Assembly (NCBI GenBank): GCA_045645265.1 | Contig: JAZRIM010000006.1 | Location: forward strand, 2,000 to 65,999 | DNA from: Candidatus Onthomorpha sp. | GTDB lineage: Bacteria; Bacteroidota; Bacteroidia; Bacteroidales; P3 | Length of the DNA stretch: 64,000 nucleotides | Direction of reading: 5' to 3' | Shown here: one piece after another, positions 1 through 64,000 of the stretch | Layout of the letters: each line of letters begins with the position of its first letter | Numbering within the stretch: position 1 is the first letter of the stretch | Notes under the pieces: model-generated | The model's input: the letters and a program-made list of their open reading frames with translations, nothing else | Told to the model about the DNA's origin: nothing | The model's database searches: none | Program-made: the position numbers and the translations under genes

Positions 1-3000
1 GATCAACCCAATTAACTGTTGCTGATGTTGGAGTTAAGTTAGTAACATCAACAGAAGTTATATCAGGAGGTGTACAAGTAGGGAAATCTATTGTGATATT
101 ATCAATTGCGGCAGGTGTTGTAAGTTCTGCTTCGTTTGTATATCCCCAAGTTAGGAATACTAAACGTTTGTCTCCACTTACTTGACTTAATATAACTTTT
201 TCATTTTTCCACTCTTCTGAACCATAAACAATTGCTTTTCTATATGTGCTTGAAGGGTTTGAACTTGTTGAAATTGGAGCAATGTCTAATAAATAAACCA
301 TTATTCCACAATATACACTTGCTTGTTCATTGATTCTTCCTGTTGCTTTCCAATCAAAAGACAATTCATAGTCTTGTGGTTCTTCTCCGAATGTAAAGTC
401 TTTGTAGAAGAATGAACGTGAAGTTGATGTACCTAATGTTGCACCGTAAGTTTCACCTCCGTCATTTGAAACATAAACTGCTGAACCGCCATCATCTGCT
501 GCAGTTGCTGTACCCATTGCCCAAACATTGTTTGTTGCATTGCTAATAATTGTCCAAGTTGATAGATCATCAGGATCGTCCAATGAAGTTGAGTAAGGAA
601 CCATTTCTGCTGCTGGAAGAGTTGTAAATGTGGCTGTTGCCCAAGGTGATGCGACATCGCCTTCACAAATACTTCTTATTCCAAATACATAATCTGTATT
701 AGGGTTCAATTCTGTTACTGTAATAGGGTCATTTGTGATAATTTGAACAGCATCTGCTCCGTCAAGGTCTGCTTCGCCGTTTTCATCAGCTTCTGCTACT
801 GCATATTCCCAAGTTGTTGCAGGTCCCCAAGTAGTGTATGAAACTGTTGCTTGACTTGATTGAATACCTGAAACTGAAAGTCCGTAAGGCATAGGACATT
901 CGCTCCAAGGTTCAACTACAAGATTATCAACAATTACATCATTATCTGCATTTGATACTGTACTTTCTCCATAGATTGCAAAACGTACTTGACCTGTTAA
1001 TGGTTCGTCGTTTTCATCTACAAGTTTATAAGCATAACGTTGTAATACGTTTGTTAAATCAGCAAAGTTATGTTCTGTGTCTTCATCACCGTCTGCAAAC
1101 ACAAGACCGTTTGCAACGTTCCAACTTGCACCATTGTCAAGAGAAACCAACAACATAAATTTGTCATCTGGTGAAGGTTCTTCAGGTGGATTTGAATTAT
1201 AATAATCAGTTACTGCAAGGTCAAAGGCTACTTGAAGTATTGTAGAACCATCTCCTAAATCAATAGTAGGTGAAACTGCCCAATATTTATAAGAAGAATA
1301 AATATTTGCTATTAATTTTTTTGTAGTATTTCCACTAAATGAACGTGTACCTACACTCCAACCTGATGTAGTACTTGTTAAAGCAGAAGTGTTGATTTGT
1401 CCACTTGCAGGAATTGCTCCACTATATCTATTCCAACAAGAAGGGCTGTTAAACATATTAGAGTTTTCAAAGTCTTCAAACCAAGGAGTTTGTAATGATT
1501 GACAAGGAGTATTTACATTAATTTGTGTTGCATAAAAAGGAGTTTCTGCATCTTGACACATAACACCTGTTTGAACGTTATAGATTGTTTGGAAGTTGAT
1601 TCCATTTATTGTGTAAGGGAAATCATCTATTGTAAGTTCTGGAATTTCTGTCCATTCAGAGTTTGCAGATTCTTTATATCTCAAAACGTATGTAACATCT
1701 GTGTTTACATCATCTGTCATATTTACAACAAATACTCCACCTGTTTCGCTTTCTTCTGTTTCTACAAATGCAACTGTTGTTTCTAATGAAGTAGAAGTAC
1801 AAGAATTTGCTACTACAACTACATTATCAACAACACCTGGAATACCATCTGTTCCACTATAATCATTATACCATTTGAATATTAAATTATAACCTCCTGC
1901 ATATTCAGAACCTGGTAACGCTATAGATGTTGTTTGCCATTGAGAAGAAGCAAATAATTTTGCTGAAATAGCTTGACCTGAACTTAATGATTGTCCATAA
2001 GGTGCTATAAACACTTGCATATAATCATAAGGAGAAGTAGTAGTAGGAGAGCTATAATCACCTTGACATTTCCAATCAAATGAAATATTGATTTCCGCTG
2101 CTGGATCAAAAGCAAAAGGAATTGCTACGTATGATCCACTTGTGTATGTTGAACTATTATAACCTACTGTTTGTCCGTTATCATTTGATATATACAATGC
2201 TCCACCACCTGTTGGGTCGCCATATTCGTCCACTGTATTGTTTTCTGCCGTACCAACAGCCCAAGCATTTACAGTTGTTTGAGTGTATTGCATTTGAGGA
2301 GTTGTTTCTTCTGTATCAAAATCAAATGAAGCAGGAAGAGGATACATAATTGGCATTGTAATTGTTACAGGTGTTGTCCATGCTCCGCCACAAGCTTGTT
2401 GTGCTGCAAAAGCGTATGTAGAACCTGTTGTTAATTCTTCTATTATGAATGGTAATGTTTCTTCTGCTGAAATAGAAACTGTTTGTGCACTTTCAGGATC
2501 AAATTCTTCTCCTTCTGCTATTTCTGCGTAAGCCAATGTAACACCATCTTCACCAATATTTGCTGTGTTGTAGCTTACGTATGCAGTTTGATAACCAGGA
2601 GTTACTACCAATCCATGAACGTCTGGACAATCAGGAATTTCGCTAATTGTGAAATTATCAATATAGAAAGTAGAAGATGGTTGTCTTACGGCAAGAGCCA
2701 AACGAATATTTCCTGAGTATTCATTCAAGAATACTTCTGCCATATGCCAAGTAGATGTTGCCAAACCTGAGGCGTTGATAGAAGTAAGCAATGTAAAGTT
2801 TGCAGTATCTGCCATTGCAGAATAATCTGTTTCATTTACATCAAGAACATAAACATCTATCACAGGAGCATTTGTAGTTGAAGATGTTTTGTATTGGAAA
2901 TTCAATCTGTCGTTTCCTGTCATTTCAAACACAGGGGAAATCATCCAATCAGAGAAATTGTCTGTAGATGATGATGATGATGTTCCAGAGAAATACAACG

Positions 3001-4888
3001 CGTTTGAATTAGAAGTTGTTGTATCAACTGTCACAGGAAGTCCACTACCAGAAGAAATACCACTCCAATAATAATATTCATATCCTCCATTTACATTATA
3101 CCAACAATGCAAAGAAGTTTTGTTTGCTCTTGCTGAATCTTGGATTGAGATGAATCCATTTACATCAAAGTTTTCTACGTATGGATATTCTGAAATAGTG
3201 TTACAAGTTGTCCAATCTGTGAAAGTAGAAGAAGTAACTGCTAATTCACTTCCGCCACAATTTGCTGTTACTTTATAATCTACTCTTGAAGAATAAGGCA
3301 AATCAGTTACAGCAATAGGACTTGTTCCTTCTACTTGATACCAAGTAGTATCGCCTGCATATCTATAAGAAACAATATATTCTGCATCTTCGTTCAATTC
3401 GTCTGTTACTTCAACATTCATAGTTACGCTACCACCAGCGTCTTCCATTGTTGTAGTAAATTCATTAACTCTTGCACAAGATGTAGAGAAAATGTAAAGA
3501 TTATCAATTGAAGCAGGAGGGTTTTCTCCAAGACTAGTATCGTTTTTCCAAGAAATTACTAATTGATAAGCTCCTCTTGGCATATCATTAGGAACAGGTA
3601 TTGTAACTCTTGTCCACTCATTGGATTTATCATTAGATCTTCCTATCACATTTGCAGCAGGAATTGAGTTTGTAGTAGGAAGAGCTGCTCCAAGAGGGAA
3701 TAAAGACACGACTACTTCGTCATAACCTAATTCTCCTACGGCTTTGTAATCAAATTCAACGCCATAATATGTATCATCTTCTAAATTTATGAGAGTAGAA
3801 AGGTGTGCAACATGAGCATCTCCATCAGGATCATAAGCATTAGTTACTCCATTGTCGTTACTAATGTAAAGACCTTGTCCTTCTTCACCTTCTTCTGCGT
3901 GAGCACCCAAAGCACCTAAGTACCATTGAGTTGTTCCGCTTTGAGTAACTGTCCATAATTCCCAACTTGACAAATCTTCCAAATCATCAAAGTTTTGTTC
4001 GTATGGAATAGGTATCATTTGATCTTCGGTTGGTAAAGTCCAAAAGTCTATTGATCTTTCACCACTGTTTTCTGCATCGCATACTGTCCAAACTTTTACT
4101 TGATAGTGTGCGTAAGAATCAAGACCTGTTAGAGTGTAAGATAAGTCTGTTATGTTTTCACTTGCAGTAGTCCATTCTTCTTCATCTACTGTTTTATATG
4201 CCAAACCGAAAGTAGTATTATTTTCGTTCATCGCTTCCCAGTTTATTGTTACTCCTGTTTGTTCTAAATCAGAGTAAGATAAGTTTTGAGGAGGATAACA
4301 AAAATCATCTCCCAAAGATTCCATTTCAAATTTTACTACAGGAGCACCTGTAACAGTTGCTGTAGCTGATGGATGCGTTGTAATAAAATATTCTTCATTA
4401 TCATCATAATCATAAACTGCTGAACCAACTGTTGCTTTTTTCCAAGAAACACTTCCGCCCCAAGAAGTCCCGTCTCTTATGACAGCAACAAGCAAATTAC
4501 CTCCTCCCGTATAAATAAAAGGAGTTGTTAATTCAAAAGTATTTCTTCCTGACACAATGTTTGCAGGACCTGTATATACTTCTGTAAAATCAGAACCTAC
4601 AACAAAACTTGTAATGGAAGATTGATCTACCTCTTTCATGTAAATCTTTATAGTTCCGTTATTATAGCCGCTGTATGATTGGTAATAACTGATACTTGTA
4701 ATAATACCAGGCATCAATTCACTTGCCGGATAAAGAGATTCGGTAAATGAATTTTCATAAGTCGTGTACAACGGTACATAACTATTTGTTGTTGATGTTG
4801 TCGAGTCTCCAACCATTACCGTGAAGGATTGAGCCGACAATTGCATAGCAAAAATGATTGCCATTGCAAAAAGTAATAATCTTTTCAT
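1..4888 (-). CDS. Giant secreted multidomain surface protein, 5' portion only (about 1629 codons; the C-terminus lies left of the window); paralog of 5159-11488
   Basis: Absent from the ORF track because it is edge-truncated. My minus-strand translation from ATG 4888 gives MKRLLLFAMAIIFAMQLSAQ/SFTVMVGDS, a signal peptide. The same frame at 58->2 reads TSVDVTNLTPTSATVNWVD, an FN3-type pattern. No closed minus-strand ORFs are listed in this frame, so it appears open throughout. Confidence 0.8.
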   Translation of the reverse strand, partial: MKRLLLFAMAIIFAMQLSAQSFTVMVGDSTTSTTNSYVPLYTTYENSFTESLYPASELMPGIITSISYYQSYSGYNNGTIKIYMKEVDQSSITSFVVGSDFTEVYTGPANIVSGRNTFELTTPFIYTGGGNLLVAVIRDGTSWGGSVSWKKATVGSAVYDYDDNEEYFITTHPSATATVTGAPVVKFEMESLGDDFCYPPQNLSYSDLEQTGVTINWEAMNENNTTFGLAYKTVDEEEWTTASENITDLSYTLTGLDSYAHYQVKVWTVCDAENSGERSIDFWTLPTEDQMIPIPYEQNFDDLEDLSSWELWTVTQSGTTQWYLGALGAHAEEGEEGQGLYISNDNGVTNAYDPDGDAHVAHLSTLINLEDDTYYGVEFDYKAVGELGYDEVVVSLFPLGAALPTTNSIPAANVIGRSNDKSNEWTRVTIPVPNDMPRGAYQLVISWKNDTSLGENPPASIDNLYIFSTSCARVNEFTTTMEDAGGSVTMNVEVTDELNEDAEYIVSYRYAGDTTWYQVEGTSPIAVTDLPYSSRVDYKVTANCGGSELAVTSSTFTDWTTCNTISEYPYVENFDVNGFISIQDSARANKTSLHCWYNVNGGYEYYYWSGISSGSGLPVTVDTTTSNSNALYFSGTSSSSSTDNFSDWMISPVFEMTGNDRLNFQYKTSSTTNAPVIDVYVLDVNETDYSAMADTANFTLLTSINASGLATSTWHMAEVFLNEYSGNIRLALAVRQPSSTFYIDNFTISEIPDCPDVHGLVVTPGYQTAYVSYNTANIGEDGVTLAYAEIAEGEEFDPESAQTVSISAEETLPFIIEELTTGSTYAFAAQQACGGAWTTPVTITMPIMYPLPASFDFDTEETTPQMQYTQTTVNAWAVGTAENNTVDEYGDPTGGGALYISNDNGQTVGYNSSTYTSGSYVAIPFAFDPAAEINISFDWKCQGDYSSPTTTSPYDYMQVFIAPYGQSLSSGQAISAKLFASSQWQTTSIALPGSEYAGGYNLIFKWYNDYSGTDGIPGVVDNVVVVANSCTSTSLETTVAFVETEESETGGVFVVNMTDDVNTDVTYVLRYKESANSEWTEIPELTIDDFPYTINGINFQTIYNVQTGVMCQDAETPFYATQINVNTPCQSLQTPWFEDFENSNMFNSPSCWNRYSGAIPASGQINTSALTSTTSGWSVGTRSFSGNTTKKLIANIYSSYKYWAVSPTIDLGDGSTILQVAFDLAVTDYYNSNPPEEPSPDDKFMLLVSLDNGASWNVANGLVFADGDEDTEHNFADLTNVLQRYAYKLVDENDEPLTGQVRFAIYGESTVSNADNDVIVDNLVVEPWSECPMPYGLSVSGIQSSQATVSYTTWGPATTWEYAVAEADENGEADLDGADAVQIITNDPITVTELNPNTDYVFGIRSICEGDVASPWATATFTTLPAAEMVPYSTSLDDPDDLSTWTIISNATNNVWAMGTATAADDGGSAVYVSNDGGETYGATLGTSTSRSFFYKDFTFGEEPQDYELSFDWKATGRINEQASVYCGIMVYLLDIAPISTSSNPSSTYRKAIVYGSEEWKNEKVILSQVSGDKRLVFLTWGYTNEAELTTPAAIDNITIDFPTCTPPDITSVDVTNLTPTSATVNWVD

Positions 4889-4930
4889 ACTTTTATTATT
4901 TTGTTAATACTAAAATTATTTTTCAAGCGC

Positions 4931-4961
4931 CAAATTTATAACTTTTTTTCCAACCAACAAA
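4931..4961 (-). promoter_or_regulatory. Bacteroidota-type promoter for the 4888 gene
   Basis: The minus strand reads TTTG (4961-4958), 19 nt, TAAATTTG (4938-4931). This matches TTTG-N19-21-TAnnTTTG and lies about 40 nt upstream of the ATG. Confidence 0.6.
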
Positions 4962-5033
4962 TTTTTAAAAAGAAATTTTAACCCCTCTTATTTGTAAAAA
5001 TATATTTATGTAAGAAAAAGAGAGAAAAAAAAG

Positions 5034-5104
5034 CAAAGAAAAAATTAAAAAAATCAAAGAAAAAAATTAATAAAGCAAAGAAATATTTTTCTAAAACAAA
5101 GAAA
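5034..5104 (-). repeat. Array of four 21-bp-phased units (core CAAAGAA on plus, TTCTTTG on minus)
   Basis: Cores start at 5034, 5055, 5076 and 5097, exactly 21 bp apart. The array lies upstream of the 4931-4961 promoter and points toward it. Confidence 0.8.
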
Positions 5105-5134
5105 AAAAAGAGCGACTCTATAAAGAATCGCTCT
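5102..5134 (-). terminator. Rho-independent terminator of the 5159-11488 gene
   Basis: Stem AGAGCGA (5109-5115) / TCGCTCT (5128-5134) with a 12-nt loop. On the minus strand it is followed by a T8 run (A-run 5102-5109 on plus). It sits 25 nt past the stop codon. Confidence 0.75.
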
Positions 5135-5158
5135 TTTAGGTTATTTGATTGTTAAATG

Positions 5159-8100
5159 TTATTCAACTATCAATTTTTGTGTGCTTACGGCTTTGTCAGT
5201 TACTATTCTTATGTAGTAAACTCCGCTTGCCATATTGCTAACATTGATTGTGTAACGGCTTGTGCCTGCACTGATTTCTTCTTGACTTAGGATTCTTCCT
5301 TGTAAGTCGCTAATTACTATCTTAGCATCTTGGTCTAATCCTACGATTTCCATTGTTGCATTGTCTTGTGCTGGATTTGGATATAGGCTTACTTGTAAGC
5401 TGTTTGCTAATTCGTCTGCCAAGCCTGATAGTGTAAAGGTTTCTACTGCTCCGTATGCTGTGCCTGCTTCGTTTGTGATGTATGCACGATAGAAGTATGT
5501 TTGTCCTTCTACTAAGTCATTAACTGTTGCTGTGAATGCACTTTCTGAAAGTGTTGAAGTGATGTTTTGAACTTCTGCTGTTTCAAGTGTGAAGTCTGCA
5601 ACGGTTGCTAATGCAAAGCCTACTGTGAAGTTTTCTGATTCGCCTGCATTTACTAAGGCTCCGTTTAGGGTTGCACTTGTGTTTCCTACGTTAGTTGCTG
5701 GCGATGTTGTTACTTCTCCTAATACTATCACAATTGGAGCTGCTATTGTTGTGAAGTTTGTGCTTACCCAATCAGATGTTTGGTCTTCGCATATTGATCT
5801 TACTTCTACTGTGTAAGCTGTGTTTTCTGTTAAGCCTGTTAATGTTTTTGTAGTTGTTGTAAGGGTTTCTGCTTCGCCTCCGTTTAATTTGAATTCGTAT
5901 GTTGTGGCTGTGCCATTCCATGTGATTTCTGCTGAGGTTTCTGTTATATTGCTTGCTGTTAAATCTGTTGGTGCATCGCATGGCTCTGGTGCTGGTGCAA
6001 GTGTTGTAAAGGTTGTTGAAACCCAATCAGATGTTTGTTCTTCGCATACTGCTCTTACTTCTACTGTGTAGGCTGTGTTTGCTGTTAAGCCTGTTAATGA
6101 TTTTGTTGTAGTTGTAAGTGTTTCTGCTTCGCCACCGTTTACTTTTAGTTCGTATGTTGAGGCTGTACCTGTCCATGTGATTTCAGCTGTTGTTTCTGTT
6201 ATGTTGCTTGCTGAAAGTGCTGTTGGTGCATCACATGGTGCTGGTTCAAGTGTTATGAAGCTTACGCTTACCCAATCAGATGTTTGGTCATCACATACTG
6301 CTCTTACTTCTACTGTATAAGATGCACTTGGATTTAAGTTTGTTAATGTTTTGCTTGTAGTTGTAAGTGATTCTACTGCTCCTGCATTTACTCTTAATTC
6401 GTATGTGTCTGATGCTCCTGTCCATGTGATTTCAGCTGTTGTTGCTGTAACGTTTGTTGCTGTAACGTTTGTTGGTGCTTCGCATGGAATAACCATAAGT
6501 GTTGTGAATTGGATTGAATCCCATTCTGAACGGTTTGCTGCATTACATACTGATCTTACATAAACTGTGTAAGTTGTGTTTGGTGTTAAGTTGTCGAATT
6601 GATAGTATGGAATTGTAGAATTTTCTATTATTCCATTTTCTCCAAGTCTTACTTCCCAACCACATTCACTGCCGTTTGAAGTCCATGATAGGATTGCAGA
6701 ATTTGCTGTAATGTTTTCTTCTTCTATTAACAATGCTGTTGGTTGAACGCAAGGTGAGCTTTCGCCTGCTAAGTTTACTTCAAAGTTATCTAAGAATATA
6801 TTAACATCTGAGCTTCCAGAAAGTGTTGAGGTATATATTCCTATTTTGATTCTGCCTGATAATGGAGTGCCATTTGCATCTTGTAACAACATTGTTTTTC
6901 TTGATAATGATGTTGTAATATCAGTAAGGTTGTGTTCTGTGTCTGCATCTGCATTTGCAAAGATAATTGCATTTGCACTTGACCAAGTTAATCCGTCATC
7001 TGTAGAAACTACTACTGCTATTTTGTCATCATCTTCAAATGTTATTGTATTCATATTATTATAGTCACGTGCTGCAATGTCAAATGAGAATTGATAAAGT
7101 TGAGTGTTTGTATCTCCTAAATCTATGCTTGGTGTAACCATCCATTTGTGTTTATTGCTTCCCCATAGATTGTAATACATTTTGTTTGTTCCGTTATAGT
7201 CAATAGATACACCATTTATTGTCCAAACGTAGTCTGTTGTGTATTCAAGATTTATGTTTTCTGTTAATTCTCCGTTTGCATAGTACCAACAATTTGATGA
7301 GTTGTATGTGCCAGATTCAAATCCTTCTGTCCAAGGTGCTGTTAGGCTTGCACAAGGTGTGTTGAATGTTGTGCTAACAAACATTGATGATTCTGTTGCT
7401 GAGCAAAGTGTTTTTACTCTTACATCATATTCTGCTCCTGCATTTAATCCTGTTAAAACATAAGGGTTTGTTATCTCGCTAACACTTGTCCAAGTTGATT
7501 CTGAACGTAATTTGTATTCTAATAGGTAGTTTGCTCCTTGATTTATTGTGTCGGTAAAGCTTATTGTTGCTTGCATTCCGTCAGTGCCTTCTGATGCAAT
7601 TGCTGTAAGGTCTGATATTTCAAAGCATGTACGTAATGAAACAGATATATTATCTACTGCTATTGCTGGGTTAGTTGCTGTCATATTATCATTGTACCAT
7701 AAGAATACTAATTGATAAACTGAATTAGCGTACTCTTGTCCTAAGATAATAGTTTCTCTTGTCCAGTCGTCTGATTGTTGATATTTACTTTCTCCTATTT
7801 TGTGTGAAGAATATGTTGATGTTGGAAGACTTGCTCCAAGAGGTAATAGATATACTTCCATATAATCATAGTAGTATTCGCCTCTTCCTTTCCAATCAAA
7901 AGACAATTCCCAAGATAGGTCATTTTCAAATGCTAAGAATGTGCTAAGTGTTGATATGGTAGTGGTATAACCATTGTATTCATTTGTTGCTCCGTTGTCG
8001 CTACTTACATAGAACGCTCCTCCTGTTGTTAAGTTGCCTGCTTCATCTGTTGTGTTGTTTGCAACTATACCATGACACCATTTATTTAATGAACCAGCGT

Positions 8101-11100
8101 ATGCAGAATTTGGTGCTACTACTGACCATTCTGTTATTGTTGCAACATTGTCAAAGTCTTCTGTGTATGGAACTGCATTTACTATTGGTATGAATAGGTT
8201 TACAGGATTGCTCCAATATGCTCCCTCACAGTTTTGTTTTACTGCTATTGTGTAGTTTCCTCCATCAACGTCTGTTGCTATTGTGTAAGGGAATGTTGCT
8301 CCTGATGCTATTGTGATTTGTGTTGCTGTTTCTGGGTTGAAGTTTGCTGAAGCTGGTGCGTATGCTACTATCCAACCGTTTTCTGCTCCTAATGTGTCAA
8401 ATGTTACTACGATAGAAGAACCATCAGGTGTAGTTGCTGCTAATCCGTGTACATCTGGACAAGGAGGGGCTTGATTGATTCTTAAATTGTCAATGTAGAA
8501 TCTAGCTGCATTATGACGAATTGCAAATGCTAAACGTGCAGTTGTTTCTACGTTTGATAAGATTATTTCTTTTTCGCTCCAAGCAGAACCTGCAATAGTA
8601 ACGCTTGTAAGATATGTAGCGTTTGCTGTGTCTGCTCTTGAAGTTAAATCGTTTTCTGAAACATCTAATGCAAATATGTCTAAGGTTACTTCTCTTTCCC
8701 AACCATAGTATAATGCTGTTTCAAATTGAAGTCTTTGTTCTCCGTCAAATTCAAATGCTGGTGTGAATATCCATTCGCTAACAAAAGGTCTGCTGTCTCC
8801 GTAAGAGTCTCCGTTGTATGCTAATGCGTATCTGTCTCCGTCATTTGATGCTTCGTCTGCTTCTTGACGTGTTGTTGACCATTTGTAGTTTGATTCTGAT
8901 GATAGGTTTATCCAACAAAGTGGTCCAGATATTCCTATGCCTGTTCCTGTAAATATTCCAGAGAATGAGTTTGTGTAAGGTAATTCTTGAACTGCTGCAC
9001 AGTTTGTGATAAAGCTGCCACTTACATAATCTGTCATATTGCCATCACATAATGCTGCAACTCTATATTCGTATTCTGTTCCTAATTCAAGTCCTGTTAA
9101 TGTGTATGATAATTCTGTTGATGTTTCAGTTTGCCATTCATCTGCTGAAACAGGTTTGTATTCTATTTGGTATGTTGTTTCAGTTGGGTTAGATGATGTG
9201 ATGTTGATTATCATTTCACTTGGGTTTTCTGTTCTTTGATAAGCAATGCTTGCTGGTGCTATACAAGATAATGAGGTTATTGATAGGTTGTCTATTGCTG
9301 CAGGAGGAGGGTTTCCGTTTGAATAGTCATTTCTCCACATAAATACTAATTTTTGCATAGTACCTAATCTACCTGCTGCATCTAATGTAATGTTTTTTGT
9401 ATTCCAGTTTGTGCTACCGTTTAAATTACCAGTAATTGCATATCTGCTTGCTGGTTCATTTCCATGTGATAATTCATATTCAACAGGAACCATATATACT
9501 TTTAAATAGTCATAAGCAGTTCCTTCTCCATAGCACTTCCAATCAAATGAAATGCGGAACGCTACTGAACCATCTGTTGGGAAAGCTACAAGTGTTGTAA
9601 AATAGTTTCTTGATTCAACATTTGTAGTGTAAGCATTTGTCATTCCTCCATCATTACTGATGTAGATTGCTCCACCTTCTCCCTCAGGATTGTTTGTTGC
9701 ACTTCCGTGTGTCCAAGCGTTTATTGTTCCATTTACGAATTGTGCTTCTGGTGCGTTTCCTATTTCATTATAGTTTTGAGTGAAAGGAGCTACTGCTACT
9801 GTTCCTGCTTGAGGTAGAGTTACTGCAATAGGTTCTGAAAATTCTCCATCACAATTTTGTTTTGCTGCTAAATAATATGTTGCCCCTGGTGTTAGGCCTT
9901 GTATTAGATAAGGGAACTCTGCAGCATCATTGATTGTAATAGTTTCTGCTGTTGCAGGGTTAAAGTTTTGTATTGAATCTGCTGTTCCGTAAGCAACAAC
10001 CCAACCACTTCCTTCGTGGTTTAATGTGTTTAAGTTTACTTGAATTGCATCTACGTTAGAAACAATTGCGTTGAATCCATAAACATCTGGACATTCTACT
10101 TCTTCTATTGTTACTTGTGGGATGTAGAATGAAGGGTTAGCTGTTTTGTTTACAAATGCTATTCTTGCTGTGTTTTCTACGTTTGTTAATAATACTTGGA
10201 ATGTTTCTCCTGATGGTGTGTTTTCATCAGATAATACTGTTGCTAAATATGTGAAGTTTGTTGTATCTGCCTCTGATGTAACGTCTCCGTTTGTAACGTC
10301 TAAGTAATATATATCAAAAGTTACTCTATCTGAGGCGTTGTCTTTATCTATTGAGAATGTTACTGCTTCTGTTCCTGTAAATTCCATTGCAGGGAACATT
10401 AACCAATCGCTATTTGATATTGATTCAGAAGTAGAGAAGTAACCCATAAGCGAACTTCTTGTTGCAACTCCTCCCCAACGATAAGTAGCGTTTCCTCCAT
10501 TTACATTTATCCAGCAGTGATGAGGAACTGTTCCTCCTATTGAGCCTTGAACAAAGTTTGTTGCAAAGTCTTCTGACCAAGGGAATGTTTCTACCGGTGT
10601 ACATGCTGTATTGAAACTTGCAAATGTAGGGAATGATTGTGAGTCTTCTCCACAGTTTGCTACAACTTGTACTTCATATACTGTTGAAGAAGTTAATCCT
10701 GTTATTTCATAAATTGTGTCGCTTGTTGTTCCTAATGTAGTAAATGATTCTTCACCTGGTAATCTGTATGAAACTGTGAAGGTTGTTCCTTCGCCATTAG
10801 GATTTGACCAAGAAGCAGTTGTTGAAACTTGGTCTGTATTAGAGAATGCCAAGTTTTGAACAGGTAAACAAACTGATGATCCTTCTGGTAGTCTTGTAAA
10901 TATTGCAGAAGGTACTAATGTTGTAGTATAAACTCCTGCTGGATCTTCTGGTGTTACTGCTCTTGAATCTCTTGCAGTGTATAAAGTACGAATAGCAGGT
11001 GTTGCGTATTCTGCACCCATACCCCAAGCAGTTGAATAGAAGTATTGTCCCATACTTGCTCTTACTGCTACTACAAGATTGTTTGCTCCTGTGTAAACGT

Positions 11101-11488
11101 AAGGAATTTGAAAATCTACATTATGCCAACCTGTTCCTGAAATGGTTAATGAACCTGTGTAAACAGATGTAAAGTTTGGAGTAAGCAATAATGTACTGCT
11201 TTCAAATGCTTGTGTAGAAGTTTCGCCAATAAGCACTTCTATCTCAAATGTACGTGTACCTGCTGTATTTTCTGCAAGATACCAACTTATACCAGAAAGA
11301 ATACCTGGTGTAAGCTCTGATGATAGGTAAATACTTTGAGAATAAGAATAGTTAAATCCTGTTTGAATCAATGCTGTTGATTGATTCGTGTTAGGAAAAG
11401 CTACTGTGTCTCTCAAAGATTCTTCTTGGGCTTTAAGCCCTATGACAACACATAGTGCCATAATTACTAAAAGAAATCTTTTCTTCAT
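5159..11488 (-). CDS. Giant T9SS-secreted surface protein (2109 aa) with FN3 and beta-sandwich supermodules and a type-A C-terminal sorting domain
   Basis: The ORF track gives 2125 aa. I move the start to ATG 11488 (MKKRFLLVIMALCVVIGLKAQ signal peptide) because TTG 11536 sits at the predicted TSS of the -7 box at 11542-11549. About 2.5 copies of a ~540-aa supermodule are present: FN3, a PWSEDF-type jelly roll, an FN3-like domain, and an ISNDGG...FDWK...DY beta-sandwich. These are followed by four tandem FN3 domains. The C-terminus LYPNPA...GVYYIRI...KLIVE is typical of a T9SS CTD (about 5162-5404). Confidence 0.9.
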   Translation of the reverse strand: MKKRFLLVIMALCVVIGLKAQEESLRDTVAFPNTNQSTALIQTGFNYSYSQSIYLSSELTPGILSGISWYLAENTAGTRTFEIEVLIGETSTQAFESSTLLLTPNFTSVYTGSLTISGTGWHNVDFQIPYVYTGANNLVVAVRASMGQYFYSTAWGMGAEYATPAIRTLYTARDSRAVTPEDPAGVYTTTLVPSAIFTRLPEGSSVCLPVQNLAFSNTDQVSTTASWSNPNGEGTTFTVSYRLPGEESFTTLGTTSDTIYEITGLTSSTVYEVQVVANCGEDSQSFPTFASFNTACTPVETFPWSEDFATNFVQGSIGGTVPHHCWINVNGGNATYRWGGVATRSSLMGYFSTSESISNSDWLMFPAMEFTGTEAVTFSIDKDNASDRVTFDIYYLDVTNGDVTSEADTTNFTYLATVLSDENTPSGETFQVLLTNVENTARIAFVNKTANPSFYIPQVTIEEVECPDVYGFNAIVSNVDAIQVNLNTLNHEGSGWVVAYGTADSIQNFNPATAETITINDAAEFPYLIQGLTPGATYYLAAKQNCDGEFSEPIAVTLPQAGTVAVAPFTQNYNEIGNAPEAQFVNGTINAWTHGSATNNPEGEGGAIYISNDGGMTNAYTTNVESRNYFTTLVAFPTDGSVAFRISFDWKCYGEGTAYDYLKVYMVPVEYELSHGNEPASRYAITGNLNGSTNWNTKNITLDAAGRLGTMQKLVFMWRNDYSNGNPPPAAIDNLSITSLSCIAPASIAYQRTENPSEMIINITSSNPTETTYQIEYKPVSADEWQTETSTELSYTLTGLELGTEYEYRVAALCDGNMTDYVSGSFITNCAAVQELPYTNSFSGIFTGTGIGISGPLCWINLSSESNYKWSTTRQEADEASNDGDRYALAYNGDSYGDSRPFVSEWIFTPAFEFDGEQRLQFETALYYGWEREVTLDIFALDVSENDLTSRADTANATYLTSVTIAGSAWSEKEIILSNVETTARLAFAIRHNAARFYIDNLRINQAPPCPDVHGLAATTPDGSSIVVTFDTLGAENGWIVAYAPASANFNPETATQITIASGATFPYTIATDVDGGNYTIAVKQNCEGAYWSNPVNLFIPIVNAVPYTEDFDNVATITEWSVVAPNSAYAGSLNKWCHGIVANNTTDEAGNLTTGGAFYVSSDNGATNEYNGYTTTISTLSTFLAFENDLSWELSFDWKGRGEYYYDYMEVYLLPLGASLPTSTYSSHKIGESKYQQSDDWTRETIILGQEYANSVYQLVFLWYNDNMTATNPAIAVDNISVSLRTCFEISDLTAIASEGTDGMQATISFTDTINQGANYLLEYKLRSESTWTSVSEITNPYVLTGLNAGAEYDVRVKTLCSATESSMFVSTTFNTPCASLTAPWTEGFESGTYNSSNCWYYANGELTENINLEYTTDYVWTINGVSIDYNGTNKMYYNLWGSNKHKWMVTPSIDLGDTNTQLYQFSFDIAARDYNNMNTITFEDDDKIAVVVSTDDGLTWSSANAIIFANADADTEHNLTDITTSLSRKTMLLQDANGTPLSGRIKIGIYTSTLSGSSDVNIFLDNFEVNLAGESSPCVQPTALLIEEENITANSAILSWTSNGSECGWEVRLGENGIIENSTIPYYQFDNLTPNTTYTVYVRSVCNAANRSEWDSIQFTTLMVIPCEAPTNVTATNVTATTAEITWTGASDTYELRVNAGAVESLTTTSKTLTNLNPSASYTVEVRAVCDDQTSDWVSVSFITLEPAPCDAPTALSASNITETTAEITWTGTASTYELKVNGGEAETLTTTTKSLTGLTANTAYTVEVRAVCEEQTSDWVSTTFTTLAPAPEPCDAPTDLTASNITETSAEITWNGTATTYEFKLNGGEAETLTTTTKTLTGLTENTAYTVEVRSICEDQTSDWVSTNFTTIAAPIVIVLGEVTTSPATNVGNTSATLNGALVNAGESENFTVGFALATVADFTLETAEVQNITSTLSESAFTATVNDLVEGQTYFYRAYITNEAGTAYGAVETFTLSGLADELANSLQVSLYPNPAQDNATMEIVGLDQDAKIVISDLQGRILSQEEISAGTSRYTINVSNMASGVYYIRIVTDKAVSTQKLIVE
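5735..6487 (-). repeat. Three tandem FN3-coding units (249/255/249 bp) of high DNA similarity; a fourth, more diverged unit extends to about 6751
   Basis: Protein units PC(D/E)APT...AEITW.G...YE(L/F)(K/R)(V/L)N.G..E(S/T)LTTT.K(T/S)LT.L...(A/S)YTVEVR..C..QTSDWVS. The repeat also shows up as three similar spurious plus-strand ORFs (5820-6071, 6075-6320, 6351-6563). Confidence 0.9.
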
Positions 11489-11541
11489 TTTTTTACTTAT
11501 AAATTTATAATTAAACTTTATTTTCTCAAAAAACAAAGTTG

Positions 11542-11549
11542 CAAAGATA
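11542..11549 (-). promoter_or_regulatory. -7 box TATCTTTG for the giant gene
   Basis: Plus-strand CAAAGATA is the reverse complement of TAnnTTTG. It lies 54 nt upstream of ATG 11488. Confidence 0.55.
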
Positions 11550-11584
11550 CTGCTTTTTGCAGAATAATAGACAATTAAGGAAGA

Positions 11585-13120
11585 TTATTTTAATATTTGA
11601 GATATTTTTTCGGCTGCATTTACCCCGTCAATAGCAGAAGAAGTTATTCCACCTGCATATCCTGCTCCCTCTCCACAAGGGAAAAGCATAGAAATTTGAG
11701 GGTGTTGTAAACTTTCTTTATCTCTTAGTATTCTAACAGGAGAAGATGTACGAGATTCCAAGCCTATCATTGTTGCAGAACTACTAACAAATCCTTTGAT
11801 TCTTCTATCGAATACTTTAAATCCTTCTCTTAAAGTTTCAGCAACGAATTTAGGTAAATAATCATTCATATTGCAAGCATACAAACCACTTGGATAAGAT
11901 GTAGAACCAATATTATGTGATTTTTTATTTTTCATAAAATCACTTATTCTTTGAGCTGGTGCTACTTGATTTTGTATGTACATTTTTTGTTCACACTCTT
12001 GTTGAAACCTCATCAAAGAAAGTTCTGGTTGCTTTGTATATTCCTTTACATCTTGTGGCGAAATGCTTACTACTATTCCACTGTTTGCAAAAGCAGAACC
12101 CCTATTTGAAGAACTCATTCCATTTACAACAAGAGAACCTTTTTCTGTTGAAGCAGGTATTATCATACCACCAGGACACATACAAAAAGAAAATACCCCT
12201 CTATCCTTTACATTATGGACTAATGAATAAGAAGCAGGAGGGAGTAATCTTGCTATGCTTTTATTATTGTATTGAGAATTATTGATTAACTCTTGACTAT
12301 GTTCAACTCTGACACCCATTGCAAAAGGTTTTGCTTCTATTGTCCAACCCTTTTCTGCAAATAAATGATATATATCTCTTGCAGAATGTCCTGTTGCGAG
12401 TATAACAGCTTTTGCTTCAATTGTTGTGTTGTCAGAAGTCTTTACTCCATATATAGTGTTATCCTTTACGAGAAAATCTATTACTTTTGTATTAAAAAGA
12501 TATTCACCTCCACATTTAAGAATCGTTTCTCTTATGTTTTTTATTATTCGAGAAAGTTTGTCTGTTCCTATATGAGGGTGAGCTTCCGTTAAAATATTTT
12601 CATCAGCTCCGTGAAAGACAAAAGTTTCTAATATTTCGTTTATATTTCCTTTCTTTGTAGAACGAGTATATAATTTACCATCGGAAAAAGTCCCTGCTCC
12701 ACCTTCGCCAAAGCACCAATTACTCTCCTCATTCAAGTCTTGATTTCTTGCAATAATAGCAATATCTTTTTTTCTCTCGCTTACAGGTTTCCCTCTTTCT
12801 ATTATTATTGGCTTAAATCCTTTTTCTAAAAGTTTGAGTGCAGCAAACAATCCTGCGGGACCAGCTCCAACAACAATAACTCTTTGAGCCTTATTAACAT
12901 CTTTATAATCACGTTCAATAGGATTTTCCTTAATAGGGCTATCACTAATTAACATTTTTAGTCGAAAAACAGGTTGGTTTCTCGCATCAATACTTTTACG
13001 GAGAATTTTATAGTGTAATTCACTTGGTTTTATGCCAAAAGAAGAAGAGATTTTCTTTTTAAACTCTTCCTCAACAAAGAAAATGTCGCAAGGACAAGAT
13101 GTTTCTATTACCTTTTCCAC
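11585..13120 (-). CDS. FAD-dependent dehydrogenase of the COG2509 type
   Basis: Dinucleotide-binding motif VIVVGAGPAGLFAALKL. C-terminal CGEGAGYAGGITSSAIDG motif, 511 aa. Confidence 0.75.
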   Translation of the reverse strand: MEKVIETSCPCDIFFVEEEFKKKISSSFGIKPSELHYKILRKSIDARNQPVFRLKMLISDSPIKENPIERDYKDVNKAQRVIVVGAGPAGLFAALKLLEKGFKPIIIERGKPVSERKKDIAIIARNQDLNEESNWCFGEGGAGTFSDGKLYTRSTKKGNINEILETFVFHGADENILTEAHPHIGTDKLSRIIKNIRETILKCGGEYLFNTKVIDFLVKDNTIYGVKTSDNTTIEAKAVILATGHSARDIYHLFAEKGWTIEAKPFAMGVRVEHSQELINNSQYNNKSIARLLPPASYSLVHNVKDRGVFSFCMCPGGMIIPASTEKGSLVVNGMSSSNRGSAFANSGIVVSISPQDVKEYTKQPELSLMRFQQECEQKMYIQNQVAPAQRISDFMKNKKSHNIGSTSYPSGLYACNMNDYLPKFVAETLREGFKVFDRRIKGFVSSSATMIGLESRTSSPVRILRDKESLQHPQISMLFPCGEGAGYAGGITSSAIDGVNAAEKISQILK

Positions 13121-13125
13121 GATTT

Positions 13126-13830
13126 TTATTCAAAAGTAAGATTTATATAAAAGACTTGCGTTCTTATTTTATCCAATACATCTGAATACATTGTATGAAA
13201 CTCAGGAATAAGTATGTTTGTTAGAGAGTAAGATGTCTTTAATTCTATACCAAACTTAAAATAAGGTAAATAAAAGTCCACTCCTGCTCCCAATGTATAG
13301 AATATTTCCGAATTATCTATTTTTAACATTACATCCTCTGGGTTTGCTTTTTTACGTTTGATTGAACCCAAATCGTAAGTATATTTTCCACCGGCAATCA
13401 GATAAGGTCTTATATCTCGCCAACGTTTAGAGCGGATTTTAAATTCCAAAGGCATTTCTACATATATTGCTTCTAAGGAAGTACTTTTTATGCTAAACTC
13501 ATTATTTTTATATTCATAGAAATTCAATCTTCTATCTCCAAACGTTACACCAGGAGTAAAACGAAGATTTAACCAATCCAATAATCGCAAATCAGAAACG
13601 AACATCAACTGAAAACCACTATTTCTATCAGAGTCAAAACCCATAATAGTATCTTGAAAAGGAGGATTTTCTTTCCCAATCATATTAGAATAAAACTGAT
13701 TGTATCCAAAAGATATTCCAAAATGTGCGACTTTCTTGTCATAATGTGGCATATTTGGGGGAGCGGATTGAGAAAATAATTCACTGGAAAAAATTATTAA
13801 AACAGCGATTAAATTTAATAGTTTCCTCAT
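13126..13830 (-). CDS. PorT-like / OMP_b-brl_2 outer-membrane beta-barrel protein
   Basis: Signal peptide MRKLLNLIAVLIIFSSELFSQ. About 230 aa with alternating aromatic/hydrophobic beta-strand pattern and a C-terminal ...YINLTFE. The assignment to the PorT family itself is tentative. Confidence 0.5.
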   Translation of the reverse strand: MRKLLNLIAVLIIFSSELFSQSAPPNMPHYDKKVAHFGISFGYNQFYSNMIGKENPPFQDTIMGFDSDRNSGFQLMFVSDLRLLDWLNLRFTPGVTFGDRRLNFYEYKNNEFSIKSTSLEAIYVEMPLEFKIRSKRWRDIRPYLIAGGKYTYDLGSIKRKKANPEDVMLKIDNSEIFYTLGAGVDFYLPYFKFGIELKTSYSLTNILIPEFHTMYSDVLDKIRTQVFYINLTFE

Positions 13831-13846
13831 ATAATTTTCTTATTCT

Positions 13847-14842
13847 TTATCTTAATAATTCAGACAATAGTTTGCTTTTATCAATAGGCACTACTCCTAC
13901 ACTTTCACAGACAAGTCCTCCTGCAACATTACTAACATTTGCTATTGTGTAACTATCCAATCCTAATGCTAAACAAAGACTTGCAAGACTTATCACAGTA
14001 TCTCCTGCGCCTGAAACATCTGAAATCTTTCTCAAACAAGCAGGAAGCATTGACACCTCAGCTTCTTTTTTAGAGAAATCCATCATAAATACCCCTCTTT
14101 CGCTGAGTGTAATAAATATCTTGTCTATTTTTTGTTTATGATGAAGAAGTAGTGAGGCCTCTACAAGGACATCTTTATCTACATTATCGAAATCAATCTT
14201 TAAACCTTCTTTCAATTCTTTCAAATTAGGTTTAAATAAATCTACATTTTTATATGCTGTAAAATTTCTTTTCTTTGGATCAACTGTTATTGGTATATTT
14301 TTTCTTTTTGCAATTTCTGTTATTTTTGTAATTACTCCTTCTGTAATTACTCCTTTATCATAGTCTTGAAATATTATCGCATTGATTTTTTCTGTGTTTA
14401 TAATATTCTCTATTTTCTCCACAAAAATATTTTCTTCCGACAAAGAAATATTTACATCTGTTTCTTCATCTATTCTAAGCATTTGTGCTTTATTCCCTAT
14501 GATACGAGTTTTTACCGTTGTTGGTCTATTAGATGAAAAAACTATTCCTTTTGTATTCATATTTTGCTTTTTCATCAACTCACACAATTGATGACCCGGG
14601 TAATCTTCTCCTACAACAGAACAAAGTATTGGATTTGCTCCCATTGCTGCAATATTCAATGCAACATTTGCTGCTCCACCTAATCTATTTTCTTTTTTAC
14701 CAACTGCACACACAGGAACAGGTGCCTCCGGCGAAATTCTATTAACATCTCCCCACCAATAAGCATCTATCATTACATCTCCTATTATGAGAATGCTTAA
14801 AGAATTAAATTTATCGAAAACTTTTACAAAATCTATTACCAT
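13847..14842 (-). CDS. PfkB-family sugar kinase, D-glycero-beta-D-manno-heptose-7-phosphate kinase type (RfaE/HldE domain I)
   Basis: Motifs GGAANVALNIAAMG and DVSGAGDTV (PfkB signature), 331 aa. Confidence 0.7.
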   Translation of the reverse strand: MVIDFVKVFDKFNSLSILIIGDVMIDAYWWGDVNRISPEAPVPVCAVGKKENRLGGAANVALNIAAMGANPILCSVVGEDYPGHQLCELMKKQNMNTKGIVFSSNRPTTVKTRIIGNKAQMLRIDEETDVNISLSEENIFVEKIENIINTEKINAIIFQDYDKGVITEGVITKITEIAKRKNIPITVDPKKRNFTAYKNVDLFKPNLKELKEGLKIDFDNVDKDVLVEASLLLHHKQKIDKIFITLSERGVFMMDFSKKEAEVSMLPACLRKISDVSGAGDTVISLASLCLALGLDSYTIANVSNVAGGLVCESVGVVPIDKSKLLSELLR

Positions 14843-14843
14843 T

Positions 14844-15857
14844 TTAGTATGCAGAAATTTCTCCTCTCAAATTAGATTTTAACATCTGTTTTATTTCTAT
14901 TGGTTCTTCATAATTACCAAGAACAAACATCATCTTAGCAAGCGCTGCCTCTGTTGTTATATCTCCTCCAGAAATAACCCCCATCTCCAACAATGCAGTA
15001 GAAGCCTCATAATGTCCCATGACCACACTACCAGCTTTACACTGCGTAACATTCATAACATAAACGCCTCTTTCAATTGCATTTTTTATAGCAGAGATGA
15101 ACCATCGGCTCGTAGGAGCATTACCACTTCCATATGTTTCTAAAACAACTCCTTTTAGGTTTGGAATCGACAAAAAGGTTTCTAAATGTTCTTTTTGAAG
15201 AGCAGGATGAACCTTTATTACAACTATTTGTTCACACATTTTATTATAAACTTTCAACGGCTTATCATTCCTCATGTGTATCAAATGTTGTTTATAACTA
15301 ATATTTATTCCAACCTTTGCCAAAGAAGGATAATTACCAGAATAAAACGCTTCAAAATGTTCCGCATTTATTTTTGTAGTACGATTGCCTCTAAACAGCT
15401 TATTTTCAAAGAAAATACATACCTCAGGAATATTTATACTTTCATTAGCCGCTATTTCCACAGCAGAAATTATATTTTCCCTTCCATCAGTTCTAATCAT
15501 ACCCAAAGGTAATTGACTTCCTGTTATAATAATTGGTTTTGATAAATTTTCTATTAAGAAACTCAATGCAGACGCAGTATAACTCATCGTATCTGTTCCG
15601 TGAAGAACCACAAAACCATCATAACTTTCATACTCTTTTTTTATCAAATCCGCCAATCTTATCCAAACATCTGAATGCATATCAGAAGAATCAATTATTG
15701 GATTAAATTGAATCGTATCTATTACACAATCCAATTCCTTTAAAACAGGTAAAGCCTCGTAAATCTTCTTCATATCAAAAGGATACAAAGCCCCTGTCTT
15801 TTTATCTTTCACCATTCCAATGGTACCACCTGTGTAGATAACTAATATTTTTTTCAT
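14844..15857 (-). CDS. ansA: Type I L-asparaginase
   Basis: ILVIYTGGTIGM and VLHGTDTM motifs. The start is moved to ATG 15857 (MKKILV...) because the track start TTG 15887 abuts the -7 box 15877-15884 and so lies upstream of the TSS. Confidence 0.85.
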   Translation of the reverse strand: MKKILVIYTGGTIGMVKDKKTGALYPFDMKKIYEALPVLKELDCVIDTIQFNPIIDSSDMHSDVWIRLADLIKKEYESYDGFVVLHGTDTMSYTASALSFLIENLSKPIIITGSQLPLGMIRTDGRENIISAVEIAANESINIPEVCIFFENKLFRGNRTTKINAEHFEAFYSGNYPSLAKVGINISYKQHLIHMRNDKPLKVYNKMCEQIVVIKVHPALQKEHLETFLSIPNLKGVVLETYGSGNAPTSRWFISAIKNAIERGVYVMNVTQCKAGSVVMGHYEASTALLEMGVISGGDITTEAALAKMMFVLGNYEEPIEIKQMLKSNLRGEISAY

Positions 15858-15876
15858 AACTACATTAGAAATGTGG

Positions 15877-15884
15877 CAAAGATA
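15877..15884 (-). promoter_or_regulatory. -7 box TATCTTTG for ansA operon
   Basis: Plus-strand CAAAGATA, 19 nt upstream of ATG 15857. Confidence 0.55.
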
Positions 15885-15918
15885 CAAAAAAATGTTTGTG
15901 TGTTACGAATTATTATTG

Positions 15919-15926
15919 TAATTTTG
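15919..15926 (+). promoter_or_regulatory. -7 box TAATTTTG for the DUF1573 pair
   Basis: Matches TAnnTTTG, 27 nt upstream of ATG 15954. Divergent from the ansA promoter. Confidence 0.55.
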
Positions 15927-15953
15927 CCGTTATAATATTACGAACAAAGAAAA

Positions 15954-16367
15954 ATGCAATCATTAAATAGATTATTCGGAATATTTTTTGTTGTTTTGAT
16001 GTTAAGTTTAACTTCAAAATCTCAGTCATTACAAAGCAATGCTCCTATTGCAGAGTTTGATATAATTTCTTATGATTTTGGGGAAGTTTTACAAGGTAAG
16101 GAAACTATCGCTGTCTTTACCTTAACAAACAAAGGAAATGCCCCTTTAGTCATAGAGGACATTAAAGTTTCATGTGGCTGTACCTTAGTAGAATGGTCAC
16201 AAGATCCCATTTTGCCAGAACAATCCTCCGAAATTATAGTAAAATACAACACTAACATAATAGGAACTATCAAACGAAGCATTGTAGTAAACACAAACGA
16301 CAAAACACAAGAAAGGATACTTTTAATGCTAACGGGAAATGTTATTGCAATAAATAGTGATTATTAA
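15954..16367 (+). CDS. DUF1573-family secreted protein
   Basis: Signal peptide. Pattern FDFGEV..G......F.LTN.G..PLVI..(V)..SCGCT...W typical of DUF1573. Confidence 0.75.
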   Translation: MQSLNRLFGIFFVVLMLSLTSKSQSLQSNAPIAEFDIISYDFGEVLQGKETIAVFTLTNKGNAPLVIEDIKVSCGCTLVEWSQDPILPEQSSEIIVKYNTNIIGTIKRSIVVNTNDKTQERILLMLTGNVIAINSDY

Positions 16368-16384
16368 CTTAAAAAAATAAAACG

Positions 16385-16798
16385 ATGAAAAGATTTCTTT
16401 TATCAGCGATTTTTGTATTCGCTTTAATGTTAGGAGCCTCTGCTCAACAAGTAGGGAAACAAGATGTAAAACAAACAGAAACCACTTCTTTAGCTGAAAT
16501 AACTTTTGATAAGTTAGAACACGATTATGGTGAAGTAAAACAAAACGGGAATGGAGTTTGCGAATTTACATACACAAACACAGGTTCCGTTCCATTGGTT
16601 CTGTCAAAAGTTCGTTCATCTTGTGGTTGTACCGTTCCTAAATGGAGCAAAGAGCCTCTAATGCCAGGACAATCTGCAACAATTACTGTAAAATACAACA
16701 CAAGTAGCGTAGGACCAATCAACAAATCAATAACCGTTGAATCAAACGCAAAAACACCAAGAGTAAGACTATTGATAAAAGGTAAAGTAATTAAATAA
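16385..16798 (+). CDS. DUF1573-family secreted protein (tandem paralog)
   Basis: Same length (137 aa) and the same SCGCTVPKW core as the upstream gene. Confidence 0.75.
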   Translation: MKRFLLSAIFVFALMLGASAQQVGKQDVKQTETTSLAEITFDKLEHDYGEVKQNGNGVCEFTYTNTGSVPLVLSKVRSSCGCTVPKWSKEPLMPGQSATITVKYNTSSVGPINKSITVESNAKTPRVRLLIKGKVIK

Positions 16799-16812
16799 AC
16801 AGATATAAAGTT

Positions 16813-18015
16813 ATGTTAGAAATATCAAAAAAAGGACAAACCCTTCCAGCATCTGCAATTAGAAAATTAGTACCTTACGCAGAAGCAGCAAAAGAAAGAG
16901 GAATAAAAATACATCATTTAAACATCGGACAACCAGATATTGAAACCGCACCAGGAGCCTTAGATGCTCTAATAAAAGCGCCAAGAGATATTGTTGCTTA
17001 CACACACTCTGCAGGGAACATGTCTTATAGAAAGAAATTATGTAAATACTATGCAAAACATAATATAAACATAACTCCTGAAGAAATAATAATCACAGCA
17101 GGAGGTAGCGAAGCTCTACAATTTGCTTTCACAATCTGTTGTAACCCAGGAGACGAAGTTTTAATTCCAGAACCATACTACACAAACTACAACTCCTTTG
17201 CAATACTTTCAGATGCAGTTATCAAAACTGTTCCTTCAACAATAAAAGATGGTTTTGCCTTACCTACAATTGAAGAATTTGAAAAAGTAATCACACCAAA
17301 AACAAAAGCAATAATGATTTGTAATCCAAATAACCCTACAGGATATTTGTATTCAAAAGAAGAATTATTGTTATTAGGAGAAATAGCAAAAAAACACAAT
17401 CTATACTTATTTGCAGACGAAGTTTACAGAGAATTTTGCTACGATGGAAAACAACACTTCTCTGTAATGGAGATGGAAGATCTTTCACAACACGTAATTC
17501 TTTTAGACTCTGTAAGTAAAAGATACTCTGCTTGTGGAGCAAGAATAGGAGTAATCATTTCTAAAAATAAACAAATAATGAACGCTGCCCTAAGAATGGC
17601 CCAAGCAAGATTATGTGCACCATACTTTGGACAAATCTTTGGTGAGGCAGCAGTAGACACACCACAAGAATACTTTGACAAAGTAGCAGCAGAATACGAT
17701 TTAAGACGTAAAACTCTTGTAGAGGCAATAAATAAAATAGATGGTTGTTTCTGTCCAATGCCAACAGGAGCATTTTACACTATTTTAGAAATGCCAATAG
17801 ACGACTCAGACAAATTCTGTCAATGGTTATTAGAAGAATTCAACTATAACGGAGAAACAGTGATGCTTGCACCAGCAACAGGATTTTACTCTGACCCAGA
17901 AAAAGGACGCAAACAAGCAAGAATTACTTACTGCTTAAAAATAGAAGACCTAAAAGCAGCAGTAAAATGCTTAGAAGAAGCCCTAAAAGTATATCCAGGA
18001 AGAACAAACAAATAA
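16813..18015 (+). CDS. Class I/II pyridoxal-phosphate aminotransferase (aspartate aminotransferase-like)
   Basis: 400 aa. NPNNPTG and SVSKRYSACGARIG (PLP-lysine) motifs. Confidence 0.85.
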   Translation: MLEISKKGQTLPASAIRKLVPYAEAAKERGIKIHHLNIGQPDIETAPGALDALIKAPRDIVAYTHSAGNMSYRKKLCKYYAKHNINITPEEIIITAGGSEALQFAFTICCNPGDEVLIPEPYYTNYNSFAILSDAVIKTVPSTIKDGFALPTIEEFEKVITPKTKAIMICNPNNPTGYLYSKEELLLLGEIAKKHNLYLFADEVYREFCYDGKQHFSVMEMEDLSQHVILLDSVSKRYSACGARIGVIISKNKQIMNAALRMAQARLCAPYFGQIFGEAAVDTPQEYFDKVAAEYDLRRKTLVEAINKIDGCFCPMPTGAFYTILEMPIDDSDKFCQWLLEEFNYNGETVMLAPATGFYSDPEKGRKQARITYCLKIEDLKAAVKCLEEALKVYPGRTNK

Positions 18016-18037
18016 TAAAAATAACAATCACAACAAC

Positions 18038-18071
18038 AAAGCTGAGTCATCTAAAAATTTGATTCAGCTTT
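18038..18071 (+). terminator. Hairpin terminator after the aminotransferase gene
   Basis: AAAGCTGAGTC / GATTCAGCTTT arms (one G-U pair) followed by a T-rich tail. The track's TTG 18070 start of the next ORF lies inside the stem. Confidence 0.55.
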
Positions 18072-18090
18072 GTTTTATAAAAACATCAAG

Positions 18091-19143
18091 ATGAAAAAAA
18101 TAATAATCAGTCTGTTTATACTCCTATTTAGCAATAGTATATGCCTTTGTCAAAAATCCGACTCAATACTAAACAACGCTATATACCTAATAGACAAAGG
18201 CGAATTAGTAGAAGCAGAAAATAAAATAAAACAAGCAATATCAGAAGGCATAGACACACTACCCCTACACTATGAATTAGCTTGGATATACTACATAATG
18301 ACAGACTACGACAAAGCAATAGAAACCCTAACCCCACTTTGTCAAAGAGCAGAAGTCACACCTGATGTTTATCAATTATTAGGCAATGCCTATGACGAAA
18401 AAGGACAATTCAATTCCGCCATAACACAATACGACAAAGGCCTAAAAAAATTTCCAAACGCAGGTTGTCTATATCTTGAAAAAGGAAACATATCCTATAA
18501 GAATAACCGATACGAAGACGCCTTCTTTTACTACGAAAAAGGCATAGAATCAGATCCCGAATACGCATCTAACTATTATAGAGCCTCTCTCCTATTTTTT
18601 GCATCTACCGAAATGGTATGGGGAGCAATGTACGGAGAAATATTTATGAATCTTGAACAACATTCCGAAGACAGATGTAAAGAAATGAGTAAAACACTTT
18701 ACGACTGTTACTTTGACCAAATAAAATTTGAAAACAGAAAAGCCGAAGTAGATTTCAACAATCCTGTGATAGTTTACTCTAACTCAGAAGAAAGACCAAA
18801 TCTCTTTCCAGAAAGTTTTCGTTCAGCAATGACAAAAGCAGCAAAAGGATATAGATTTCTTGATTTAAACACACTTGTTCAAATAAGAAAGAAATTCATA
18901 ACCGAGTTTTATGCAAATTTCTCCGACTTTAACAACGTTTTGTTTGACTATCACAAAAAGATAATAGAAGCAGGACACTTTGAAGCCTACAACTATTGGC
19001 TATTTGCATACGGCAACAACGCACAAGCAAACAAATGGGTAAAAGAAAATCAAGGAAAATGGGATGCATTCTTAAAATGGAAGAAAGAAAACCCAATAAA
19101 AATAACCCAAGAAAACGTATTCTCACGCTATACAATGGAATAA
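18091..19143 (+). CDS. TPR-repeat protein with signal peptide
   Basis: The start is moved to ATG 18091 (MKKIIISLFILLFSNSICLCQ). Several 34-aa TPR-like repeats are present (YELAWIYY..DYDKAIE, YQLLGNAYDEKGQFNSAITQYDKGLK, etc.). Confidence 0.7.
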   Translation: MKKIIISLFILLFSNSICLCQKSDSILNNAIYLIDKGELVEAENKIKQAISEGIDTLPLHYELAWIYYIMTDYDKAIETLTPLCQRAEVTPDVYQLLGNAYDEKGQFNSAITQYDKGLKKFPNAGCLYLEKGNISYKNNRYEDAFFYYEKGIESDPEYASNYYRASLLFFASTEMVWGAMYGEIFMNLEQHSEDRCKEMSKTLYDCYFDQIKFENRKAEVDFNNPVIVYSNSEERPNLFPESFRSAMTKAAKGYRFLDLNTLVQIRKKFITEFYANFSDFNNVLFDYHKKIIEAGHFEAYNYWLFAYGNNAQANKWVKENQGKWDAFLKWKKENPIKITQENVFSRYTME

Positions 19144-19150
19144 AAAAAAC

Positions 19151-19197
19151 AAAACGCTCGTTTGTCAAAACAAAACAAAGACTCACGAGCGTTTTTT
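19151..19197. terminator. Bidirectional hairpin terminator, copy A of a 55-bp repeated element
   Basis: AAAACGCTCGT (19151-19161) / ACGAGCGTTTT (19185-19195) with a 23-nt loop, A-run on the left and T-run on the right. Nearly identical to 44411-44459. Confidence 0.7.
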
Positions 19198-19221
19198 AAA
19201 CATATAGTCAATCAAACATTA

Positions 19222-20229
19222 CTATTCTATGGTTTTCTTTAGAAGAGGAATTACCCTTATAAGTTTTGTTGTATATAGACTTAAAATAAAAATTACAATA
19301 GAAATTAACGGCAACGTAATTACATGATTGCACAAATCTCTTAACATCGGTATATTTATAACTAAAAGCCACAATCCATGAACAAGATATATTCCAAAAA
19401 GATCTTTTCGTACATATTCTATAAATGCAATTACTTTATTTTCAATTTTTGGAGTTATTTGTTTGATCAGCACAAATAATGCCAATGACATCGCAACAAC
19501 AGGGATTCCCAAATAATTCATAAATATTACATTACCAACACCTGTTATACATGACATTAACAACACTCCTCCAACACAAATACTAGCACCAACAATTCCT
19601 ATTCCATAGATCCATTTTAATTGTTTTCTAGTTATTGTATAATTACTTAAATAATATCCCAGTAAAAAATAACCTGAAAATCCTAAAATAGAATTAGTGT
19701 TGAAAATAATCCCTATTTGTGGGATCAAGTCAAATCTACAGAAACAACCTATTAGATATATAATCCACAATATAAGCGTTGAGTGCATTAAATTCCTATC
19801 ATTAGCAATTTTTCGCAGTATTGGTATCAATAAATACACACCTATTATCATTGGAATATACCAAAGATGAAAATGAGGAAAAAACAAACCAATACTTAAT
19901 TCTTGTCCAAGAATAATATATTCATACATAATGTAAACTATGTTCCAGAAAGCATAAGCTAATATTAGCCTTGGAATATATTTTTTGATTAAAATATTGT
20001 ACGATACTTCTTTTGTTGATTGTAAAAAAAGAGCACCACTAATCATTACAAATAATGGCACACACCACCTAACTAAACAATCTCCAATAGCAGATACGAA
20101 CCAATTGTAAGAGCCTACATTAGTAAAAAAACCAGTAGCAAATACATGAAGTGCAATTACCCCTAACGTAGCAACAACTCTAATTAAATCAAGGTAAACT
20201 AAACGTTTCTTTTTTTTTATAGTAGTCAT
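19222..20229 (-). CDS. Acyltransferase family 3 (OafA/Oac-like integral membrane O-acyltransferase), cassette A
   Basis: 335 aa, about 10 predicted TM helices. N-terminal R..YLDLIRV.A...V...H motif typical of AT3. Confidence 0.8.
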   Translation of the reverse strand: MTTIKKKKRLVYLDLIRVVATLGVIALHVFATGFFTNVGSYNWFVSAIGDCLVRWCVPLFVMISGALFLQSTKEVSYNILIKKYIPRLILAYAFWNIVYIMYEYIILGQELSIGLFFPHFHLWYIPMIIGVYLLIPILRKIANDRNLMHSTLILWIIYLIGCFCRFDLIPQIGIIFNTNSILGFSGYFLLGYYLSNYTITRKQLKWIYGIGIVGASICVGGVLLMSCITGVGNVIFMNYLGIPVVAMSLALFVLIKQITPKIENKVIAFIEYVRKDLFGIYLVHGLWLLVINIPMLRDLCNHVITLPLISIVIFILSLYTTKLIRVIPLLKKTIE

Positions 20230-20257
20230 AATTTTTCGTTAATAATTTTTCAAACCA

Positions 20258-20749
20258 CAAAGGTAAAACAAATTTTTAAAAGCACAAAAAACTTGCGAAT
20301 AAATTCTTAATTTTCCAAGTTCAAGAATCAGAGAAATAAACTTTATTTTACAGAAATTTCATTTTGGGATTTTTGCAAAAATTCTTGCGAAAAATTGACG
20401 AAAATTGGGGTAAATTTTTCGCAGATTTGGAGTTTTTTTACGAAAAGCTCGTTTAGAATTTTCTAAAGCAGGGATAGAAATTTCTAAATCAAGGATAGAA
20501 AAAATTAAATCAAGTTTTTTTTGAAAAAATCAAAGAAAAAATTGAAAAAAACAGCGAAAAATTTGGCAAAATCAAAGACTTTTTGGGCAAAAATCGGGCT
20601 TCAAAAAATTAAGTCATTGATTTTGTGATTTTTAGTCAAGGGCTTATTTTTAAAAAATTTGCAATAAGAAATCTTAAAGTTGAAAATATCGCAAGCATTT
20701 GGGCTTAACTCTTGGGGAAAGTTTTTTATTTTCTCTTTTCATTAAAGGC
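20258..20749 (-). repeat. ~490-bp intergenic repeat, copy A (A-tract block, 21-bp units, inverted repeat); includes the -7 box TACCTTTG at 20258-20265
   Basis: Aligns without large gaps to 45918-46410 at a constant offset of 25660. By eye roughly 90-95 percent identical over 20361-20749. 21-bp unit cores start at 20468, 20489, 20510, 20530, 20551 and 20572. Confidence 0.9.
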
Positions 20750-21335
20750 TAAGGGTTGTTGGAAAGCGTTTTTTCAATTTGCTATATAGCAGATAAATCA
20801 ACAAACCTAAGGCTACGCCTAACAATCCTCCGCAAACAACATCACCGGGGTAGTGAACGCCGCAATATATTCTTGAATAGGCTGTGAGAAACGCCCAAAG
20901 CAGAAGCAAAATCCAAGTCTTTGTTTTGCGAGAGAGTAATCCGAAAACAGTTGCTATGCAAAAGGCATTTGTAGAGTGAGAAGAAACAAAGCCATATAAG
21001 CCTCCCTTGCTTGTATATATAAGTTGAAAGTCTTTAAGTTTTACAAGAAAAACATCTTCCAAAGCATGTGAAGGACGAAGTCTTTCAAAAACGTCTTTGA
21101 ATCCAACGACCGACACTCTATCTCCTAAAAGAAAGCAAAGTCCTATTAGCAAAAGGACAATCCACCAATGTTTTTTGAAATTCTTGTAGGCAAAGCAAAC
21201 GAAAATGCTTGCTACCACAAGAGCAAAGAAAAGATGTGAAGAAATAACGGCAAAGAACCAATCAAAAAATTCGTTCCTTGCCGCATTTATCAAATAAAAC
21301 GCTTGTGTATCTAAGTCGTTTAGGTATTCTATCAT
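20742..21335 (-). CDS. PAP2-family phosphatase (undecaprenyl-diphosphate/lipid phosphatase type)
   Basis: [15 protein letters not shown] and [13 protein letters not shown] correspond to the three PAP2 motifs. 4-nt overlap with obg. Confidence 0.8.
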
Positions 21336-22321
21336 TTATTTAAGACTCTCCAAAGTATGTCTTTGAGTTGTGGAATATTCTCTCCTGTTACCGAAGAAAT
21401 GAAAATACTTTCTATGTTTTGAGGAAGTAGTTTTTTCATCTCATTTTTCATTTGTTCATCAAGCATATCACACTTTGTAATTGCCAATATTCTTTCTTTA
21501 TCGAGGAGTTCAGGATTGTAACGTTCGAGTTCTGAAAGCAAGATGTTGTATTCTTTCTTTATATCATCGCAATCGCAAGGTATCATAAACAAAAGTGCTG
21601 CATTTCTTTCAATATGACGCAAGAATCTATGTCCTAAACCTTTTCCTTCTGAGGCTCCTTCAATTATTCCTGGAATATCTGCCATTACAAAACTCTTATC
21701 ATCACGATAAGACACCATTCCAAGATTTGGAACCAATGTTGTGAAAGGATAATCTGCTATTTCGGGTTTTGCCGCCGAAACAACGCTTAACAAAGTGCTT
21801 TTACCTGCATTAGGAAATCCTACTAATCCTACGTCTGCAAGTATCTTTAATTCTATTATCTTCCAGACTTCAAGTCCGTCTTCGCCAGGTTGTGCATAGC
21901 GAGGCGTACGATTTGTAGGCGATTTAAAATGATCGTTTCCTAATCCGCCTCTTCCGCCTTTTGCAATTATGACTTGTTGGCCGTCTTCAACGATTTCGCA
22001 CTCGATTTCTTTGGTTTCAAAGTCTTTGCAAACAGTTCCCAACGGCACATCGACAATTACATCTTTTCCATTCTTACCATGAAGACGATTTTCGCCACCA
22101 TTTCCTCCTGCTTCTGCAATTAGGTGTTTGGTATATTTAAGGTGAAGAAGAGTCCAATACTGTTTGTTTCCTCTTAGTATGATATGTCCACCTCTTCCGC
22201 CATCTCCTCCATCGGGACCGCCCTTTGCATCGCCCTTTGTCCTAAGAAGGTGTGCCGAACCTGCACCTCCTTTTCCCGAACGACAGCATACCTTTACGTA
22301 ATCTACAAAATTCGATGCCAC
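21332..22321 (-). CDS. obg: GTPase Obg/CgtA
   Basis: N-terminal glycine-rich Obg fold ([16 protein letters not shown]). G domain with [13 protein letters not shown] and TKCD. Confidence 0.95.
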
Positions 22322-22325
22322 TTCT

Positions 22326-23486
22326 TTAAGATTTTAATGCTTTATCAACAGTGTCGCAAACGTTTTCAAATACTACTTCAACATCTTCATCTCCGTTTAC
22401 GCTGTAATATTTATTTTTGTTTGTATAATACTCTCTTACTTTATTAGCACAGTTTTCGTATGTTTCTAATCTGTGAATTATTGTATCTGTGTCTAAGTCA
22501 TAGATGCGTTTATCATCGGTTTTACTTCTTGTAACTAAACGTTTAACGCATTGAATAGGGTTTGATTTTATTTCTACAACGCATGTAACCGATGAATGTA
22601 TTCTATCTAAGATTCCATCTAAGATATAAGCTTGTACGTATGTAGAAGGGAAGCCTTTAAATACGAATCCTTTTGCGTTTGGATTGTCTTTTATTTTCTT
22701 TTCAATCAATCGAATTGCTACCTCATCAGGAACATTATCTCCTTGTTCAATATATGGCAAACAAATCTTACCTAATTCGGTGTTTTGTTTGATTTCTTCT
22801 CTTATCATTGCACCTGTTGAGATGTAAACCAAAGAATATTTTGCTGCAATGCGTTTTGCTTGTGTTCCTCTGCCCGATCCTGGCATTCCATAAAGAACAA
22901 TATTTCTGTAAGCAGTCTCTAAGGTTTCTTCTATCTTGTTTGTAAGACGTGAAAAGACTTCTTCCATTGTTCCAACGCCGTTTATTGGATAGTAAATGCC
23001 TTTTTCTTTGTAGAAATCAGCAACAGGTTGAGTTTTTTCATCATATTCTTTAAAGCGGTTTTTGATTACCTCTTCGTTATCGTCTGCTCTGCCCTCGATT
23101 GCTGCACGTTTAAGCATTCTTTCTATCAATTCTTCTCTTGGGACTTCCAAACTAAGCATACAAAGAAGTCTTCTATTCATTCTATGAAGCAATCCTTCCA
23201 AAATATAGGCTTGAACAACTGTACGAGGAAAGCCATCGAAAAGTATTCCGCCATGATCTTCTTTCTCAATGATTTTTTCGATGATTTGAACTATTAACTC
23301 ATCACTTACCAATCCTCCTTTGTTGATAATATCCTTTGCTTGCAATCCTAATTCACTTCCTGCTGCAATTTCTTTTCTTAGAATATCTCCCGTAGAGATA
23401 TAAGTAAGGTCATATTTCTTTACTAATTCTTTTGATTGAGTTCCTTTTCCTGCACCAGGAGCCCCAAATAATGCTATATTTAACAT
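22326..23486 (-). CDS. adk: Adenylate kinase fused to a second, degenerate adenylate-kinase-like domain
   Basis: Domain 1 (aa 1-190) has [16 protein letters not shown] and GRADDNEE. Domain 2 (aa 193-386) has [16 protein letters not shown] and SKTDDKR. Confidence 0.85.
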
Positions 23487-23489
23487 AAT

Positions 23490-24032
23490 CTATAATTTTT
23501 TTCTTTGATAAACCCCAGCAAGATTTCGTCCTTTGTCGTTAAAGTCTAATCCGTAGCCAACAATAAAGTCGTTATCAATTGCTGTTCCAATATATTTTAT
23601 ATTATAATTCTCTTTAAAATTACCAGGTTTAAAAAACAATGTGCAAACTTCAAGACTTGAAACCTTTTCTTGTTGTAAGTATTCAAGAAGTTTTTGCATT
23701 GTTAGTCCCGAATCAACAATATCTTCTATTATTACCACGTCTTTCCCCTCTAAAACCTTGGAAGGCAGTCCAGAAATTTGAACTTGATTTGTGCTTTGCA
23801 TTCCTTGATAAGAGGAGACTTTGATAAAATATGTCTCACAAGGGAAAGAAAATTGACGAAGCAAGTCTGAAGCAAAAACAAATGCACCATTTAAGACTAT
23901 TACAAAGACAAGATTTTTGTCTTTGTAGTCTTTCTTGATTTGTTTTGCACAACTCTCCACTATTTCTTTTAGTTGGCTTGAATCAATTATCTTTTCAAAA
24001 ACTATATTCTCTATTTCCACTTGATTTAACAT
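23490..24032 (-). CDS. hpt: Hypoxanthine phosphoribosyltransferase
   Basis: 180 aa. PRPP-binding motif VVIIEDIVDSGLT. Confidence 0.9.
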   Translation of the reverse strand: MLNQVEIENIVFEKIIDSSQLKEIVESCAKQIKKDYKDKNLVFVIVLNGAFVFASDLLRQFSFPCETYFIKVSSYQGMQSTNQVQISGLPSKVLEGKDVVIIEDIVDSGLTMQKLLEYLQQEKVSSLEVCTLFFKPGNFKENYNIKYIGTAIDNDFIVGYGLDFNDKGRNLAGVYQRKKL

Positions 24033-24066
24033 AGGTGCAAAGGTAAAACTTTTTTGTATAAAAACG

Positions 24067-26445
24067 CTACCATTCTATAATAAAATCACTATCTTCAAAT
24101 TGCTTTTCTTCTTCTTTGGTTTGCTTTTCTTCTTCCCACTCAATAATAAACTCTCCCTTTTCTTGCTTTTCCCATTCTTGCTTATCCTTTTTTGCCTCTT
24201 CAAGATTAAGTTTAAAATCTCTATCAATAGATTTTATAATTTCACTTTTGTCTTGATTAACTTTTTCTTTTACCTTTTTCATATCGCTTTGCAGGTTGAA
24301 TTTAAACTTAGGATCGTTAATGAATCCTTCAACTTTGACAAATACTTTTGTGTTTCGCAAAAGGTTTATAGCAAATTGATAGTCTATTTTGTTGTTCAAA
24401 TCGTGTTTTCCAAAACATTCAAAATCCACTACATTGGTTTTAACCTTTATTGGCTCAAAATTCAAAGTAGAATTATTGAGTTGTAATGAGGATTTAAGGT
24501 TTTCAAACTTCACGTCTTTTAATGCCTCTTCTTCTACAAAGAGTGAGAGTTTTTTCATCAAAGAAAAATCTTTTAATCTACCTTTTGTAATGTTGTAGTT
24601 AATATTAAAGGAAGATTTATCGCTCAAAAAGTTAAAGTTCTTATCAAAATAAAGATTTAAAGTTCCGTTTGCTGATAGGTTTCCTTCTAAATTCTTATCG
24701 GTTATTACGTTTTGAGAAAAGTTTTTCAAGGTTTTGAAAGTTTGTTTTATGTTTAGGTTTTTTACTTGACAACTTGCATTCAATACATTTTCTTTTTCTC
24801 CAAAAATAAGTTTGCAATCTTTTGTGCTAACTTGCCCTTCAAAAATATCAAACTTCAAATCGTTGGTTGAAATTATATTATTGGAATACTTAACTTTTCC
24901 TTTGATGTTTTGAAGCACTAAATCGTTAAACTTATAGCGACTTAAATCAATGTTGGCTTTTATTTCTTTATTTTCAATTTGTGCATCAGCTTTTAATTTC
25001 TCCGAGTTAAACAAGGCAGTGAGGTTTTCTAATAATATTTTATTTGCATCAAATGTTATATCACAAGACAAATTATCAATAACCACAGAAGGTAAACGCA
25101 AATCCTTAAAGCCTGCGTTACGAATCTTTGCTTTACCTGAATAAGTCAAAGAATTAAAATCACGAATCAGTCCTTTGACTTTCAAATCGGCTGAAATATT
25201 TCCTTTAAGCACTTGAAGGCTGTCTTGTTTCAAAAAAGGCTTAATATCTTCAAGTCTTAGTTGTGTTTTAATTTCTGCATCAATTTTAATATCCGAAAAA
25301 TCGCTAACCAAAAACTTACCTTCAAAAAATCCATTGTTTAGTTTGAGAGAAAATGTTTCTATTTTAAGTTCTGAGGTCTTTGAGTTTCTTTTTTCTCCGT
25401 TTGAATAGCTACCTTTTAAGTTTATGTTTTGACAACTAACATTAAGTTTTTTATTTTTCAATCCACCTTTTTCTATATTAAAATCTGCGGTAATTTGTGG
25501 CAAAGTTTCTTTTGAAACCTCTCCTTTTAAGGTTATTGAGAAATTAACTAAGCCCTCGCTTTGAAAACCTTTTAATATTTCTTGACTATTCAAACCAACA
25601 ATTGAGACAATCTCTTTTAAATCTATTTTTTTGCCAACTAAGTTAATATCAATTATTGATTTATTGTTATAGGAATAGGCTCCTGCTACATCAAAAAGCA
25701 TTTCTCCTAAGTAAACCTCTGCTTTTTTGATGCTAAGCAGGCTTTTATCCGTATTGTTGTAGGCTTCAATTTCGCAAGTAAGTTTTTGAGGGTTTGTAAT
25801 TTTTAATTCGTCAAACACAAGCGTTTCAAGAATTAAATCACTCGTTAATTCCAAGTCTTGAACCCTTGCAGAAAAATCTCCTTTTGCAGCAATTTCTTCG
25901 GCTTTTGCCTTTAAAAACAAGCGAGAGATATCATTGCGAAAACTAAACTCTATATCCTTAAACTCAACCGAATTAAGAGCAAAAGAAAAGTCTGATTCTC
26001 TATCTTTTTTCGTGCTTTGCTTCCAAAAAATATAATTGCTTTCTCCCTGAGAGTTTACTCTGAGAGAGATTTGCCCTTGTTCAACAAAAATTTTCTTTGC
26101 CGTGTAGTGTCCCGACAATATATCCAAAAGATTAAACTTTACCCCTAATTCTTTAACTTCTACAAATTTATCTTTTTTCAAAGAGTCTAAAACATCATTT
26201 ATCACAACATCAGAAAAAACCACTGAGACCATAGGAAAAGACGAAAGAAACTCCACTTCAATCTCCTTTACCATAACCTCTGTTAGTAAAGATTTGTTGA
26301 TTTCCTTTATTGCAACTTGTTTAATCTTTTCTTCATTTGCCCAAACAAAAATAAAGGCTGATAGAAAACACAAAACGAACAAAAGTATTATTAGTAATAA
26401 TATCCTTTTTGCTCGTTTTGTTAGTTTGAAATGAGGTATTCTCAT
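24067..26445 (-). CDS. AsmA-family large envelope protein
   Basis: N-terminal TM anchor followed by about 750 aa of repetitive beta-rich sequence. Acidic/lysine-rich C-terminus ending in two (E/D)FIIEW motifs. The family call rests on architecture only. Confidence 0.5.
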   Translation of the reverse strand: MRIPHFKLTKRAKRILLLIILLFVLCFLSAFIFVWANEEKIKQVAIKEINKSLLTEVMVKEIEVEFLSSFPMVSVVFSDVVINDVLDSLKKDKFVEVKELGVKFNLLDILSGHYTAKKIFVEQGQISLRVNSQGESNYIFWKQSTKKDRESDFSFALNSVEFKDIEFSFRNDISRLFLKAKAEEIAAKGDFSARVQDLELTSDLILETLVFDELKITNPQKLTCEIEAYNNTDKSLLSIKKAEVYLGEMLFDVAGAYSYNNKSIIDINLVGKKIDLKEIVSIVGLNSQEILKGFQSEGLVNFSITLKGEVSKETLPQITADFNIEKGGLKNKKLNVSCQNINLKGSYSNGEKRNSKTSELKIETFSLKLNNGFFEGKFLVSDFSDIKIDAEIKTQLRLEDIKPFLKQDSLQVLKGNISADLKVKGLIRDFNSLTYSGKAKIRNAGFKDLRLPSVVIDNLSCDITFDANKILLENLTALFNSEKLKADAQIENKEIKANIDLSRYKFNDLVLQNIKGKVKYSNNIISTNDLKFDIFEGQVSTKDCKLIFGEKENVLNASCQVKNLNIKQTFKTLKNFSQNVITDKNLEGNLSANGTLNLYFDKNFNFLSDKSSFNINYNITKGRLKDFSLMKKLSLFVEEEALKDVKFENLKSSLQLNNSTLNFEPIKVKTNVVDFECFGKHDLNNKIDYQFAINLLRNTKVFVKVEGFINDPKFKFNLQSDMKKVKEKVNQDKSEIIKSIDRDFKLNLEEAKKDKQEWEKQEKGEFIIEWEEEKQTKEEEKQFEDSDFIIEW

Positions 26446-27531
26446 CTATAACATCTTTAAGAAATTGATTTCTTTTTCAGTTAAAAATCTACATCTTCCT
26501 CTTGGCAAATCTTTCTTTGTCAATCCTGCAAAACTTACTCTATCCAATTTCTCAACATAGTAACCCATAGCCTCAAACATACGTCTTACGATTCTATTCT
26601 TACCACTATGAAGTTCTACTCCTACAACTTTTTTGTCGTTGTAATATTCTACAAATTGAATATCGTCAAATCTTGCAAAGCCGTCTTCCAATTCTATTCC
26701 GTCAAGCAAAGATTGCATATCGTTTTTTGTAAGAGGCTTGTTCAATTCTACGTGATAGATTTTTCTTGCACCAAAAGAAGGGTGTGTAAGCTTCTTTGTC
26801 ATATCTCCATCGTTAGTAAAAAGCAACAAACCTGTTGTATTTCTATCTAAACGGCCGACAGGATAAATTCTTTCTGTGCAAGCCTTTTCTACAAGACTCA
26901 TTACAGTTTTTCTTTCTTGCGGATCGTCAAGCGTAGTTATGAATCCTTTTGGTTTATTAAGCAAAAGATAGACTTTTTTCTCATGTGAGAGTCTTTCTCC
27001 GTCATAACAAACAACATCAGAGGTAGAAACTTTAACTCCCATTTGAGTTACTACCTTTCCATTCACCGTTACAGCTCCCGAAGCAATCAAAACATCTGCC
27101 TCTCTTCTTGAACAAACACCAGAATTTGCAATAAACCTATTTAAACGTATGTCTTTATCAAGAGTTTTTATAGGCTTTTCACTATATGTATTTCTTTCAC
27201 GCTCAAATCTCTTTGGCTCTCTATCGAAAGTCTTTTCCTTGCGAGAAAATCTCTCTCTCTTGTCTGAAAATCTTTCTTTCTTATCGGAAAAACGTTCTCT
27301 CTTATCTGAAAATTTCTCCTTTTTGTCAGAGAAGCGTTCTGCTTTTTCAAACGATTGTATTCTCTTTCTCTTAAACTCTCTTGGAGCTTGCTCGCTATCT
27401 CTTTCAAATTTTTTTGAAAAAGGCTTTCTCTCTTCTCTTTTCTCTTTGTTAAAGCCCCCCTTTTGAGGTCTTTTCCAATCTCTATTTTCGTTTCTTCTTT
27501 CCATTTCTATAACTTTTACCGATATTCCCAT
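26446..27531 (-). CDS. rluB: 23S rRNA pseudouridine synthase, RluB/RsuA family, with a basic repeat extension
   Basis: S4 domain (IRLNRFIANSGVCSRREADVLI) and the catalytic motif PVGRLDRNTTGLLL. The start is uncertain: ATG 27531 or ATG 27504. The track's TTG 27612 lies upstream of the -7 box. Confidence 0.85.
   Translation of the reverse strand: MGISVKVIEMERRNENRDWKRPQKGGFNKEKREERKPFSKKFERDSEQAPREFKRKRIQSFEKAERFSDKKEKFSDKRERFSDKKERFSDKRERFSRKEKTFDREPKRFERERNTYSEKPIKTLDKDIRLNRFIANSGVCSRREADVLIASGAVTVNGKVVTQMGVKVSTSDVVCYDGERLSHEKKVYLLLNKPKGFITTLDDPQERKTVMSLVEKACTERIYPVGRLDRNTTGLLLFTNDGDMTKKLTHPSFGARKIYHVELNKPLTKNDMQSLLDGIELEDGFARFDDIQFVEYYNDKKVVGVELHSGKNRIVRRMFEAMGYYVEKLDRVSFAGLTKKDLPRGRCRFLTEKEINFLKML
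27184..27351 (-). repeat. Eight 21-bp coding repeats (basic heptads, F every 7th residue)
   Basis: AERFSDK KEKFSDK RERFSDK KERFSDK RERFSRK EKTFDRE PKRFERE RNTYSEK. Confidence 0.85.
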
Positions 27532-27552
27532 CGGGATAATTTTTGCAAACTG

Positions 27553-27560
27553 CAAAGATA
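27553..27560 (-). promoter_or_regulatory. -7 box TATCTTTG for the rluB operon
   Basis: Plus-strand CAAAGATA, 21 nt upstream of ATG 27531. Confidence 0.55.
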
Positions 27561-27677
27561 CAACAAAGAAATAAAAAGAGAAGAAAAAAACTAAAAGAAA
27601 AACAAAAAACAAAACGTTTTTACAGCATCGTTAAAATTTCAGTTCACAAGTGTAAAACGAAGTTTTAAGGTAAATAA

Positions 27678-28025
27678 CGTTTATTTTACGGAAATTTCAT
27701 TTTGAGAAAATTTCGAGTTCCTTGACCAAAATTGAGCGAAATCAAGTAACAAAATCGCTAAATTTGAACTTTCTTTCTTGAAAAGCTGATTTAATTTTAA
27801 AAAGTCAGCGTTTTTTTGAAATAAAACAAAGAAATAATTTCTTAAAATCAAGAATTATTTTTCTCAAATCAAGAAATAATCACACTAAAACAAAGAAAAA
27901 ATTAGCGTTTTTCTGACTTCAAAAAAGTTAAATTATTGATTTACTGCTTTTTAGTTAAGGGATTATATTTTCAATATTTGCAATCGGAAAATTTAGGCTT
28001 GAAAATATCACACGCATTCGGCGTT
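27678..28025 (-). repeat. Diverged third copy of the ~490-bp repeat family
   Basis: Shares these blocks with copies A and B in the same order: TTTATTTTACGGAAATTTCATTTTG, GAAAAGCT, four 21/22-bp units (cores at 27826, 27848, 27869, 27890), TTCAAAAAAGTTAA, and TTTAGTTAAGGG.TTAT...ATTTGCAATCGGAAA...TTGAAAATATC. Confidence 0.75.
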
Positions 28026-28125
28026 AAATTTATAGAAATTTTGTTTACATCCGAAAATTCGTGGCGATTCTGTTTTATATAAGTTAATAAAATAGAAAGA
28101 CTCTTTTGTTTGAGAATTTTTTTTG

Positions 28126-28133
28126 TAACTTTG
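28126..28133 (+). promoter_or_regulatory. -7 box TAACTTTG
   Basis: 35 nt upstream of ATG 28169. Confidence 0.55.
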
Positions 28134-28168
28134 CAATGTTTTTAACTTTAGCATCTCTATAAATTATT

Positions 28169-30217
28169 ATGAAAAGATTAACAACTTTTATTTTAAGTTT
28201 TGTGCTAACTATGAGTCTTATGGCACAAAATCTAAGCAATAATACAGTAAGTGTTACATTCTATGACACTACTGCCACAGTTGCTATAGCAGATAATATT
28301 TCTCAATATATCACAACAACGATTAGTGGAGCACACGTTTCTATTGTTCAAAGCAGTGAAGTATCTGAGGAAATAACTTATAGGCTTAGTGGTACATCTA
28401 ACGATGGCGAGTTTTATATGTCGGGTTCTTATAAGGCAACTATTGAATTGAACGGATTAAATCTAACAAATCTAAATCCTGTTAATAGTGGTGCAGCTAT
28501 TCATATTGATAATAGCAAACGCATAAAGGTGAAAATTTTAGACGGAACTACTAATAGTCTTGTTGATGCTGCAAGTGGTTCTCAAAAAGGTTGTTTTTAT
28601 ATAAAAGGACACTCTGAATTTTCCCAATCAGGCACATTAAACGTAATTGGAAATAAAAAACATGCAATTAAAGTAGGAGAATATATTTCAATAAAAGATG
28701 CAACTATTAACGTAACATCGGCTTTGGGAGATGGCATTTCTTGTAATCAATATTTTCTTATGGAAAGTGGATTTGCTAATATAAGTGGAACTACTGATGA
28801 CGGTTTGCAATGCGACCTTGATAGTGATTCTTCTACGGGTATTATAGAGGATCACGAAGATGAAGATTCAGGTAATATCTATATTAGCGGAGGAAATATC
28901 ACTATCAATTGCAATGGAATTGCAGCAAAAGGAATTAAGAGTGAAGGAGATATATATTTGTCTGACGAATGTGTAATTAACGTAACTACAACAGGTAATG
29001 GAAGATGGGACGAGGAAGATTTAGAAACAAGTGCTGCTTGTGGAATTAGTGCAGATGGCAATATTACTATTAGTGGAGGAAATATTACTCTTGTTGCAAC
29101 AGGTTCTGGAGGAAAAGGTTTGAAATGTGATGGAATTTTAACAGTGAGCGGAGGAAATCTTTCTGCTGAAACAAGTGGTGCTCTTTATTATAATAATGGT
29201 ACAACAGAGAATTTAAACTATACAGGTAATACTGACAATGTAGATAATGCTTATTATTCTTCTCCAAAAGCTATTAGGGTAGGTGTTAAAACTGAAAATG
29301 GCAATAGCTATACTTATAGTGGAGGAATTGTTATTAGTGGTGGGGTAATTAAAGCAAAAACAAGCGGTACTAATGCAGAGGGTATAGAAAGTAAAAACAC
29401 CTTAGAAATTAGCGGAGGAGAAATTTACGTTGATGCTTACGATGATGGAATTAACTCTGGTCAAGATATGATTATTACAAATGGATATGTTTATTCACGC
29501 TCTGCTAATAATGATGCAATAGATGCAAATGGAGATGTTTATATAAATGGAGGACTTGTTTACGCAATAGGCTCTCGCGCTCCAGAAGTAGCTATTGATG
29601 CCAACTCTGAGGAAGGAAAACGCCTATATCTTAACGGAGGAATAATAATTTCTATAGGAGGGTTAGAACAAGGTGCTGTTTTATCACAAACTTGCTATCA
29701 ATCATCAACTGTAAATAGCAATACATGGTATTCAATGAGCTATGGAAATGAAGTTATTGCTTTTTATGTTCCAACAATTAGCAGTGGTGGTGGACCTGGT
29801 GGGTGGTCTGGATATGCTCCAGGAGGTCCTGGCGGACCTGGTGGTAGCAATTCAAGTGGTTTAATTGTGTCTACACCTTCTACTCCAACGATAATGAATG
29901 GTATCACAATAGATGGAGGAAGTAGCATTTTTGAAGAAAACTGTTATCTTGATGCTATAGTGAATGGAGGTTCTAATGTAACAGCAACCATATATGGGAA
30001 TAGTGGTGGCGGTAGTAACTCGCTTGAAGATTTTGATATGACGAATATTACTATAAGAAATTTAAATAGAGAAATTATTGTGGAAGGTTGTGAGAATTGT
30101 GAATTAAAGATATTTGATATTGAAGGTAGATTAGTAAGTAATTCTAACCTTACCGCTGGAGTTTATATTGTTAAAGTAGGAAATTATCCTGCACAAAAAA
30201 TTGTGATTACAGAGTAA
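28169..30217 (+). CDS. Cthe_2159-like parallel beta-helix carbohydrate-binding protein with T9SS C-terminal sorting domain
   Basis: Signal peptide. Repeated ISGGNIT/ISGG.I coils. Gly/Pro-rich linker GGGPGGWSGYAPGGPGGPGG. C-terminal ...KIFDIEGRLV...GVYIVKVGN...KIVITE. Confidence 0.65.
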   Translation: MKRLTTFILSFVLTMSLMAQNLSNNTVSVTFYDTTATVAIADNISQYITTTISGAHVSIVQSSEVSEEITYRLSGTSNDGEFYMSGSYKATIELNGLNLTNLNPVNSGAAIHIDNSKRIKVKILDGTTNSLVDAASGSQKGCFYIKGHSEFSQSGTLNVIGNKKHAIKVGEYISIKDATINVTSALGDGISCNQYFLMESGFANISGTTDDGLQCDLDSDSSTGIIEDHEDEDSGNIYISGGNITINCNGIAAKGIKSEGDIYLSDECVINVTTTGNGRWDEEDLETSAACGISADGNITISGGNITLVATGSGGKGLKCDGILTVSGGNLSAETSGALYYNNGTTENLNYTGNTDNVDNAYYSSPKAIRVGVKTENGNSYTYSGGIVISGGVIKAKTSGTNAEGIESKNTLEISGGEIYVDAYDDGINSGQDMIITNGYVYSRSANNDAIDANGDVYINGGLVYAIGSRAPEVAIDANSEEGKRLYLNGGIIISIGGLEQGAVLSQTCYQSSTVNSNTWYSMSYGNEVIAFYVPTISSGGGPGGWSGYAPGGPGGPGGSNSSGLIVSTPSTPTIMNGITIDGGSSIFEENCYLDAIVNGGSNVTATIYGNSGGGSNSLEDFDMTNITIRNLNREIIVEGCENCELKIFDIEGRLVSNSNLTAGVYIVKVGNYPAQKIVITE

Positions 30218-30240
30218 TTAAAGATTTTAGATTTTTTAGT

Positions 30241-32385
30241 ATGAAGAAAAAGTTATTTTTACTTGGATTGGCAGTTTTGATGATTATGCCAAATCTATTT
30301 GCTGATGAGGGAATGTGGTTACCTCTTTTATTGAAAAACAAAGAGGCTGATATGCAAAAAAATGGAATGCGTATTAGTGCAGAAGACATTTATAATGTAA
30401 ACAACGCTTCTTTAAAAGATGCAGTTATGTTGTTTGGAACAGGTTGTACAGGAGAATTTGTTTCAAACCAAGGTTTGTTGCTAACAAATCATCATTGTGG
30501 TTATAGTTTTATTGTCTCTCACTCTACGGTTGAAAGAGATTATCTTACAAATGGTTTTTGGGCAATGAGCAAAGAAGAAGAATTGCCTTGCAAAGGACTA
30601 ACTATTACACGTTTGGTTTATATGGAAGATGTAACTAAACGTGTGTTAGAAGGGATTAAGGATAATATGTCGGAGGTTGAACGTCAGGATTTGATAGAAA
30701 TCAATATTAAAAAGGTGATTGAAAAGGCTACTGAGAACAATCATTATTCTGCTGTAATAAAACCTTTCTATTACGGCAACCAATATTTTATGTATGTTAA
30801 TGAGGTGTTTAAAGATGTTCGCTTAGTTGGTGCACCTCCTTCAAATATTGGTAAATTTGGTGGAGATACTGACAATTGGATGTGGCCAAGACACACAGGA
30901 GATTTCTCAGTGTTTAGAGTTTATGCAGATAAAGATGGAAAACCTGCTGAATATTCAAAAGACAACGTACCTTATACTCCAAAGAAACATTTAAAGATAA
31001 ATATAAAAGGTGTTGAGGAAGGAGATTTCACTTTTGTGTTTGGTTATCCTGGAACAACTAAACAGTTTCTTACCTCTGATGCGGTAAACTATGTTCAAAA
31101 CATTGAAGACCCTACAAGAATTAAGTTAAGAACTGCAAGACTTGATGTATATAATAGAGCAATGAATGAAAGCCCTGCTCAAAGATTGAGATATGCTTCT
31201 AAAGTTGCGTCTGTGGCTAACGGTTGGAAAAAGTGGCAAGGTGAGGTTAGAGGCTTGAAAAGATTGAACGCTATTGAAAAGAAAAAAGAATTTGAAAAAG
31301 AATTTAACCTTTGGGCAAAAGATAAGGATAAGTATAAAAATGTTCTTTCGGAATTAAAGACTGCTTATGCCGAAATGGAGAAAATAAATTTGTCTTATAC
31401 TTATTTGAACGAGGCTGTGTTTGCTTCGGATTTGATGGTTCAAGTAAGAAAGCTTGGAATGGCTATTGCAAGTAGCGATGAGGCAAGTCTTGGAAATAAT
31501 ATGTTAAAGTTCTATGCTGATTTGTCAAAATATTATGCGAATGATTATGTTAATCATCGCAGGGTAGATAAAGAGATTTTTGTTAGAGCGATGTCTATTT
31601 TCTATAATGATTATGCAAAAGAGAATTATGTGTGGTTGAGAGATGTTGTAAAGAAAGACTACAATGATAACGCAGAGGCTTATTTTGATTATGTTTATGA
31701 AAATTCTGTTTTGACTTGTCCTAAAAAGGCAGAAAAGATATTTAAAAATTTTTCAAAGAAGAGTGTGAAAAAATTGGAAAAAGACCCTGCGTTTGAACTC
31801 TTTACTCCTATTTGGATGCAGTACATGGAAAAGGATAGATTTGAGTTGGCTTTCTATGATGACAAGGTTGATAGTCTTTATAGGGTTTATGTAGATGGTA
31901 TAATGAAAAAAGATACTAAGAAAGAGTTTTATCCTGATGCTAATCTTACTTTGAGGGTTGCATACGGAAACATAAAGACTTATTCTCCAAAAGATGCTGT
32001 TAGGTATGAGGCTTTCTCAACTATTGAGGGTATAATGGAAAAAGAAAATCCTGAGATATATGATTATGTTGTTGAACCAAAGTTGAAACAACTATATAAT
32101 AATAAGGATTATGGTCAATATGCTAATTATAAGGGTGAATTGCCTGTTGCCTTTATTGCAAGTAATCACACAACAGGAGGAAATTCTGGTAGTCCTGTTT
32201 TAGATAAAGACGGAAATCTAATTGGTATTAACTTCGATAGAAATTGGGAAGGTACAATGAGCGATGTTATGTATGACCCTTCGCAATGTAGAAACATATC
32301 TTTGGATATTCGTTATTGTTTATTTATAATTGACAAATTTGCTGGTGCATCTCATCTTGTTGATGAAATGACCTTAATCAAATAA
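30241..32385 (+). CDS. dpp11: Peptidase S46 dipeptidyl-peptidase, DPP11 subtype
   Basis: N-terminal ADEGMWLP. Catalytic triad context TNHHCG ... GGNSGSPV. Arg lies 18 residues after the catalytic Ser (NFDR), equivalent to Arg673 of P. gingivalis DPP11. Confidence 0.8.
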   Translation: MKKKLFLLGLAVLMIMPNLFADEGMWLPLLLKNKEADMQKNGMRISAEDIYNVNNASLKDAVMLFGTGCTGEFVSNQGLLLTNHHCGYSFIVSHSTVERDYLTNGFWAMSKEEELPCKGLTITRLVYMEDVTKRVLEGIKDNMSEVERQDLIEINIKKVIEKATENNHYSAVIKPFYYGNQYFMYVNEVFKDVRLVGAPPSNIGKFGGDTDNWMWPRHTGDFSVFRVYADKDGKPAEYSKDNVPYTPKKHLKINIKGVEEGDFTFVFGYPGTTKQFLTSDAVNYVQNIEDPTRIKLRTARLDVYNRAMNESPAQRLRYASKVASVANGWKKWQGEVRGLKRLNAIEKKKEFEKEFNLWAKDKDKYKNVLSELKTAYAEMEKINLSYTYLNEAVFASDLMVQVRKLGMAIASSDEASLGNNMLKFYADLSKYYANDYVNHRRVDKEIFVRAMSIFYNDYAKENYVWLRDVVKKDYNDNAEAYFDYVYENSVLTCPKKAEKIFKNFSKKSVKKLEKDPAFELFTPIWMQYMEKDRFELAFYDDKVDSLYRVYVDGIMKKDTKKEFYPDANLTLRVAYGNIKTYSPKDAVRYEAFSTIEGIMEKENPEIYDYVVEPKLKQLYNNKDYGQYANYKGELPVAFIASNHTTGGNSGSPVLDKDGNLIGINFDRNWEGTMSDVMYDPSQCRNISLDIRYCLFIIDKFAGASHLVDEMTLIK

Positions 32386-32398
32386 AAAATATTGCGAG

Positions 32399-34858
32399 AT
32401 GAAAATATCATATAATTGGCTAAAAAAATATGTTGATACTAATGTGTCGGCAGAAGAAGTTGCAAATCTTTTAACTTTCGGTGGTTTGGAAGTAGAAGAT
32501 GTTGAATTGGTTGAAAGTATTAAAGGAGGATTGAAAAATTTCTTTGTAGGCGAAGTCTTGACTTGTGAAAATCATCCTAATTCGGACCATCTTCATATAA
32601 CAAAGGTGAGTGTTGGAGGTGAAGAGCCTTTGAATATTGTTTGTGGTGCTCCAAACGTGGCAGCAGGTCAAAAGGTGATTGTTGCTACAATAGGTGCTAA
32701 GATTTATGAGGAAAACGGAGAGTGTTTTGAAATAAAGAAAAGCAAACTTAGAGGTGAGCCAAGTGAGGGTATGATTTGCTCTGAAAAAGAACTTTGTTTG
32801 AGCGATAATAACGATGGTATATTAGTTTTAGACCAAGATGCAAAGGTTGGTACTCCTGCTAAGGAATATTTCAATATTGAGGAAGATTATGTTTTTGAAA
32901 TAGGTCTGACGGCTAATCGTAGCGATGCAACTTCTCATATAGGCGTTGCAAGGGATTTAGTCGCTTTGTTAAAAAGTCAATTAAATGAAGAAAAGTCTTT
33001 AAACATTCCAAGTGTAGAGGATTTTCAAGTAGAAGAAACTTCTGAAACAATAGAAATAAATATAGATACTAATCTTTGCAAGAGATATAGTGCTGTTGTA
33101 GTAAAGGGTGTTGAAGTAAAGGAGAGCCCAAAGTGGTTAGCTGATAGTTTAAGGGCTATTGGTTTACGTCCTGTTAATAATATTGTTGATATAACTAACT
33201 TTATTTTAATGGAAGTTGGTCAGCCGCTTCACGCTTTTGATTTCTCAAAGGTGAAAGGTAATCAAATTAATGTTAAGGCTCTTGAAAAAGATAGTGTTTT
33301 TGTAACTCTTGATGGGGTAGAAAGAAAGCTTAACGGTAAAGAGGCTATGGTTTGCAATAGTCAAGAGCCGATGTGTATGGGTGGTATTTACGGAGGATTG
33401 GATAGCGGAGTGAGTGAAAAGACTGTTGATGTGCTTATTGAGAGTGCTTATTTTGATCCTGTGGTTATTCGTAAGGCTGCAAAGCATCATGGTTTGAAAA
33501 CTGATGCTTCTTTTAGATATGAAAGAGGTGCAGACCCTAATATTACTCTTTATGCTTTGAAACGTGCTGCTCTTTTAATTAAGGAAGTTGCTGGTGGTAA
33601 GGTTTCTTCTGAAATAGTAGATGTTTATCCGGAAGAAATAAAACCGAGAGAAATTGAGCTTTCGTTTGAGAGAATGGATAGTTTGATTGGCAAAAAATTA
33701 GATAGAGAAACGGTAAAGAATATATTAAACAAACTAAATATTGAAACTGTTTGCAGAGAAGATGGTTTGACTGCTATTGTGCCTACTAATAAAGTTGATG
33801 TTACAAGAGAGTGTGATTTGATTGAAGAAATACTTAGAGTATATGGATACAATAATGTGGAGATTTCTGCAAGTATGAAAAATTGTATTTCTTCTTCTGC
33901 GAAACCTAATCCAGAAAAAATTCAGGCTTTTGTTTCTGATATGTTGGCTGCAAAAGGCTTTAACGAAACTATGAACAATTCTTTGACAAAGGTTTCTTAT
34001 TATGAAAACAACAAAGACTTTCTACAAGAAAATTCTGTGTTGGTTTTAAATGCTTTAAGTAAAGACCTTGGGCAAATGAGACAAACTCTTCTTTATGGTC
34101 AATTGGAAACTATTTCTTATAATATCAATCGTAAGACAGGCGATTTAAGATTGTTTGAGTTTGGTAATTGTTATCAAAAGAATATTGAAAGTTTTGAAAA
34201 TTCTGAAATTACAAAAAGATATACCGAACATAAACATCTTGCAATGCTTACAACAGGAAAGAGTATTGAAAGTTGGCAAGCAAAAAGAGTTGATGAGGAT
34301 TTTTATTTCTTAAAGAATATTTTGTTGAATATTTTCTCTGAACTTAGAGTGAATATGACACGTTTTGAACTTCAACAAATAGAAAACGAATCATATCTTT
34401 ACGCTTTGGCATACGTGGCAAAAGATAGTAAAAAAACTATTGCGACAATTGGTATGTTAAGGCCTGCTCTTTGCAAGAAATGGGATATAAAACAAAGTGT
34501 TTTCTATGCAGATGTGGATTGGACTTTGCTTTATCGCTATATTCCTTCTAAGAGTGTAAGATATGAAGAAATAAGTAAATTCCCTGAGGTGAGAAGGGAT
34601 TTGGCTTTGGTTGTGAAAGAAGAAATTACTTTTGCACAGATGGAAGCTTTGGCTTATCAAACAGAAAAGAAATTGTTGAAAAAGGTTTCTTTGTTTGACG
34701 TTTACACAGGTGATAAATTGCCTGAGAGACACAAACAATATGCTTTAAGTTTTATTCTTCAAGATAATGAAAAGACTTTGACGGATAAACAAATTGAAGC
34801 AATTATGTCTAAACTCTTGAAAACATTTGAACAAAAATTAGAAGCTAAATTAAGATAA
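32399..34858 (+). CDS. pheT: Phenylalanine--tRNA ligase beta subunit
   Basis: 819 aa, starting MKISYNWLK. Contains tRNA-binding, B3/4, B5 and FDX-ACB modules. Confidence 0.95.
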   Translation: MKISYNWLKKYVDTNVSAEEVANLLTFGGLEVEDVELVESIKGGLKNFFVGEVLTCENHPNSDHLHITKVSVGGEEPLNIVCGAPNVAAGQKVIVATIGAKIYEENGECFEIKKSKLRGEPSEGMICSEKELCLSDNNDGILVLDQDAKVGTPAKEYFNIEEDYVFEIGLTANRSDATSHIGVARDLVALLKSQLNEEKSLNIPSVEDFQVEETSETIEINIDTNLCKRYSAVVVKGVEVKESPKWLADSLRAIGLRPVNNIVDITNFILMEVGQPLHAFDFSKVKGNQINVKALEKDSVFVTLDGVERKLNGKEAMVCNSQEPMCMGGIYGGLDSGVSEKTVDVLIESAYFDPVVIRKAAKHHGLKTDASFRYERGADPNITLYALKRAALLIKEVAGGKVSSEIVDVYPEEIKPREIELSFERMDSLIGKKLDRETVKNILNKLNIETVCREDGLTAIVPTNKVDVTRECDLIEEILRVYGYNNVEISASMKNCISSSAKPNPEKIQAFVSDMLAAKGFNETMNNSLTKVSYYENNKDFLQENSVLVLNALSKDLGQMRQTLLYGQLETISYNINRKTGDLRLFEFGNCYQKNIESFENSEITKRYTEHKHLAMLTTGKSIESWQAKRVDEDFYFLKNILLNIFSELRVNMTRFELQQIENESYLYALAYVAKDSKKTIATIGMLRPALCKKWDIKQSVFYADVDWTLLYRYIPSKSVRYEEISKFPEVRRDLALVVKEEITFAQMEALAYQTEKKLLKKVSLFDVYTGDKLPERHKQYALSFILQDNEKTLTDKQIEAIMSKLLKTFEQKLEAKLR

Positions 34859-34863
34859 TCATT

Positions 34864-35280
34864 ATGCGAAGCCTCTTACATTACGATATAAAAATTTTAA
34901 TAGCATTGCTTGAATCGCTAAAAGGAGATAAAAAATTTTTTATGTTCTTAGTCAATAACGGATTTCCTGAATTGGCTGCTTGGAGCAATGCTGTAAGAGG
35001 TGATGAAGAGGCTTTGCATTGGCTTTTCGATAATGGATTTGGAACTCTTGGGGTTTTGAGTAACGCAATTGACGGAGAGAAAAAAGCTGTACAATGGGTG
35101 CTTCGCTCAAACGATGAGTTTCTAATAAATTTCTCTGCTGCATGTAGAAAAGAAGATGACGGCAAACGCTGGTTAGAAGATAATGAATTGAATATCTTTA
35201 TCAAAATGTCAGAAGAGATAATTATAATTCTTGACAAGCAAGTAAAAGACAGAATGTTTTGGTATAAATGGAGAAAATAA
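34864..35280 (+). CDS. Hypothetical protein with three ~27-aa internal repeats
   Basis: Repeats: FLVNNGFPELAAWSNAVRGDEEALHWL / FDNGFGTLGVLSNAIDGEKKAVQWVL / RSNDEFLINFSAACRKEDDGKRWLEDN. Tightly coupled to pheT with a 5-nt gap. Confidence 0.6.
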   Translation: MRSLLHYDIKILIALLESLKGDKKFFMFLVNNGFPELAAWSNAVRGDEEALHWLFDNGFGTLGVLSNAIDGEKKAVQWVLRSNDEFLINFSAACRKEDDGKRWLEDNELNIFIKMSEEIIIILDKQVKDRMFWYKWRK

Positions 35281-35523
35281 CAAACAATTCTTTTTGTTTG
35301 TTATTTGTTTTATATCTTAACTTATCTTTTACAAGAGCATAAAAGCACCCGCTAACACTTATTAATTCACTTTCTTTCGTTGCAGTAAGTCTTTTATTTT
35401 TACTTTGTTAGACAAGTATAATAATGCTTGAAATGAAATAGACAAAGAAAAATAATTATTTTTTTATTGAACCATTGTGAAAAAACAAATGTTTTATAGA
35501 AAATTTAAAAACACAATGGTATT

Positions 35524-36204
35524 ATGAAAAAAACAGCGATTCTTTTAATTATTTCTTTGTTTGCGACAAATATTTCTTTGTTTTCGCAAAATAAAACAAA
35601 GACTTCTGGATTTGTTTCCACAACAAGTTTCACAATGGGATTTATTAGCAATTTTGAAGATTTGAATGCCTCTATCAAGTCTTACTATCCAGAATACAAA
35701 GACTTCAATCCAATAATGCAAACAGGTTTTACACTTGGTTTTGGCTATTATTTCAAAGACAGATTTTCTATTTTGACAGAAAGTTTTGCTTCCTCTGCTC
35801 CTTCTGTGAGCAGTCACGAAGACCAATATGCAGAACTACGAAGTTATGGCAGTAAATTAGAGATTTCTTATGTATTTTATAGAGTAAAAAACTTTGATTT
35901 TGAATTTTCTATTGGGCTTGGAGGACAATACAATAGTTTTTTGCATACCATAAAAAACAAAAACGAAGAATATGAACCTAAATTAGCCCTTACTTCCTTG
36001 AATACCGTTGTTCCACTTGGCTTTACTTGGTGGATATACAAAGAAAACGAGGCTCACATTGGCAATAGAGCAGTAGGAATTAGCCTTGACTATAATCTTA
36101 TTGCACACAAAGGGATCACAACCGTTACAGGTTTTACTCAAAAAGCACATTATCCAAACATATCAAGCAACAACCTTTGGATAAGTATTGTACTTAAAAT
36201 GTAA
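35524..36204 (+). CDS. Outer-membrane beta-barrel protein (hypothetical)
   Basis: Signal peptide MKKTAILLIISLFATNISLFSQ. Alternating beta-strand pattern. Confidence 0.55.
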   Translation: MKKTAILLIISLFATNISLFSQNKTKTSGFVSTTSFTMGFISNFEDLNASIKSYYPEYKDFNPIMQTGFTLGFGYYFKDRFSILTESFASSAPSVSSHEDQYAELRSYGSKLEISYVFYRVKNFDFEFSIGLGGQYNSFLHTIKNKNEEYEPKLALTSLNTVVPLGFTWWIYKENEAHIGNRAVGISLDYNLIAHKGITTVTGFTQKAHYPNISSNNLWISIVLKM

Positions 36205-36213
36205 AATTATTCA

Positions 36214-36240
36214 TATATTTGCAGTTTGAAAGCAAATATA
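36214..36240 (+). promoter_or_regulatory. 9-bp hairpin whose left arm is the thiL -7 box TATATTTG
   Basis: TATATTTGC (36214-36222) / GCAAATATA (36232-36240). Lies 10 nt after the upstream stop and 28 nt before ATG 36250. Confidence 0.5.
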
Positions 36241-36249
36241 GTTTGTTAA

Positions 36250-37299
36250 ATGAGTGAAAGAACAGAATTAGAAAGTTTAGGAGAATTTGGACTAATAGAA
36301 AGACTAACTCCTGAACATACAAGACAAATAAAAAATAGTAGTACAATATTATCTATTGGAGATGATGCGGCATGTTTAGAATATAAAGACAAAGTTGTTT
36401 TGGTTTCCACAGATATTATGACAGAAGGAGTGCATTTCGATATGGTTTACACTCCTTTAAAGCATTTAGGATATAAGGCTTGCGTAGTTAATTTTTCTGA
36501 CATCTATGCAATGAATGGCCGTCCTAAACAAATTACAATTTCATTAGCCGTTAGCAATCGTTACTCCGTTGAAGCATTAGAAGAATTGTATGCAGGAATA
36601 TATCTTGCTTGCGAAAAATATGGAGTAGATGTAGTTGGAGGAGATACAACAAGCTCTGCAGCAGGAATGTTTCTTTCAATAACCGTTATCGGAGAGGCTG
36701 AAAAAGAAAATATAATTAAAAGAAACGGAGCAAAACCTTATGATTTACTGTGTGTAACAGGGGATTTAGGAGCGGCTTATGCAGGATTGTTGGTCTTACA
36801 AAGAGAAAAAGCTGCTTTTATGGTCAATCCTAATAGCCAACCTCAATTACAAGATTACGAATATGAGGTTGGACGTCAATTAAAGCCTGAGGCGCAAAAG
36901 AAAATCATAGACTTTTTTGAACAAGAAGGCATTTTGCCAACTTCAATGATAGATATTTCAGACGGACTTGCCTCTGAAACATTACATATTTGCAAACAAT
37001 CGGAGGTTGGTTGTGAAATCTATTTAGAAAAAATACCTATTGATTACAGAACCTCACGAACATTCGAAGAATTTAAAATCTTAGCAGACACAGGTGCTTT
37101 AAATGGTGGAGAAGACTATGAATTACTATTCACAATCAATCAAAAAGATTACGAAAAAATACAAAAAAACGACAATATTCACGTCATAGGACATATAACA
37201 GACAAATCATTAGGCTGTCAGTTAGTTACACCTCAAAATACCACAATCGAATTAAAAGCACGAGGCTGGAATCATTATAAAAACGAAGAAAACGAATAG
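36250..37299 (+). CDS. thiL: Thiamine-monophosphate kinase
   Basis: AIR-synthase-like fold with the IGDDAA motif, 349 aa. Confidence 0.85.
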   Translation: MSERTELESLGEFGLIERLTPEHTRQIKNSSTILSIGDDAACLEYKDKVVLVSTDIMTEGVHFDMVYTPLKHLGYKACVVNFSDIYAMNGRPKQITISLAVSNRYSVEALEELYAGIYLACEKYGVDVVGGDTTSSAAGMFLSITVIGEAEKENIIKRNGAKPYDLLCVTGDLGAAYAGLLVLQREKAAFMVNPNSQPQLQDYEYEVGRQLKPEAQKKIIDFFEQEGILPTSMIDISDGLASETLHICKQSEVGCEIYLEKIPIDYRTSRTFEEFKILADTGALNGGEDYELLFTINQKDYEKIQKNDNIHVIGHITDKSLGCQLVTPQNTTIELKARGWNHYKNEENE

Positions 37300-37301
37300 A
37301 A

Positions 37302-37922
37302 ATGATAAAGAATTTATTATTAGATATGGGAGGTGTGATACTTAATGTAAGTTATCACAAGATTGTAGAAACGTTTAAAAGTTACGGAATAGAGAATTTT
37401 GATAAAATTTACACACAAGCAAGTCAGGTTCCTATAATTGATAAATTTGAAGAAGGAAATTGTAGCATAGAAGAGTTTAGAAATGGAATTAGAGAATTGG
37501 TTCAATATCCTTTGACAGATGAGCAAATTGACAAGGCTTGGTTTGCTATGATTTTAGATTTACCAAAAGAAATTATTCAATTACTTGGCATCTTAAAATT
37601 GAAATATAAGCTTTATTTATTCTCAAACACAAACGAGTTACACATAGAATATTTAAAAAAAGATTTTGAAAAGCAATTGGGATTTGACTTATTCTCTTGT
37701 GTTTTCAATAAAGCATATTTTTCAAACGAAATTCACAGAAGAAAACCTCACCCAGAATCTTTTCAATTCGTACTTGATGATGCAGGAATAAAAGCAGAAG
37801 AAACTTTATTCATAGACGACTCGCCTCAACATCTTGAAGGAGCAAAACAAATAGGTTTAAACACCTATTGGCTGACTAATGGAGAAACGTTAATAGACCT
37901 TTACGACAAAAAAATATTATAA
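37302..37922 (+). CDS. HAD-superfamily hydrolase, subfamily IA
   Basis: Motif I LLDMGGV, SNTN, and motif IV FIDDS. Confidence 0.8.
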   Translation: MIKNLLLDMGGVILNVSYHKIVETFKSYGIENFDKIYTQASQVPIIDKFEEGNCSIEEFRNGIRELVQYPLTDEQIDKAWFAMILDLPKEIIQLLGILKLKYKLYLFSNTNELHIEYLKKDFEKQLGFDLFSCVFNKAYFSNEIHRRKPHPESFQFVLDDAGIKAEETLFIDDSPQHLEGAKQIGLNTYWLTNGETLIDLYDKKIL

Positions 37923-38254
37923 TGAAATCATCTGTCTTTAAAGAGAATAAATTATTAAAACGATTTGTAAATAAGTACACAATAACTATACTTATTTTTG
38001 CTGTCTTATTATTATTCTCTCCAAATAATAATATCTTATATTACTTTAAAATAAAGGAACAATGCAAAGAAGTTGAGCAACAAAAAAACTTTATCTTAGA
38101 GGAAATCAAGCAAGATAGTATTAGAAATGCAGACTTAGAAAAAAATATTAAAGCAAAAGAAAAATATGGCAGAGAAAAATATTTAATGAAGGCTGCAAAC
38201 GAGGATATTTACGTAATAAAACAACAAGAAAACAATTCTTCTATTCAACAATAA
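37922..38254 (+). CDS. Septum formation initiator family protein (FtsB/DivIC-like)
   Basis: A single TM helix followed by a coiled coil. C-terminal EKYGREKYLMKAANEDIYVI is typical of the family. Confidence 0.65.
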   Translation: MKSSVFKENKLLKRFVNKYTITILIFAVLLLFSPNNNILYYFKIKEQCKEVEQQKNFILEEIKQDSIRNADLEKNIKAKEKYGREKYLMKAANEDIYVIKQQENNSSIQQ

Positions 38255-38309
38255 TGTCATTCACTAATAAAAAATAAGCCTTTTTCTTAGCGAATTAACA
38301 GAAAAGTTG

Positions 38310-38317
38310 TATTTTTG
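38310..38317 (+). promoter_or_regulatory. -7 box TATTTTTG
   Basis: 53 nt upstream of ATG 38371. Confidence 0.5.
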
Positions 38318-38370
38318 TAGTCTGTTAAAATAGGTTTCTTTAATTTTTTGTCTAAAAATTGATTAAATAT

Positions 38371-40959
38371 ATGAAATTAAAACAAGTAATTTTTTTCTTT
38401 TTGGTGATTGCAAGTGTTAATGTGTTTGCTCAAAAGAGAAGTTTGACAGAAATCGCCGATGAGGCTTTTGAGAACAAGCAATATATTACAGCAGTAGATT
38501 TATACAAAGAAGCTTACACAAAAATAAAAGGCAATAGAGAAGAAAAAAACAGGATAATGTTCCAACAAGCAGAATGTTATCGCTATATGAACGACCAAAA
38601 AATGGCAGTAAAAACCTACCAAAGATTGGTCAAAGCAAAATATTATGATGTTCAGCCTAAGATATTTTTGTATATGGCAGACATTCAAAAATTTAATAGC
38701 GAATGGGATGCTGCAGAATACAACTACAAAGAATATTTAAAACTTGTTCCAGATGATGCTTTGGCTAAAAGAAGGTTACAATCTATTGAATTAGCAAAGA
38801 AATGGATAAACAATCCTACTCGTCACGAAGTTGTGGAATTGAAAAACATCAATACAGAGTGGAATGAGTGGGGACCACGTTTTTCAGCCTCAGAAGACGA
38901 AAATGAAGTTATCTTTACATCTTCACGACCAACTGAAATGAGCGAAGATGTCGATGTTTGGACTGGAGAATATTTTTCAAACATTTACACAAGTGCAAAA
39001 TTAAAAAACAGTGAACTTAGTGAGCCTAATTTAATATCAATAGACCAAATAAACACTGAGGCAAACGAAGGGGAACTTGTGTTTGCGAAAGGCTCTTCTA
39101 CTCAAAATGTTTATTTTTCTCGCTGTCTTGTACAACATAGAGAACAATTGAATTGTGCTATTTATATGACTAAGCCTGTGGAAAAAGATAAAAAAGGCAA
39201 AAAACGCTCACAAATGGACGAGGAACAAGAAGAGCAATCTCCATTTATAATGATTGATCTTGGCGATACTGCTTTTAACTATTTTCACCCAGCAATTTCT
39301 GCTGATGAATTAACTCTTTACTTCTCTTCTAACCGTCCTGGTGGAGAAGGTGGCTACGACTTATGGAAAGCAACAAGAAGTAGCATAGAAGAATCTTTTG
39401 GACGCGTAACAAATCTCGGCAAACTAATCAACACAGAAGGTAATGAACAATTCCCAACTTTACGTTCTGATTCAAGACTTTATTATTCTTCGGATGGATT
39501 GCCAGGATTGGGAGGTATGGACTTATTCTACACTGAATTTGCCAATGAAGAATGGAGTGAACCTCAAAACTTAATGTATCCTATCAATAGCCCTTCTGAC
39601 GAAATTGGTATTATATACAATAAAGTTCCAGTAGAAAATATTGCAGCAGAAGAATCAGGATTTTTCTCCTCTAATAGAGAGGGTGGAACTGGTGGAGACG
39701 ACCTTTATTCTTTTTACAGAGCTCCATTGTTATTCTCTTTGAAAGGAAAAATACGCGATGATAAATCTATGCAACCAATAGATGGAGCAAGAGTACGCTT
39801 AATTGGCGATGACAATTCTTCTTTTGAAACAAGAACTAATAGAAAGGGTGAATACGATTTTACAACAGAACAATTGAAATATAATGTTAATTATAAGATT
39901 CAAGTATCTCAAATAGGTTACTTTAACAACGAGGGAAAAGAATCTACTGTTGGATTAACAACAACTACTGAATTGGTTCACGACTTCAAATTAAAACCAA
40001 TACCAAAAGAACCTATCGTATTGCCAGAAATACGTTATGACTTAGCAAAATGGGAATTAAAAGATCAATATCAAGACTCTCTTTCAGATTTATTAGTAAT
40101 ATTGGTTAATAATCCTACTTACGTTATAGAACTTGCTTCACATACTGACTCTCGTCCTTTCCTTAGAGTAACAAATGACACTTTAAGTCAAAGAAGAGCT
40201 GAATCGGTTGTAGAATTTCTTGTAGCAAGAGGAATAGATAGAGACAGATTGATTCCAAAAGGCTATGGCGATAGAGTACCTCGTACATTAAAAACAAATT
40301 GTGTATCAGAATTTGGTGGAAAGGAATACTCTTTTGCAAAAGGTATAACTCTTACTGATGACTATATCAATAAATTGAGAACTAAAAATGAAAAAGAAGC
40401 TGCTCACCAACTTAATCGTAGAACCGAGTTTAGAATTTTGAGAACTGATTTTGTTCCAAAAGCAGTTTTAGATAGCTTAAAAGATGCCGAATTAAAGGCT
40501 CCAATTGTTGATATGGTATCGGGAACAGTTCCTCCTCCTGATACAGAAATCCCTATCGTTTATACAGATAACCACATAAAAGTTTCAATGATAAATGGTA
40601 GCAAAGCACAAATCTATATCATCTTAAACGGAAAAGCTGTTCCTTGTATTTATGATGAAAAATACAGAGATGCAGCAGTATTAGATTGGGATTTAGCAAT
40701 GAAATTTTTATTGGAGGGTAGAATCACAAAAGATGATTTCAAAGATAGAGATAAAGCTTTTGACGAAGACGGAAATATTTTAGACAATTCTGTACTTACA
40801 TTCAAATCTGCTTACATTGGAAAATACTTTGCAGATAAATATGAAGTAATCGTAAGAAAAGGAATGAAATACGATATGATTGTAAATAGAAATGGACTAA
40901 TAGATTTCGGTACATTTACCTTCTCACGAGCAAGAGGAGAAATAATATTTGAAGAATAA
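38371..40959 (+). CDS. TPR / TolB-like beta-propeller / CarboxypepD_reg / OmpA-domain envelope protein with an extra 168-aa C-terminal domain
   Basis: The start is moved to ATG 38371 (MKLKQVIFFFLVIASVNVFAQ). PD40-type repeats are present (YFSS.R.GG.GG.DL). OmpA motifs LASHTDSR...LSQRRAESV...NRRTEF. Confidence 0.8.
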   Translation: MKLKQVIFFFLVIASVNVFAQKRSLTEIADEAFENKQYITAVDLYKEAYTKIKGNREEKNRIMFQQAECYRYMNDQKMAVKTYQRLVKAKYYDVQPKIFLYMADIQKFNSEWDAAEYNYKEYLKLVPDDALAKRRLQSIELAKKWINNPTRHEVVELKNINTEWNEWGPRFSASEDENEVIFTSSRPTEMSEDVDVWTGEYFSNIYTSAKLKNSELSEPNLISIDQINTEANEGELVFAKGSSTQNVYFSRCLVQHREQLNCAIYMTKPVEKDKKGKKRSQMDEEQEEQSPFIMIDLGDTAFNYFHPAISADELTLYFSSNRPGGEGGYDLWKATRSSIEESFGRVTNLGKLINTEGNEQFPTLRSDSRLYYSSDGLPGLGGMDLFYTEFANEEWSEPQNLMYPINSPSDEIGIIYNKVPVENIAAEESGFFSSNREGGTGGDDLYSFYRAPLLFSLKGKIRDDKSMQPIDGARVRLIGDDNSSFETRTNRKGEYDFTTEQLKYNVNYKIQVSQIGYFNNEGKESTVGLTTTTELVHDFKLKPIPKEPIVLPEIRYDLAKWELKDQYQDSLSDLLVILVNNPTYVIELASHTDSRPFLRVTNDTLSQRRAESVVEFLVARGIDRDRLIPKGYGDRVPRTLKTNCVSEFGGKEYSFAKGITLTDDYINKLRTKNEKEAAHQLNRRTEFRILRTDFVPKAVLDSLKDAELKAPIVDMVSGTVPPPDTEIPIVYTDNHIKVSMINGSKAQIYIILNGKAVPCIYDEKYRDAAVLDWDLAMKFLLEGRITKDDFKDRDKAFDEDGNILDNSVLTFKSAYIGKYFADKYEVIVRKGMKYDMIVNRNGLIDFGTFTFSRARGEIIFEE

Positions 40960-40976
40960 AAGTAAAAAAATTTGGT

Positions 40977-41008
40977 GGATTGCAAAAATAGTATTATTTT
41001 TGCAATCC
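40977..41008 (+). terminator. Perfect 14-bp hairpin (terminator of the OmpA gene) whose right arm carries the tRNA -7 box
   Basis: GGATTGCAAAAATA-GTAT-TATTTTTGCAATCC. TATTTTTG lies at 40995-41002, 18 nt before the tRNA 5' end. Confidence 0.6.
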
Positions 41009-41020
41009 GAAACAACAAGA

Positions 41021-41092
<72 letters not shown>

Positions 41093-41096
41093 CAAA

Positions 41097-41128
41097 GAAA
41101 AAGCGGAAGAGTTTTCTTCCGCTTTTTT
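41097..41128. terminator. Bidirectional terminator shared by the tRNA and the convergent skp-like gene
   Basis: AGCGGAAGA-GTTT-TCTTCCGCT flanked by an A-run and a T-run. Confidence 0.8.
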
Positions 41129-41148
41129 CATTTCACTTTATCAAATTA

Positions 41149-41790
41149 TTACTTCTCTTTTTTATACTCTTCGTATTCTTTATTTAATCCTTTAACAATT
41201 TCATCTGTTATATCCATACCTTCATCAATGTAAAGAACAGGAGAGCCAAGATAAGACTTACTTAATATAATATCAAAGTTTTGATGTTTTTTGTTATAGT
41301 CTTTTATAAACGCATAAATAGCATTTAATAATTTTTCATTTTCAGAGACTTGTTTCTTTTGCAAATCTGTCATCATTTGTGGTTCAAGTTGCGACAATTC
41401 TTGTTGTCTTCTTGTTAGGTCTTGTTCTGTTTGCTTTTGTTGAGTCAAAGTCAATGATGCACCATTCTTTAAATAATTTTCATAATCGGTTTGAAATTTT
41501 CTTGCCTTTGATTCTAATTCATTTTGCAACTTTTTTTGATAATCTTGCAATTCTGCTTCCATATCAAGTGCCATTTGATACTTTGCCATTATAGTATCAG
41601 TATTGATATAAGCAACTTTTAAACCTGAGGAAGAAAGAGTTTTATTTTTTTTCTCCATTTTTGCAACATTTTTTGTTTCTGTTGCTTCTTTGTTTCCATT
41701 AGATAATACCATAATAAAAAGTATTATCGAACAAACGATAGACAATCCACAGCCTATCCATAATGCAATGTTTGAATTCTTTTTTTCCAT
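41149..41790 (-). CDS. OmpH/Skp-family periplasmic chaperone
   Basis: N-terminal anchor followed by long coiled-coil segments. The sequence LKVAYINTDTIMAKYQ...L. is typical of OmpH. Confidence 0.75.
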   Translation of the reverse strand: MEKKNSNIALWIGCGLSIVCSIILFIMVLSNGNKEATETKNVAKMEKKNKTLSSSGLKVAYINTDTIMAKYQMALDMEAELQDYQKKLQNELESKARKFQTDYENYLKNGASLTLTQQKQTEQDLTRRQQELSQLEPQMMTDLQKKQVSENEKLLNAIYAFIKDYNKKHQNFDIILSKSYLGSPVLYIDEGMDITDEIVKGLNKEYEEYKKEK

Positions 41791-41863
41791 ACAATTTCTG
41801 TTTTTATTTGTGGCAAAAGTACAAAAAAAACAGTATTTATTTCAAAAATAAAGTAAATAGTTA

Positions 41864-41871
41864 TATCTTTG
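41864..41871 (+). promoter_or_regulatory. -7 box TATCTTTG
   Basis: 21 nt upstream of ATG 41893. The track's TTG 41869 lies inside it. Confidence 0.55.
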
Positions 41872-41892
41872 CATGTCATAAAAATTTGTATT

Positions 41893-42570
41893 ATGAAGAA
41901 GTTTCTCATATTCGTAGTATTAGTTAGTGTGTTTTATAATCTTTCTGCACAAAGAAGAAGTTTCAGAACGGAAGATGTGTTTAATGATAATGTAGAATTA
42001 TCCGTATCAGGAGGTATTAATGCATTACATTTATGGAGAGACAAACCATTTAATGGATTAAGTAATGAATTGACTCCTATGATACAATTTTCTATTGGTT
42101 ATCATTTTTCTCCAATCTTAGGAACAAGAATAGCAGTTCAAGGAGGGAATACAAAAAGTGTTATGCCCATAACAATAGATCCTTATTACGATACAATTTT
42201 ATCTAATTCTTTGATATATACACACGCAGACCTATTAGTAAATATTACAAATTTTTGGAAAACTAAAGCAAAAAAGAAATACTATGATGCAACCATTATT
42301 TTCGGAGTAGGTTTTACGACTTTAAGACCAGAAGAATCAAAAGATCAATTCTCAGGGCTTGCAATGAATGGAGGTTTAATAAACTCTTTTTACTTGAATA
42401 GAAACCTTTTATTAAACATAGAAGCGAAACTTCTTATAACAAATGACATCTTTCCTTCAGATTATCATCTAAATTACGGAGGCTGGGCAATGAATTACGA
42501 TGTTTCATTAGGATTGAGTTACAAAATTGCAACCGATCAAAGAAACAAACGATACACAGGAAGAAGATAA
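41893..42570 (+). CDS. Outer-membrane beta-barrel protein (hypothetical)
   Basis: The start is moved to MKKFLIFVVLVSVFYNLSAQ. Beta-strand-rich with glycine/aromatic alternation. Confidence 0.55.
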   Translation: MKKFLIFVVLVSVFYNLSAQRRSFRTEDVFNDNVELSVSGGINALHLWRDKPFNGLSNELTPMIQFSIGYHFSPILGTRIAVQGGNTKSVMPITIDPYYDTILSNSLIYTHADLLVNITNFWKTKAKKKYYDATIIFGVGFTTLRPEESKDQFSGLAMNGGLINSFYLNRNLLLNIEAKLLITNDIFPSDYHLNYGGWAMNYDVSLGLSYKIATDQRNKRYTGRR

Positions 42571-42590
42571 TAATTTTAAACATATTTATC

Positions 42591-42687
42591 TTTTTTATTC
42601 TTTGCTTTAAAAAACTATTTCTTTGATTTATTTTTTTATTTCTTAGAAAAAATTATCGCTTACTTTCGTTTCTTTGTTGTATCTTTG
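42591..42687 (+). repeat. Array of 21-bp-phased TTCTTTG-like units running into the der -7 box (TATCTTTG 42680-42687)
   Basis: The C of each CTTT(G/A/C) core falls at 42600, 42621, 42642, 42663 and 42683. Confidence 0.75.
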
Positions 42688-42706
42688 CACAAAATAAGAA
42701 AATACA

Positions 42707-44020
42707 ATGGGTAATATAGTAGCAATCGTAGGTCGTCCTAATGTAGGCAAATCAACTTTATTCAATCGTTTAACAGAAACAAGAGATGCAATCATTCACT
42801 CCGAAGCAGGAGTAACACGAGATCGTCATTACGGAAAATCCAATTGGAATGGAAAGGAATTTTCAGTTATTGACACAGGAGGATATGTTATAGGTAGCGA
42901 AGACGTGTTTGAAGGCGAAATAAGAAAACAAGTAGTCTTAGCAATAGAAGAAGCAGACGCCATAATCTTTATGGTAGATGTAAAAGAAGGCATTACACCT
43001 GATGATGAAGAAGTAGCAGAACTTTTAAGACGTTGCGATAAAAAAGTGTTATTAGTTGCCAATAAAGTAGATAATGCAGCGAGGGCTAATGATCACTATG
43101 AATTTTACTCATTTGGACTTGGAGAAGTCTATACAATATCTGCAATAAACGGCTCTGGAACAGGAGAAATGTTAGATGAACTTGTAAAAGATTTTGCAGA
43201 AGAAGAAACCTTTGTTGATGAAAACGCAGGCATTCCAAAACTTTGCGTTGTAGGACGTCCAAACGTTGGAAAAAGTTCTTTGATTAACACCCTAATCGGA
43301 CAAGAAAGAAACATAGTTCACAACTCAGCAGGAACAACAAGAGATTCCCTTGACACAAGATACAATCTTTTCGGATTCGATTTTGTAATCATCGACACAG
43401 CAGGCGTAAGAAAAAAGAACAAAGAAATGGACGATGTAGAATTTTACTCAGTAATGCGTTCAATTCGTTCAATAGAAAACTCTGACGTTTGTGTATTGAT
43501 GATAGATGCCTCACAAGGATTAGAAAGTCAAGACATAAACCTATTCTCTCTTATCAATCGCAACAACAAAGGAGTAGTAATTGTAGTTAATAAATGGGAT
43601 TTAATAGAGAAAGACAATAAAACAATCCTTGAATTTGAAGAAAAAATTAGAGCAAAAATAGCACCATTTGACGATGTGCCTATTGTATTCACCTCTGTTA
43701 TAAACAAACAAAGAATTTACAAAGTATTAGAAACTGCAAGAAAAGTTTACGAATCACGCTCACGTCAAATCCCTACCTCAGAGCTTAACGAAAGACTTTT
43801 ACCTATTGTAAAAGAACAAAATCCTCCACCAGCATACAAAGGAAAGTATGTAAAAATAAAATATATTATGCAATTGAAAACCGCATACCCTCAATTCGTT
43901 TTCTATTGCAATCTTCCACAATACATAAAAGACCCTTACAAACGCTTTGTTGAAAACAGACTAAGAGAAATGTACGACTTCAACGGCGTACCTATTACAA
44001 TATTCTTCCGTCAAAAATAA
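42707..44020 (+). CDS. der: Ribosome-associated GTPase Der/EngA
   Basis: Two G domains (GRPNVGKST twice) plus a KH-like C-terminus, 437 aa. Confidence 0.95.
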
Positions 44021-44027
44021 GCGCAAG

Positions 44028-44396
44028 ATGGAAGTAAGAATTGACAAATGGCTATGGGCTGTAAGGCTCTATAAAACAAGAGCCTTAGCAACCGATGCCT
44101 GTCGATTAGGTAAAGTAACCTGCGAAGGAAACATAGTAAAGCCCTCAAAAATCGTAAAAGAAGGCGATATATATGTTGTAAACATAGACCAACTACACCG
44201 AAAGGTGAAAGTAAAACAACTTCTCAACAATAGAGTTGGAGCAAAACTTGTAGAAAACTTTTTAGAAGACCAAACCGACATTCAAGAGATTGAAAGAATT
44301 CGCATAGCAAGAGAATACGCCTTTGAAAAACGCGACAGAGGAATAGGCCGACCAAGCAAAAAAGACCGAAGACTAATAGATGAATTTAAATCTTAA
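44028..44396 (+). CDS. S4-domain RNA-binding protein, Hsp15/HslR-like
   Basis: RIDKWLWAVRLYKTR...A matches the S4 motif, 122 aa. Confidence 0.7.
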   Translation: MEVRIDKWLWAVRLYKTRALATDACRLGKVTCEGNIVKPSKIVKEGDIYVVNIDQLHRKVKVKQLLNNRVGAKLVENFLEDQTDIQEIERIRIAREYAFEKRDRGIGRPSKKDRRLIDEFKS

Positions 44397-44410
44397 AAAA
44401 ATAAAAAAAC

Positions 44411-44459
44411 AAAACGCTCGTTTGTCAAAATAAAACAAAGACTCACGAGCGTTTTTTTT
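44411..44459. terminator. Bidirectional hairpin terminator, copy B of the 55-bp repeated element
   Basis: Same arms as 19151-19195 (AAAACGCTCGT / ACGAGCGTTTT). The loop differs by one base. Confidence 0.7.
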
Positions 44460-44507
44460 AATTTATGAAATTGAAACTATAATATACCCTAAATAAATTC
44501 CCTATCT

Positions 44508-45572
44508 TTACTCTTTTGCACCAAATAAATATTTTGCCAATATTGGACTTGTTCGTAAAATATTGCTAACAATCAGACAAACAGCAATAACAATGAGTGA
44601 AAGTCCACCTACAATAACTAATTCTAAAACTACGTTGTTACCACTGATAATAGTTCTAATCTGAGGCAAGTAAGGTATGAAAAAATAATGAATAAGATAT
44701 ATGTCCAAAGTTCTTTTGCCGATATATTGCAATGCTTTGCCTACTTTTTTTGTTGATACAAACGAATTTTGATACACCCTAAAAAAGTTATACACTATAA
44801 GCAATCCCATAAAACCTATAAATGTAAAGATAGAATAATACAAAGCAAAAATTACATTACCTCCCAATTTAGGTGATATTTGCTGACATAAACAGAACCC
44901 AATACAAAATAAAGAAATAATTATAAAAGTAAACCACTTGTTTTGAAATACTTTATGAAATCGTTCTTTGTTCATAGAACATATAATACCAAATGAAAAA
45001 TATGGAAAATACTTACCTAATGGAACCAAACTAAATATAGTCCCTAAATTGTTAGGAAATTTTCTCAATATAACACTTGCTCCCAAAAAGATAATCGATA
45101 ATAGTATCAGTGATATCAGTTGACGCTTTTGAAATGTTTTTGAATCGGAATTATAAAGCAAGAGATTCAAGGTATATAAGATAACAAACATCTCAAAAAG
45201 AACAATTGTAAACCAATAACCCAACTTTAGTTCAGCTAACATGAATGTTGTAAAATCGACATGCATATATGCATAAGTGTATATAAGACCAAAGAATAAT
45301 GTAGGTAGTAATTGTATCATTAACTTCTTTTTGCTCATCGTCCACCATGCTTGTTTAGTCCATGCTATATTAGCTTTGTAACTGATAAAACCACTTATGA
45401 AAAAGAATAATGGCATACGAAAAGACATGAACACTTGATTAAGCAAAGAATAAGAATCCTTAAATAGAATTCCCTCAATGTGAGAAAACACCACTAATAT
45501 CATAGTAAATCCACGCAAAGCATCAATGTATTCTATACGCTTTGTGGGTGCTTGTTTGACAATCGTCGTCAT
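44508..45572 (-). CDS. Acyltransferase family 3, cassette B
   Basis: 354 aa, polytopic. Motifs R.EYIDALRGF....V..H and MPLFFFISGF. Confidence 0.8.
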   Translation of the reverse strand: MTTIVKQAPTKRIEYIDALRGFTMILVVFSHIEGILFKDSYSLLNQVFMSFRMPLFFFISGFISYKANIAWTKQAWWTMSKKKLMIQLLPTLFFGLIYTYAYMHVDFTTFMLAELKLGYWFTIVLFEMFVILYTLNLLLYNSDSKTFQKRQLISLILLSIIFLGASVILRKFPNNLGTIFSLVPLGKYFPYFSFGIICSMNKERFHKVFQNKWFTFIIISLFCIGFCLCQQISPKLGGNVIFALYYSIFTFIGFMGLLIVYNFFRVYQNSFVSTKKVGKALQYIGKRTLDIYLIHYFFIPYLPQIRTIISGNNVVLELVIVGGLSLIVIAVCLIVSNILRTSPILAKYLFGAKE

Positions 45573-45680
45573 AATAAAGAATATTTATTTTTACTAATTA
45601 TTACTTTACCCAAGTCCCAAAGGCGATTTACTAATTTGATTTCTTTGATTTATAGGCATAAAAAAACGTGGGACTTTTTT

Positions 45681-45816
45681 CTTATTGATTTCTCAAGGTT
45701 CTGGACTACCTAATCACTCAAACAAGAAAAGCCCACGATATACTCGTGAGCGCTCTCGGCTTATTCTTTGAGTGATTTTAATGAAATTGTCCAGATTTCA
45801 AGAAATCAAATATAAG
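45681..45816. other. 136-nt rod-like imperfect palindrome inside the cassette-B leader (candidate structured RNA or MITE-like insertion)
   Basis: Nested arms of 5, 8, 7, 11, 8 and 5 bp. See the finding at 45573-45917 for the sequences. Confidence 0.6.
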
Positions 45817-45917
45817 CAAAAACGCTATTTTATGTCGTAATAAAATTTTCTAAGTCTAAATTATTCTTCTTTTTCTCTTTTTTATTCTCCTTTTTTTATT
45901 GGTTAATAATTCGCCTA

Positions 45918-46410
45918 CAAAGGTATAACAAAATTTTTAAAGCACAAAAAAACATTAAAGAAACTCTTAATTTCATAATTCAAATTTTATAGATAAAAAT
46001 CTTTATTTTGAGAAAATTTCATTTTGGGATTTTTGTGAAAATTCTTGCGAAAAATTGACGAAAATTGGGATAAATTTTTCGCAGATTTGGAGTTTTTTTA
46101 CGAAAAGCTCGTTTAGAATTTTCTAAATCAGGGATAGAAATTTCTAAATCAAGGATAGAAAAAATTAAATCAAGGTTTTTTTTGAAAAAATCAAAGAAAA
46201 ATTTGAAAAAAACAGCGAAAAATTTGGCAAAATCAAAGACTTTTTTGGCGTTTTTAAGGCTTTAAAAAGTTAAGTCTTTGATTTTGTGGTTTTTAGTTAA
46301 GGGCTTATTTTTTAAAAATTTGCAATCAGAAATCTTAAAGTTGAAAATATCGCAAGCATTTGGGCTTAACTATTGGGGAAAGTTTTTTATTTTCTCTTTT
46401 CATCAAAGGC
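45918..46410 (-). repeat. ~490-bp intergenic repeat, copy B; includes the -7 box TACCTTTG at 45918-45925
   Basis: See copy A. 21-bp unit cores start at 46128, 46149, 46170, 46191, 46212 and 46233. The 14-bp inverted repeat is at 46229-46242 / 46272-46285. Confidence 0.9.
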
Positions 46411-46411
46411 A

Positions 46412-46455
46412 TTAAAAAAATAAAACGGCGATTCTAAATGATAGAACGCCGTTTT
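46412..46455 (-). terminator. Rho-independent terminator of pyrF
   Basis: AAAACGGCG (46422-46430) / CGCCGTTTT (46447-46455), followed on the minus strand by T7. Confidence 0.75.
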
Positions 46456-46456
46456 A

Positions 46457-47281
46457 TTATTTTAGGTAAGAGGCCATTTCTTCTTGCAATTCTTTTGCTT
46501 TTAGGGCTGCTACTTCTGCAAAGTTTTCTGTTGTATCTGCAAAGATTATGCCTCTTGAAGAATTGACTAATAATCCGCAATCTTCGTTAAGTCCATACTT
46601 ACAAACCTCTTGCAAAGAGCCTCCTTGTGCTCCTACTCCTGGCACAAGAAGAAAATGTTTTGGTGCTATTTCTCTTATTCTTGAAAACATTTCTGCCTGA
46701 GTCGCTCCACAAACATACATAAGATTATCTTCTGTTGCCCATTGTTGTGCTTTTACAAGTACGGTTTCAAATAAAGGTGTAGCGTTTTCGTCTTTTGTAA
46801 ATTGGAAATCGTTTGCTCCTTTATTAGATGTTAGAGCTAAAAGTATAACCCATTTTTCTGGATAAACGGTGAATGGTTTTACGCTGTCTTCTCCCATATA
46901 TGGAGCGATTGTCATTGAATCGAATTTAAAATCTCCTTCTTCTGAAAGAAAGGCTTTTGCATATTGTTCTGAGGTATTGCCAATATCGCCACGTTTTGCG
47001 TCTGCTATTGTGAAACATTCGTTTTTAAATTGACGCAAATAATCCATTGTTTTTTTTAAGCTAACTAATCCTTCTATTCCTCTTGATTCGTAGAAAGCAA
47101 GATTTGGTTTGTAGGCTACGGTGTAAGGAAGTGTAGCATCTATTATTGCTTTGTTGAATTCAAAAACAGGATCTTCTTTTGTAAGAAGGTGTTTTGGGAT
47201 TTTGTTTATATCACTATCTAACCCTACGCATAAGAAACTTTTTTTACTTCTTATAAGGTTTACTAATTCTTGTCTTTTCAT
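46457..47281 (-). CDS. pyrF: Orotidine-5'-phosphate decarboxylase (long, type 2)
   Basis: 274 aa. Motifs [17 protein letters not shown] and VPGVGAQG. Confidence 0.85.
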
Positions 47282-47287
47282 ATTACT

Positions 47288-47953
47288 TTATATTAAGTTA
47301 AAAAAATGTTGATACAATTCTTGTTGGATTTTATCTATGTCTAAAGGGGTTGAAGAGTTTAATTCTTTTTGTAAAGAGGTTACTCCTTTGTCTGTAAAGC
47401 CGCAAGGGTTAATGTAGTTAAAGTATTGTAAATCGGTATTAACATTTAAAGCAAATCCATGCATGGTTATTCCTCTTGAGGCTTTAACTCCTATCGCACA
47501 AATCTTTCTTGCTTTAGTTGTGTGTGCGTCTATCCAAACTCCTGTTGCTCCTTTTAGTCTTTCGCAGTTTATTGAATAGTCTTTCATCAAGTTAATAACA
47601 CTTTCTTCTACGGTTTCTATGTAGGTTCTAAGCGTTAATCCTAAGGAGTCTAAGTCTAAACTTGGATATCCTACAATTTGTCCCGGTCCATGATAGGTTA
47701 TATCTCCTCCGCGATTGATATGATGAAATGTTGCGTTGATTTTTTGAAGAAATTGCTCGTTTGCTAAAAGATTTGAGGCTTTTCCATGTTTGCCAAGCGT
47801 ATAAACATGGGGGTGTTGGCATACAATAAAGTCTTGTGAAATGTCTTTTTGAGTAAGAAGCTTTTGATTTACTTTTTTGTTGAATATTTCTTCTTGCTCT
47901 TTTAGTGCTTCATCGTATGCTTTCAGCCCCCAATTTATAAAATTCAAGTGCAT
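47288..47953 (-). CDS. lipB: Octanoyltransferase
   Basis: Motifs RGGDITYHGPGQ and KICAIGV. Confidence 0.85.
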   Translation of the reverse strand: MHLNFINWGLKAYDEALKEQEEIFNKKVNQKLLTQKDISQDFIVCQHPHVYTLGKHGKASNLLANEQFLQKINATFHHINRGGDITYHGPGQIVGYPSLDLDSLGLTLRTYIETVEESVINLMKDYSINCERLKGATGVWIDAHTTKARKICAIGVKASRGITMHGFALNVNTDLQYFNYINPCGFTDKGVTSLQKELNSSTPLDIDKIQQELYQHFFNLI

Positions 47954-47955
47954 AT

Positions 47956-50900
47956 TTATGCTTTTCTAATATTGATTGCTAATTCTTCGCCTTCGATTAC
48001 ATCTATTGTTTGTAAAGGATTTTCTATCGTATCAACAAATTTCAATTCTTTTGTTAATGTTTCGCTACAAATATATTCTTTAAATGTATCTACTGCTTGG
48101 CATAGCAATTCACATTGTTGTATTTCTACTATTATGTTATCGGTAACGTCAAAGTTTTGTTCTTTTCTTATGTTTTGAATTCTATTTACAAGTTCTCTTG
48201 AGATTCCTTCTTGACGTAACGAATCTGTAATAGTAGTATCTAAGGCTACTGTAAGGTCTGCTTCATTTGTAACTACCCAACCTGGAATGTCTTGTGTGAT
48301 TATTTCAACATCTGAAAGCATTATTTCAATTTCTGCATTTTCTATATTAAGCAAATATTTTCCTTCTGCTTCTATTTGTGCTATGTCTTCTTGTGAGAAT
48401 GAACTTATTGCAGATGCTATTGCTTTCATCTTAGGTCCGAACTTTGGTCCTAATGTTTTGAAGTTTGCTTTTATGCTTTTCACCAACACATTATTCTCTT
48501 TTGTTAAGAAGTCTATATTTTTAATGTTTACTTCTGAAAGTATTAAGTCTTTTACAGCTTCTATTTGATTTTGTTGATGAGCATCTTTTGCTGGAATCAT
48601 TATTTTTGAAAGCGGTTGACGAACTTTTAGGTTGTTTCTTTTTCTTAATGATAACACCAATGAACAAATCTTTTGTGCCATTTGCATTCTTTCTTCCAAT
48701 TCTTTGTCTATCAATGAAGAATCGCATTTTGGGAAGTCTGTTGCGTGAACAGAGAATGAACAATGACGTTTGCTGACATTATTTAAATCGGTAAATAATC
48801 TTTCTGCAAAGAATGGTGCTATTGGAGCTATAAGTTGTGAAAGTGTTTCTAAGCAAGTGTAAAGTGTTTGATAGGCTGAAATCTTATCTTGTGAGTATTC
48901 TCCTTTCCAGAAACGTCTTCTACATAATCTTACATACCAATTACTCAAATATTCATCTACAAAGTTAGCTATTGCTCTACCTGCTTTTGTTGGTTCGTAG
49001 TCTGAATAAGATTTATCACAAAAATCTATCAATGAATTAAGTTCTGAAAGTATCCAACGATCTATTTCAGGACGTTCTTCGTTTGCAACATCTTTTTCTG
49101 CGTAAGTAAAGTTATCTATATTCGCATAAAGAGCAAAGAAAGAATAAGTATTATATAATGTTCCAAAGAATTTTCTTCTTACCTCATCAATTCCACTTGG
49201 ATCAAACTTCAAATTTTCCCAAGGTTGTGTATTGGTAATCATATACCATCTTGTTGCGTCAGGTCCATATTGAGATAAAATATCAAAAGGATTAACTCCA
49301 TTTCCTAAACGCTTTGACATTTTGTTTCCATTCTTGTCTAACACCAATCCATTTGAAACTACATTCTTAAATGATATTGTATCGAAACAAAGTGTTGCTA
49401 TTGCGTGAAGCGTAAAGAACCAACCTCTTGTTTGATCTACTCCTTCTGCTATGAAATCTGCAGGGAAATTGTTTGCTAGTTCTTTATCATTGCAATCAAA
49501 TGGATAATGAAGTTGTGCGTATGGCATAGCTCCTGAATCAAACCAAACATCTATAAGGTCTGTTTCTCTTTTCATTTTTTCACCATTTGGAGCTACTAAA
49601 ATAACTGAATCAATATAAGGACGATGTAAATCAAAACTATCGTAATTTTTATGATCTTTATATGGATTTTCTTTCATATAGCCTGCCGCAATACTCTTTT
49701 CTATTTCGTTAGAAAGCATTTCAACAGAGCTAATACAGATTTCGTGTTTTCCATCTTCTGTTCTCCAAATTGGAAGAGGGGTTCCCCAATATCTTGAACG
49801 ACTTAAATTCCAATCTACAAGGTTTTCAAGCCAATTTCCAAAACGTCCACTACCTGTTGCCTCAGGTTTCCAATTTATTGTTTTGTTTAACTCTATCATT
49901 CTATCCTTTATAGCAGTTGTTCTTATAAACCAACTATCTAATGGATAGTAAAGAATAGGTTTATCTGTTCTCCAACAATGTGGATAGTTGTGTGTGTGTT
50001 TTTCAATTTTGAATACTTTGTTGGATTGTTTTAGATAAACACAAATATCAACATCAAGTGTAGGGTCTTTTTCTGTTAAAGAAGAATCAAACGCATTTTT
50101 AACATATCTTCCTGCAAACTCTCTATATGATTCTTTTACATATTTACTTACAAATTCTTCATCTAAATCTTCTATTTTAAAGAATTTGCCTGTTCTATCT
50201 ACCATTGGTTGATTTTTACCTTCTTTATCCATAACAAACATCGGCACAATTCCCGCTTGTTTTGCTACGCGGTCGTCATCTGCTCCAAAGGTTGGTGCGA
50301 TGTGAACTATACCTGTACCATCTGCTGTCGAAACATAATCTCCTTCTATTACTTTAAAGGCATTACCCATTGGAGTAATAAAATCAGTCAATGGTTCATA
50401 TTCTTCTCCCTTTAAATCTTTACCTTTACATTCTGATAGTATCTTAAATGGGATTGCTTTATCTCCACTTTTATATTCTTCAAATGATAATTCTGCATTC
50501 TTTTCTGGGAAGAATGAACCTAACAATGCTTTTGCTACAACTGCAATCATTGGAAGTCCTGAGTAAGGATTAAATGTTTTAACGAAAACATAATCTATAT
50601 TAGGTCCTACTGCCAAAGCTGTGTTTGAAGGAAGTGTCCAAGGAGTTGTTGTCCAAGCTAAGAAATAAACATCTTCCGAAAGATTTTCTCCTGCTAAATA
50701 TTTTGCTTTTACTTCTTCTTGATTTTTTGCTCTAAATTGTGCAACAGCTGTTGTATCTTTTACATCTCTATAACAGCCTGGCATATTCAATTCGTGAGAA
50801 CTTAAACCTGTTCCTGCTGCAGGAGAAAATGGTTGAATTGTATATCCTTTATATAAATATCCTTTTTCATGAAGTATTCCTAATAAATACCACAAGGTTT

Positions 50901-51375
50901 CTATGTATTCATTTTTGAAAGTGATATATGGATCGTTCAAATCTACCCAATAACCCATTTGAACAGTGAGTTTATCCCACATATCTTTATATTTCATCAC
51001 CTCATTACGACAAGCCGCATTATATTCATCAACAGATATTTTCTTTCCTATATCTTCTTTGGTTATACCTAATTGCTTTTCTACTCCAAGTTCAACAGGT
51101 AATCCGTGTGTATCCCAACCTGCTTTTCTCGCAACATAAAATCCCTTTTGTGTTTTATATCTACAAAAAATATCCTTTATTGTACGGGCCATAACGTGAT
51201 GAATTCCTGGTTGTCCGTTTGCAGAAGGAGGACCTTCAAAGAAGATAAATGGTTTTGCTCCTTCTTTTAATTTCAAGCATTCTTCAAAAGTGCCTTCTTT
51301 TTGCCACTTTTGTAATATCTCATCTGAGATTTGAGTTAAATTAAGTTGTTTATACTCTGCGTATTTTGTACTCAT
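47956..51375 (-). CDS. ileS: Isoleucine--tRNA ligase (long, type 2)
   Basis: 1139 aa. HIGH variant PSANGQPGIHH and KMSKR. Confidence 0.95.
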   Translation of the reverse strand: MSTKYAEYKQLNLTQISDEILQKWQKEGTFEECLKLKEGAKPFIFFEGPPSANGQPGIHHVMARTIKDIFCRYKTQKGFYVARKAGWDTHGLPVELGVEKQLGITKEDIGKKISVDEYNAACRNEVMKYKDMWDKLTVQMGYWVDLNDPYITFKNEYIETLWYLLGILHEKGYLYKGYTIQPFSPAAGTGLSSHELNMPGCYRDVKDTTAVAQFRAKNQEEVKAKYLAGENLSEDVYFLAWTTTPWTLPSNTALAVGPNIDYVFVKTFNPYSGLPMIAVVAKALLGSFFPEKNAELSFEEYKSGDKAIPFKILSECKGKDLKGEEYEPLTDFITPMGNAFKVIEGDYVSTADGTGIVHIAPTFGADDDRVAKQAGIVPMFVMDKEGKNQPMVDRTGKFFKIEDLDEEFVSKYVKESYREFAGRYVKNAFDSSLTEKDPTLDVDICVYLKQSNKVFKIEKHTHNYPHCWRTDKPILYYPLDSWFIRTTAIKDRMIELNKTINWKPEATGSGRFGNWLENLVDWNLSRSRYWGTPLPIWRTEDGKHEICISSVEMLSNEIEKSIAAGYMKENPYKDHKNYDSFDLHRPYIDSVILVAPNGEKMKRETDLIDVWFDSGAMPYAQLHYPFDCNDKELANNFPADFIAEGVDQTRGWFFTLHAIATLCFDTISFKNVVSNGLVLDKNGNKMSKRLGNGVNPFDILSQYGPDATRWYMITNTQPWENLKFDPSGIDEVRRKFFGTLYNTYSFFALYANIDNFTYAEKDVANEERPEIDRWILSELNSLIDFCDKSYSDYEPTKAGRAIANFVDEYLSNWYVRLCRRRFWKGEYSQDKISAYQTLYTCLETLSQLIAPIAPFFAERLFTDLNNVSKRHCSFSVHATDFPKCDSSLIDKELEERMQMAQKICSLVLSLRKRNNLKVRQPLSKIMIPAKDAHQQNQIEAVKDLILSEVNIKNIDFLTKENNVLVKSIKANFKTLGPKFGPKMKAIASAISSFSQEDIAQIEAEGKYLLNIENAEIEIMLSDVEIITQDIPGWVVTNEADLTVALDTTITDSLRQEGISRELVNRIQNIRKEQNFDVTDNIIVEIQQCELLCQAVDTFKEYICSETLTKELKFVDTIENPLQTIDVIEGEELAINIRKA

Positions 51376-51401
51376 ATTCGTTATTATTTATAAAATGACT
51401 G

Positions 51402-51409
51402 CAAAAATA
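51402..51409 (-). promoter_or_regulatory. -7 box TATTTTTG for ileS
   Basis: Plus-strand CAAAAATA, 26 nt upstream of ATG 51375. Confidence 0.55.
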
Positions 51410-51414
51410 ATAAA

Positions 51415-51498
51415 AATCAGCAAATTATTTCTTTAAATCAGCAAATTATTTCTTTCATTTAAAAAATTATCTCTTTGAATTAAAAATTTTATTCTTTG
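51415..51498 (+). repeat. Four exact 21-bp units upstream of the UpxY promoter
   Basis: Units: AATCAGCAAATTATTTCTTTA / AATCAGCAAATTATTTCTTTC / ATTTAAAAAATTATCTCTTTG / AATTAAAAATTTTATTCTTTG. The C of each CTTT falls at 51431, 51452, 51473 and 51494. Confidence 0.85.
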
Positions 51499-51544
51499 TT
51501 TTATTTTTTCAATCATTAGTTTGTCGCTTTCCATAATATTTTCT

Positions 51545-51552
51545 TACCTTTG
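51545..51552 (+). promoter_or_regulatory. -7 box TACCTTTG for the capsule-export locus
   Basis: 29 nt upstream of ATG 51582. Confidence 0.55.
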
Positions 51553-51581
51553 CAGAGTTTATTTTTTAATTTGTAAGTAGT

Positions 51582-52127
51582 ATGTTGCACGAAGATAATG
51601 AAGTTTTATGGTATGCAATGAGAGTACCATACAGAAATGAATTGAAAGTGCAATTAAAATTACAAGAAAAAGGTATAGAGACATTTGTCCCTAAACGAAA
51701 AAAAATTGTAAAAAAGAGAGGCAAAACTTCATATGAATTATTGCCAGCAGTAAACAATTTGATTTTTGTACATAGTTCATTGTCTGTTATTAAAAATTTA
51801 AAACAAGAGATATTGAACTTACAATATTTGGTTAATAAATCGGGGTGTGAAAGCATAAAAATTGTTGTTAGAGACAATGAAATGCAAAGTTTTATTAAAG
51901 CAGTAGAAAATTTAGAAGAAGAAATAACATACCTATCGCCTGAGGAAATAAACATTGAGAAAGGAACAAGAGTTAGAATCATAGGAGGAAACTTTGATGG
52001 GGTTGAAGGAATATTTGTAAAAGTAAAAGGGAAACGTAATAAAAAAGTAGTAGTAATGTTAGATAAGTTATTGGCAGTTGTAATGGCAGAAGTAGATTCC
52101 GATTTAATAGAAATAATCAAAAATTAA
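51582..52127 (+). CDS. UpxY-family (NusG-like) transcription antiterminator
   Basis: The WYAMRVPYRNELKV...L...GIETFVP N-terminus and a KOW-like G..VRII.G.F.G.EG segment. It is the first gene of a polysaccharide locus. Confidence 0.8.
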   Translation: MLHEDNEVLWYAMRVPYRNELKVQLKLQEKGIETFVPKRKKIVKKRGKTSYELLPAVNNLIFVHSSLSVIKNLKQEILNLQYLVNKSGCESIKIVVRDNEMQSFIKAVENLEEEITYLSPEEINIEKGTRVRIIGGNFDGVEGIFVKVKGKRNKKVVVMLDKLLAVVMAEVDSDLIEIIKN

Positions 52128-52134
52128 AAATAAC

Positions 52135-52938
52135 ATGAAGTTAAACAAAAGAAGTTTGTATCTTAAATTAAGCCTTGTAGGTATAGTGATAATGTTTTTA
52201 CATTCTTGTACTTCAACAAAAGATATTGTATATTATCAAGACGTAGATTCAATAGCGGAATTAGAAGTTCCTCCTGCAAAAGAAATAATTCTATCACCAG
52301 GAGACAAAATTTCTGTTATAGTTAGTTGTAAAGATCCAAAGCTTACTGAGTTATTTAACTTAACTTACGTTTCTCAAAAATTAGGAGGTTCATCAGGAAA
52401 TGGACAAGTTTCTGTCTACACAATAGACCCTGAGGGCTTTATTGATATGCCTGCTATTGGCAAAGTACACGTTGCAGGAGTAACTCGTAAAGAAGCAGAA
52501 GATAAAGTCAAACAAACAATAATCGCACAAGAACAAGCAACAGAAGCCGTTGTTACAATAGAGTTTATGGATCTAAACATTGAAATTATTGGAGAAATTG
52601 CAAGACCTGGCCGATATGCAATAGACAAAGATGTTTTCACTCTAATAGAAGCCATAAGTGCAGCGGGAGATTTAACAATCTATGGAAGAAGAGACAATGT
52701 ATTAGTTATGAGAGAAGAGAACGGGGTTCAAAAAACATATAGAATTAATTTATGCTCAGCACAAGATGTTTTCAATTCCCCTGCTTTTTATTTAAAACAA
52801 AATGATATCGTATATATAGAGCCAAACAATACTCGAATAAGACAATCGACTGTAAACGGAAATAATGTTCGTTCAACATCATTCTGGCTCTCAGTAGCAT
52901 CTTTTGTAACATCTATTTTATTAGTATTTATTAGATAA
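52135..52938 (+). CDS. Polysaccharide export outer-membrane protein (Wza/BexD family)
   Basis: Lipoprotein-like signal (LHSCTS). Poly_export motif (L.PGD.I.V.V) and an SLBB segment. Confidence 0.8.
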   Translation: MKLNKRSLYLKLSLVGIVIMFLHSCTSTKDIVYYQDVDSIAELEVPPAKEIILSPGDKISVIVSCKDPKLTELFNLTYVSQKLGGSSGNGQVSVYTIDPEGFIDMPAIGKVHVAGVTRKEAEDKVKQTIIAQEQATEAVVTIEFMDLNIEIIGEIARPGRYAIDKDVFTLIEAISAAGDLTIYGRRDNVLVMREENGVQKTYRINLCSAQDVFNSPAFYLKQNDIVYIEPNNTRIRQSTVNGNNVRSTSFWLSVASFVTSILLVFIR

Positions 52939-52954
52939 TTAAAAAACAATAATC

Positions 52955-55369
52955 GTGGAACAAAAAGACAATTTCAAACAAGAGCAAGAAGAACAAATAC
53001 TTGACATTAGAAGTATAATCTATTTTTGTATTTCAAAATGGTATTGGTTTGTTATTTCAATCATTTTATCAGTTGCGATAGCTTTTCTATACACCAAAAC
53101 GATTGAACCATCATATTCAGCAAATGCAGAGCTACAAATAAAGTCAGGTTCAAGCAAGAATTCAATGTTCGGAGAAAATGTTCTTTCTAATGGAGGTGTT
53201 TTAAACGGTAATACCAATGTATGGAATGAAATAATCGCATTTAGCTCTCCCGATTTAATGGTAGAGGTTGTTGAGAGATTAAGCCTCCATACAAATTATC
53301 GCAAACCAGGATTATTCTATAACAAACTTCTTTACGGAACAAATCTTCCTGTTACAGTCTCTATGCCTGATCTTGCAGATAATGCCGTTGCTTCATTTAC
53401 CATAAAACTATTAGGAAAAGAGAAATATGTCATAACAGATATGAGTTTCAATGGAAGAAAGTTTGAAGGCAAAACAATAAATGGTAGTTTACACGATACT
53501 ATCTCTTCACCTTATGGAAATTTAATAGTTAAACCCACTAGCCATTACAACATACAACTTGCAACAACGACTAACGAAATACTTGTTAATCGTTCAAGTA
53601 AAAATTACGCAGTAGAAAAATATTCAAACAAATTAGGCGTAGTACAAAGCAACAAAGAAGCGGCTATTATAACTCTTTCAGTAAATGATGTATCTCCTCA
53701 AAGAGCAGAAGACTTTTTAAACACTTTAATTGTTGTTTACAACGAACATTGGATTAAAGACAAAAATCAAATGGCAAACTCAACATCTATCTTCATTAAC
53801 GACCGTTTACTAGTAATCGAAAATGAGTTAGCAAGTGTAGATAACGACATTTCTTCATATAAATCTGAAAATCTATTGCCAGATGTTAATACTGTTGCAA
53901 ATATGTATTTACAACAAAGCACAAATTTAAATGAACAAATTCGTGAACTAAGCAATCAAATATCGATGGCTCGCTATATTAAAGACTATCTTTCAAAAAA
54001 TGCAAGCACTTCTGAACTTTTGCCTGTAAACTCAGGAATTCAAAACGCTAATATTGAAAGAATGATTTCAGAACACAATGCAAAATTATTGGAAAGAAAC
54101 AACTTAGTTGCCAATAGTAGTGAAAAAAACATTCTTGTAAAGGATATGGATAAGGCTTTAATGGAAATGCGTAGGATTATTGGAGTTTCTGTTGACAATC
54201 AAATAACTGTTCTTCAAAATCAAATGACTCTATTACAAAGAACAGAGAAACAAACCTCTGCAAAGCTTGCTTCAAATCCTAATCAAGCCAAAGTATTGTT
54301 ATCTGTTGAAAGACAACAAGCCGTAAAACAATCTTTGTACTTGTATCTTCTTCAAAAACGTGAAGAAAACGAACTTTCGCAAGCATTTACTGCCTACAAC
54401 ACTCGTATAATCAAACAACCAAGAGCCAGCCTCTTTCCTGTATCACCAAGAGGCTCTATGATTTTATTCGTAGGTTTTATTATAGGTTTTGCTATTCCTT
54501 TGGCGATAATTGTTCTTAAAGAATTATTAACAACAACCGTTCGTGGACGACAAGATTTAAAAAACTTAACCCTTCCTTTCTTAGGAGAAATTCCTAATTG
54601 TTTCCCTAAACGTACAGGATTTGCACGTTTGAAGAAAAAAACCGAAGAAGAAAGCAATAAAATCGTTGTTAAAGCAGGAAGTAGAGATATTGTAAATGAA
54701 GCATTCCGTAGTTTAAGAACCAATTTAGACTTTATGGTAAAAAATAATGCTTCAAACGCAGTTGCTATTACTTCTTACAATCCTGGTTCTGGTAAATCGT
54801 TTATCTCTGTTAATTTAGCAATAGCCTTAGCTATTCAAAACAAAAAAGTTTTAGTAATTGACGCCGACCTACGTCACGCTTCAACTTCTCAATTCGTAGA
54901 AGCACCAAAATTAGGCCTTTCCGACTTCTTGGCAGGAAGAATTCCAGATGTAAACGATGTAGTAATAAAAGACAAAACCTATAACTCGCTACACGTATTG
55001 CCTGTTGGAACAATCCCTCCTAACCCTGCCGAATTACTATCACAAGACTTATTTAAAACAATGATTGACAAATTCAAACAAAACTTTGATTATGTCATAG
55101 TAGACTGCCCTCCGATTGAAATTGTAACAGACACACACATCATAGAAAAGAGTGTAGATAGAACAATCTTCATTATTAGAGCAAGACTTTTGGAAAGAAA
55201 TATGTTAAGTGATTTGCAAAGTCATTATGTTAATGGAACATTCAAAAATATGTCTTGCATACTTAACGGAACTGAAAAAGACAGCAGTAAATATGGTAAG
55301 TTTGGTTACAAATACGGCTATAAATATGGTTATAAATACGGAAGCTATTACTCAAACAACGACAAATAA
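52955..55369 (+). CDS. Wzc-type chain-length determinant / BY tyrosine kinase
   Basis: GTG start. Wzz-like N-terminal half with 2 TM helices. Walker A NPGSGKSF, Walker B VIVDCPP and a Tyr cluster KYGKFGYKYGYKYGYKYGSYY. Confidence 0.85.
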   Translation: MEQKDNFKQEQEEQILDIRSIIYFCISKWYWFVISIILSVAIAFLYTKTIEPSYSANAELQIKSGSSKNSMFGENVLSNGGVLNGNTNVWNEIIAFSSPDLMVEVVERLSLHTNYRKPGLFYNKLLYGTNLPVTVSMPDLADNAVASFTIKLLGKEKYVITDMSFNGRKFEGKTINGSLHDTISSPYGNLIVKPTSHYNIQLATTTNEILVNRSSKNYAVEKYSNKLGVVQSNKEAAIITLSVNDVSPQRAEDFLNTLIVVYNEHWIKDKNQMANSTSIFINDRLLVIENELASVDNDISSYKSENLLPDVNTVANMYLQQSTNLNEQIRELSNQISMARYIKDYLSKNASTSELLPVNSGIQNANIERMISEHNAKLLERNNLVANSSEKNILVKDMDKALMEMRRIIGVSVDNQITVLQNQMTLLQRTEKQTSAKLASNPNQAKVLLSVERQQAVKQSLYLYLLQKREENELSQAFTAYNTRIIKQPRASLFPVSPRGSMILFVGFIIGFAIPLAIIVLKELLTTTVRGRQDLKNLTLPFLGEIPNCFPKRTGFARLKKKTEEESNKIVVKAGSRDIVNEAFRSLRTNLDFMVKNNASNAVAITSYNPGSGKSFISVNLAIALAIQNKKVLVIDADLRHASTSQFVEAPKLGLSDFLAGRIPDVNDVVIKDKTYNSLHVLPVGTIPPNPAELLSQDLFKTMIDKFKQNFDYVIVDCPPIEIVTDTHIIEKSVDRTIFIIRARLLERNMLSDLQSHYVNGTFKNMSCILNGTEKDSSKYGKFGYKYGYKYGYKYGSYYSNNDK

Positions 55370-55383
55370 ACCTCTTACGACAC

Positions 55384-56067
55384 TTGGCAAATCTTTTTAG
55401 CAAATTATTCAGCAAAGAAAGCAAATTAAAAAAGAGTGGATTGTTAGATAAAAAATCTGACGTCCACTCTCATATTCTTTATGGTGTAGATGATGGAGTT
55501 CAACAATTAGAAGAAAGTCTTCAAATCCTAAGAGAATTAGAAAACTTAGGCATAGAAACCCTTTGGTGTACTCCTCACATCATGGAAGACATACCAAATC
55601 AAACCAACTTTTTACAAGAAAGATTTCTACAACTAAAAGAGGCTTATAATGGTAAGATTCAATTACATTTAGCAGCCGAATATATGATAGACAATGTGTT
55701 TAACGAAAGACTATCAAAGAAAGATTTCCTACCTCATGGCGAATTTAAAAATCATTTACTTGTAGAAACCTCTTATTTCAATCCTCCATTAAATTTAGAG
55801 GAAACTTTAAAAGAAATATACTCAATAGGCTATTATCCATTGCTTGCTCACCCTGAGCGATATGCCTATATGACAGATAAAGACTATATTAAACTAAAAT
55901 CAAACGGCATAAAATTTCAATTAAACCTACTTTCCTTAAAAGGAATGTATGGGAAAATGGCTCAAAAAAAAGCAGAATGGTTGCTTTCCAAAGAATATTA
56001 CGATGAAGTTGGAAGCGATATTCATTCAATTCATCAAATACGTGCATTAAAAGACTTATTTAAATAA
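55384..56067 (+). CDS. CpsB/Wzh-type PHP-family protein-tyrosine phosphatase
   Basis: DVHSHILYGVDDG and AHPERY motifs. No in-frame ATG; the start is TTG 55384 or TTG 55441. Confidence 0.75.
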   Translation: MANLFSKLFSKESKLKKSGLLDKKSDVHSHILYGVDDGVQQLEESLQILRELENLGIETLWCTPHIMEDIPNQTNFLQERFLQLKEAYNGKIQLHLAAEYMIDNVFNERLSKKDFLPHGEFKNHLLVETSYFNPPLNLEETLKEIYSIGYYPLLAHPERYAYMTDKDYIKLKSNGIKFQLNLLSLKGMYGKMAQKKAEWLLSKEYYDEVGSDIHSIHQIRALKDLFK

Positions 56068-56130
56068 ATAAACGAGCGTTTAAAATAAATAAATGAATGT
56101 TTTAATTTAATAAGTGAGCGTTTTAATTTA
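56061..56130 (+). repeat. Three ~21-bp direct repeats carrying the hairpin half-site (C/T)GAGCGTTT
   Basis: AAATAAACGAGCGTTTAA / AAATAAATGAATGTTTTAA / TTAATAAGTGAGCGTTTTAA. GA(G/A)(C/T)G cores start at 56074, 56094 and 56116. Confidence 0.7.
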
Positions 56131-56134
56131 ACAA

Positions 56135-57244
56135 ATGACTGATTCAAAACAACATTATCAAGTTCTTGACGGATTAAGGGGCGTTGCTGCAATTGTTGTG
56201 ATTTGTTACCATATATTTGAAGGCTTTTCCTTCGCTCAAATTACTAACAACGCTGGCGATGGCTTAATAAGAATATTCAATCACGGATACTTAGCAGTAG
56301 ATTTCTTCTTTTTGTTATCGGGATTCGTAATAAACTATGCCTATAACGATAGGTGGAATCAATTAACAATAGTTTCCTTTTTCAAACGCAGGCTAATACG
56401 CCTCCACCCTATGCTAATAATGGGAGCATTCATCGGATTGATTTGCTTTCTCATTGGAGGCTCTGAGCAATGGAATGGAACAACTATTCCTTTTCATATC
56501 TCAATAATCGCATTCTTACTAACCTGTTTTATGATTCCTGCCTTACCTGGCACATTCAATGAAGTAAGAGGAAATGGTGAACTTTTCCCACTCAATGGTC
56601 CTATGTGGTCTTTATTTTTTGAATACATAGGCAATATTTTCTACGCCTTATTCATCAGAAGATTAAACACAAAACCTCTAACCCTTTTAGTAATTCTCTT
56701 AGGTATTCTTCACGGCATATTTACCATAGGAAACTTTTCCGGATATGGCTCAATAGGAGTCGGTTGGACTTTTGATACAATCAATTTCTTTGGAGGAATG
56801 TTACGAATGCTTTTCCCCTTTACCTTAGGAATGCTTATTTCTCGTCAATTTAAAGAAATAAAACTTCCATATCCATTCTTTTTTTCCTCAATCCTTCTAA
56901 TTGCCACACTTTCCATTCCTTTTATTACTCCTTTTAAAACAATAAATCTCAACGGCATTTACGAATTTCTTTGCATCTCAATAATCTTTCCTATAATTCT
57001 TATAATAGGAGCATCAACTCAAAAAAAATCAAAACCAAGCAAAATCTTAGGAGAATTATCCTATCCTTTATACATCATACACTACCCTATAATGTACTTA
57101 TTCTATCAATGGCTAATAAAAACCAAGCAATACACACTTTCGGAAACCTATCCCGTTGCTTTATTAATAGTAATTCTTTCAATAGCGATTACCTTTGTTT
57201 TATTAAAATTATACGACAAACCTATAAGACAAAGATTAAAATAA
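56135..57244 (+). CDS. Acyltransferase family 3 (third copy, in the export locus)
   Basis: 369 aa. Motifs LDGLRGVAAIVV..YH and FFFLLSGFV. Confidence 0.8.
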   Translation: MTDSKQHYQVLDGLRGVAAIVVICYHIFEGFSFAQITNNAGDGLIRIFNHGYLAVDFFFLLSGFVINYAYNDRWNQLTIVSFFKRRLIRLHPMLIMGAFIGLICFLIGGSEQWNGTTIPFHISIIAFLLTCFMIPALPGTFNEVRGNGELFPLNGPMWSLFFEYIGNIFYALFIRRLNTKPLTLLVILLGILHGIFTIGNFSGYGSIGVGWTFDTINFFGGMLRMLFPFTLGMLISRQFKEIKLPYPFFFSSILLIATLSIPFITPFKTINLNGIYEFLCISIIFPIILIIGASTQKKSKPSKILGELSYPLYIIHYPIMYLFYQWLIKTKQYTLSETYPVALLIVILSIAITFVLLKLYDKPIRQRLK

Positions 57245-57275
57245 AAAAGACACTAATTTGTCCATTTTATGAACA

Positions 57276-57320
57276 TTAAACAGAGGATTTGTCCAAAAAA
57301 AGAACAAATTCTCTGTTTAA
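57276..57320 (+). terminator. Extended hairpin terminator
   Basis: TTAAACAGAG / CTCTGTTTAA outer arms with inner ATTTGT/ACAAAT, followed by TTTATTTT. Confidence 0.6.
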
Positions 57321-57467
57321 TTTATTTTGCTTAATTTAATTATTCAAATTTTTTCTCGCTGATTTTCTTTCATTTATATTTTATGGCGATTTTTTTTCTT
57401 CATTTTTTGCTGTTGGGAACGATAATTGCAATTCATAAGACATAAAACATATTAAACTTTATTTATT

Positions 57468-58016
57468 ATGAAAAATAAAAAATTTGAAGAGCAATTAGTG
57501 GAATCACAAGGTGTATTAGAAAATTTTGCTTTTTCTTTAACACATAATCAAGAAGAAGCAAAAGATTTGGTTCAAGACACCTTTTTAAAAGCCATTTCAC
57601 ATCAAAAAGCCTATAAAGAAGACACTAATCTTAGAGCATGGTTATTCACTATTATGAAAAACTCTTTCATAAATAATTACAGAAAAAACAAAAGAGTACA
57701 ATCTATAATCATAAAAGAAGGCTCAACTCCTTGGGTTAATAATATTCCAAGCAATATCATTTATCATGCAGACCACAACACTCAATACAATCAAATTCTT
57801 TCTCTTATCAACAATCTACCCGAAGAACAAAAACTCCCTTTTGAAATGATAAATCAAGGTTACAAATATTGCGAAATTGCAGAGAAGTTTAACATTCCTA
57901 TTGGCACTGTAAAAAGTCGCATTTTCCTTGCAAGAAAAAAACTTAGCAATCAATTAGGCGATAATTCCCCTTTATTTTCAAATTTAAATTTTACCACACC
58001 TGTCAAAAGCAATTGA
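57468..58016 (+). CDS. ECF-type RNA polymerase sigma-70 factor
   Basis: Region 2 (DLVQDTFLKA...W) and region 4 (Y.EIAE..NIP.GTVKSR...AR). Confidence 0.85.
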   Translation: MKNKKFEEQLVESQGVLENFAFSLTHNQEEAKDLVQDTFLKAISHQKAYKEDTNLRAWLFTIMKNSFINNYRKNKRVQSIIIKEGSTPWVNNIPSNIIYHADHNTQYNQILSLINNLPEEQKLPFEMINQGYKYCEIAEKFNIPIGTVKSRIFLARKKLSNQLGDNSPLFSNLNFTTPVKSN

Positions 58017-58026
58017 TATAATAAAG

Positions 58027-58060
58027 AAAAGCGTGAAATCAAAATAAATTTCACGCTTTT
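58027..58060. terminator. Bidirectional terminator between the sigma factor and GH27 genes
   Basis: GCGTGAAAT (58031-58039) / ATTTCACGC (58048-58056) flanked by A4 and T4. Confidence 0.75.
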
Positions 58061-58064
58061 CTAT

Positions 58065-59675
58065 TTACCTCTCTTTCACAAGCTCCATGCAATCTATATC
58101 GGGCATCTTGCCTTTGTTTGAATAAAGTCTTATTATGTTATTTCCTTCCTTCAACTCTATTTTAAAGCTTTGACTTTTTGTTTTTTCTTCACTTTCTGCG
58201 TTAAGAGTAGTTTCTGCAATCTTCTTTCCGTTTACGCTTATGCTTAGCTTTCTTTCTTCGTTACAAAGAAAACTTAACTTCATTTCATATTCCCCTCCAT
58301 CTTTGCTATAAACCCCTCGCCAATGCAAGTCATTCTTAGAGTTATATCCTAAATTCCTAACAACAACTCCGCCAGATACTCCTTCTACTTCTTCATATAT
58401 TGCAGTCTTTGCCGTTTCGTGATTTTCCAACTCTTGATAAGCTGTAAGCCATGCCGTTTCTGCTTCATATATTCTTCTTTCTTTTCTCTCTCTTGCTTCA
58501 AAAACATATATGCAACAACCATGAGCAGACACGCTAACCAACATAGAATCTAAAAAACTACCAATATCTTTCCTCTCAAACAAGTCTCTTACTTCTATCT
58601 CTCCAAACAAATCCAATTTTTCAAACTCTATCTTCACTCTTTTCTCACTATCACTTGGGTTATAAACAGCTACTGCTCTTTTCTTGCCATATAATTCCTC
58701 CACATCTTTAACAAGTATGTAGCAATCATTTGTTTTCTCCACTACGTATGCTTGCAATCCGAGAGTGTTTTGATTTAGAGCAATCAATTCTTCGTTTTGC
58801 AAAAGTGAAATAGCCTTAGGGTTTATTGAATTAAGGTCGCAACCTATCAAAAGCGGAGAAGACATCATGCACCACATACCAAAATGAGTTTTGTCTTCCT
58901 CTTCGCTCAACCCTCTGCCAACTTCAAGCATATCCATATCGTTATAATGTCCATAACTTGCGTATGCCGACAAATAAAGACTTTGAAAAATTATGCTTTT
59001 CACAGACTCCCAACCCAAATATATATCTTCGCTCATTCGCCATGAAGGTGCAATTTCTGTAACCCAAGTACCAGGGAAAGCCCATCGGCATACGTTCCAA
59101 GAAACGCCTTTTTTCTTCACTTCGTTTATGAGGTTTGCTATTTCTTTAAAGCGTTTTTCTTCTTCAAGATCAAGCCTATCAATATTGTTTCTTGCATCGG
59201 CTCCACAATAGTCTATTTTTATAAAATCAAAATCAAGCTCCTCAAAAAATAAAGTCATATCTTCCTTGTCGTGTCCATAAAGCCCTACTCCTATTCCAAG
59301 ACTATCTTTCGGATTTCCCCAATACGAAGCACAAGTATTCGCTCCTGCATCTGTGTAAATTCCTGCTTTCAATCCCAAAGCGTGAATATAATCTACCAAT
59401 CCTTTCAATCCGTTTGGAAATCGTTTAGGATGAATTAAGAGTTTGCCGTTTTCATCTCTACCACCAAAGTAGCCATCATCTATGTTTATGTATTTATAGC
59501 CCTTTTCTGCAAATCCAAGTTTTAACATCGCATCTGCCTGAGCCTTTATCAAAGAATCATTGATTTCTACTCCGTATGTGTTCCAAGAACTCCACCCCAT
59601 AAGAGGCATTTGCTGAGCCTTAGCATCAGCAAACAAAAAAAAGATAACTATAACGATTGCAAATAGTTTTTTCAT
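58065..59675 (-). CDS. GH27 alpha-galactosidase / alpha-N-acetylgalactosaminidase with a C-terminal CBM6/35-like module
   Basis: Signal peptide. PLMGWSSWN, YINIDDGY and KIDYCG motifs. C-terminal YEAE...SGG..V...IDCMEL carbohydrate-binding module. Confidence 0.85.
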   Translation of the reverse strand: MKKLFAIVIVIFFLFADAKAQQMPLMGWSSWNTYGVEINDSLIKAQADAMLKLGFAEKGYKYINIDDGYFGGRDENGKLLIHPKRFPNGLKGLVDYIHALGLKAGIYTDAGANTCASYWGNPKDSLGIGVGLYGHDKEDMTLFFEELDFDFIKIDYCGADARNNIDRLDLEEEKRFKEIANLINEVKKKGVSWNVCRWAFPGTWVTEIAPSWRMSEDIYLGWESVKSIIFQSLYLSAYASYGHYNDMDMLEVGRGLSEEEDKTHFGMWCMMSSPLLIGCDLNSINPKAISLLQNEELIALNQNTLGLQAYVVEKTNDCYILVKDVEELYGKKRAVAVYNPSDSEKRVKIEFEKLDLFGEIEVRDLFERKDIGSFLDSMLVSVSAHGCCIYVFEARERKERRIYEAETAWLTAYQELENHETAKTAIYEEVEGVSGGVVVRNLGYNSKNDLHWRGVYSKDGGEYEMKLSFLCNEERKLSISVNGKKIAETTLNAESEEKTKSQSFKIELKEGNNIIRLYSNKGKMPDIDCMELVKER

Positions 59676-59706
59676 AAAAGAGATAAACGAAAAATATTAT
59701 GGACTA

Positions 59707-60327
59707 TTATTTGCTATCCAATAAAGGATTAGATAATATTGTTTTTGCCCATTCAGAAAGAGTATTTACATACAATTTCTTTACGCCTCCATCAACTAAA
59801 CGAAATTGTAATTTTGCTTCTTCTCCGTCAATAGAATTGTCATATACATAAAGACGATCCACTACGTTTGAAATTCTTATACAATTGTATATAGACTTTT
59901 TATATCTTGATATAATTTTTGTTATAGGCACATCATGACCGCCTTTCATTACTCGATTTGCAATTCGTGATGCGTTAATAGTAGGATTTGCCGTTGCAAT
60001 AAAGAAAATTCTGATAAAGTAGCCTGCCTTTTTTGCACGCAAAATAAAATCTACCTTATCAGTAGCAGACATTACTGTTTCAAAAATAATGCTTTTCTTT
60101 TCACTCAAACATTTTTCTCTCCATTCTTCACAATATTTTGCAGCTTTTATTACCGCTTCATTAGAGTTCCAATCGCCAAAAACATCTTTTGCAACATTAT
60201 CCGGATTGATATATATAGAATCTTCTAACCATTCATGTTTTAGAAGTTTAGATGTTATAGATGTTTTACCAGAACCATTAGGTCCTGCTATAACTATCAG
60301 TAAGGGACGATGATTTTCAGTTTTCAT
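59707..60327 (-). CDS. Zeta-toxin-family P-loop kinase (COG4185-like), putative toxin
   Basis: Walker A IAGPNGSGKTS, about 200 aa. Its ATG overlaps the upstream stop (TAATG). Confidence 0.7.
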   Translation of the reverse strand: MKTENHRPLLIVIAGPNGSGKTSITSKLLKHEWLEDSIYINPDNVAKDVFGDWNSNEAVIKAAKYCEEWREKCLSEKKSIIFETVMSATDKVDFILRAKKAGYFIRIFFIATANPTINASRIANRVMKGGHDVPITKIISRYKKSIYNCIRISNVVDRLYVYDNSIDGEEAKLQFRLVDGGVKKLYVNTLSEWAKTILSNPLLDSK

Positions 60328-60530
60328 TACCTATTGATGCTTTGTTGATTTTGCATTTCCTCTATAATAGCCTTAGCTTCATTCTCCAATGATTCAAAAA
60401 ACTCTTTATAAGCCTTTTGATTAGTTTCACGAGCCTCTTGTGCAACTTCCTTCATCAATTGACTCAACATTTCATCTGTCGGTTCCTCATTAGAACTAAA
60501 TCGATAAGAATTCATTTCACACTCTAACAT
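60327..60530 (-). CDS. Small acidic protein, putative cognate antitoxin
   Basis: 62-67 aa (ATG 60530 or ATG 60515), helical and acidic. Translationally coupled to the zeta-like gene. Confidence 0.5.
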   Translation of the reverse strand: MLECEMNSYRFSSNEEPTDEMLSQLMKEVAQEARETNQKAYKEFFESLENEAKAIIEEMQNQQSINR

Positions 60531-60555
60531 AAAACATTTATTGATATTTACGTTG

Positions 60556-60563
60556 CAAAAGTA
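60556..60563 (-). promoter_or_regulatory. -7 box TACTTTTG for the TA pair
   Basis: Plus-strand CAAAAGTA, 25 nt upstream of ATG 60530. Confidence 0.5.
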
Positions 60564-60694
60564 ACAAATTTATTCTTTAAAAAGTTGTTTCTGTATTCAA
60601 ATTTATTAAATAACACATCTACTCTTCTTAATACTTTTGCTTATTATTCTTAAAATATTCCTATTTTTGCAGAAGAAAGAAACATTTTAAACTT

Positions 60695-62080
60695 ATGATG
60701 AAAAAATATCTTTTAATCACATTGTTATTCATTGGATTCGTATCTTGTCAATCCACTTCAAAGGTAATAAAGACTAAAACGCCTGAGCGAGCGAAAGGAC
60801 AAACTCACGTTGTTGGCTTAACCGCTCCAAAATTAGATACTGTAAGAATTGGAATTATTGGTCTTGGAATGCGAGGCATAAGTGCTGTTGAAAGATTTAT
60901 TCACATTCCGGGAGTAGAGATAAAAGCTCTTTGCGACATTCGCCCTGAGTTGACCGAAAGAGCTGAAAAAGTATTGCTCAATGCAGGAAAAGAAAAGCCT
61001 ACTTCTTATCATGGAGGGGAGGATTTATGGAAAAAGGTTTGCGAAAGAGAGGATATTGATTTGATTTACGTTGTAACAGATTGGGAAAATCACGCAAACA
61101 TAGGAGTTTACGCAATGGAGCATGGCAAACACGTAGCAATAGAAGTGCCTGCCGCAATGAGCTTGGAGGAAATTTGGGACTTGATAAACACAAGCGAAAA
61201 AACAAGAAAACATTGCATACAATTAGAAAACTGTGTCTATGATTATTTTGAAATGACTACGCTAAATATGGCACAACAAGGCTTATTCGGAGAGTTGCTT
61301 CACACCGAAGGTGCTTATATTCATTACTTAGAAGAATTTTGGACTTACTATTACGACAATTGGCGTTTGGATTACAACAACGAACACCGTGGAGATGTTT
61401 ACCCAACTCACGGAATAGGACCTATTTGTCAGTTATTGAACATTCATCGTGGAGATAGAATGAAAACCTTAGTATCTATGGACACAAAATCTGTGAACGG
61501 AAAAGCCTTCGCAAAGAAAATCGGAGTTAAAAACAAAGATATAGATTTTCAAAACGGCGACCACACTCTTACTCTCATTCAAACAGAAAACGGAAAGACG
61601 ATGCACATTCAACATAATGTGATGACTCCACGTCCTTACAACAGAATGTTTCAAGTAACCGGCACCGAAGGTTTCGCAAACAAGTATCCAATAGAGCAAT
61701 TCTGCTTTCAACCAAAGAATATCGATGCAAACATCATTCCTAATCACGAAGACCTAAACGTACATCGTGCAGTCAGTGATGAAATAAAGGCAAAACTAAT
61801 GAACGAATACAAACACCCTATTCATAAAGAATTGGAAACAATAGCAAAACAAGTCGGTGGACACGGCGGAATGGACTTTATAATGGATTGGCGTTTGATT
61901 TATTGCCTTCAAAACGGACTTCCTTTGGATATGGACGTATATGACCTTGCAGAATGGTGCAGTGTGATAGAACTTTCTCGCATTTCAATAGAGAATAACA
62001 ACGCTCCTGTTGAAGTTCCCGACTTTACAAGAGGATATTGGAACATAGAAAAAGGCTACAAGCACGCTTTTGTAAAATAA
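60695..62080 (+). CDS. Gfo/Idh/MocA-type NAD-dependent glycosidase, GH109-like (alpha-N-acetylgalactosaminidase family)
   Basis: Lipoprotein signal (FVSCQS). Rossmann motif RIGIIGLGMRG and the segment IEVPAA...ENCVYD. The length and layout match GH109 enzymes. Confidence 0.65.
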   Translation: MMKKYLLITLLFIGFVSCQSTSKVIKTKTPERAKGQTHVVGLTAPKLDTVRIGIIGLGMRGISAVERFIHIPGVEIKALCDIRPELTERAEKVLLNAGKEKPTSYHGGEDLWKKVCEREDIDLIYVVTDWENHANIGVYAMEHGKHVAIEVPAAMSLEEIWDLINTSEKTRKHCIQLENCVYDYFEMTTLNMAQQGLFGELLHTEGAYIHYLEEFWTYYYDNWRLDYNNEHRGDVYPTHGIGPICQLLNIHRGDRMKTLVSMDTKSVNGKAFAKKIGVKNKDIDFQNGDHTLTLIQTENGKTMHIQHNVMTPRPYNRMFQVTGTEGFANKYPIEQFCFQPKNIDANIIPNHEDLNVHRAVSDEIKAKLMNEYKHPIHKELETIAKQVGGHGGMDFIMDWRLIYCLQNGLPLDMDVYDLAEWCSVIELSRISIENNNAPVEVPDFTRGYWNIEKGYKHAFVK

Positions 62081-62452
62081 TGGAAAAGAAATATAGCAAA
62101 CACCCTTTTATTAAAATTGGCATTCTCGCAAGGGTTAGAGCAATAGAAGATTTAGGTAAATTATTTCTTTGACTTAGGAAATTATTTCTTAGGAATAAAA
62201 TATTAAATGATAAGTTTGAGAAAACATCTTCAAAAACAAAAAAAACTATACCTTTACTAATTGAATTTTTATAAAGAACAAAGGATAAAATCAAAGCCTT
62301 ACTCATCACATTCCAAAAGTCGTTTGCTTGGAACTTATGCCAACCGACATCTATGGGATAAAGGAGCGAGAGCATTCACTACAATATTTGCACAAGATTT
62401 GAAACATGTAATTGAAATTCAATAATACATCTGCAATAAGAATATATAAAAT

Positions 62453-62624
62453 CTATCTTCTTTTCCTAAGCTCCATGCAATCTATATCAGGCATCTTGCC
62501 TTTGTTCGAATAGAGTCTTATTACATTGTTTCCTTTCTCCAACTCTATTTCAAAGCTTTGTTTTTTGTGCTTTTGTTCCCCAAATAATTGAAAGGAAAAT
62601 TATTAAGTTTACTATTTTTTTCAT
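62453..62624 (-). pseudogene. Deletion remnant of a GH27 paralog: signal-peptide start fused out of frame to the last ~38 codons
   Basis: ATG 62624 encodes MKKIVNLIIFLSIIWGTKAQ-KTKL-stop (62550). A different frame over 62453-62575 reads EQKHKKQSFEIELEKGNNVIRLYSNKGKMPDIDCMELRKRR-stop. The intact gene ends KSQSFKIELKEGNNIIRLYSNKGKMPDIDCMELVKER. Confidence 0.75.
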
Positions 62625-62629
62625 AGGTA

Positions 62630-62637
62630 CAAAGATA
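62630..62637 (-). promoter_or_regulatory. -7 box TATCTTTG of the remnant gene
   Basis: Plus-strand CAAAGATA, 5 nt upstream of ATG 62624. Confidence 0.45.
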
Positions 62638-62656
62638 GCAAAAAGAAAAAAAGCGG

Positions 62657-62664
62657 TAATTTTG
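62657..62664 (+). promoter_or_regulatory. -7 box TAATTTTG for the GH35 gene
   Basis: 29 nt upstream of ATG 62694. Confidence 0.55.
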
Positions 62665-62693
62665 CAACCGATAAAAAATAATTAGAATTTTAT

Positions 62694-64000
62694 ATGAGAA
62701 AGTTATCTTACCTTTTACTATTTTTGGCGTTATTGCCACTCGGATTGTTTGCTCAAAAGAATAAATCTTTTGAAATCAAAGATGGTGATTTTTATTTGAA
62801 TGGCAAAGCAACTCCAATCTATTCGGGAGAGATGCATTACTCGCGTATTCCACACCAATATTGGCGTCATAGGTTTCAAATGATGAGAGCAATGGGCTTA
62901 AATGCTGTTGCTACTTATGTTTTTTGGAATTGGCACGAGCAAGAACAAGGTAAATGGGATTTTGAGGGTGATAAGGATTTGGCAGAGTACATAAAAATTG
63001 CAGGAGAAGAGGGTTTAATGGTAATTCTTCGTCCTGGTCCATACGTTTGTGCTGAATGGGAGTTTGGAGGTTATCCTTGGTGGTTACAAAACATTGAAGG
63101 CATGGAAATTCGCCGCGATAACGAGCAATTTTTGAAATATACTAAACTTTATATTGAAAGACTTTTCAAGGAAGTTGGTCATTTGCAATGCACAAAAGGC
63201 GGTCCTATCATAATGATTCAATGTGAAAACGAATTTGGTTCTTACGTTGCTCAACGTACAGACATTAGTTTAGAACAGCATCGTGCCTATAATGCAAAGA
63301 TAAAACAGCAATTGATTGATGCAGGCTTTGATGTTCCTATGTTTACTTCCGATGGCAGTTGGTTATTCGAGGGTGGTAGCACTCCTAATGCTCTTCCTAC
63401 TGCAAATGGTGAAAGCAATATTGAGAATTTGAAAAGGGTTGTCAATAAATATCACAATAATCAAGGGCCTTATATGGTGGCTGAGTTTTATTCTGGTTGG
63501 TTATCTCATTGGGCAGAGCCGTTTCCTCAAACCGATGCTTCAAGTCTTGCACGTCAAACCGAGCAATATTTGAAGAATGATGTGTCTTTTAATTTTTATA
63601 TGGTGCATGGGGGAACTAATTTCGGTTTTACAAGTGGTGCAAATTATGATAAGAAACGTGATATTCAACCCGATTTGACAAGTTATGACTACAACGCTCC
63701 TATAAGTGAGGCAGGTTGGGCAACAGCAAAGTATGATTCTATTCGTAATGTTATGAAAAAATATTTAAAAGATATTCCTGCTGTGCCAAAGGCTATGCCT
63801 GTTATTGAAATTCCTTCAATCAAATTAGATAAAGTAGCAGATGTTTTGGGTTATTCTTCTTTAATAAAACCTATTCTTGGAGATAGTCCTAAGACTTTTG
63901 AGCAGTTGAATCAAGGTTATGGTTATGTGCTTTATTCTCATCATTTCAAACACCCAATAAGTGGAACGCTTGCAATCAATGGCTTGCGTGATTATGCTGT
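62694..64000 (+). CDS. GH35 beta-galactosidase, N-terminal 435 codons (continues past the right edge)
   Basis: Not in the track because it is edge-truncated. My translation gives MRKLSYLLLFLALLPLGLFAQKNKSFEIKDGDFYLNGKATPIYSGEMHYSRIP...LNAVATYVFWNWHE...GPYVCAEWEFGGYPWWL...QCENEFGSY, which are hallmark GH35 motifs. Confidence 0.85.
   Translation, partial: MRKLSYLLLFLALLPLGLFAQKNKSFEIKDGDFYLNGKATPIYSGEMHYSRIPHQYWRHRFQMMRAMGLNAVATYVFWNWHEQEQGKWDFEGDKDLAEYIKIAGEEGLMVILRPGPYVCAEWEFGGYPWWLQNIEGMEIRRDNEQFLKYTKLYIERLFKEVGHLQCTKGGPIIMIQCENEFGSYVAQRTDISLEQHRAYNAKIKQQLIDAGFDVPMFTSDGSWLFEGGSTPNALPTANGESNIENLKRVVNKYHNNQGPYMVAEFYSGWLSHWAEPFPQTDASSLARQTEQYLKNDVSFNFYMVHGGTNFGFTSGANYDKKRDIQPDLTSYDYNAPISEAGWATAKYDSIRNVMKKYLKDIPAVPKAMPVIEIPSIKLDKVADVLGYSSLIKPILGDSPKTFEQLNQGYGYVLYSHHFKHPISGTLAINGLRDYA

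Follow-up and report, generated by a model that had tools for sequence, protein, structure and literature searches.

Organization of the two acyltransferase loci

The window, that is, the whole 64,000-nt stretch of DNA that was analysed, contains two acyltransferase-3 (AT3) genes that are bracketed by the same upstream element and the same downstream hairpin (cassettes A and B, Table 1). The coordinates given for both units in a preliminary description all hold on re-examination. Family membership was defined as a full-length Pfam match above the gathering score (cut-off 31 bits); cargo A matches PF01757 with 104.6 bits (E 7e-30) and cargo B with 99.4 bits (E 3e-28). The two proteins are 25% identical (E 6e-4), in agreement with the initial view of two divergent AT3 genes in like flanks. 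A third AT3 gene in the window (56135-57244; 125 bits, Pfam) is without cassette flanks. The G+C content of cargo A is 0.287, against 0.34-0.40 in the genes on either side. Domain matches support the neighbours as first assigned (TPR, PAP2-obg, hslR with an S4 domain, and pyrF), and a domain scan of 50 window ORFs found no integrase or transposase, as had been stated. Exact-sequence look-ups for the window proteins and for P0121 returned no match.

The main structural difference between the units lies upstream of the gene. Cassette B has an additional leader of ~335 nt between promoter and ATG; in cassette A the ATG lies ~29 nt past the -7 box, so that there is no structured leader. The two cassettes are not independent of one another. 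The outer end of element B retains a copy of the last PAP2 codons and stop (GCCTTTGATG versus GCCTTTAATG).

Table 1. Features of cassettes A and B and of the third element copy, with positions in the window.
Feature	Position	Strand	Basis or remark
Cassette A terminator hairpin, outer 3' end of the cassette	19143..19197	.	fold, identity to 44403-44457
Cargo A, Acyl_transf_3 membrane acyltransferase, 335 aa	19222..20229	-	PF01757
Cassette A promoter, TTTG-N19-TAccTTTG	20258..20288	-	sequence; conserved in all copies
Element A middle part, ~7 phased 21-22-bp repeats	20330..20567	-	aligns with B and related loci
Element A distal core, most conserved block	20567..20749	-	pattern matches, alignment
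Third, diverged element copy (copy C)	27640..28047	-	upstream of rluB-like gene 26446-27612(-)
Cassette B terminator hairpin	44403..44457	.	fold, identity to cassette A hairpin
Cargo B, Acyl_transf_3 acyltransferase, 354 aa	44508..45572	-	PF01757
Cassette B structured 5' leader RNA	45573..45910	-	fold, covariance model, covariation
Leader: GUCCCACG-U7-AUG box	45655-45676		pairs with UGGGACUU at 45609-45619
Leader: long hairpin P1-P4	45678-45832		
Leader: invariant apical hairpin GCUCACGA-loop-UCGUGGGC, then UUUUCUUGUUUG	45719..45751	-	terminator scan
Leader: AGCGUUUUUGC box	45816-45826		
Leader: SD-like purine-rich stretch	45864-45897		
Cassette B promoter, TTTG-N19-TAccTTTG	45918..45948	-	sequence; conserved in all copies
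Element B middle part, 21-bp phased palindromic repeats	45990..46228	-	sequence alignment
Element B distal core, terminal bases a copy of the PAP2 3' end at cassette A	46228..46410	-	

The upstream element and its promoter

The elements at 20258-20749 and 45918-46410 are 92.5% identical over 489 aligned columns, with matches in 0 of 100 shuffles, and the claim of a ~490-bp upstream element common to both AT3 loci is thereby borne out. The middle part of element A holds the palindromes TAGAATTTTCTA and TAGAAATTTCTA and a conserved GAAATTTC block. In the alignment, the core has a sharp outer boundary after TTTATTTT, and core A overlaps the PAP2 stop codon. The core pattern has 3 matches in the window and 18 in four related MAGs. 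Copy C, which had been overlooked, retains the core and the 21-bp repeats, along with a weak TAcaCTTG box and a short remnant of the leader; the rluB-like gene downstream of it matches PseudoU_synth_2 and S4. The core and repeat region (~400 bp) is missing from more distant leader cassettes.

The conservation of the core could have its reason in a small RNA of ~65 nt, whose transcription would start at a weak internal promoter, lead away from the cargo and stop at the TTTATTTT boundary. The core does contain near-consensus promoter-like boxes (TTTG-N19-TAtaTTTT and AAnnTTTGCAAT), its boundary has a T-run, and at two related loci, L012 and L016, a terminator hairpin follows the core immediately. 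However, with RNAalifold on 42 copies neither strand gave a helix supported by covariation; AAGC/GCTT and ACGC/GCGT, the candidate stems, are found in all four combinations, and there is no Rfam match. A small RNA in the core is improbable, and the candidate was rejected for want of a covarying helix.

Sigma-A promoters of Bacteroidota consist of a -33 TTTG and a -7 TAnnTTTG box with a spacing of about 19-21 nt, and by their sequence both cassette promoters are predicted to be of this type. The promoter is kept in every leader clade, while the sequence further upstream differs among clades. An inverton is expected to carry inverted repeats of about 15-30 bp on both sides of the promoter segment. 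Just weak, A/T-rich inverted repeats (71-81% complementary) surround the cassette promoter, and an invertible promoter was rejected since none of them is convincing.

The terminator hairpin

The preliminary description of one 55-nt hairpin at both loci is confirmed: 54 of the 55 bases are equal, and the sole difference is in the loop. The hairpin folds into an 11-bp stem and a 3-bp stem with a 13-nt loop, set between an A-run and a T-run; the stem is bordered by A7 on one side and by T6-8 on the other. Both strands of the hairpin fold with energies between -18 and -19.4 kcal/mol; z-scores range from -4.3 to -5.9 over the two loci and from -4.3 to -5 for cassette A. A bidirectional intrinsic (rho-independent) terminator was defined as a stable, G+C-containing stem-loop with a U-run directly after it and an A-run on the opposite side, and the hairpin is predicted to be such a terminator. 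Its 13-nt loop and its internal loop exceed the typical terminator size. Across 41 related loci, 44 near-invariant copies were found, in which the primary sequence including the loop is almost fixed, whereas the stems of the leader drift freely. This invariance goes beyond the needs of a plain terminator and hints that the sequence itself is recognized, perhaps by a recombinase or by a protein that binds RNA.

The structured leader RNA

The leader of cassette B has a minimum free energy of -78.8 kcal/mol (z -5.25), and the leader covariance model finds it as the single match in the window (158 bits, E 2e-34). The structure is backed by RNAalifold on 101 copies. In the model-based alignment, 96.4% of the cells of 45 pairs are paired and compensatory changes are seen in 23 of the 45; there are 636 double-change cells, where shuffles give 178±21 and slid controls no more than 67. 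An alignment-free test of arm pairing gave p = 2e-59, with -34.5 kcal/mol for cognate and -16.0 kcal/mol for non-cognate arms. The arms thus differ among copies yet remain complementary, which points to selection on structure. By the standard that pairs be kept by compensatory change, the leader is a structured RNA, predicted to be cis-regulatory. Rfam 15 searched at gathering thresholds over the whole window gave one tRNA and nothing else, and with E up to 10 the region 45500-46450 gave chance-level matches of at most 23 bits, far below the cut-offs.

All 95 distinct copies of the leader have the apical hairpin unchanged. It resembles an intrinsic terminator, making it a candidate attenuator. 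Further downstream, the pairing AAGUCCCA/UGGGACUU forms helix P5, in which compensatory changes are found too, and an A-rich region precedes the ATG of cargo B. While the AUG after U7 is kept, the ORF that it opens varies, with Met-Pro-stop in 40 of the 112 copies and other readings in the rest, and a conserved leader peptide was rejected. The idea that the hairpin arms act as guides for the cargo start region was also discarded, as duplex energies show no difference between cognate and non-cognate pairs. G-U counts do not reveal the strand, wobble pairs being equally common on both, and the sense folds are more stable by 3.5 kcal/mol only. The strand was therefore assigned by the promoter, the gene context and an invariant U·G/U-A pair.

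Dispersal of the modules and diversity of the cargo

The flank modules recur in four related MAGs and in about 112 metagenome contigs. The leader pattern has 120 instances at 112 metagenome loci; the 18 core-pattern loci of the four MAGs sit mostly at contig ends. A correctly oriented hairpin lies downstream (median 1.4 kb) in 37 of the 67 leaders with enough downstream sequence, and the core is present in 27 of 60 with enough upstream sequence. Neither the core pattern nor the leader pattern has any match in viral contigs, and an association with phages was therefore rejected.

Behind the leader, 110 distinct cargo proteins form 53 unrelated clusters. The modules are common to at least 53 unrelated cargo clusters, mainly of secreted or envelope proteins, with BspA-type LRR proteins, WD40 proteins, lipoproteins and outer-membrane proteins among the classes. 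Relatives of cargo B that are 59-72% identical stand behind the same leader at L084, L085 and L126.

These counts bear on the original proposal of a module dedicated to alternative surface O-acyltransferases. Both bracketed genes of the window are of this kind, and further AT3 cargo is found at L030, L084, L085, L126 and L145-148. However, AT3 proteins make up about 5 of the 110 leader cargo proteins (~5%), leaving about 95% non-AT3; the MAG copies precede, and would drive, WD40, TolB-like, LRR and outer-membrane-barrel genes, copy C stands before the rluB-like gene, and the AT3 gene at 56135-57244 does without the flanks. The census refutes the dedication, which is now extremely improbable, while the other half of the proposal, a shared regulatory module, stands, with promoter, leader RNA and terminator as its parts.

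Empty sites and relocation

In a sister species (L136-L143), hslR and PAP2 overlap by 11 nt and there is no cassette between them. This overlap is an empty site, relative to which the cassette is an insertion. Another relative (L135) has one cassette between hslR and PAP2, and the two cassettes of the window hold both junctions of one ancestral hslR/PAP2 insertion. At L003 a different cargo follows hslR, and at L144 there is no cassette behind hslR.

Orthologues of cargo A (AT3_A), 76% and 69% identical, are found at other loci within the same type of cassette. Those at the tRNA|dtd and ABC|purH sites share core, middle part, promoter and hairpin; AT3 orthologues without the flanks, an outcome that had been considered at the outset, were not what was found. 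The same cargo with the same flanks thus occurs at different loci, and different cargo at one locus. When the AT3_A loci are compared, the flanks are overall 81-92% identical and the coding sequence 80-86%. A generally higher conservation of flanks than of cargo was not upheld, being clear just for the hairpin (94-98%) and the middle part at L147. Cargo swapping at locus C was likewise dropped, as at the DNA level L014 and L037 have right-flank genes that are no orthologues of the window gene. Conserved flanks around swapped cargo had suggested either points of recombination or a cassette-exchange system; the recombination and rearrangement points are supported, and a dedicated exchange enzyme, of which none was found, is not.

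A probable modular expression cassette and how it may move

The AT3 genes are probably cargo in two copies of a modular, portable expression cassette that is exchanged via its repeated flanks, and copies of which are spread over the genomes of an uncultured Bacteroidales lineage from animal guts, where it serves dozens of unrelated, mostly envelope, genes. On the sense strand of the cargo, the order is a core of ~170 bp, ~240 bp of 21-bp repeats, a TTTG-N19-TAnnTTTG promoter, an optional leader of ~335 nt, one to three cargo genes and the 55-nt bidirectional terminator hairpin. Searches of the literature turned up no account of such cassettes.

The flanks would supply any cargo with a promoter, a common post-transcriptional gate and transcriptional insulation. 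Within the gate, the apical hairpin of the leader and its U-tract may act as an attenuator, and competing helices at the GUCCCACG box and the start region may set translation. With promoter, gate and insulation shared in this way, the scattered accessory envelope genes would be co-regulated. The repeated flanks could also provide the homology for RecA-type recombination, with swapped cargo, duplicated cassettes and a rearranged chromosome as the expected outcome.

A very improbable alternative treats the hairpin and the ~490-bp element as two unconnected repeats of REP or MITE type, selfish or neutral, that gather in intergenic gaps and bracket genes by chance. Both are multi-copy and assembly-breaking, the right-hand part of the element occurs without the promoter at L012 and L016, the hairpin lies between ordinary convergent genes at L013, and a 10-nt, A-rich sequence of low complexity may be a terminal inverted repeat. 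Against this, core, repeats, promoter, leader, cargo and hairpin keep a fixed order and orientation, the promoter and the covarying leader look functional, and whole units with the same cargo recur at different loci.

Homologous recombination alone cannot account for a first insertion where homology is lacking. Both ends of the cassette are sharp and the core directly abuts the hairpin at L012 and L016, which is fitted better by a discrete mobile unit than by homologous recombination alone. Such a unit might be moved by a site-specific system, functionally like an integron or rAID-1, in which an unlinked recombinase reads the invariant hairpin and perhaps the core end; whole cassettes would then be excised and inserted as circles, with TTTATTTTAC-AACAAAACGCTCG as the joined core|hairpin junction. 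The near-invariance of the 44 hairpins and their loops beside variable leader stems speaks for this, as do the sharp ends and the abutment, the occurrence of the same cassette at unrelated loci, the known empty site (hslR/PAP2) and a small, secreted, defence-like, low-G+C cargo that recalls integron and rAID arrays (bioRxiv 10.1101/471110). However, a recombinase is found neither among the 50 window ORFs nor, as far as their ORFs were typed, evidently beside the cassettes in long contigs; the hairpin is a simple, perfect stem-loop with A/T runs rather than an attC-like imperfect palindrome; every cassette is solitary, with its own promoter, and not arrayed; and the junctions examined show no consistent target-site duplication. 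Site-specific movement is rather unlikely. It is conceivable, though doubtful, that the units form an undescribed class of autonomous, promoter-bearing mobile cassettes with a ~155-nt leader RNA class and a hairpin that is both terminator and recognition site for an unlinked recombinase. Such a class would be a functional counterpart of the integron in which each cassette brings its own regulation, and the leader RNA would gate horizontally exchangeable envelope genes.

If the preferred reading, a portable cassette exchanged via its flanks, is right, it shows how accessory surface, envelope and defence-like genes can be added to the chromosome of a gut Bacteroidales lineage under ready-made, uniform control, and by what route such genes get shuffled among strains. 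The cassette repeats account for contig breaks and synteny breakpoints in these MAGs. The leader, which covaries strongly over about 100 distinct copies and belongs to no Rfam family, is a well-supported new candidate among structured RNAs, and the set of promoter, leader and terminator could be a natural portable expression unit for Bacteroidales engineering.

Comparison with known systems

In an integron, an IntI tyrosine recombinase is encoded near attI and the promoter Pc, and the promoterless cassettes stand in an array. Their attC sites are imperfect palindromes with R''-L''/L'-R' boxes and extrahelical bases, conserved in structure and not in sequence. The units described here resemble integron cassettes in being discrete, with very diverse, exchangeable cargo, a 3' hairpin-forming site and a possible head-to-tail arrangement. 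They differ in that each has its own promoter and leader and is scattered singly between housekeeping genes; no attC-like site, attI or array was found, and no recombinase domain in the 50 window ORFs. Unlike attC, the hairpin keeps its sequence and not just its shape, and it resembles an intrinsic terminator.

Repeats of the Correia, ERIC and REP type are short (35-150 bp), near-identical among copies, and supply promoters, 5'-UTR hairpins or terminators. By analogy, the cassette modules may likewise, as multi-copy intergenic sequences, be transcribed together with adjacent genes, fold into long RNA hairpins and affect expression or stability. In contrast to such repeats, the leader arms vary yet stay complementary, and the elements bracket a gene as an ordered set. 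As to MITEs and transposons, the ends are sharp, the only terminal inverted repeat candidate is the low-complexity AAAATAAAAC, and no consistent duplication is seen at the examined junctions.

With riboswitch and attenuator leaders the cassette leader shares its length and conservation, covarying helices, invariant loops, a terminator-like hairpin with a U-tract and mutually exclusive helices near the start codon. Unlike in riboswitches, no junction resembling a ligand pocket is evident and there is no Rfam family; since the cargo functions are unrelated among copies, a metabolite tied to the gene product is unlikely. The invertons of Bacteroidales (for context, PMC8748976 and PMC7641763) also place shared promoter modules before variable surface or envelope genes, but the cassette promoter has no convincing inverted repeats around it and all copies are in the ON orientation.

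In the rAID-1 system of gut Bacteroidales, orphan immunity genes stand in one contiguous array behind a gene for a XerD-family recombinase, and the short repetitive sequences between them were called 'reminiscent of integrons' (Ross et al., bioRxiv 10.1101/471110). The Bacteroidales host, the low-G+C accessory genes and, with the repeats compared by description only, the repetitive intergenic sequence are similar. Unlike rAID-1, the cassettes are solitary, with flanks of 0.5-0.8 kb and mainly envelope proteins as cargo, and neither a recombinase nor an array was found in the window or in long contigs.

Putative mobile promoters (Nijveen, Matus-Garcia and van Passel 2012, PMC3575422) are highly similar upstream regions that stand before non-homologous genes, both inside one genome and from genome to genome. 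The cassette flanks are homologous upstream regions before non-homologous genes in just this sense, and here too acquired genes get ready-made regulation from the flanks. The unit is, however, larger and bipartite, with an element of ~400 bp, a promoter and a covarying leader of ~335 nt on one side and a conserved terminator on the other, and it is the entire bracketed cassette that relocates.

Cassette architecture

Cassettes A and B are copies of a repeated unit whose parts keep a fixed order and bracket interchangeable cargo. Alignments of full copies read, on the sense strand, core, repeat array, promoter, leader, cargo and hairpin. The preliminary description had reported a shared upstream element, near-identical hairpins and Acyl_transf_3 (AT3) products, and these hold: the elements are 92.5% identical, the hairpins differ at a single loop base, and the two proteins share only 25% identity. 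It had missed a third, diverged element (copy C, in which the leader is reduced to a short remnant), the leader of cassette B, which adds ~335 nt between -7 box and start codon, and, at the outer end of element B, a duplicate of the PAP2 3' end (final codons and stop), which at cassette A overlaps the element. Conserved sub-patterns of the window cassettes have zero occurrences in shuffled sequence.

The promoter, TTTG-N19-TAccTTTG, is kept in all clades. The repeat-array units vary among sub-families, and the core has no covarying structure on either strand. Because distant clades have unrelated sequence upstream of the promoter, promoter and leader form the widely conserved unit, and the ~400 bp of core and repeats are peculiar to the window's lineage. 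Arrays of two to four ~21-bp repeats also precede many unrelated genes, both in this genome and in related ones, and often contain AGAAAT..ATTTCT-type palindromes or TTTCTTTG units. Their spacing equals two helical turns, several synteny breakpoints adjoin them, and a global DNA-binding protein may bind them.

On either strand the hairpin pairs as an 11-bp and a 3-bp stem, separated by a 2x2 internal loop and capped by a 13-nt loop, with an A-run and a T-run outside (-18 to -19.4 kcal/mol; z -4.3 to -5.9). Its primary sequence is nearly invariant among related copies, and it abuts the core directly in two related loci (L012 and L016). Both outer ends of cassette A, as of other copies, read approximately AAAAYAAAAAC inward, possibly a 10-11-nt terminal inverted repeat, although chance could explain such low-complexity sequence.

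Coordinates of features in the window and in related loci (L-numbers)
Feature	Position	Remarks
Upstream elements A; B	20258-20749; 45918-46410	
Core		~170 bp; 80-90% identity in 42 copies; sharp outer boundary after TTTATTTT
Repeat array		~240 bp; about seven 21-22-bp repeats; palindromes such as TAGAAATTTCTA
Copy C	27640-28047	upstream of rluB-like gene
Hairpins A; B	19143-19197; 44403-44457	
Outer ends, cassette A	19143-19160; 20725-20740	
Leader model match	45678-45832	158 bits
U7-AUG	45655-45676	
Shine-Dalgarno-like stretch	45864-45897	AAAGGAGG
~21-bp repeat arrays	5026-5083, 27822-27903, 35550-35593, 51414-51498, 56062-56138, 62158-62205	
~21-bp repeat arrays, relatives	L131/L133 5591-5660; L135 5760-5860; L146 4090-4160	
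Tandem leader pair	L037 4121-4787	one degenerate (44 bits); upstream of two-gene cargo
AT3_A-type cassette next to tRNA genes	L145 2225-2440	directly downstream of two tRNA genes, read from the sequence as tRNA-Gly and tRNA-Leu
Two very large minus-strand ORFs	1-11536	5159-11536 (2125 aa) and one running off the left end; internally similar to each other; ~255-bp tandem coding repeats at 5741-6499; probably a pair of repeat-rich surface proteins
Tandem coding repeats	27238-27340	21/42 bp; N-terminal region of rluB-like gene
Capsule-type operon	51582-57244	NusG/UpxY-like, Poly_export, Wzz/tyrosine-kinase-like, CpsB/CapC, third Acyl_transf_3
Third Acyl_transf_3 gene	56135-57244	no cassette flanks
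Zeta-toxin domain ORF	59707-60327	E 5e-15
128-nt direct repeat	58063-58190; 62451-62578	82% identical, 4.4 kb apart; near glycoside hydrolase genes

Cargo genes

The cargo has a G+C content of 0.29-0.30, below the 0.34-0.40 of its neighbours. Four uncultured Bacteroidales MAGs together hold 18 loci with the core pattern. Most lie within 100-400 nt of a contig end, the signature of an assembly-breaking repeat. By BLAST, many of these carry the hairpin and the leader in constant order. The element there drives genes for WD40 proteins with signal peptides, a TolB-like lipoprotein, outer-membrane-barrel-like and BspA-type LRR proteins and small lipoproteins; no AT3 gene is among them. The leader pattern was found 120 times on 112 metagenome contigs, and the first ORFs behind it encode 110 distinct proteins, including 12 BspA-type LRR, ~8-10 WD40/PD40 and ~5 AT3 proteins. 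The hairpin lies downstream in the right orientation in 37 of the 67 instances with enough downstream sequence (median distance 1.4 kb), and the core upstream in 27 of the 60 with at least 800 nt on that side. The idea of shared flanks around swapped cargo stands; a specific link to AT3 does not, since the 110 proteins form 53 unrelated clusters.

Leader RNA

The leader is a structured RNA. It is absent from cassette A, L006 and L145, and the start codon of AT3_A (the cargo of cassette A) occupies the position of a mini-ORF at the leader start in other copies. The window leader folds at -78.8 kcal/mol (z -5.25), and RNAalifold predicts a long hairpin (stems P1-P4) from 101 distinct copies. A covariance model finds exactly one match in the window and 102 copies in 100 sources; no Rfam family matches. 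In the model-based alignment 96.4% of cells are paired, with compensatory changes in 23 of 45 pairs. Double-change cells number 636, whereas shuffles give 178±21 and slid controls no more than 67. An alignment-free comparison of the arms agrees (cognate 5'/3' -34.5, non-cognate -16.0 kcal/mol; p = 2e-59).

Neither the apical stem GCUCACGA/UCGUGGGC nor its flanks vary; a U-rich tract comes next, and the terminator scan flags this site. Close to the leader's 5' end lies an invariant AGCGUUUU, the complement of the AAAACGCU that opens this stem; the pairing could act as an anti-terminator, which we infer from complementarity since invariant bases yield no covariation. A conserved box, AAGUCCCACG-U7-AUG, pairs with UGGGACUU, which precedes the A-rich start region, and L022 and L052 have compensatory AAGUUCCA/UGGAACUU; in another leader class a segment is complementary to the start codon region. 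The AUG directly after the U7 run recurs in 112 related leaders and encodes only Met-Pro-stop in 40 of them; in the others it begins MSFH, MSVR or peptides that are longer and unrelated. In its 5' part the leader holds a Shine-Dalgarno-like stretch, with equivalents in ~20 loci, which could pair with the invariant ACCUCA of the P1/P2 internal loop. Bacteroidota ribosomes generally do without Shine-Dalgarno pairing, so that such a stretch is unusual.

The whole unit would work as a portable expression cassette: its promoter is followed by a leader that would attenuate transcription and gate translation, and its terminator would insulate it. Envelope and accessory genes at scattered sites would thereby be controlled in common.

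Insertion and rearrangement

The cassette is an insertion relative to an empty site, recurs at different loci and coincides with synteny breakpoints. The neighbours TPR, PAP2-obg, hslR and pyrF are as previously described. The full orders in the window, aminotransferase-TPR-[cassette A]-PAP2-obg and der-hslR-[cassette B]-pyrF, lie 22 kb apart. A sister species, with 89% identity in hslR and represented by 23 contigs, GCA_017647785.1 among them, has the order asparaginase, two DUF1573 genes, aminotransferase, der, hslR, PAP2, obg and adk; hslR and PAP2 have no cassette between them and overlap by 11 nt at their 3' ends. GCA_045644685.1 has a single cassette at this site (hairpin, outer-membrane protein, TolB-like protein, leader, promoter), and in UBA3388 the same cargo also follows hslR, with a different far-side gene. 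From these gene orders, the hslR/hairpin junction of B and the core/PAP2 junction of A are the opposite ends of a single ancestral insertion; copying or recombination between cassettes would fit the remnant of PAP2 in cassette B. A closer relative, in which hslR is 96% identical, lacks a cassette after this gene, and in others PAP2 is followed by an aldehyde dehydrogenase gene or a capsule operon, which adjoins it directly in L131, L132 and L134. Orthologues of AT3_A with 76% and 69% amino acid identity occupy two kinds of site: in L145 the gaps between apparent tRNA genes, a classic integration target, and dtd, and in L146-148 the one from an ABC gene to purH; both have core, repeats, promoter and hairpin, and L146-148 also the leader.

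The repeated flanks probably drive cargo exchange and rearrangement through homologous recombination, although this does not explain the first insertion into a site without homology. The main alternative is a site-specific system with an unlinked recombinase. The almost invariant hairpin and the sharp cassette ends would suit such a system, but no recombinase occurs in the sequence available (among 50 window ORFs scanned against Pfam, which are housekeeping, envelope or capsule genes, integrase and transposase domains are absent, as had been noted), the hairpin is shaped like a terminator, and the units are solitary, each with its own promoter.

Comparison with known systems

Literature searches returned no published description of such cassettes or of their leader, which we rate as the most novel element. 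Integron cassettes and rAID-1 arrays (bioRxiv 10.1101/471110) likewise have interchangeable cargo, but the defining features of either system that were tested here are absent. The closest concept is promoter reuse, or 'mobile promoters' (PMC3575422).

Follow-up and report, generated by a model that had tools for sequence, protein, structure and literature searches.

What is the role of the 490-bp stretch at 45918-46410, which lies upstream of an acyltransferase gene in the 64,000-nt stretch of DNA analyzed here (the window)? The first-pass annotation had read it as a large architectural control region that matched no described element. That reading was supported in part. Predicted curvature is conserved, no frame is open and no RNA fold is conserved, and the region sits upstream of a canonical promoter; neither Rfam, nor plasmid, phage or viral sequences, nor the literature offered a match. 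Searches of phage, plasmid and viral collections returned zero matches to the element. At gathering thresholds, Rfam matched only a tRNA, and when 45500-46500 was searched by E-value, nothing rose above chance level (E of 0.13 or more, with scores far under gathering thresholds). The 490 bp are a single copy of a widespread repeated upstream region, apparently new to the literature, of uncultured ruminant-gut Bacteroidales. We favor, with a probability of about 0.6, the explanation that it is a portable promoter module of curved DNA, the copies of which double as homology arms for gene swapping.

We found roughly 85 copies, spread over five Bacteroidales MAG species and gut metagenomes of sheep and other ruminants; samples with members of the family include Ga0233366, ERZ808048, RHMF01 and JAEIGA01. 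There are many per genome, each per-genome count standing for at least that number, and the contexts seen are biased, since the repeats break assemblies and contigs end at the repeat. The window holds three copies, A (the stretch in question), B and C. Copy B (20232-20745, -7 box at 20258-20265 on the minus strand) is a short form, about 88 to 90% identical to A. Copy C (27640-28045), upstream of an RluB-like gene, is diverged, at about 65 to 70% identity. Read on the minus strand of the window, the unit has a constant order: a block of about 115 bp, one inverted unit followed by about 10 to 12 phased 21-bp units, the promoter, a leader or untranslated region, one or two genes and a terminator. 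Between promoter and ATG lies either a UTR of about 30 nt (the short form) or a leader of about 300 nt that carries a 125-nt covarying RNA hairpin; the genes are closed by a conserved 55-nt terminator hairpin, hp55.

Module order and orientation are identical in all of the approximately 60 complete copies, which come from many samples. The gene leaves the promoter end in every copy, and orientation relative to the downstream gene never varies. A census of copies had been proposed as a check on the first reading, with the distribution of a selfish repeat as the outcome that would count against it; that distribution was not seen, every copy lying immediately ahead of a gene and pointing the same way. 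Tandem cassette pairs are only occasional (locus L164 is one example), and cassettes are otherwise dispersed among housekeeping genes. Copies persist at orthologous sites between genomes that have about 91% DNA identity across shared segments. The copy C site is occupied in L140, the sole orthologous contig, at 95 to 99% identity, which is too close to inform on purifying selection.

Bacteroidetes housekeeping-sigma promoters have a -33 TTTG, a spacer of 19 to 21 nt, a -7 TAnnTTTG box and a short distance to the ATG. Motif, spacer and ATG distance all agree with this pattern at 45918-45948, where a -33 TTTG (45945-45948), a 19-nt spacer and a -7 TACCTTTG (45918-45925) form a canonical match, TTTG-N19-TACCTTTG, that reads leftward on the minus strand. 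In the short form the ATG lies 22 to 38 nt beyond the -7 box. As had been noted, this is the sole TAnnTTTG within 45918-46410. The family consensus, TTTG-N19-TAccTTTG, is near-invariant, with a conservation of 8 to 9 out of 9 across 35 copies. These motifs point to a putative transcription start here and a putative effect of the region on expression.

Which genes lie behind this promoter? Cassette A carries an Acyl_transf_3 gene (44508-45572, minus strand; Pfam 2.8e-28) and is closed by hp55 at 44403-44457, which is 98% identical to 19143-19197, the hp55 of cassette B. The payload of copy B is also an Acyl_transf_3 gene (19222-20229, minus strand). A proposed link to surface acylation did not survive the wider comparison: the module also precedes WD40 lipoproteins, BspA-LRR/T9SS proteins, outer membrane protein (OMP) barrels, PD40 proteins, a dynamin-like GTPase and others. 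Dozens of unrelated payloads lie downstream of copies, and most are envelope or secreted proteins. Even the two acyltransferases of the window share only 26% identity, compared with about 88 to 90% for the DNA upstream of them. We rejected a segmental duplication of the acyltransferase locus, given genes 26% identical between flanking non-coding DNA that is 90 to 98% identical. Within family loci, hp55 sits 0.3 to 2.5 kb downstream of an element promoter in 26 of 31 cases, always in the same orientation (26/26); 727 kb of unrelated loci contained no copy. By sequence comparison, the module and hp55 bracket unrelated accessory genes.

The same comparison revealed payload exchange. Loci L016 and L172 have both flanks in common (95.5% and 94.4%) and carry unrelated payloads, and in at least six further locus groups one right flank is common and the payloads differ. 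Locus A of the window, compared with UBA3388 (L024), likewise shares EngA, a 122-aa gene and hp55 around a different payload. The break points are the inner edges of the 5' module and of the hp55 repeats. Both flanks are visible for a single swap only; the one-flank cases could alternatively be rearrangements between dispersed copies. Since loci with identical outer flanks hold different payloads and break at the repeats, we propose that dispersed copies act as homology arms by which payload genes would be swapped between loci and strains. Cassette exchange looks like homologous recombination.

Could the cassettes amount to more than this? It is possible, at odds well short of even, that they are dispersed "expression slots," an integron-like but decentralized platform that shuffles envelope and secreted genes and in which changes in repeat number tune the expression of each slot. 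Slot exchange would then proceed by homologous recombination or through a putative dedicated recombinase with the conserved block as its site of action, and ready-made promoter and terminator repeats would permit horizontal exchange within the population. Neisseria minimal mobile elements are a precedent for variable genes at common chromosomal sites. In the rAID-1 arrays of Bacteroidales, variable genes are bracketed by conserved repeats (bioRxiv 10.1101/471110). Like these systems and integron cassettes, the cassettes described here are repeat-bracketed accessory genes with differing payloads at one site. However, integrons and rAID-1 consist of an array of promoterless genes with attC-like repeats beside a tyrosine recombinase. 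We found no integrase or attC-like site, and no recombinase among the scanned ORFs of the window; the slots are dispersed, each with its own promoter module of 0.5 to 0.8 kb.

Putative mobile promoters offer a second comparison; their families are mostly pairs of 50 to 100 bp (Matus-Garcia, Nijveen and van Passel 2012; PMC3575422). They share with our element the presence of highly similar upstream DNA before non-homologous genes, both inside one genome and from genome to genome, and no known mobile element is attached to it. Copies A and B show this combination above the mobile-promoter threshold of at least 80% identity in upstream DNA, and the family at large has dozens of unrelated payloads. 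The element differs in that it is 500 to 800 bp long and multi-module, has dozens of members and conserved curvature, and is paired with a matching 3' element.

The main body of the region, 46021-46290, consists of phased units of 21 bp, about 12 in all, each with AAA, a G/C-containing core and a T-run, and this array is predicted to be strongly curved. The A-run and the T-run lie half a unit apart in each two-turn unit. The first-pass annotation had split this array into a curved A-tract block and a block of six units. Its claim of A/T-tract phasing over 46021-46115 stands (z=5.7 at 10.5 bp, in the part of the 64 kb where predicted curvature is strongest), but the A-tract block is no separate feature; it is an older, more diverged stretch of the 21-bp array, which takes in both blocks and as a whole reaches z=9.3. 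The six cores do lie exactly 21 bp apart, from 46127/8 to 46232/3: the six-unit chain was found, chains of three or more arose in 0 of 100 shuffles, and TRF gave a period of 21. Outside this array, AA(A/T/G)CAAAGAAA arrays that resemble it also precede other promoters of the window, at 5026-5111 and 42598-42644.

How strong is the predicted curvature? In a wedge model, with parameters attributed to Bolshoy et al. (1991), the most curved 250-bp segment of the 64 kb is 46026-46275, with an end-to-end/contour ratio of 0.50 against a median of 0.90. Copies B and C rank in the top 1 to 2% of the 64 kb. Across 59 other copies the median ratio is 0.54, compared with 0.90 in controls and in shuffled sequence, and 93% of these copies fall under the 5th percentile of controls. 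The wedge-model result is backed by the parameter-free 10.5-bp periodicity, which is found in copies B (z=6.4) and C (z=8.5) as well. Array length varies between copies by exact 21-bp steps: promoter-to-block distances cluster at about 333, 354, 375 and 396 bp, and 34 of 34 fall at 16 to 20 modulo 21.

Phased A-tracts upstream of a promoter are known from Clostridium perfringens plc. Curved DNA also lies upstream of promoters at the H-NS targets virF and rcsA (PMC4245942, PMC6070653). In these cases, as in the element, helically phased A/T tracts precede a promoter and curvature is conserved rather than exact sequence; the element departs from them in the far greater length of its array, about 250 bp with about 24 phased tracts, in its variable number of 21-bp repeats (VNTR) and in being a dispersed repeat family. 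We know of no H-NS-like partner in Bacteroidales.

Perhaps, instead, the 21-bp units are iterated operators for a sequence-specific regulator, forming a cooperative platform over a surface-protein regulon? Two-turn direct repeats are a geometry used by, for example, LytTR-type response regulators. The exact spacing, a recurring AAATCA(A/G)(A/G)G core and the one inverted unit would fit this idea, as would the prevalence of envelope-protein payloads and the similar arrays at the two other sites in the window. However, the cores diverge between subfamilies (TCAAAGA, GTCCTGA, GCCGATT, TCTGACC, TAAGGGT) and the A/T phasing stays, so the earlier notion of iteron-like cores as one conserved binding sequence has to be given up. 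Copy C has lost the 21-bp sequence repeat (z=-0.5) and retained the 10.5-bp signal, and the scanned ORFs of the window included no linked regulator gene. We consider the operator reading unlikely, though it overlaps our preferred explanation. The evidence supports the view that the main conserved property of the region is architectural, in the form of its predicted intrinsic curvature.

Copy A belongs to the long form: its repeat runs some 300 bp further left, to about 45605. This optional leader (45605-45900, minus strand, about 300 nt) is absent from copies B and C; it is 69 to 83% conserved in L016, L111, L024, L105, L041 and L062 and in many metagenome copies. Within it, 45685-45809 on the minus strand folds into a rod-like RNA hairpin of 125 nt (MFE of -52.7 kcal/mol, z=-6.2), the apex of which (45731-45751) was called terminator-like by a terminator scan. 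The fold is alike in 22 of 22 copies. Both the G-U pairs, 107 of them in the minus-strand sense, and the lower MFE fall on the minus strand. Across its 50 pairs, 89.4% of cells are paired, compared with 39 to 51% in slid controls. Double changes affect 20 pairs, and compensatory cells number 101, compared with 34.6 ± 4.7 after shuffling (0/500). Likewise, each hairpin half pairs better with its own partner than with the halves of other copies (duplex energies of -14.3 and -6.9).

The stems are thus hypervariable yet complementary, and the internal loops are nearly invariant. Hypervariable compensating stems with near-invariant loops indicate a selected RNA structure, not decaying terminal repeats. 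A conserved fold with compensatory changes on the transcribed strand is what marks a structured cis-regulatory leader RNA, and the leader shows it. Pairing of stem P2 with the downstream mRNA start (a 9-nt match in copy A) was rejected, own and other copies being equal (-6.3 versus -6.2, and -4.1 versus -4.3). In the long form, the transcript would cross this hairpin with its terminator-like apex, and the hairpin is likely to act in attenuation, processing or stability of the transcript. Correia (CREE) and ERIC elements (cited in PMC3575422) offer a comparison for this module. Both are hairpin-forming intergenic repeats that alter mRNA processing and stability and may carry promoters. The leader resembles them as an imperfect palindrome of about 125 nt, predicted to be co-transcribed with the downstream gene; its hypervariable compensating stems and near-invariant loops set it apart. 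Taken across the element, curvature and loop sequences are kept while stems and unit cores drift, which argues for purifying selection on function.

This pattern also bears on the possibility that the element is a selfish, non-autonomous MITE with an internal minisatellite, its outward promoter incidental and its distribution due to transposition. Its multi-copy, non-coding, always intergenic nature, its size below 1 kb, its leader/tandem-repeat/tail layout, its truncated and mosaic members and its tendency to break assemblies would all suit a MITE. A close parallel is BrickBuilt of Porphyromonas gingivalis, with about 19 copies, non-coding and always intergenic, that have promoter activity (Klein et al. 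2015, PMC4596501). BrickBuilt consists of a leader, 23-nt tandem repeats of about two turns in variable number and a tail, with partial and mosaic copies; it carries terminal inverted repeats of the IS5 type (GAGACCTTTGCA), shows target duplications in some cases, and lies in either orientation between genes (PMC4596501). Compared by description, not by sequence, the two are alike in their Bacteroidales hosts, their non-coding, intergenic nature and their layout.

Terminal inverted repeats that match an autonomous IS, as expected of a MITE and present in BrickBuilt, were not found here: local alignment of the reverse-complemented left end with the right end in 12 long-form copies showed only CATTTGGG(A)CTT (z of -0.6 to 3.6). 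The right junctions of 46 copies had no common duplicated motif, and a target-site duplication is not evident at the junctions read; a terminator hairpin usually adjoins the repeat, and there was no empty site for comparison. BrickBuilt lies in either orientation, whereas the element has a fixed orientation and a fixed distance to the downstream ATG. The element has a paired 3' terminator repeat, a structured leader hairpin and payload exchange, none of which is reported for BrickBuilt. Copies are stable at orthologous sites between the genomes with about 91% identity, and the scanned ORFs of the window, an ordinary housekeeping chromosome with envelope genes, included neither a recombinase nor a transposase. 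Together with the conservation of curvature and loops, these points make transposition of a MITE a quite improbable account.

At the upstream end of the array, 46228-46286 comprises the last direct unit and one inverted unit, separated by a variable spacer of 29 bp, and 46291-46405 is the far-upstream conserved right block. The first-pass annotation had reported a perfect 14-bp inverted repeat; the repeat is perfect but 15 bp long (46228-46242/46272-46286). Conservation across the family is high in both arms, with free variation in the spacer. The spacer had also been called the most variable patch between copies A and B; variable it is, with 9 of 20 mismatches, but it comes second to 45975-45994, with 14 of 20. 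An inversion of the spacer between A and B was rejected, the sequences not being reverse complements. The right block is the best conserved part in 74 distinct copies, contains an invariant ATTTGCAAT and ends at ...TTTATTTT, past which conservation drops sharply. Its family consensus has a 10-bp inverted repeat, ATATTTTCAA-N24-TTGAAAATAT, which copies A and B show only in degenerate form. In copy C, which retains the right block along with the curvature, 46290-46365 is kept at 80% identity compared with 36 to 61% elsewhere, in line with what was first reported.

The right block has a weak AAnnTTTG box, conserved and palindromic in the family consensus, so the whole region could be transcribed. 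Might all 490 bp, then, be transcribed on the minus strand, with a start in the right block or with read-through from the upstream gene, to give a non-coding RNA or long 5' leader whose repeats are RNA elements? The neighboring leader is clearly a structured RNA, and in copy B the stop codon of the upstream gene directly adjoins the repeat, no terminator being obvious. However, the right block and inverted-repeat region gave no consensus RNA structure on either strand (alifold energy of about 0), and the single-sequence fold z of only about -3 on both strands was attributed to the inverted repeat and the A/T runs. The region is followed, 22 to 38 nt from the ATG, by a strong canonical promoter, and in most copies the upstream gene ends with its own hairpin directly adjoining the repeat end. 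We regard a long transcript as highly improbable. A structured or small RNA in the right block or inverted-repeat region was rejected on this alifold energy; an apparent GCUUG/CAAGC stem, moreover, lacked covariation across copies. A small protein in the conserved block was rejected too: no frame is open across all copies of the region, and the longest ORF has 45 aa, in agreement with the earlier finding of none of 60 aa or more.

Some features might suggest a phase-variable promoter switch that inverts, or a replication or partition site of iteron type: the 15-bp perfect inverted repeat, the inverted repeats TTTTTAAAGC/GCTTTAAAAA on either side of the array and the iteron-like tandem units in AT-rich DNA, as in plasmid origins. 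Promoter switches of the fimS or Bacteroides Mpi/Tsr type have inverted repeats on both sides of the promoter, occur in both orientations within populations and are linked to a recombinase; iteron-type origins occur once per replicon, beside a rep gene, and contain an unwinding element and DnaA boxes. Both ideas can largely be dismissed: the approximately 60 complete copies share one order and orientation, with no sign of inversion behind the on/off switch first suggested; the 15-bp repeat encloses only 29 bp, with the promoter outside; neither a recombinase nor a rep gene was found among the scanned ORFs of the window; all three copies lack a DnaA box, even with up to one mismatch allowed; and three copies in 64 kb, with many per genome, are too many for an origin; and plasmids, phages and viral contigs gave no matches, on which ground a derivation from phage or plasmid was rejected too.

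We return to the portable curved-DNA promoter module. The 490 bp would be the upstream half of a portable expression module in this clade of uncultured ruminant-gut Bacteroidales, with about 250 bp of curved DNA preceding the promoter and a conserved block of about 115 bp further upstream. Curved array and conserved block may together form an upstream nucleoprotein or architectural element that sets promoter strength or responsiveness, through wrapping or contact of RNA polymerase, through recruitment of a nucleoid or regulator protein, or through both. Changes in unit number would preserve helical phase.

If this explanation is correct, abundant uncultured Bacteroidales of the ruminant gut run their accessory surface genes from one standard, physically distinctive control region, the repeats of which also swap surface genes between loci and strains. 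It would tie together DNA curvature as a conserved signal, promoter mobility and cassette-like surface diversification, which bears on interactions with phages, hosts and competitors in rumen and gut. The leader hairpin is a well-supported new structured RNA, promoter and terminator are natural parts for Bacteroidales engineering, and the repeat family accounts for the recurrent assembly breaks in these Bacteroidales MAGs.

The studied element of about 490 bp (copy A, 45918-46410) is one of three family members in the window, all of which share one orientation. Identity to copy A is about 88-90% in copy B (20232-20745) and about 65-70% in copy C (27640-28045). The resemblance of copy A to copies elsewhere continues some 300 bp further left, to ~45605, a part missing from copies B and C. 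Scanning a genome collection turned up family matches in MAGs representing five species of uncultured Bacteroidales, generally with several matches each, which frequently lay at the end of a contig: at least four loci carried a copy in CALGEC, at least five in CALEFF, at least four in RGIG9896, at least two in UBA3388 and at least one in CALDHX. A specific pattern based on the conserved block also matched 75 contigs in gut metagenomes of sheep and other ruminants. In total, 85 copies have a near-complete right block, the conserved part farthest upstream. No family match was found in plasmid, phage or viral-contig collections, and Rfam held no family matching the element.

Copy A sits in an 884-bp gap separating two minus-strand genes, an Acyl_transf_3 gene (44508-45572) and an OMP-decarboxylase (pyrF-like) gene (46457-47281). 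The G+C content of the window is ~33%. Ordinary housekeeping genes of the chromosome lie along it, among them adk, obg, pheT, engA/der, lipB and pyrF; no recombinase or transposase was found among the ORFs scanned. A minus-strand ORF of 2125 aa (5159-11536), presumably a repetitive surface protein, contains three tandem 249-255-bp repeats at 5741-6499 (73-84% identity), and 48-nt segments related to these appear again at 7416-10712. The sign of the GC skew flips at ~27600-28200, the divergent gap containing copy C, which has minus-strand genes to its left and plus-strand genes to its right. Since no DnaA box (≤1 mismatch) was found in this gap, the flip is probably an effect of gene orientation and not a mark of oriC.

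Read in the direction of transcription, on the minus strand, the module begins with the right block (~115 bp), its most conserved part. This block has a sharp repeat end at ...TTTATTTT and usually sits 0-2 nt from the hairpin that terminates the preceding gene or adjoins a diverging promoter. An array follows, with one inverted unit and then about 10-12 direct 21-bp units, and after it a less conserved promoter-proximal stretch of ~100 bp. The promoter, TTTG-N19-TACCTTTG, fits the Bacteroidetes consensus and shows hardly any variation among 35 copies. The ATG lies 22-38 nt past the -7 box in the short form and about 250-385 nt past it in the long form, which has a leader of ~300 nt after the promoter. 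The payload is one or two genes, closed by a terminator hairpin. The 490-bp part has no reading frame open across copies and is hence not protein-coding. Nor did we find a structured RNA in its inverted repeat and right block, where alifold energy was ~0 on both strands; single-sequence fold z-scores of the 490-bp part (~-3) were alike on both strands and uninformative.

All features that the first-pass annotation listed for copy A were found in the sequence, with two details corrected. As described there, copy A has no ORF of 60 aa or more, and its sole TAnnTTTG lies at 45918-45925 on the minus strand. Block 46290-46365 is indeed the part best kept in the diverged copy C (80% identity vs 36-61% elsewhere). 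The inverted repeat is perfect, at 15 bp rather than 14 (46228-46242 / 46272-46286), but its spacer, thought to be the most variable patch between copies A and B, ranks second to 45975-45994. TRF found period-21 arrays at 46114-46175 and 46181-46239, and the six cores exactly 21 bp apart were recovered as a chain; chains of at least three occurred in 0/100 block shuffles. The reported phasing of A/T tracts at 46021-46115 was also borne out (10.5-bp power z=5.7; z=9.3 over 46021-46290). That tract had been set apart as a block of its own, but slicing in 21-nt register shows a single period from the inverted repeat through 46021-46115, whose units are more diverged members of the same array.

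Phased tracts had been expected to bend the DNA. Using a wedge model (Bolshoy-Trifonov parameters), we found that 46026-46275 is the most curved 250-bp stretch of the 64 kb, with an end-to-end/contour ratio of 0.50, where the window median is 0.90. In the same ranking of the 64 kb, copy B comes at percentile 1.2 and copy C at percentile 1.8. Across 59 other copies the median ratio was 0.54, compared with 0.90 in both control windows and shuffled sequence, and 93% of them lay under the 5th percentile of controls. Copy C has lost the 21-bp sequence repeat (z=-0.5) yet retains the 10.5-bp signal (z=8.5). Unit cores vary by subfamily (TCAAAGA, ACAGCGA, GTCCTGA, GCCGATT, TCTGACC, TAAGGGT), and the order of A-run, core and T-run is retained despite this. 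Distances from promoter box to right block cluster near 333, 354, 375 and 396 and, modulo 21, equal 16-20 in 34/34 measurable cases; loci with a common right flank can differ by one unit. This quantisation and the one-unit differences identify the array as a VNTR, one that, judged from these spacings, would preserve helical phase among block, curvature and promoter.

Other stretches share some of these properties. Three more windows lie in the top ~1% of predicted curvature: 51251-51625 and 38151-38450, both promoter regions, and 24551-24825, inside a 792-aa ORF (24067-26445) with no Pfam match. A miniature array of four 21-bp units (AAAGCAAAGAAAAAA...) at 5026-5111, lacking a right block, is bounded by the terminator of the 2125-aa gene on one side and by a leftward promoter (-7 box 4931-4938, minus strand) on the other. 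Further period-21 tandem repeats occur at 42598-42644, 35550-35593, 51414-51511, 56062-56138, 62158-62205, 27238-27340 and 47353-47399; several are intergenic, and several have cores resembling TTTCTTTG that point towards the gene downstream. The Onthomorpha genome may make general use of two-turn repeats in front of its promoters.

The long-form leader is well supported as a structured RNA by comparison of its copies. In copy A it forms a 125-nt rod at 45685-45809 on the minus strand (MFE -52.7 kcal/mol, z=-6.2), and 22/22 long-form copies share the fold at ~-50 kcal/mol each. Read in the minus-strand sense, these 22 hairpins contain 107 G-U pairs; the fold of the opposite strand has lower stability. 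Three helices have hypervariable sequences whose two halves nonetheless match within each copy: for P2, duplex energy is -14.3 between a copy's own halves versus -6.9±2.5 with halves from other copies, and for P0 -7.1 versus -2.9±1.8. The internal loops AAUUUCA, UAGGUAG and ACCUCA and an apical terminator-like hairpin (45731-45751) are nearly invariant. An alignment of 21 sequences gave 50 pairs, 89.4% paired, with double changes at 20 pairs and 101 compensatory cells against 34.6±4.7 in shuffles (0/500); slid controls paired at just 39-51%. Rfam had no match to the hairpin. Several long-form copies (L016, L111, L024, L105, L126 and L139 among others) carry a 9-codon mini-ORF (ATG CCT ATG GTA ATA GAA AAA GAA AGA TAA) at the short-form ATG position; a second TTATGCCT motif lies 3' of the hairpin. 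The mini-ORF could encode an attenuation leader peptide, but copy A, where it is lost at the equivalent ~45880-45905, does not conserve it, and neither do L041 and L062.

Element-driven genes are closed by hp55, a conserved 55-nt terminator hairpin (AAAACGCTCGT...ACGAGCGTTTT). It lies downstream of both acyltransferase genes of the window (44403-44457 and 19143-19197, 98% identical), in L016, L024, L058, L061, L105 and L111, and in many metagenome loci. In 555 kb of family loci, 26/31 hp55 copies have an element promoter 0.3-2.5 kb upstream, and all 26 have one relative orientation; 727 kb of unrelated loci contained none. At L164, hp55 abuts the right block of a second element. Among L164, L157, L156 and L162 there are tandem slots as well as mosaic or truncated copies, such as hp55 joined to a right block without its first 18 nt. 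From such sequences, the modules appear to recombine as separate blocks.

Could the two acyltransferase loci simply be a segmental duplication? The two genes share just 26% of residues while hp55 is 98% identical, and we therefore rejected this: non-coding repeats flank unrelated genes. Payload genes are in fact mutually unrelated. Their products include WD40 lipoproteins (about 10/37), BspA-type LRR proteins that carry a T9SS sorting domain, OMP beta-barrels, PD40 lipoproteins, WG-repeat lipoproteins, small membrane proteins and lipoproteins, Acyl_transf_3 enzymes and a dynamin-like GTPase; the majority are envelope or secreted proteins. Exchange is clearest between L016 (MAG RGIG9896) and L172 (a metagenome contig). 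They have in common the left flank and hp55 (95.5% over 510 nt) and the promoter box, 490-bp module and right flank (94.4% over 1056 nt). The payload regions enclosed by these segments are unrelated and measure 1452 nt in L016 (leader and two genes) and 737 nt in L172 (one lipoprotein gene, short form). At least six further locus groups have right flanks 89-99% identical and different payloads; the pair L132 and L183 agrees in left flank and hp55 and differs in payload and right flank. At the locus of copy A, UBA3388 has EngA, a 122-aa gene and hp55 in common (88.6%), and a PD40 lipoprotein and a 216-aa gene replace the acyltransferase. Break points at the inner repeat edges fit homologous recombination between dispersed copies.

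The closest published object is BrickBuilt of P. gingivalis (PMC4596501), which, unlike this family, has IS5-type terminal repeats and no fixed relation to the downstream gene. The family meets the operational definition of putative mobile promoters (PMC3575422), yet is much larger and more structured. With the integron-like rAID-1 arrays (bioRxiv 10.1101/471110) it shares only the idea of variable genes bracketed by repeats. The closest mechanistic analogue is H-NS-controlled promoters with curved upstream DNA (PMC4245942, PMC6070653).

Is the family a selfish repeat? Its uniform orientation and spacing suggest that function has been kept by purifying selection and that selfish spread is not the cause, as do the retention of a physical property in drifting sequence and the stability of copies at orthologous sites, seen between genomes ~91% identical in the DNA of shared segments. 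The best-supported reading is that the element is a portable expression module for accessory envelope genes. A canonical promoter would drive these genes, with a conserved block and a long, phase-locked array of curved DNA upstream of it, an optional structured leader after it and a conserved terminator as its partner, and the dispersed copies would double as recombination anchors.
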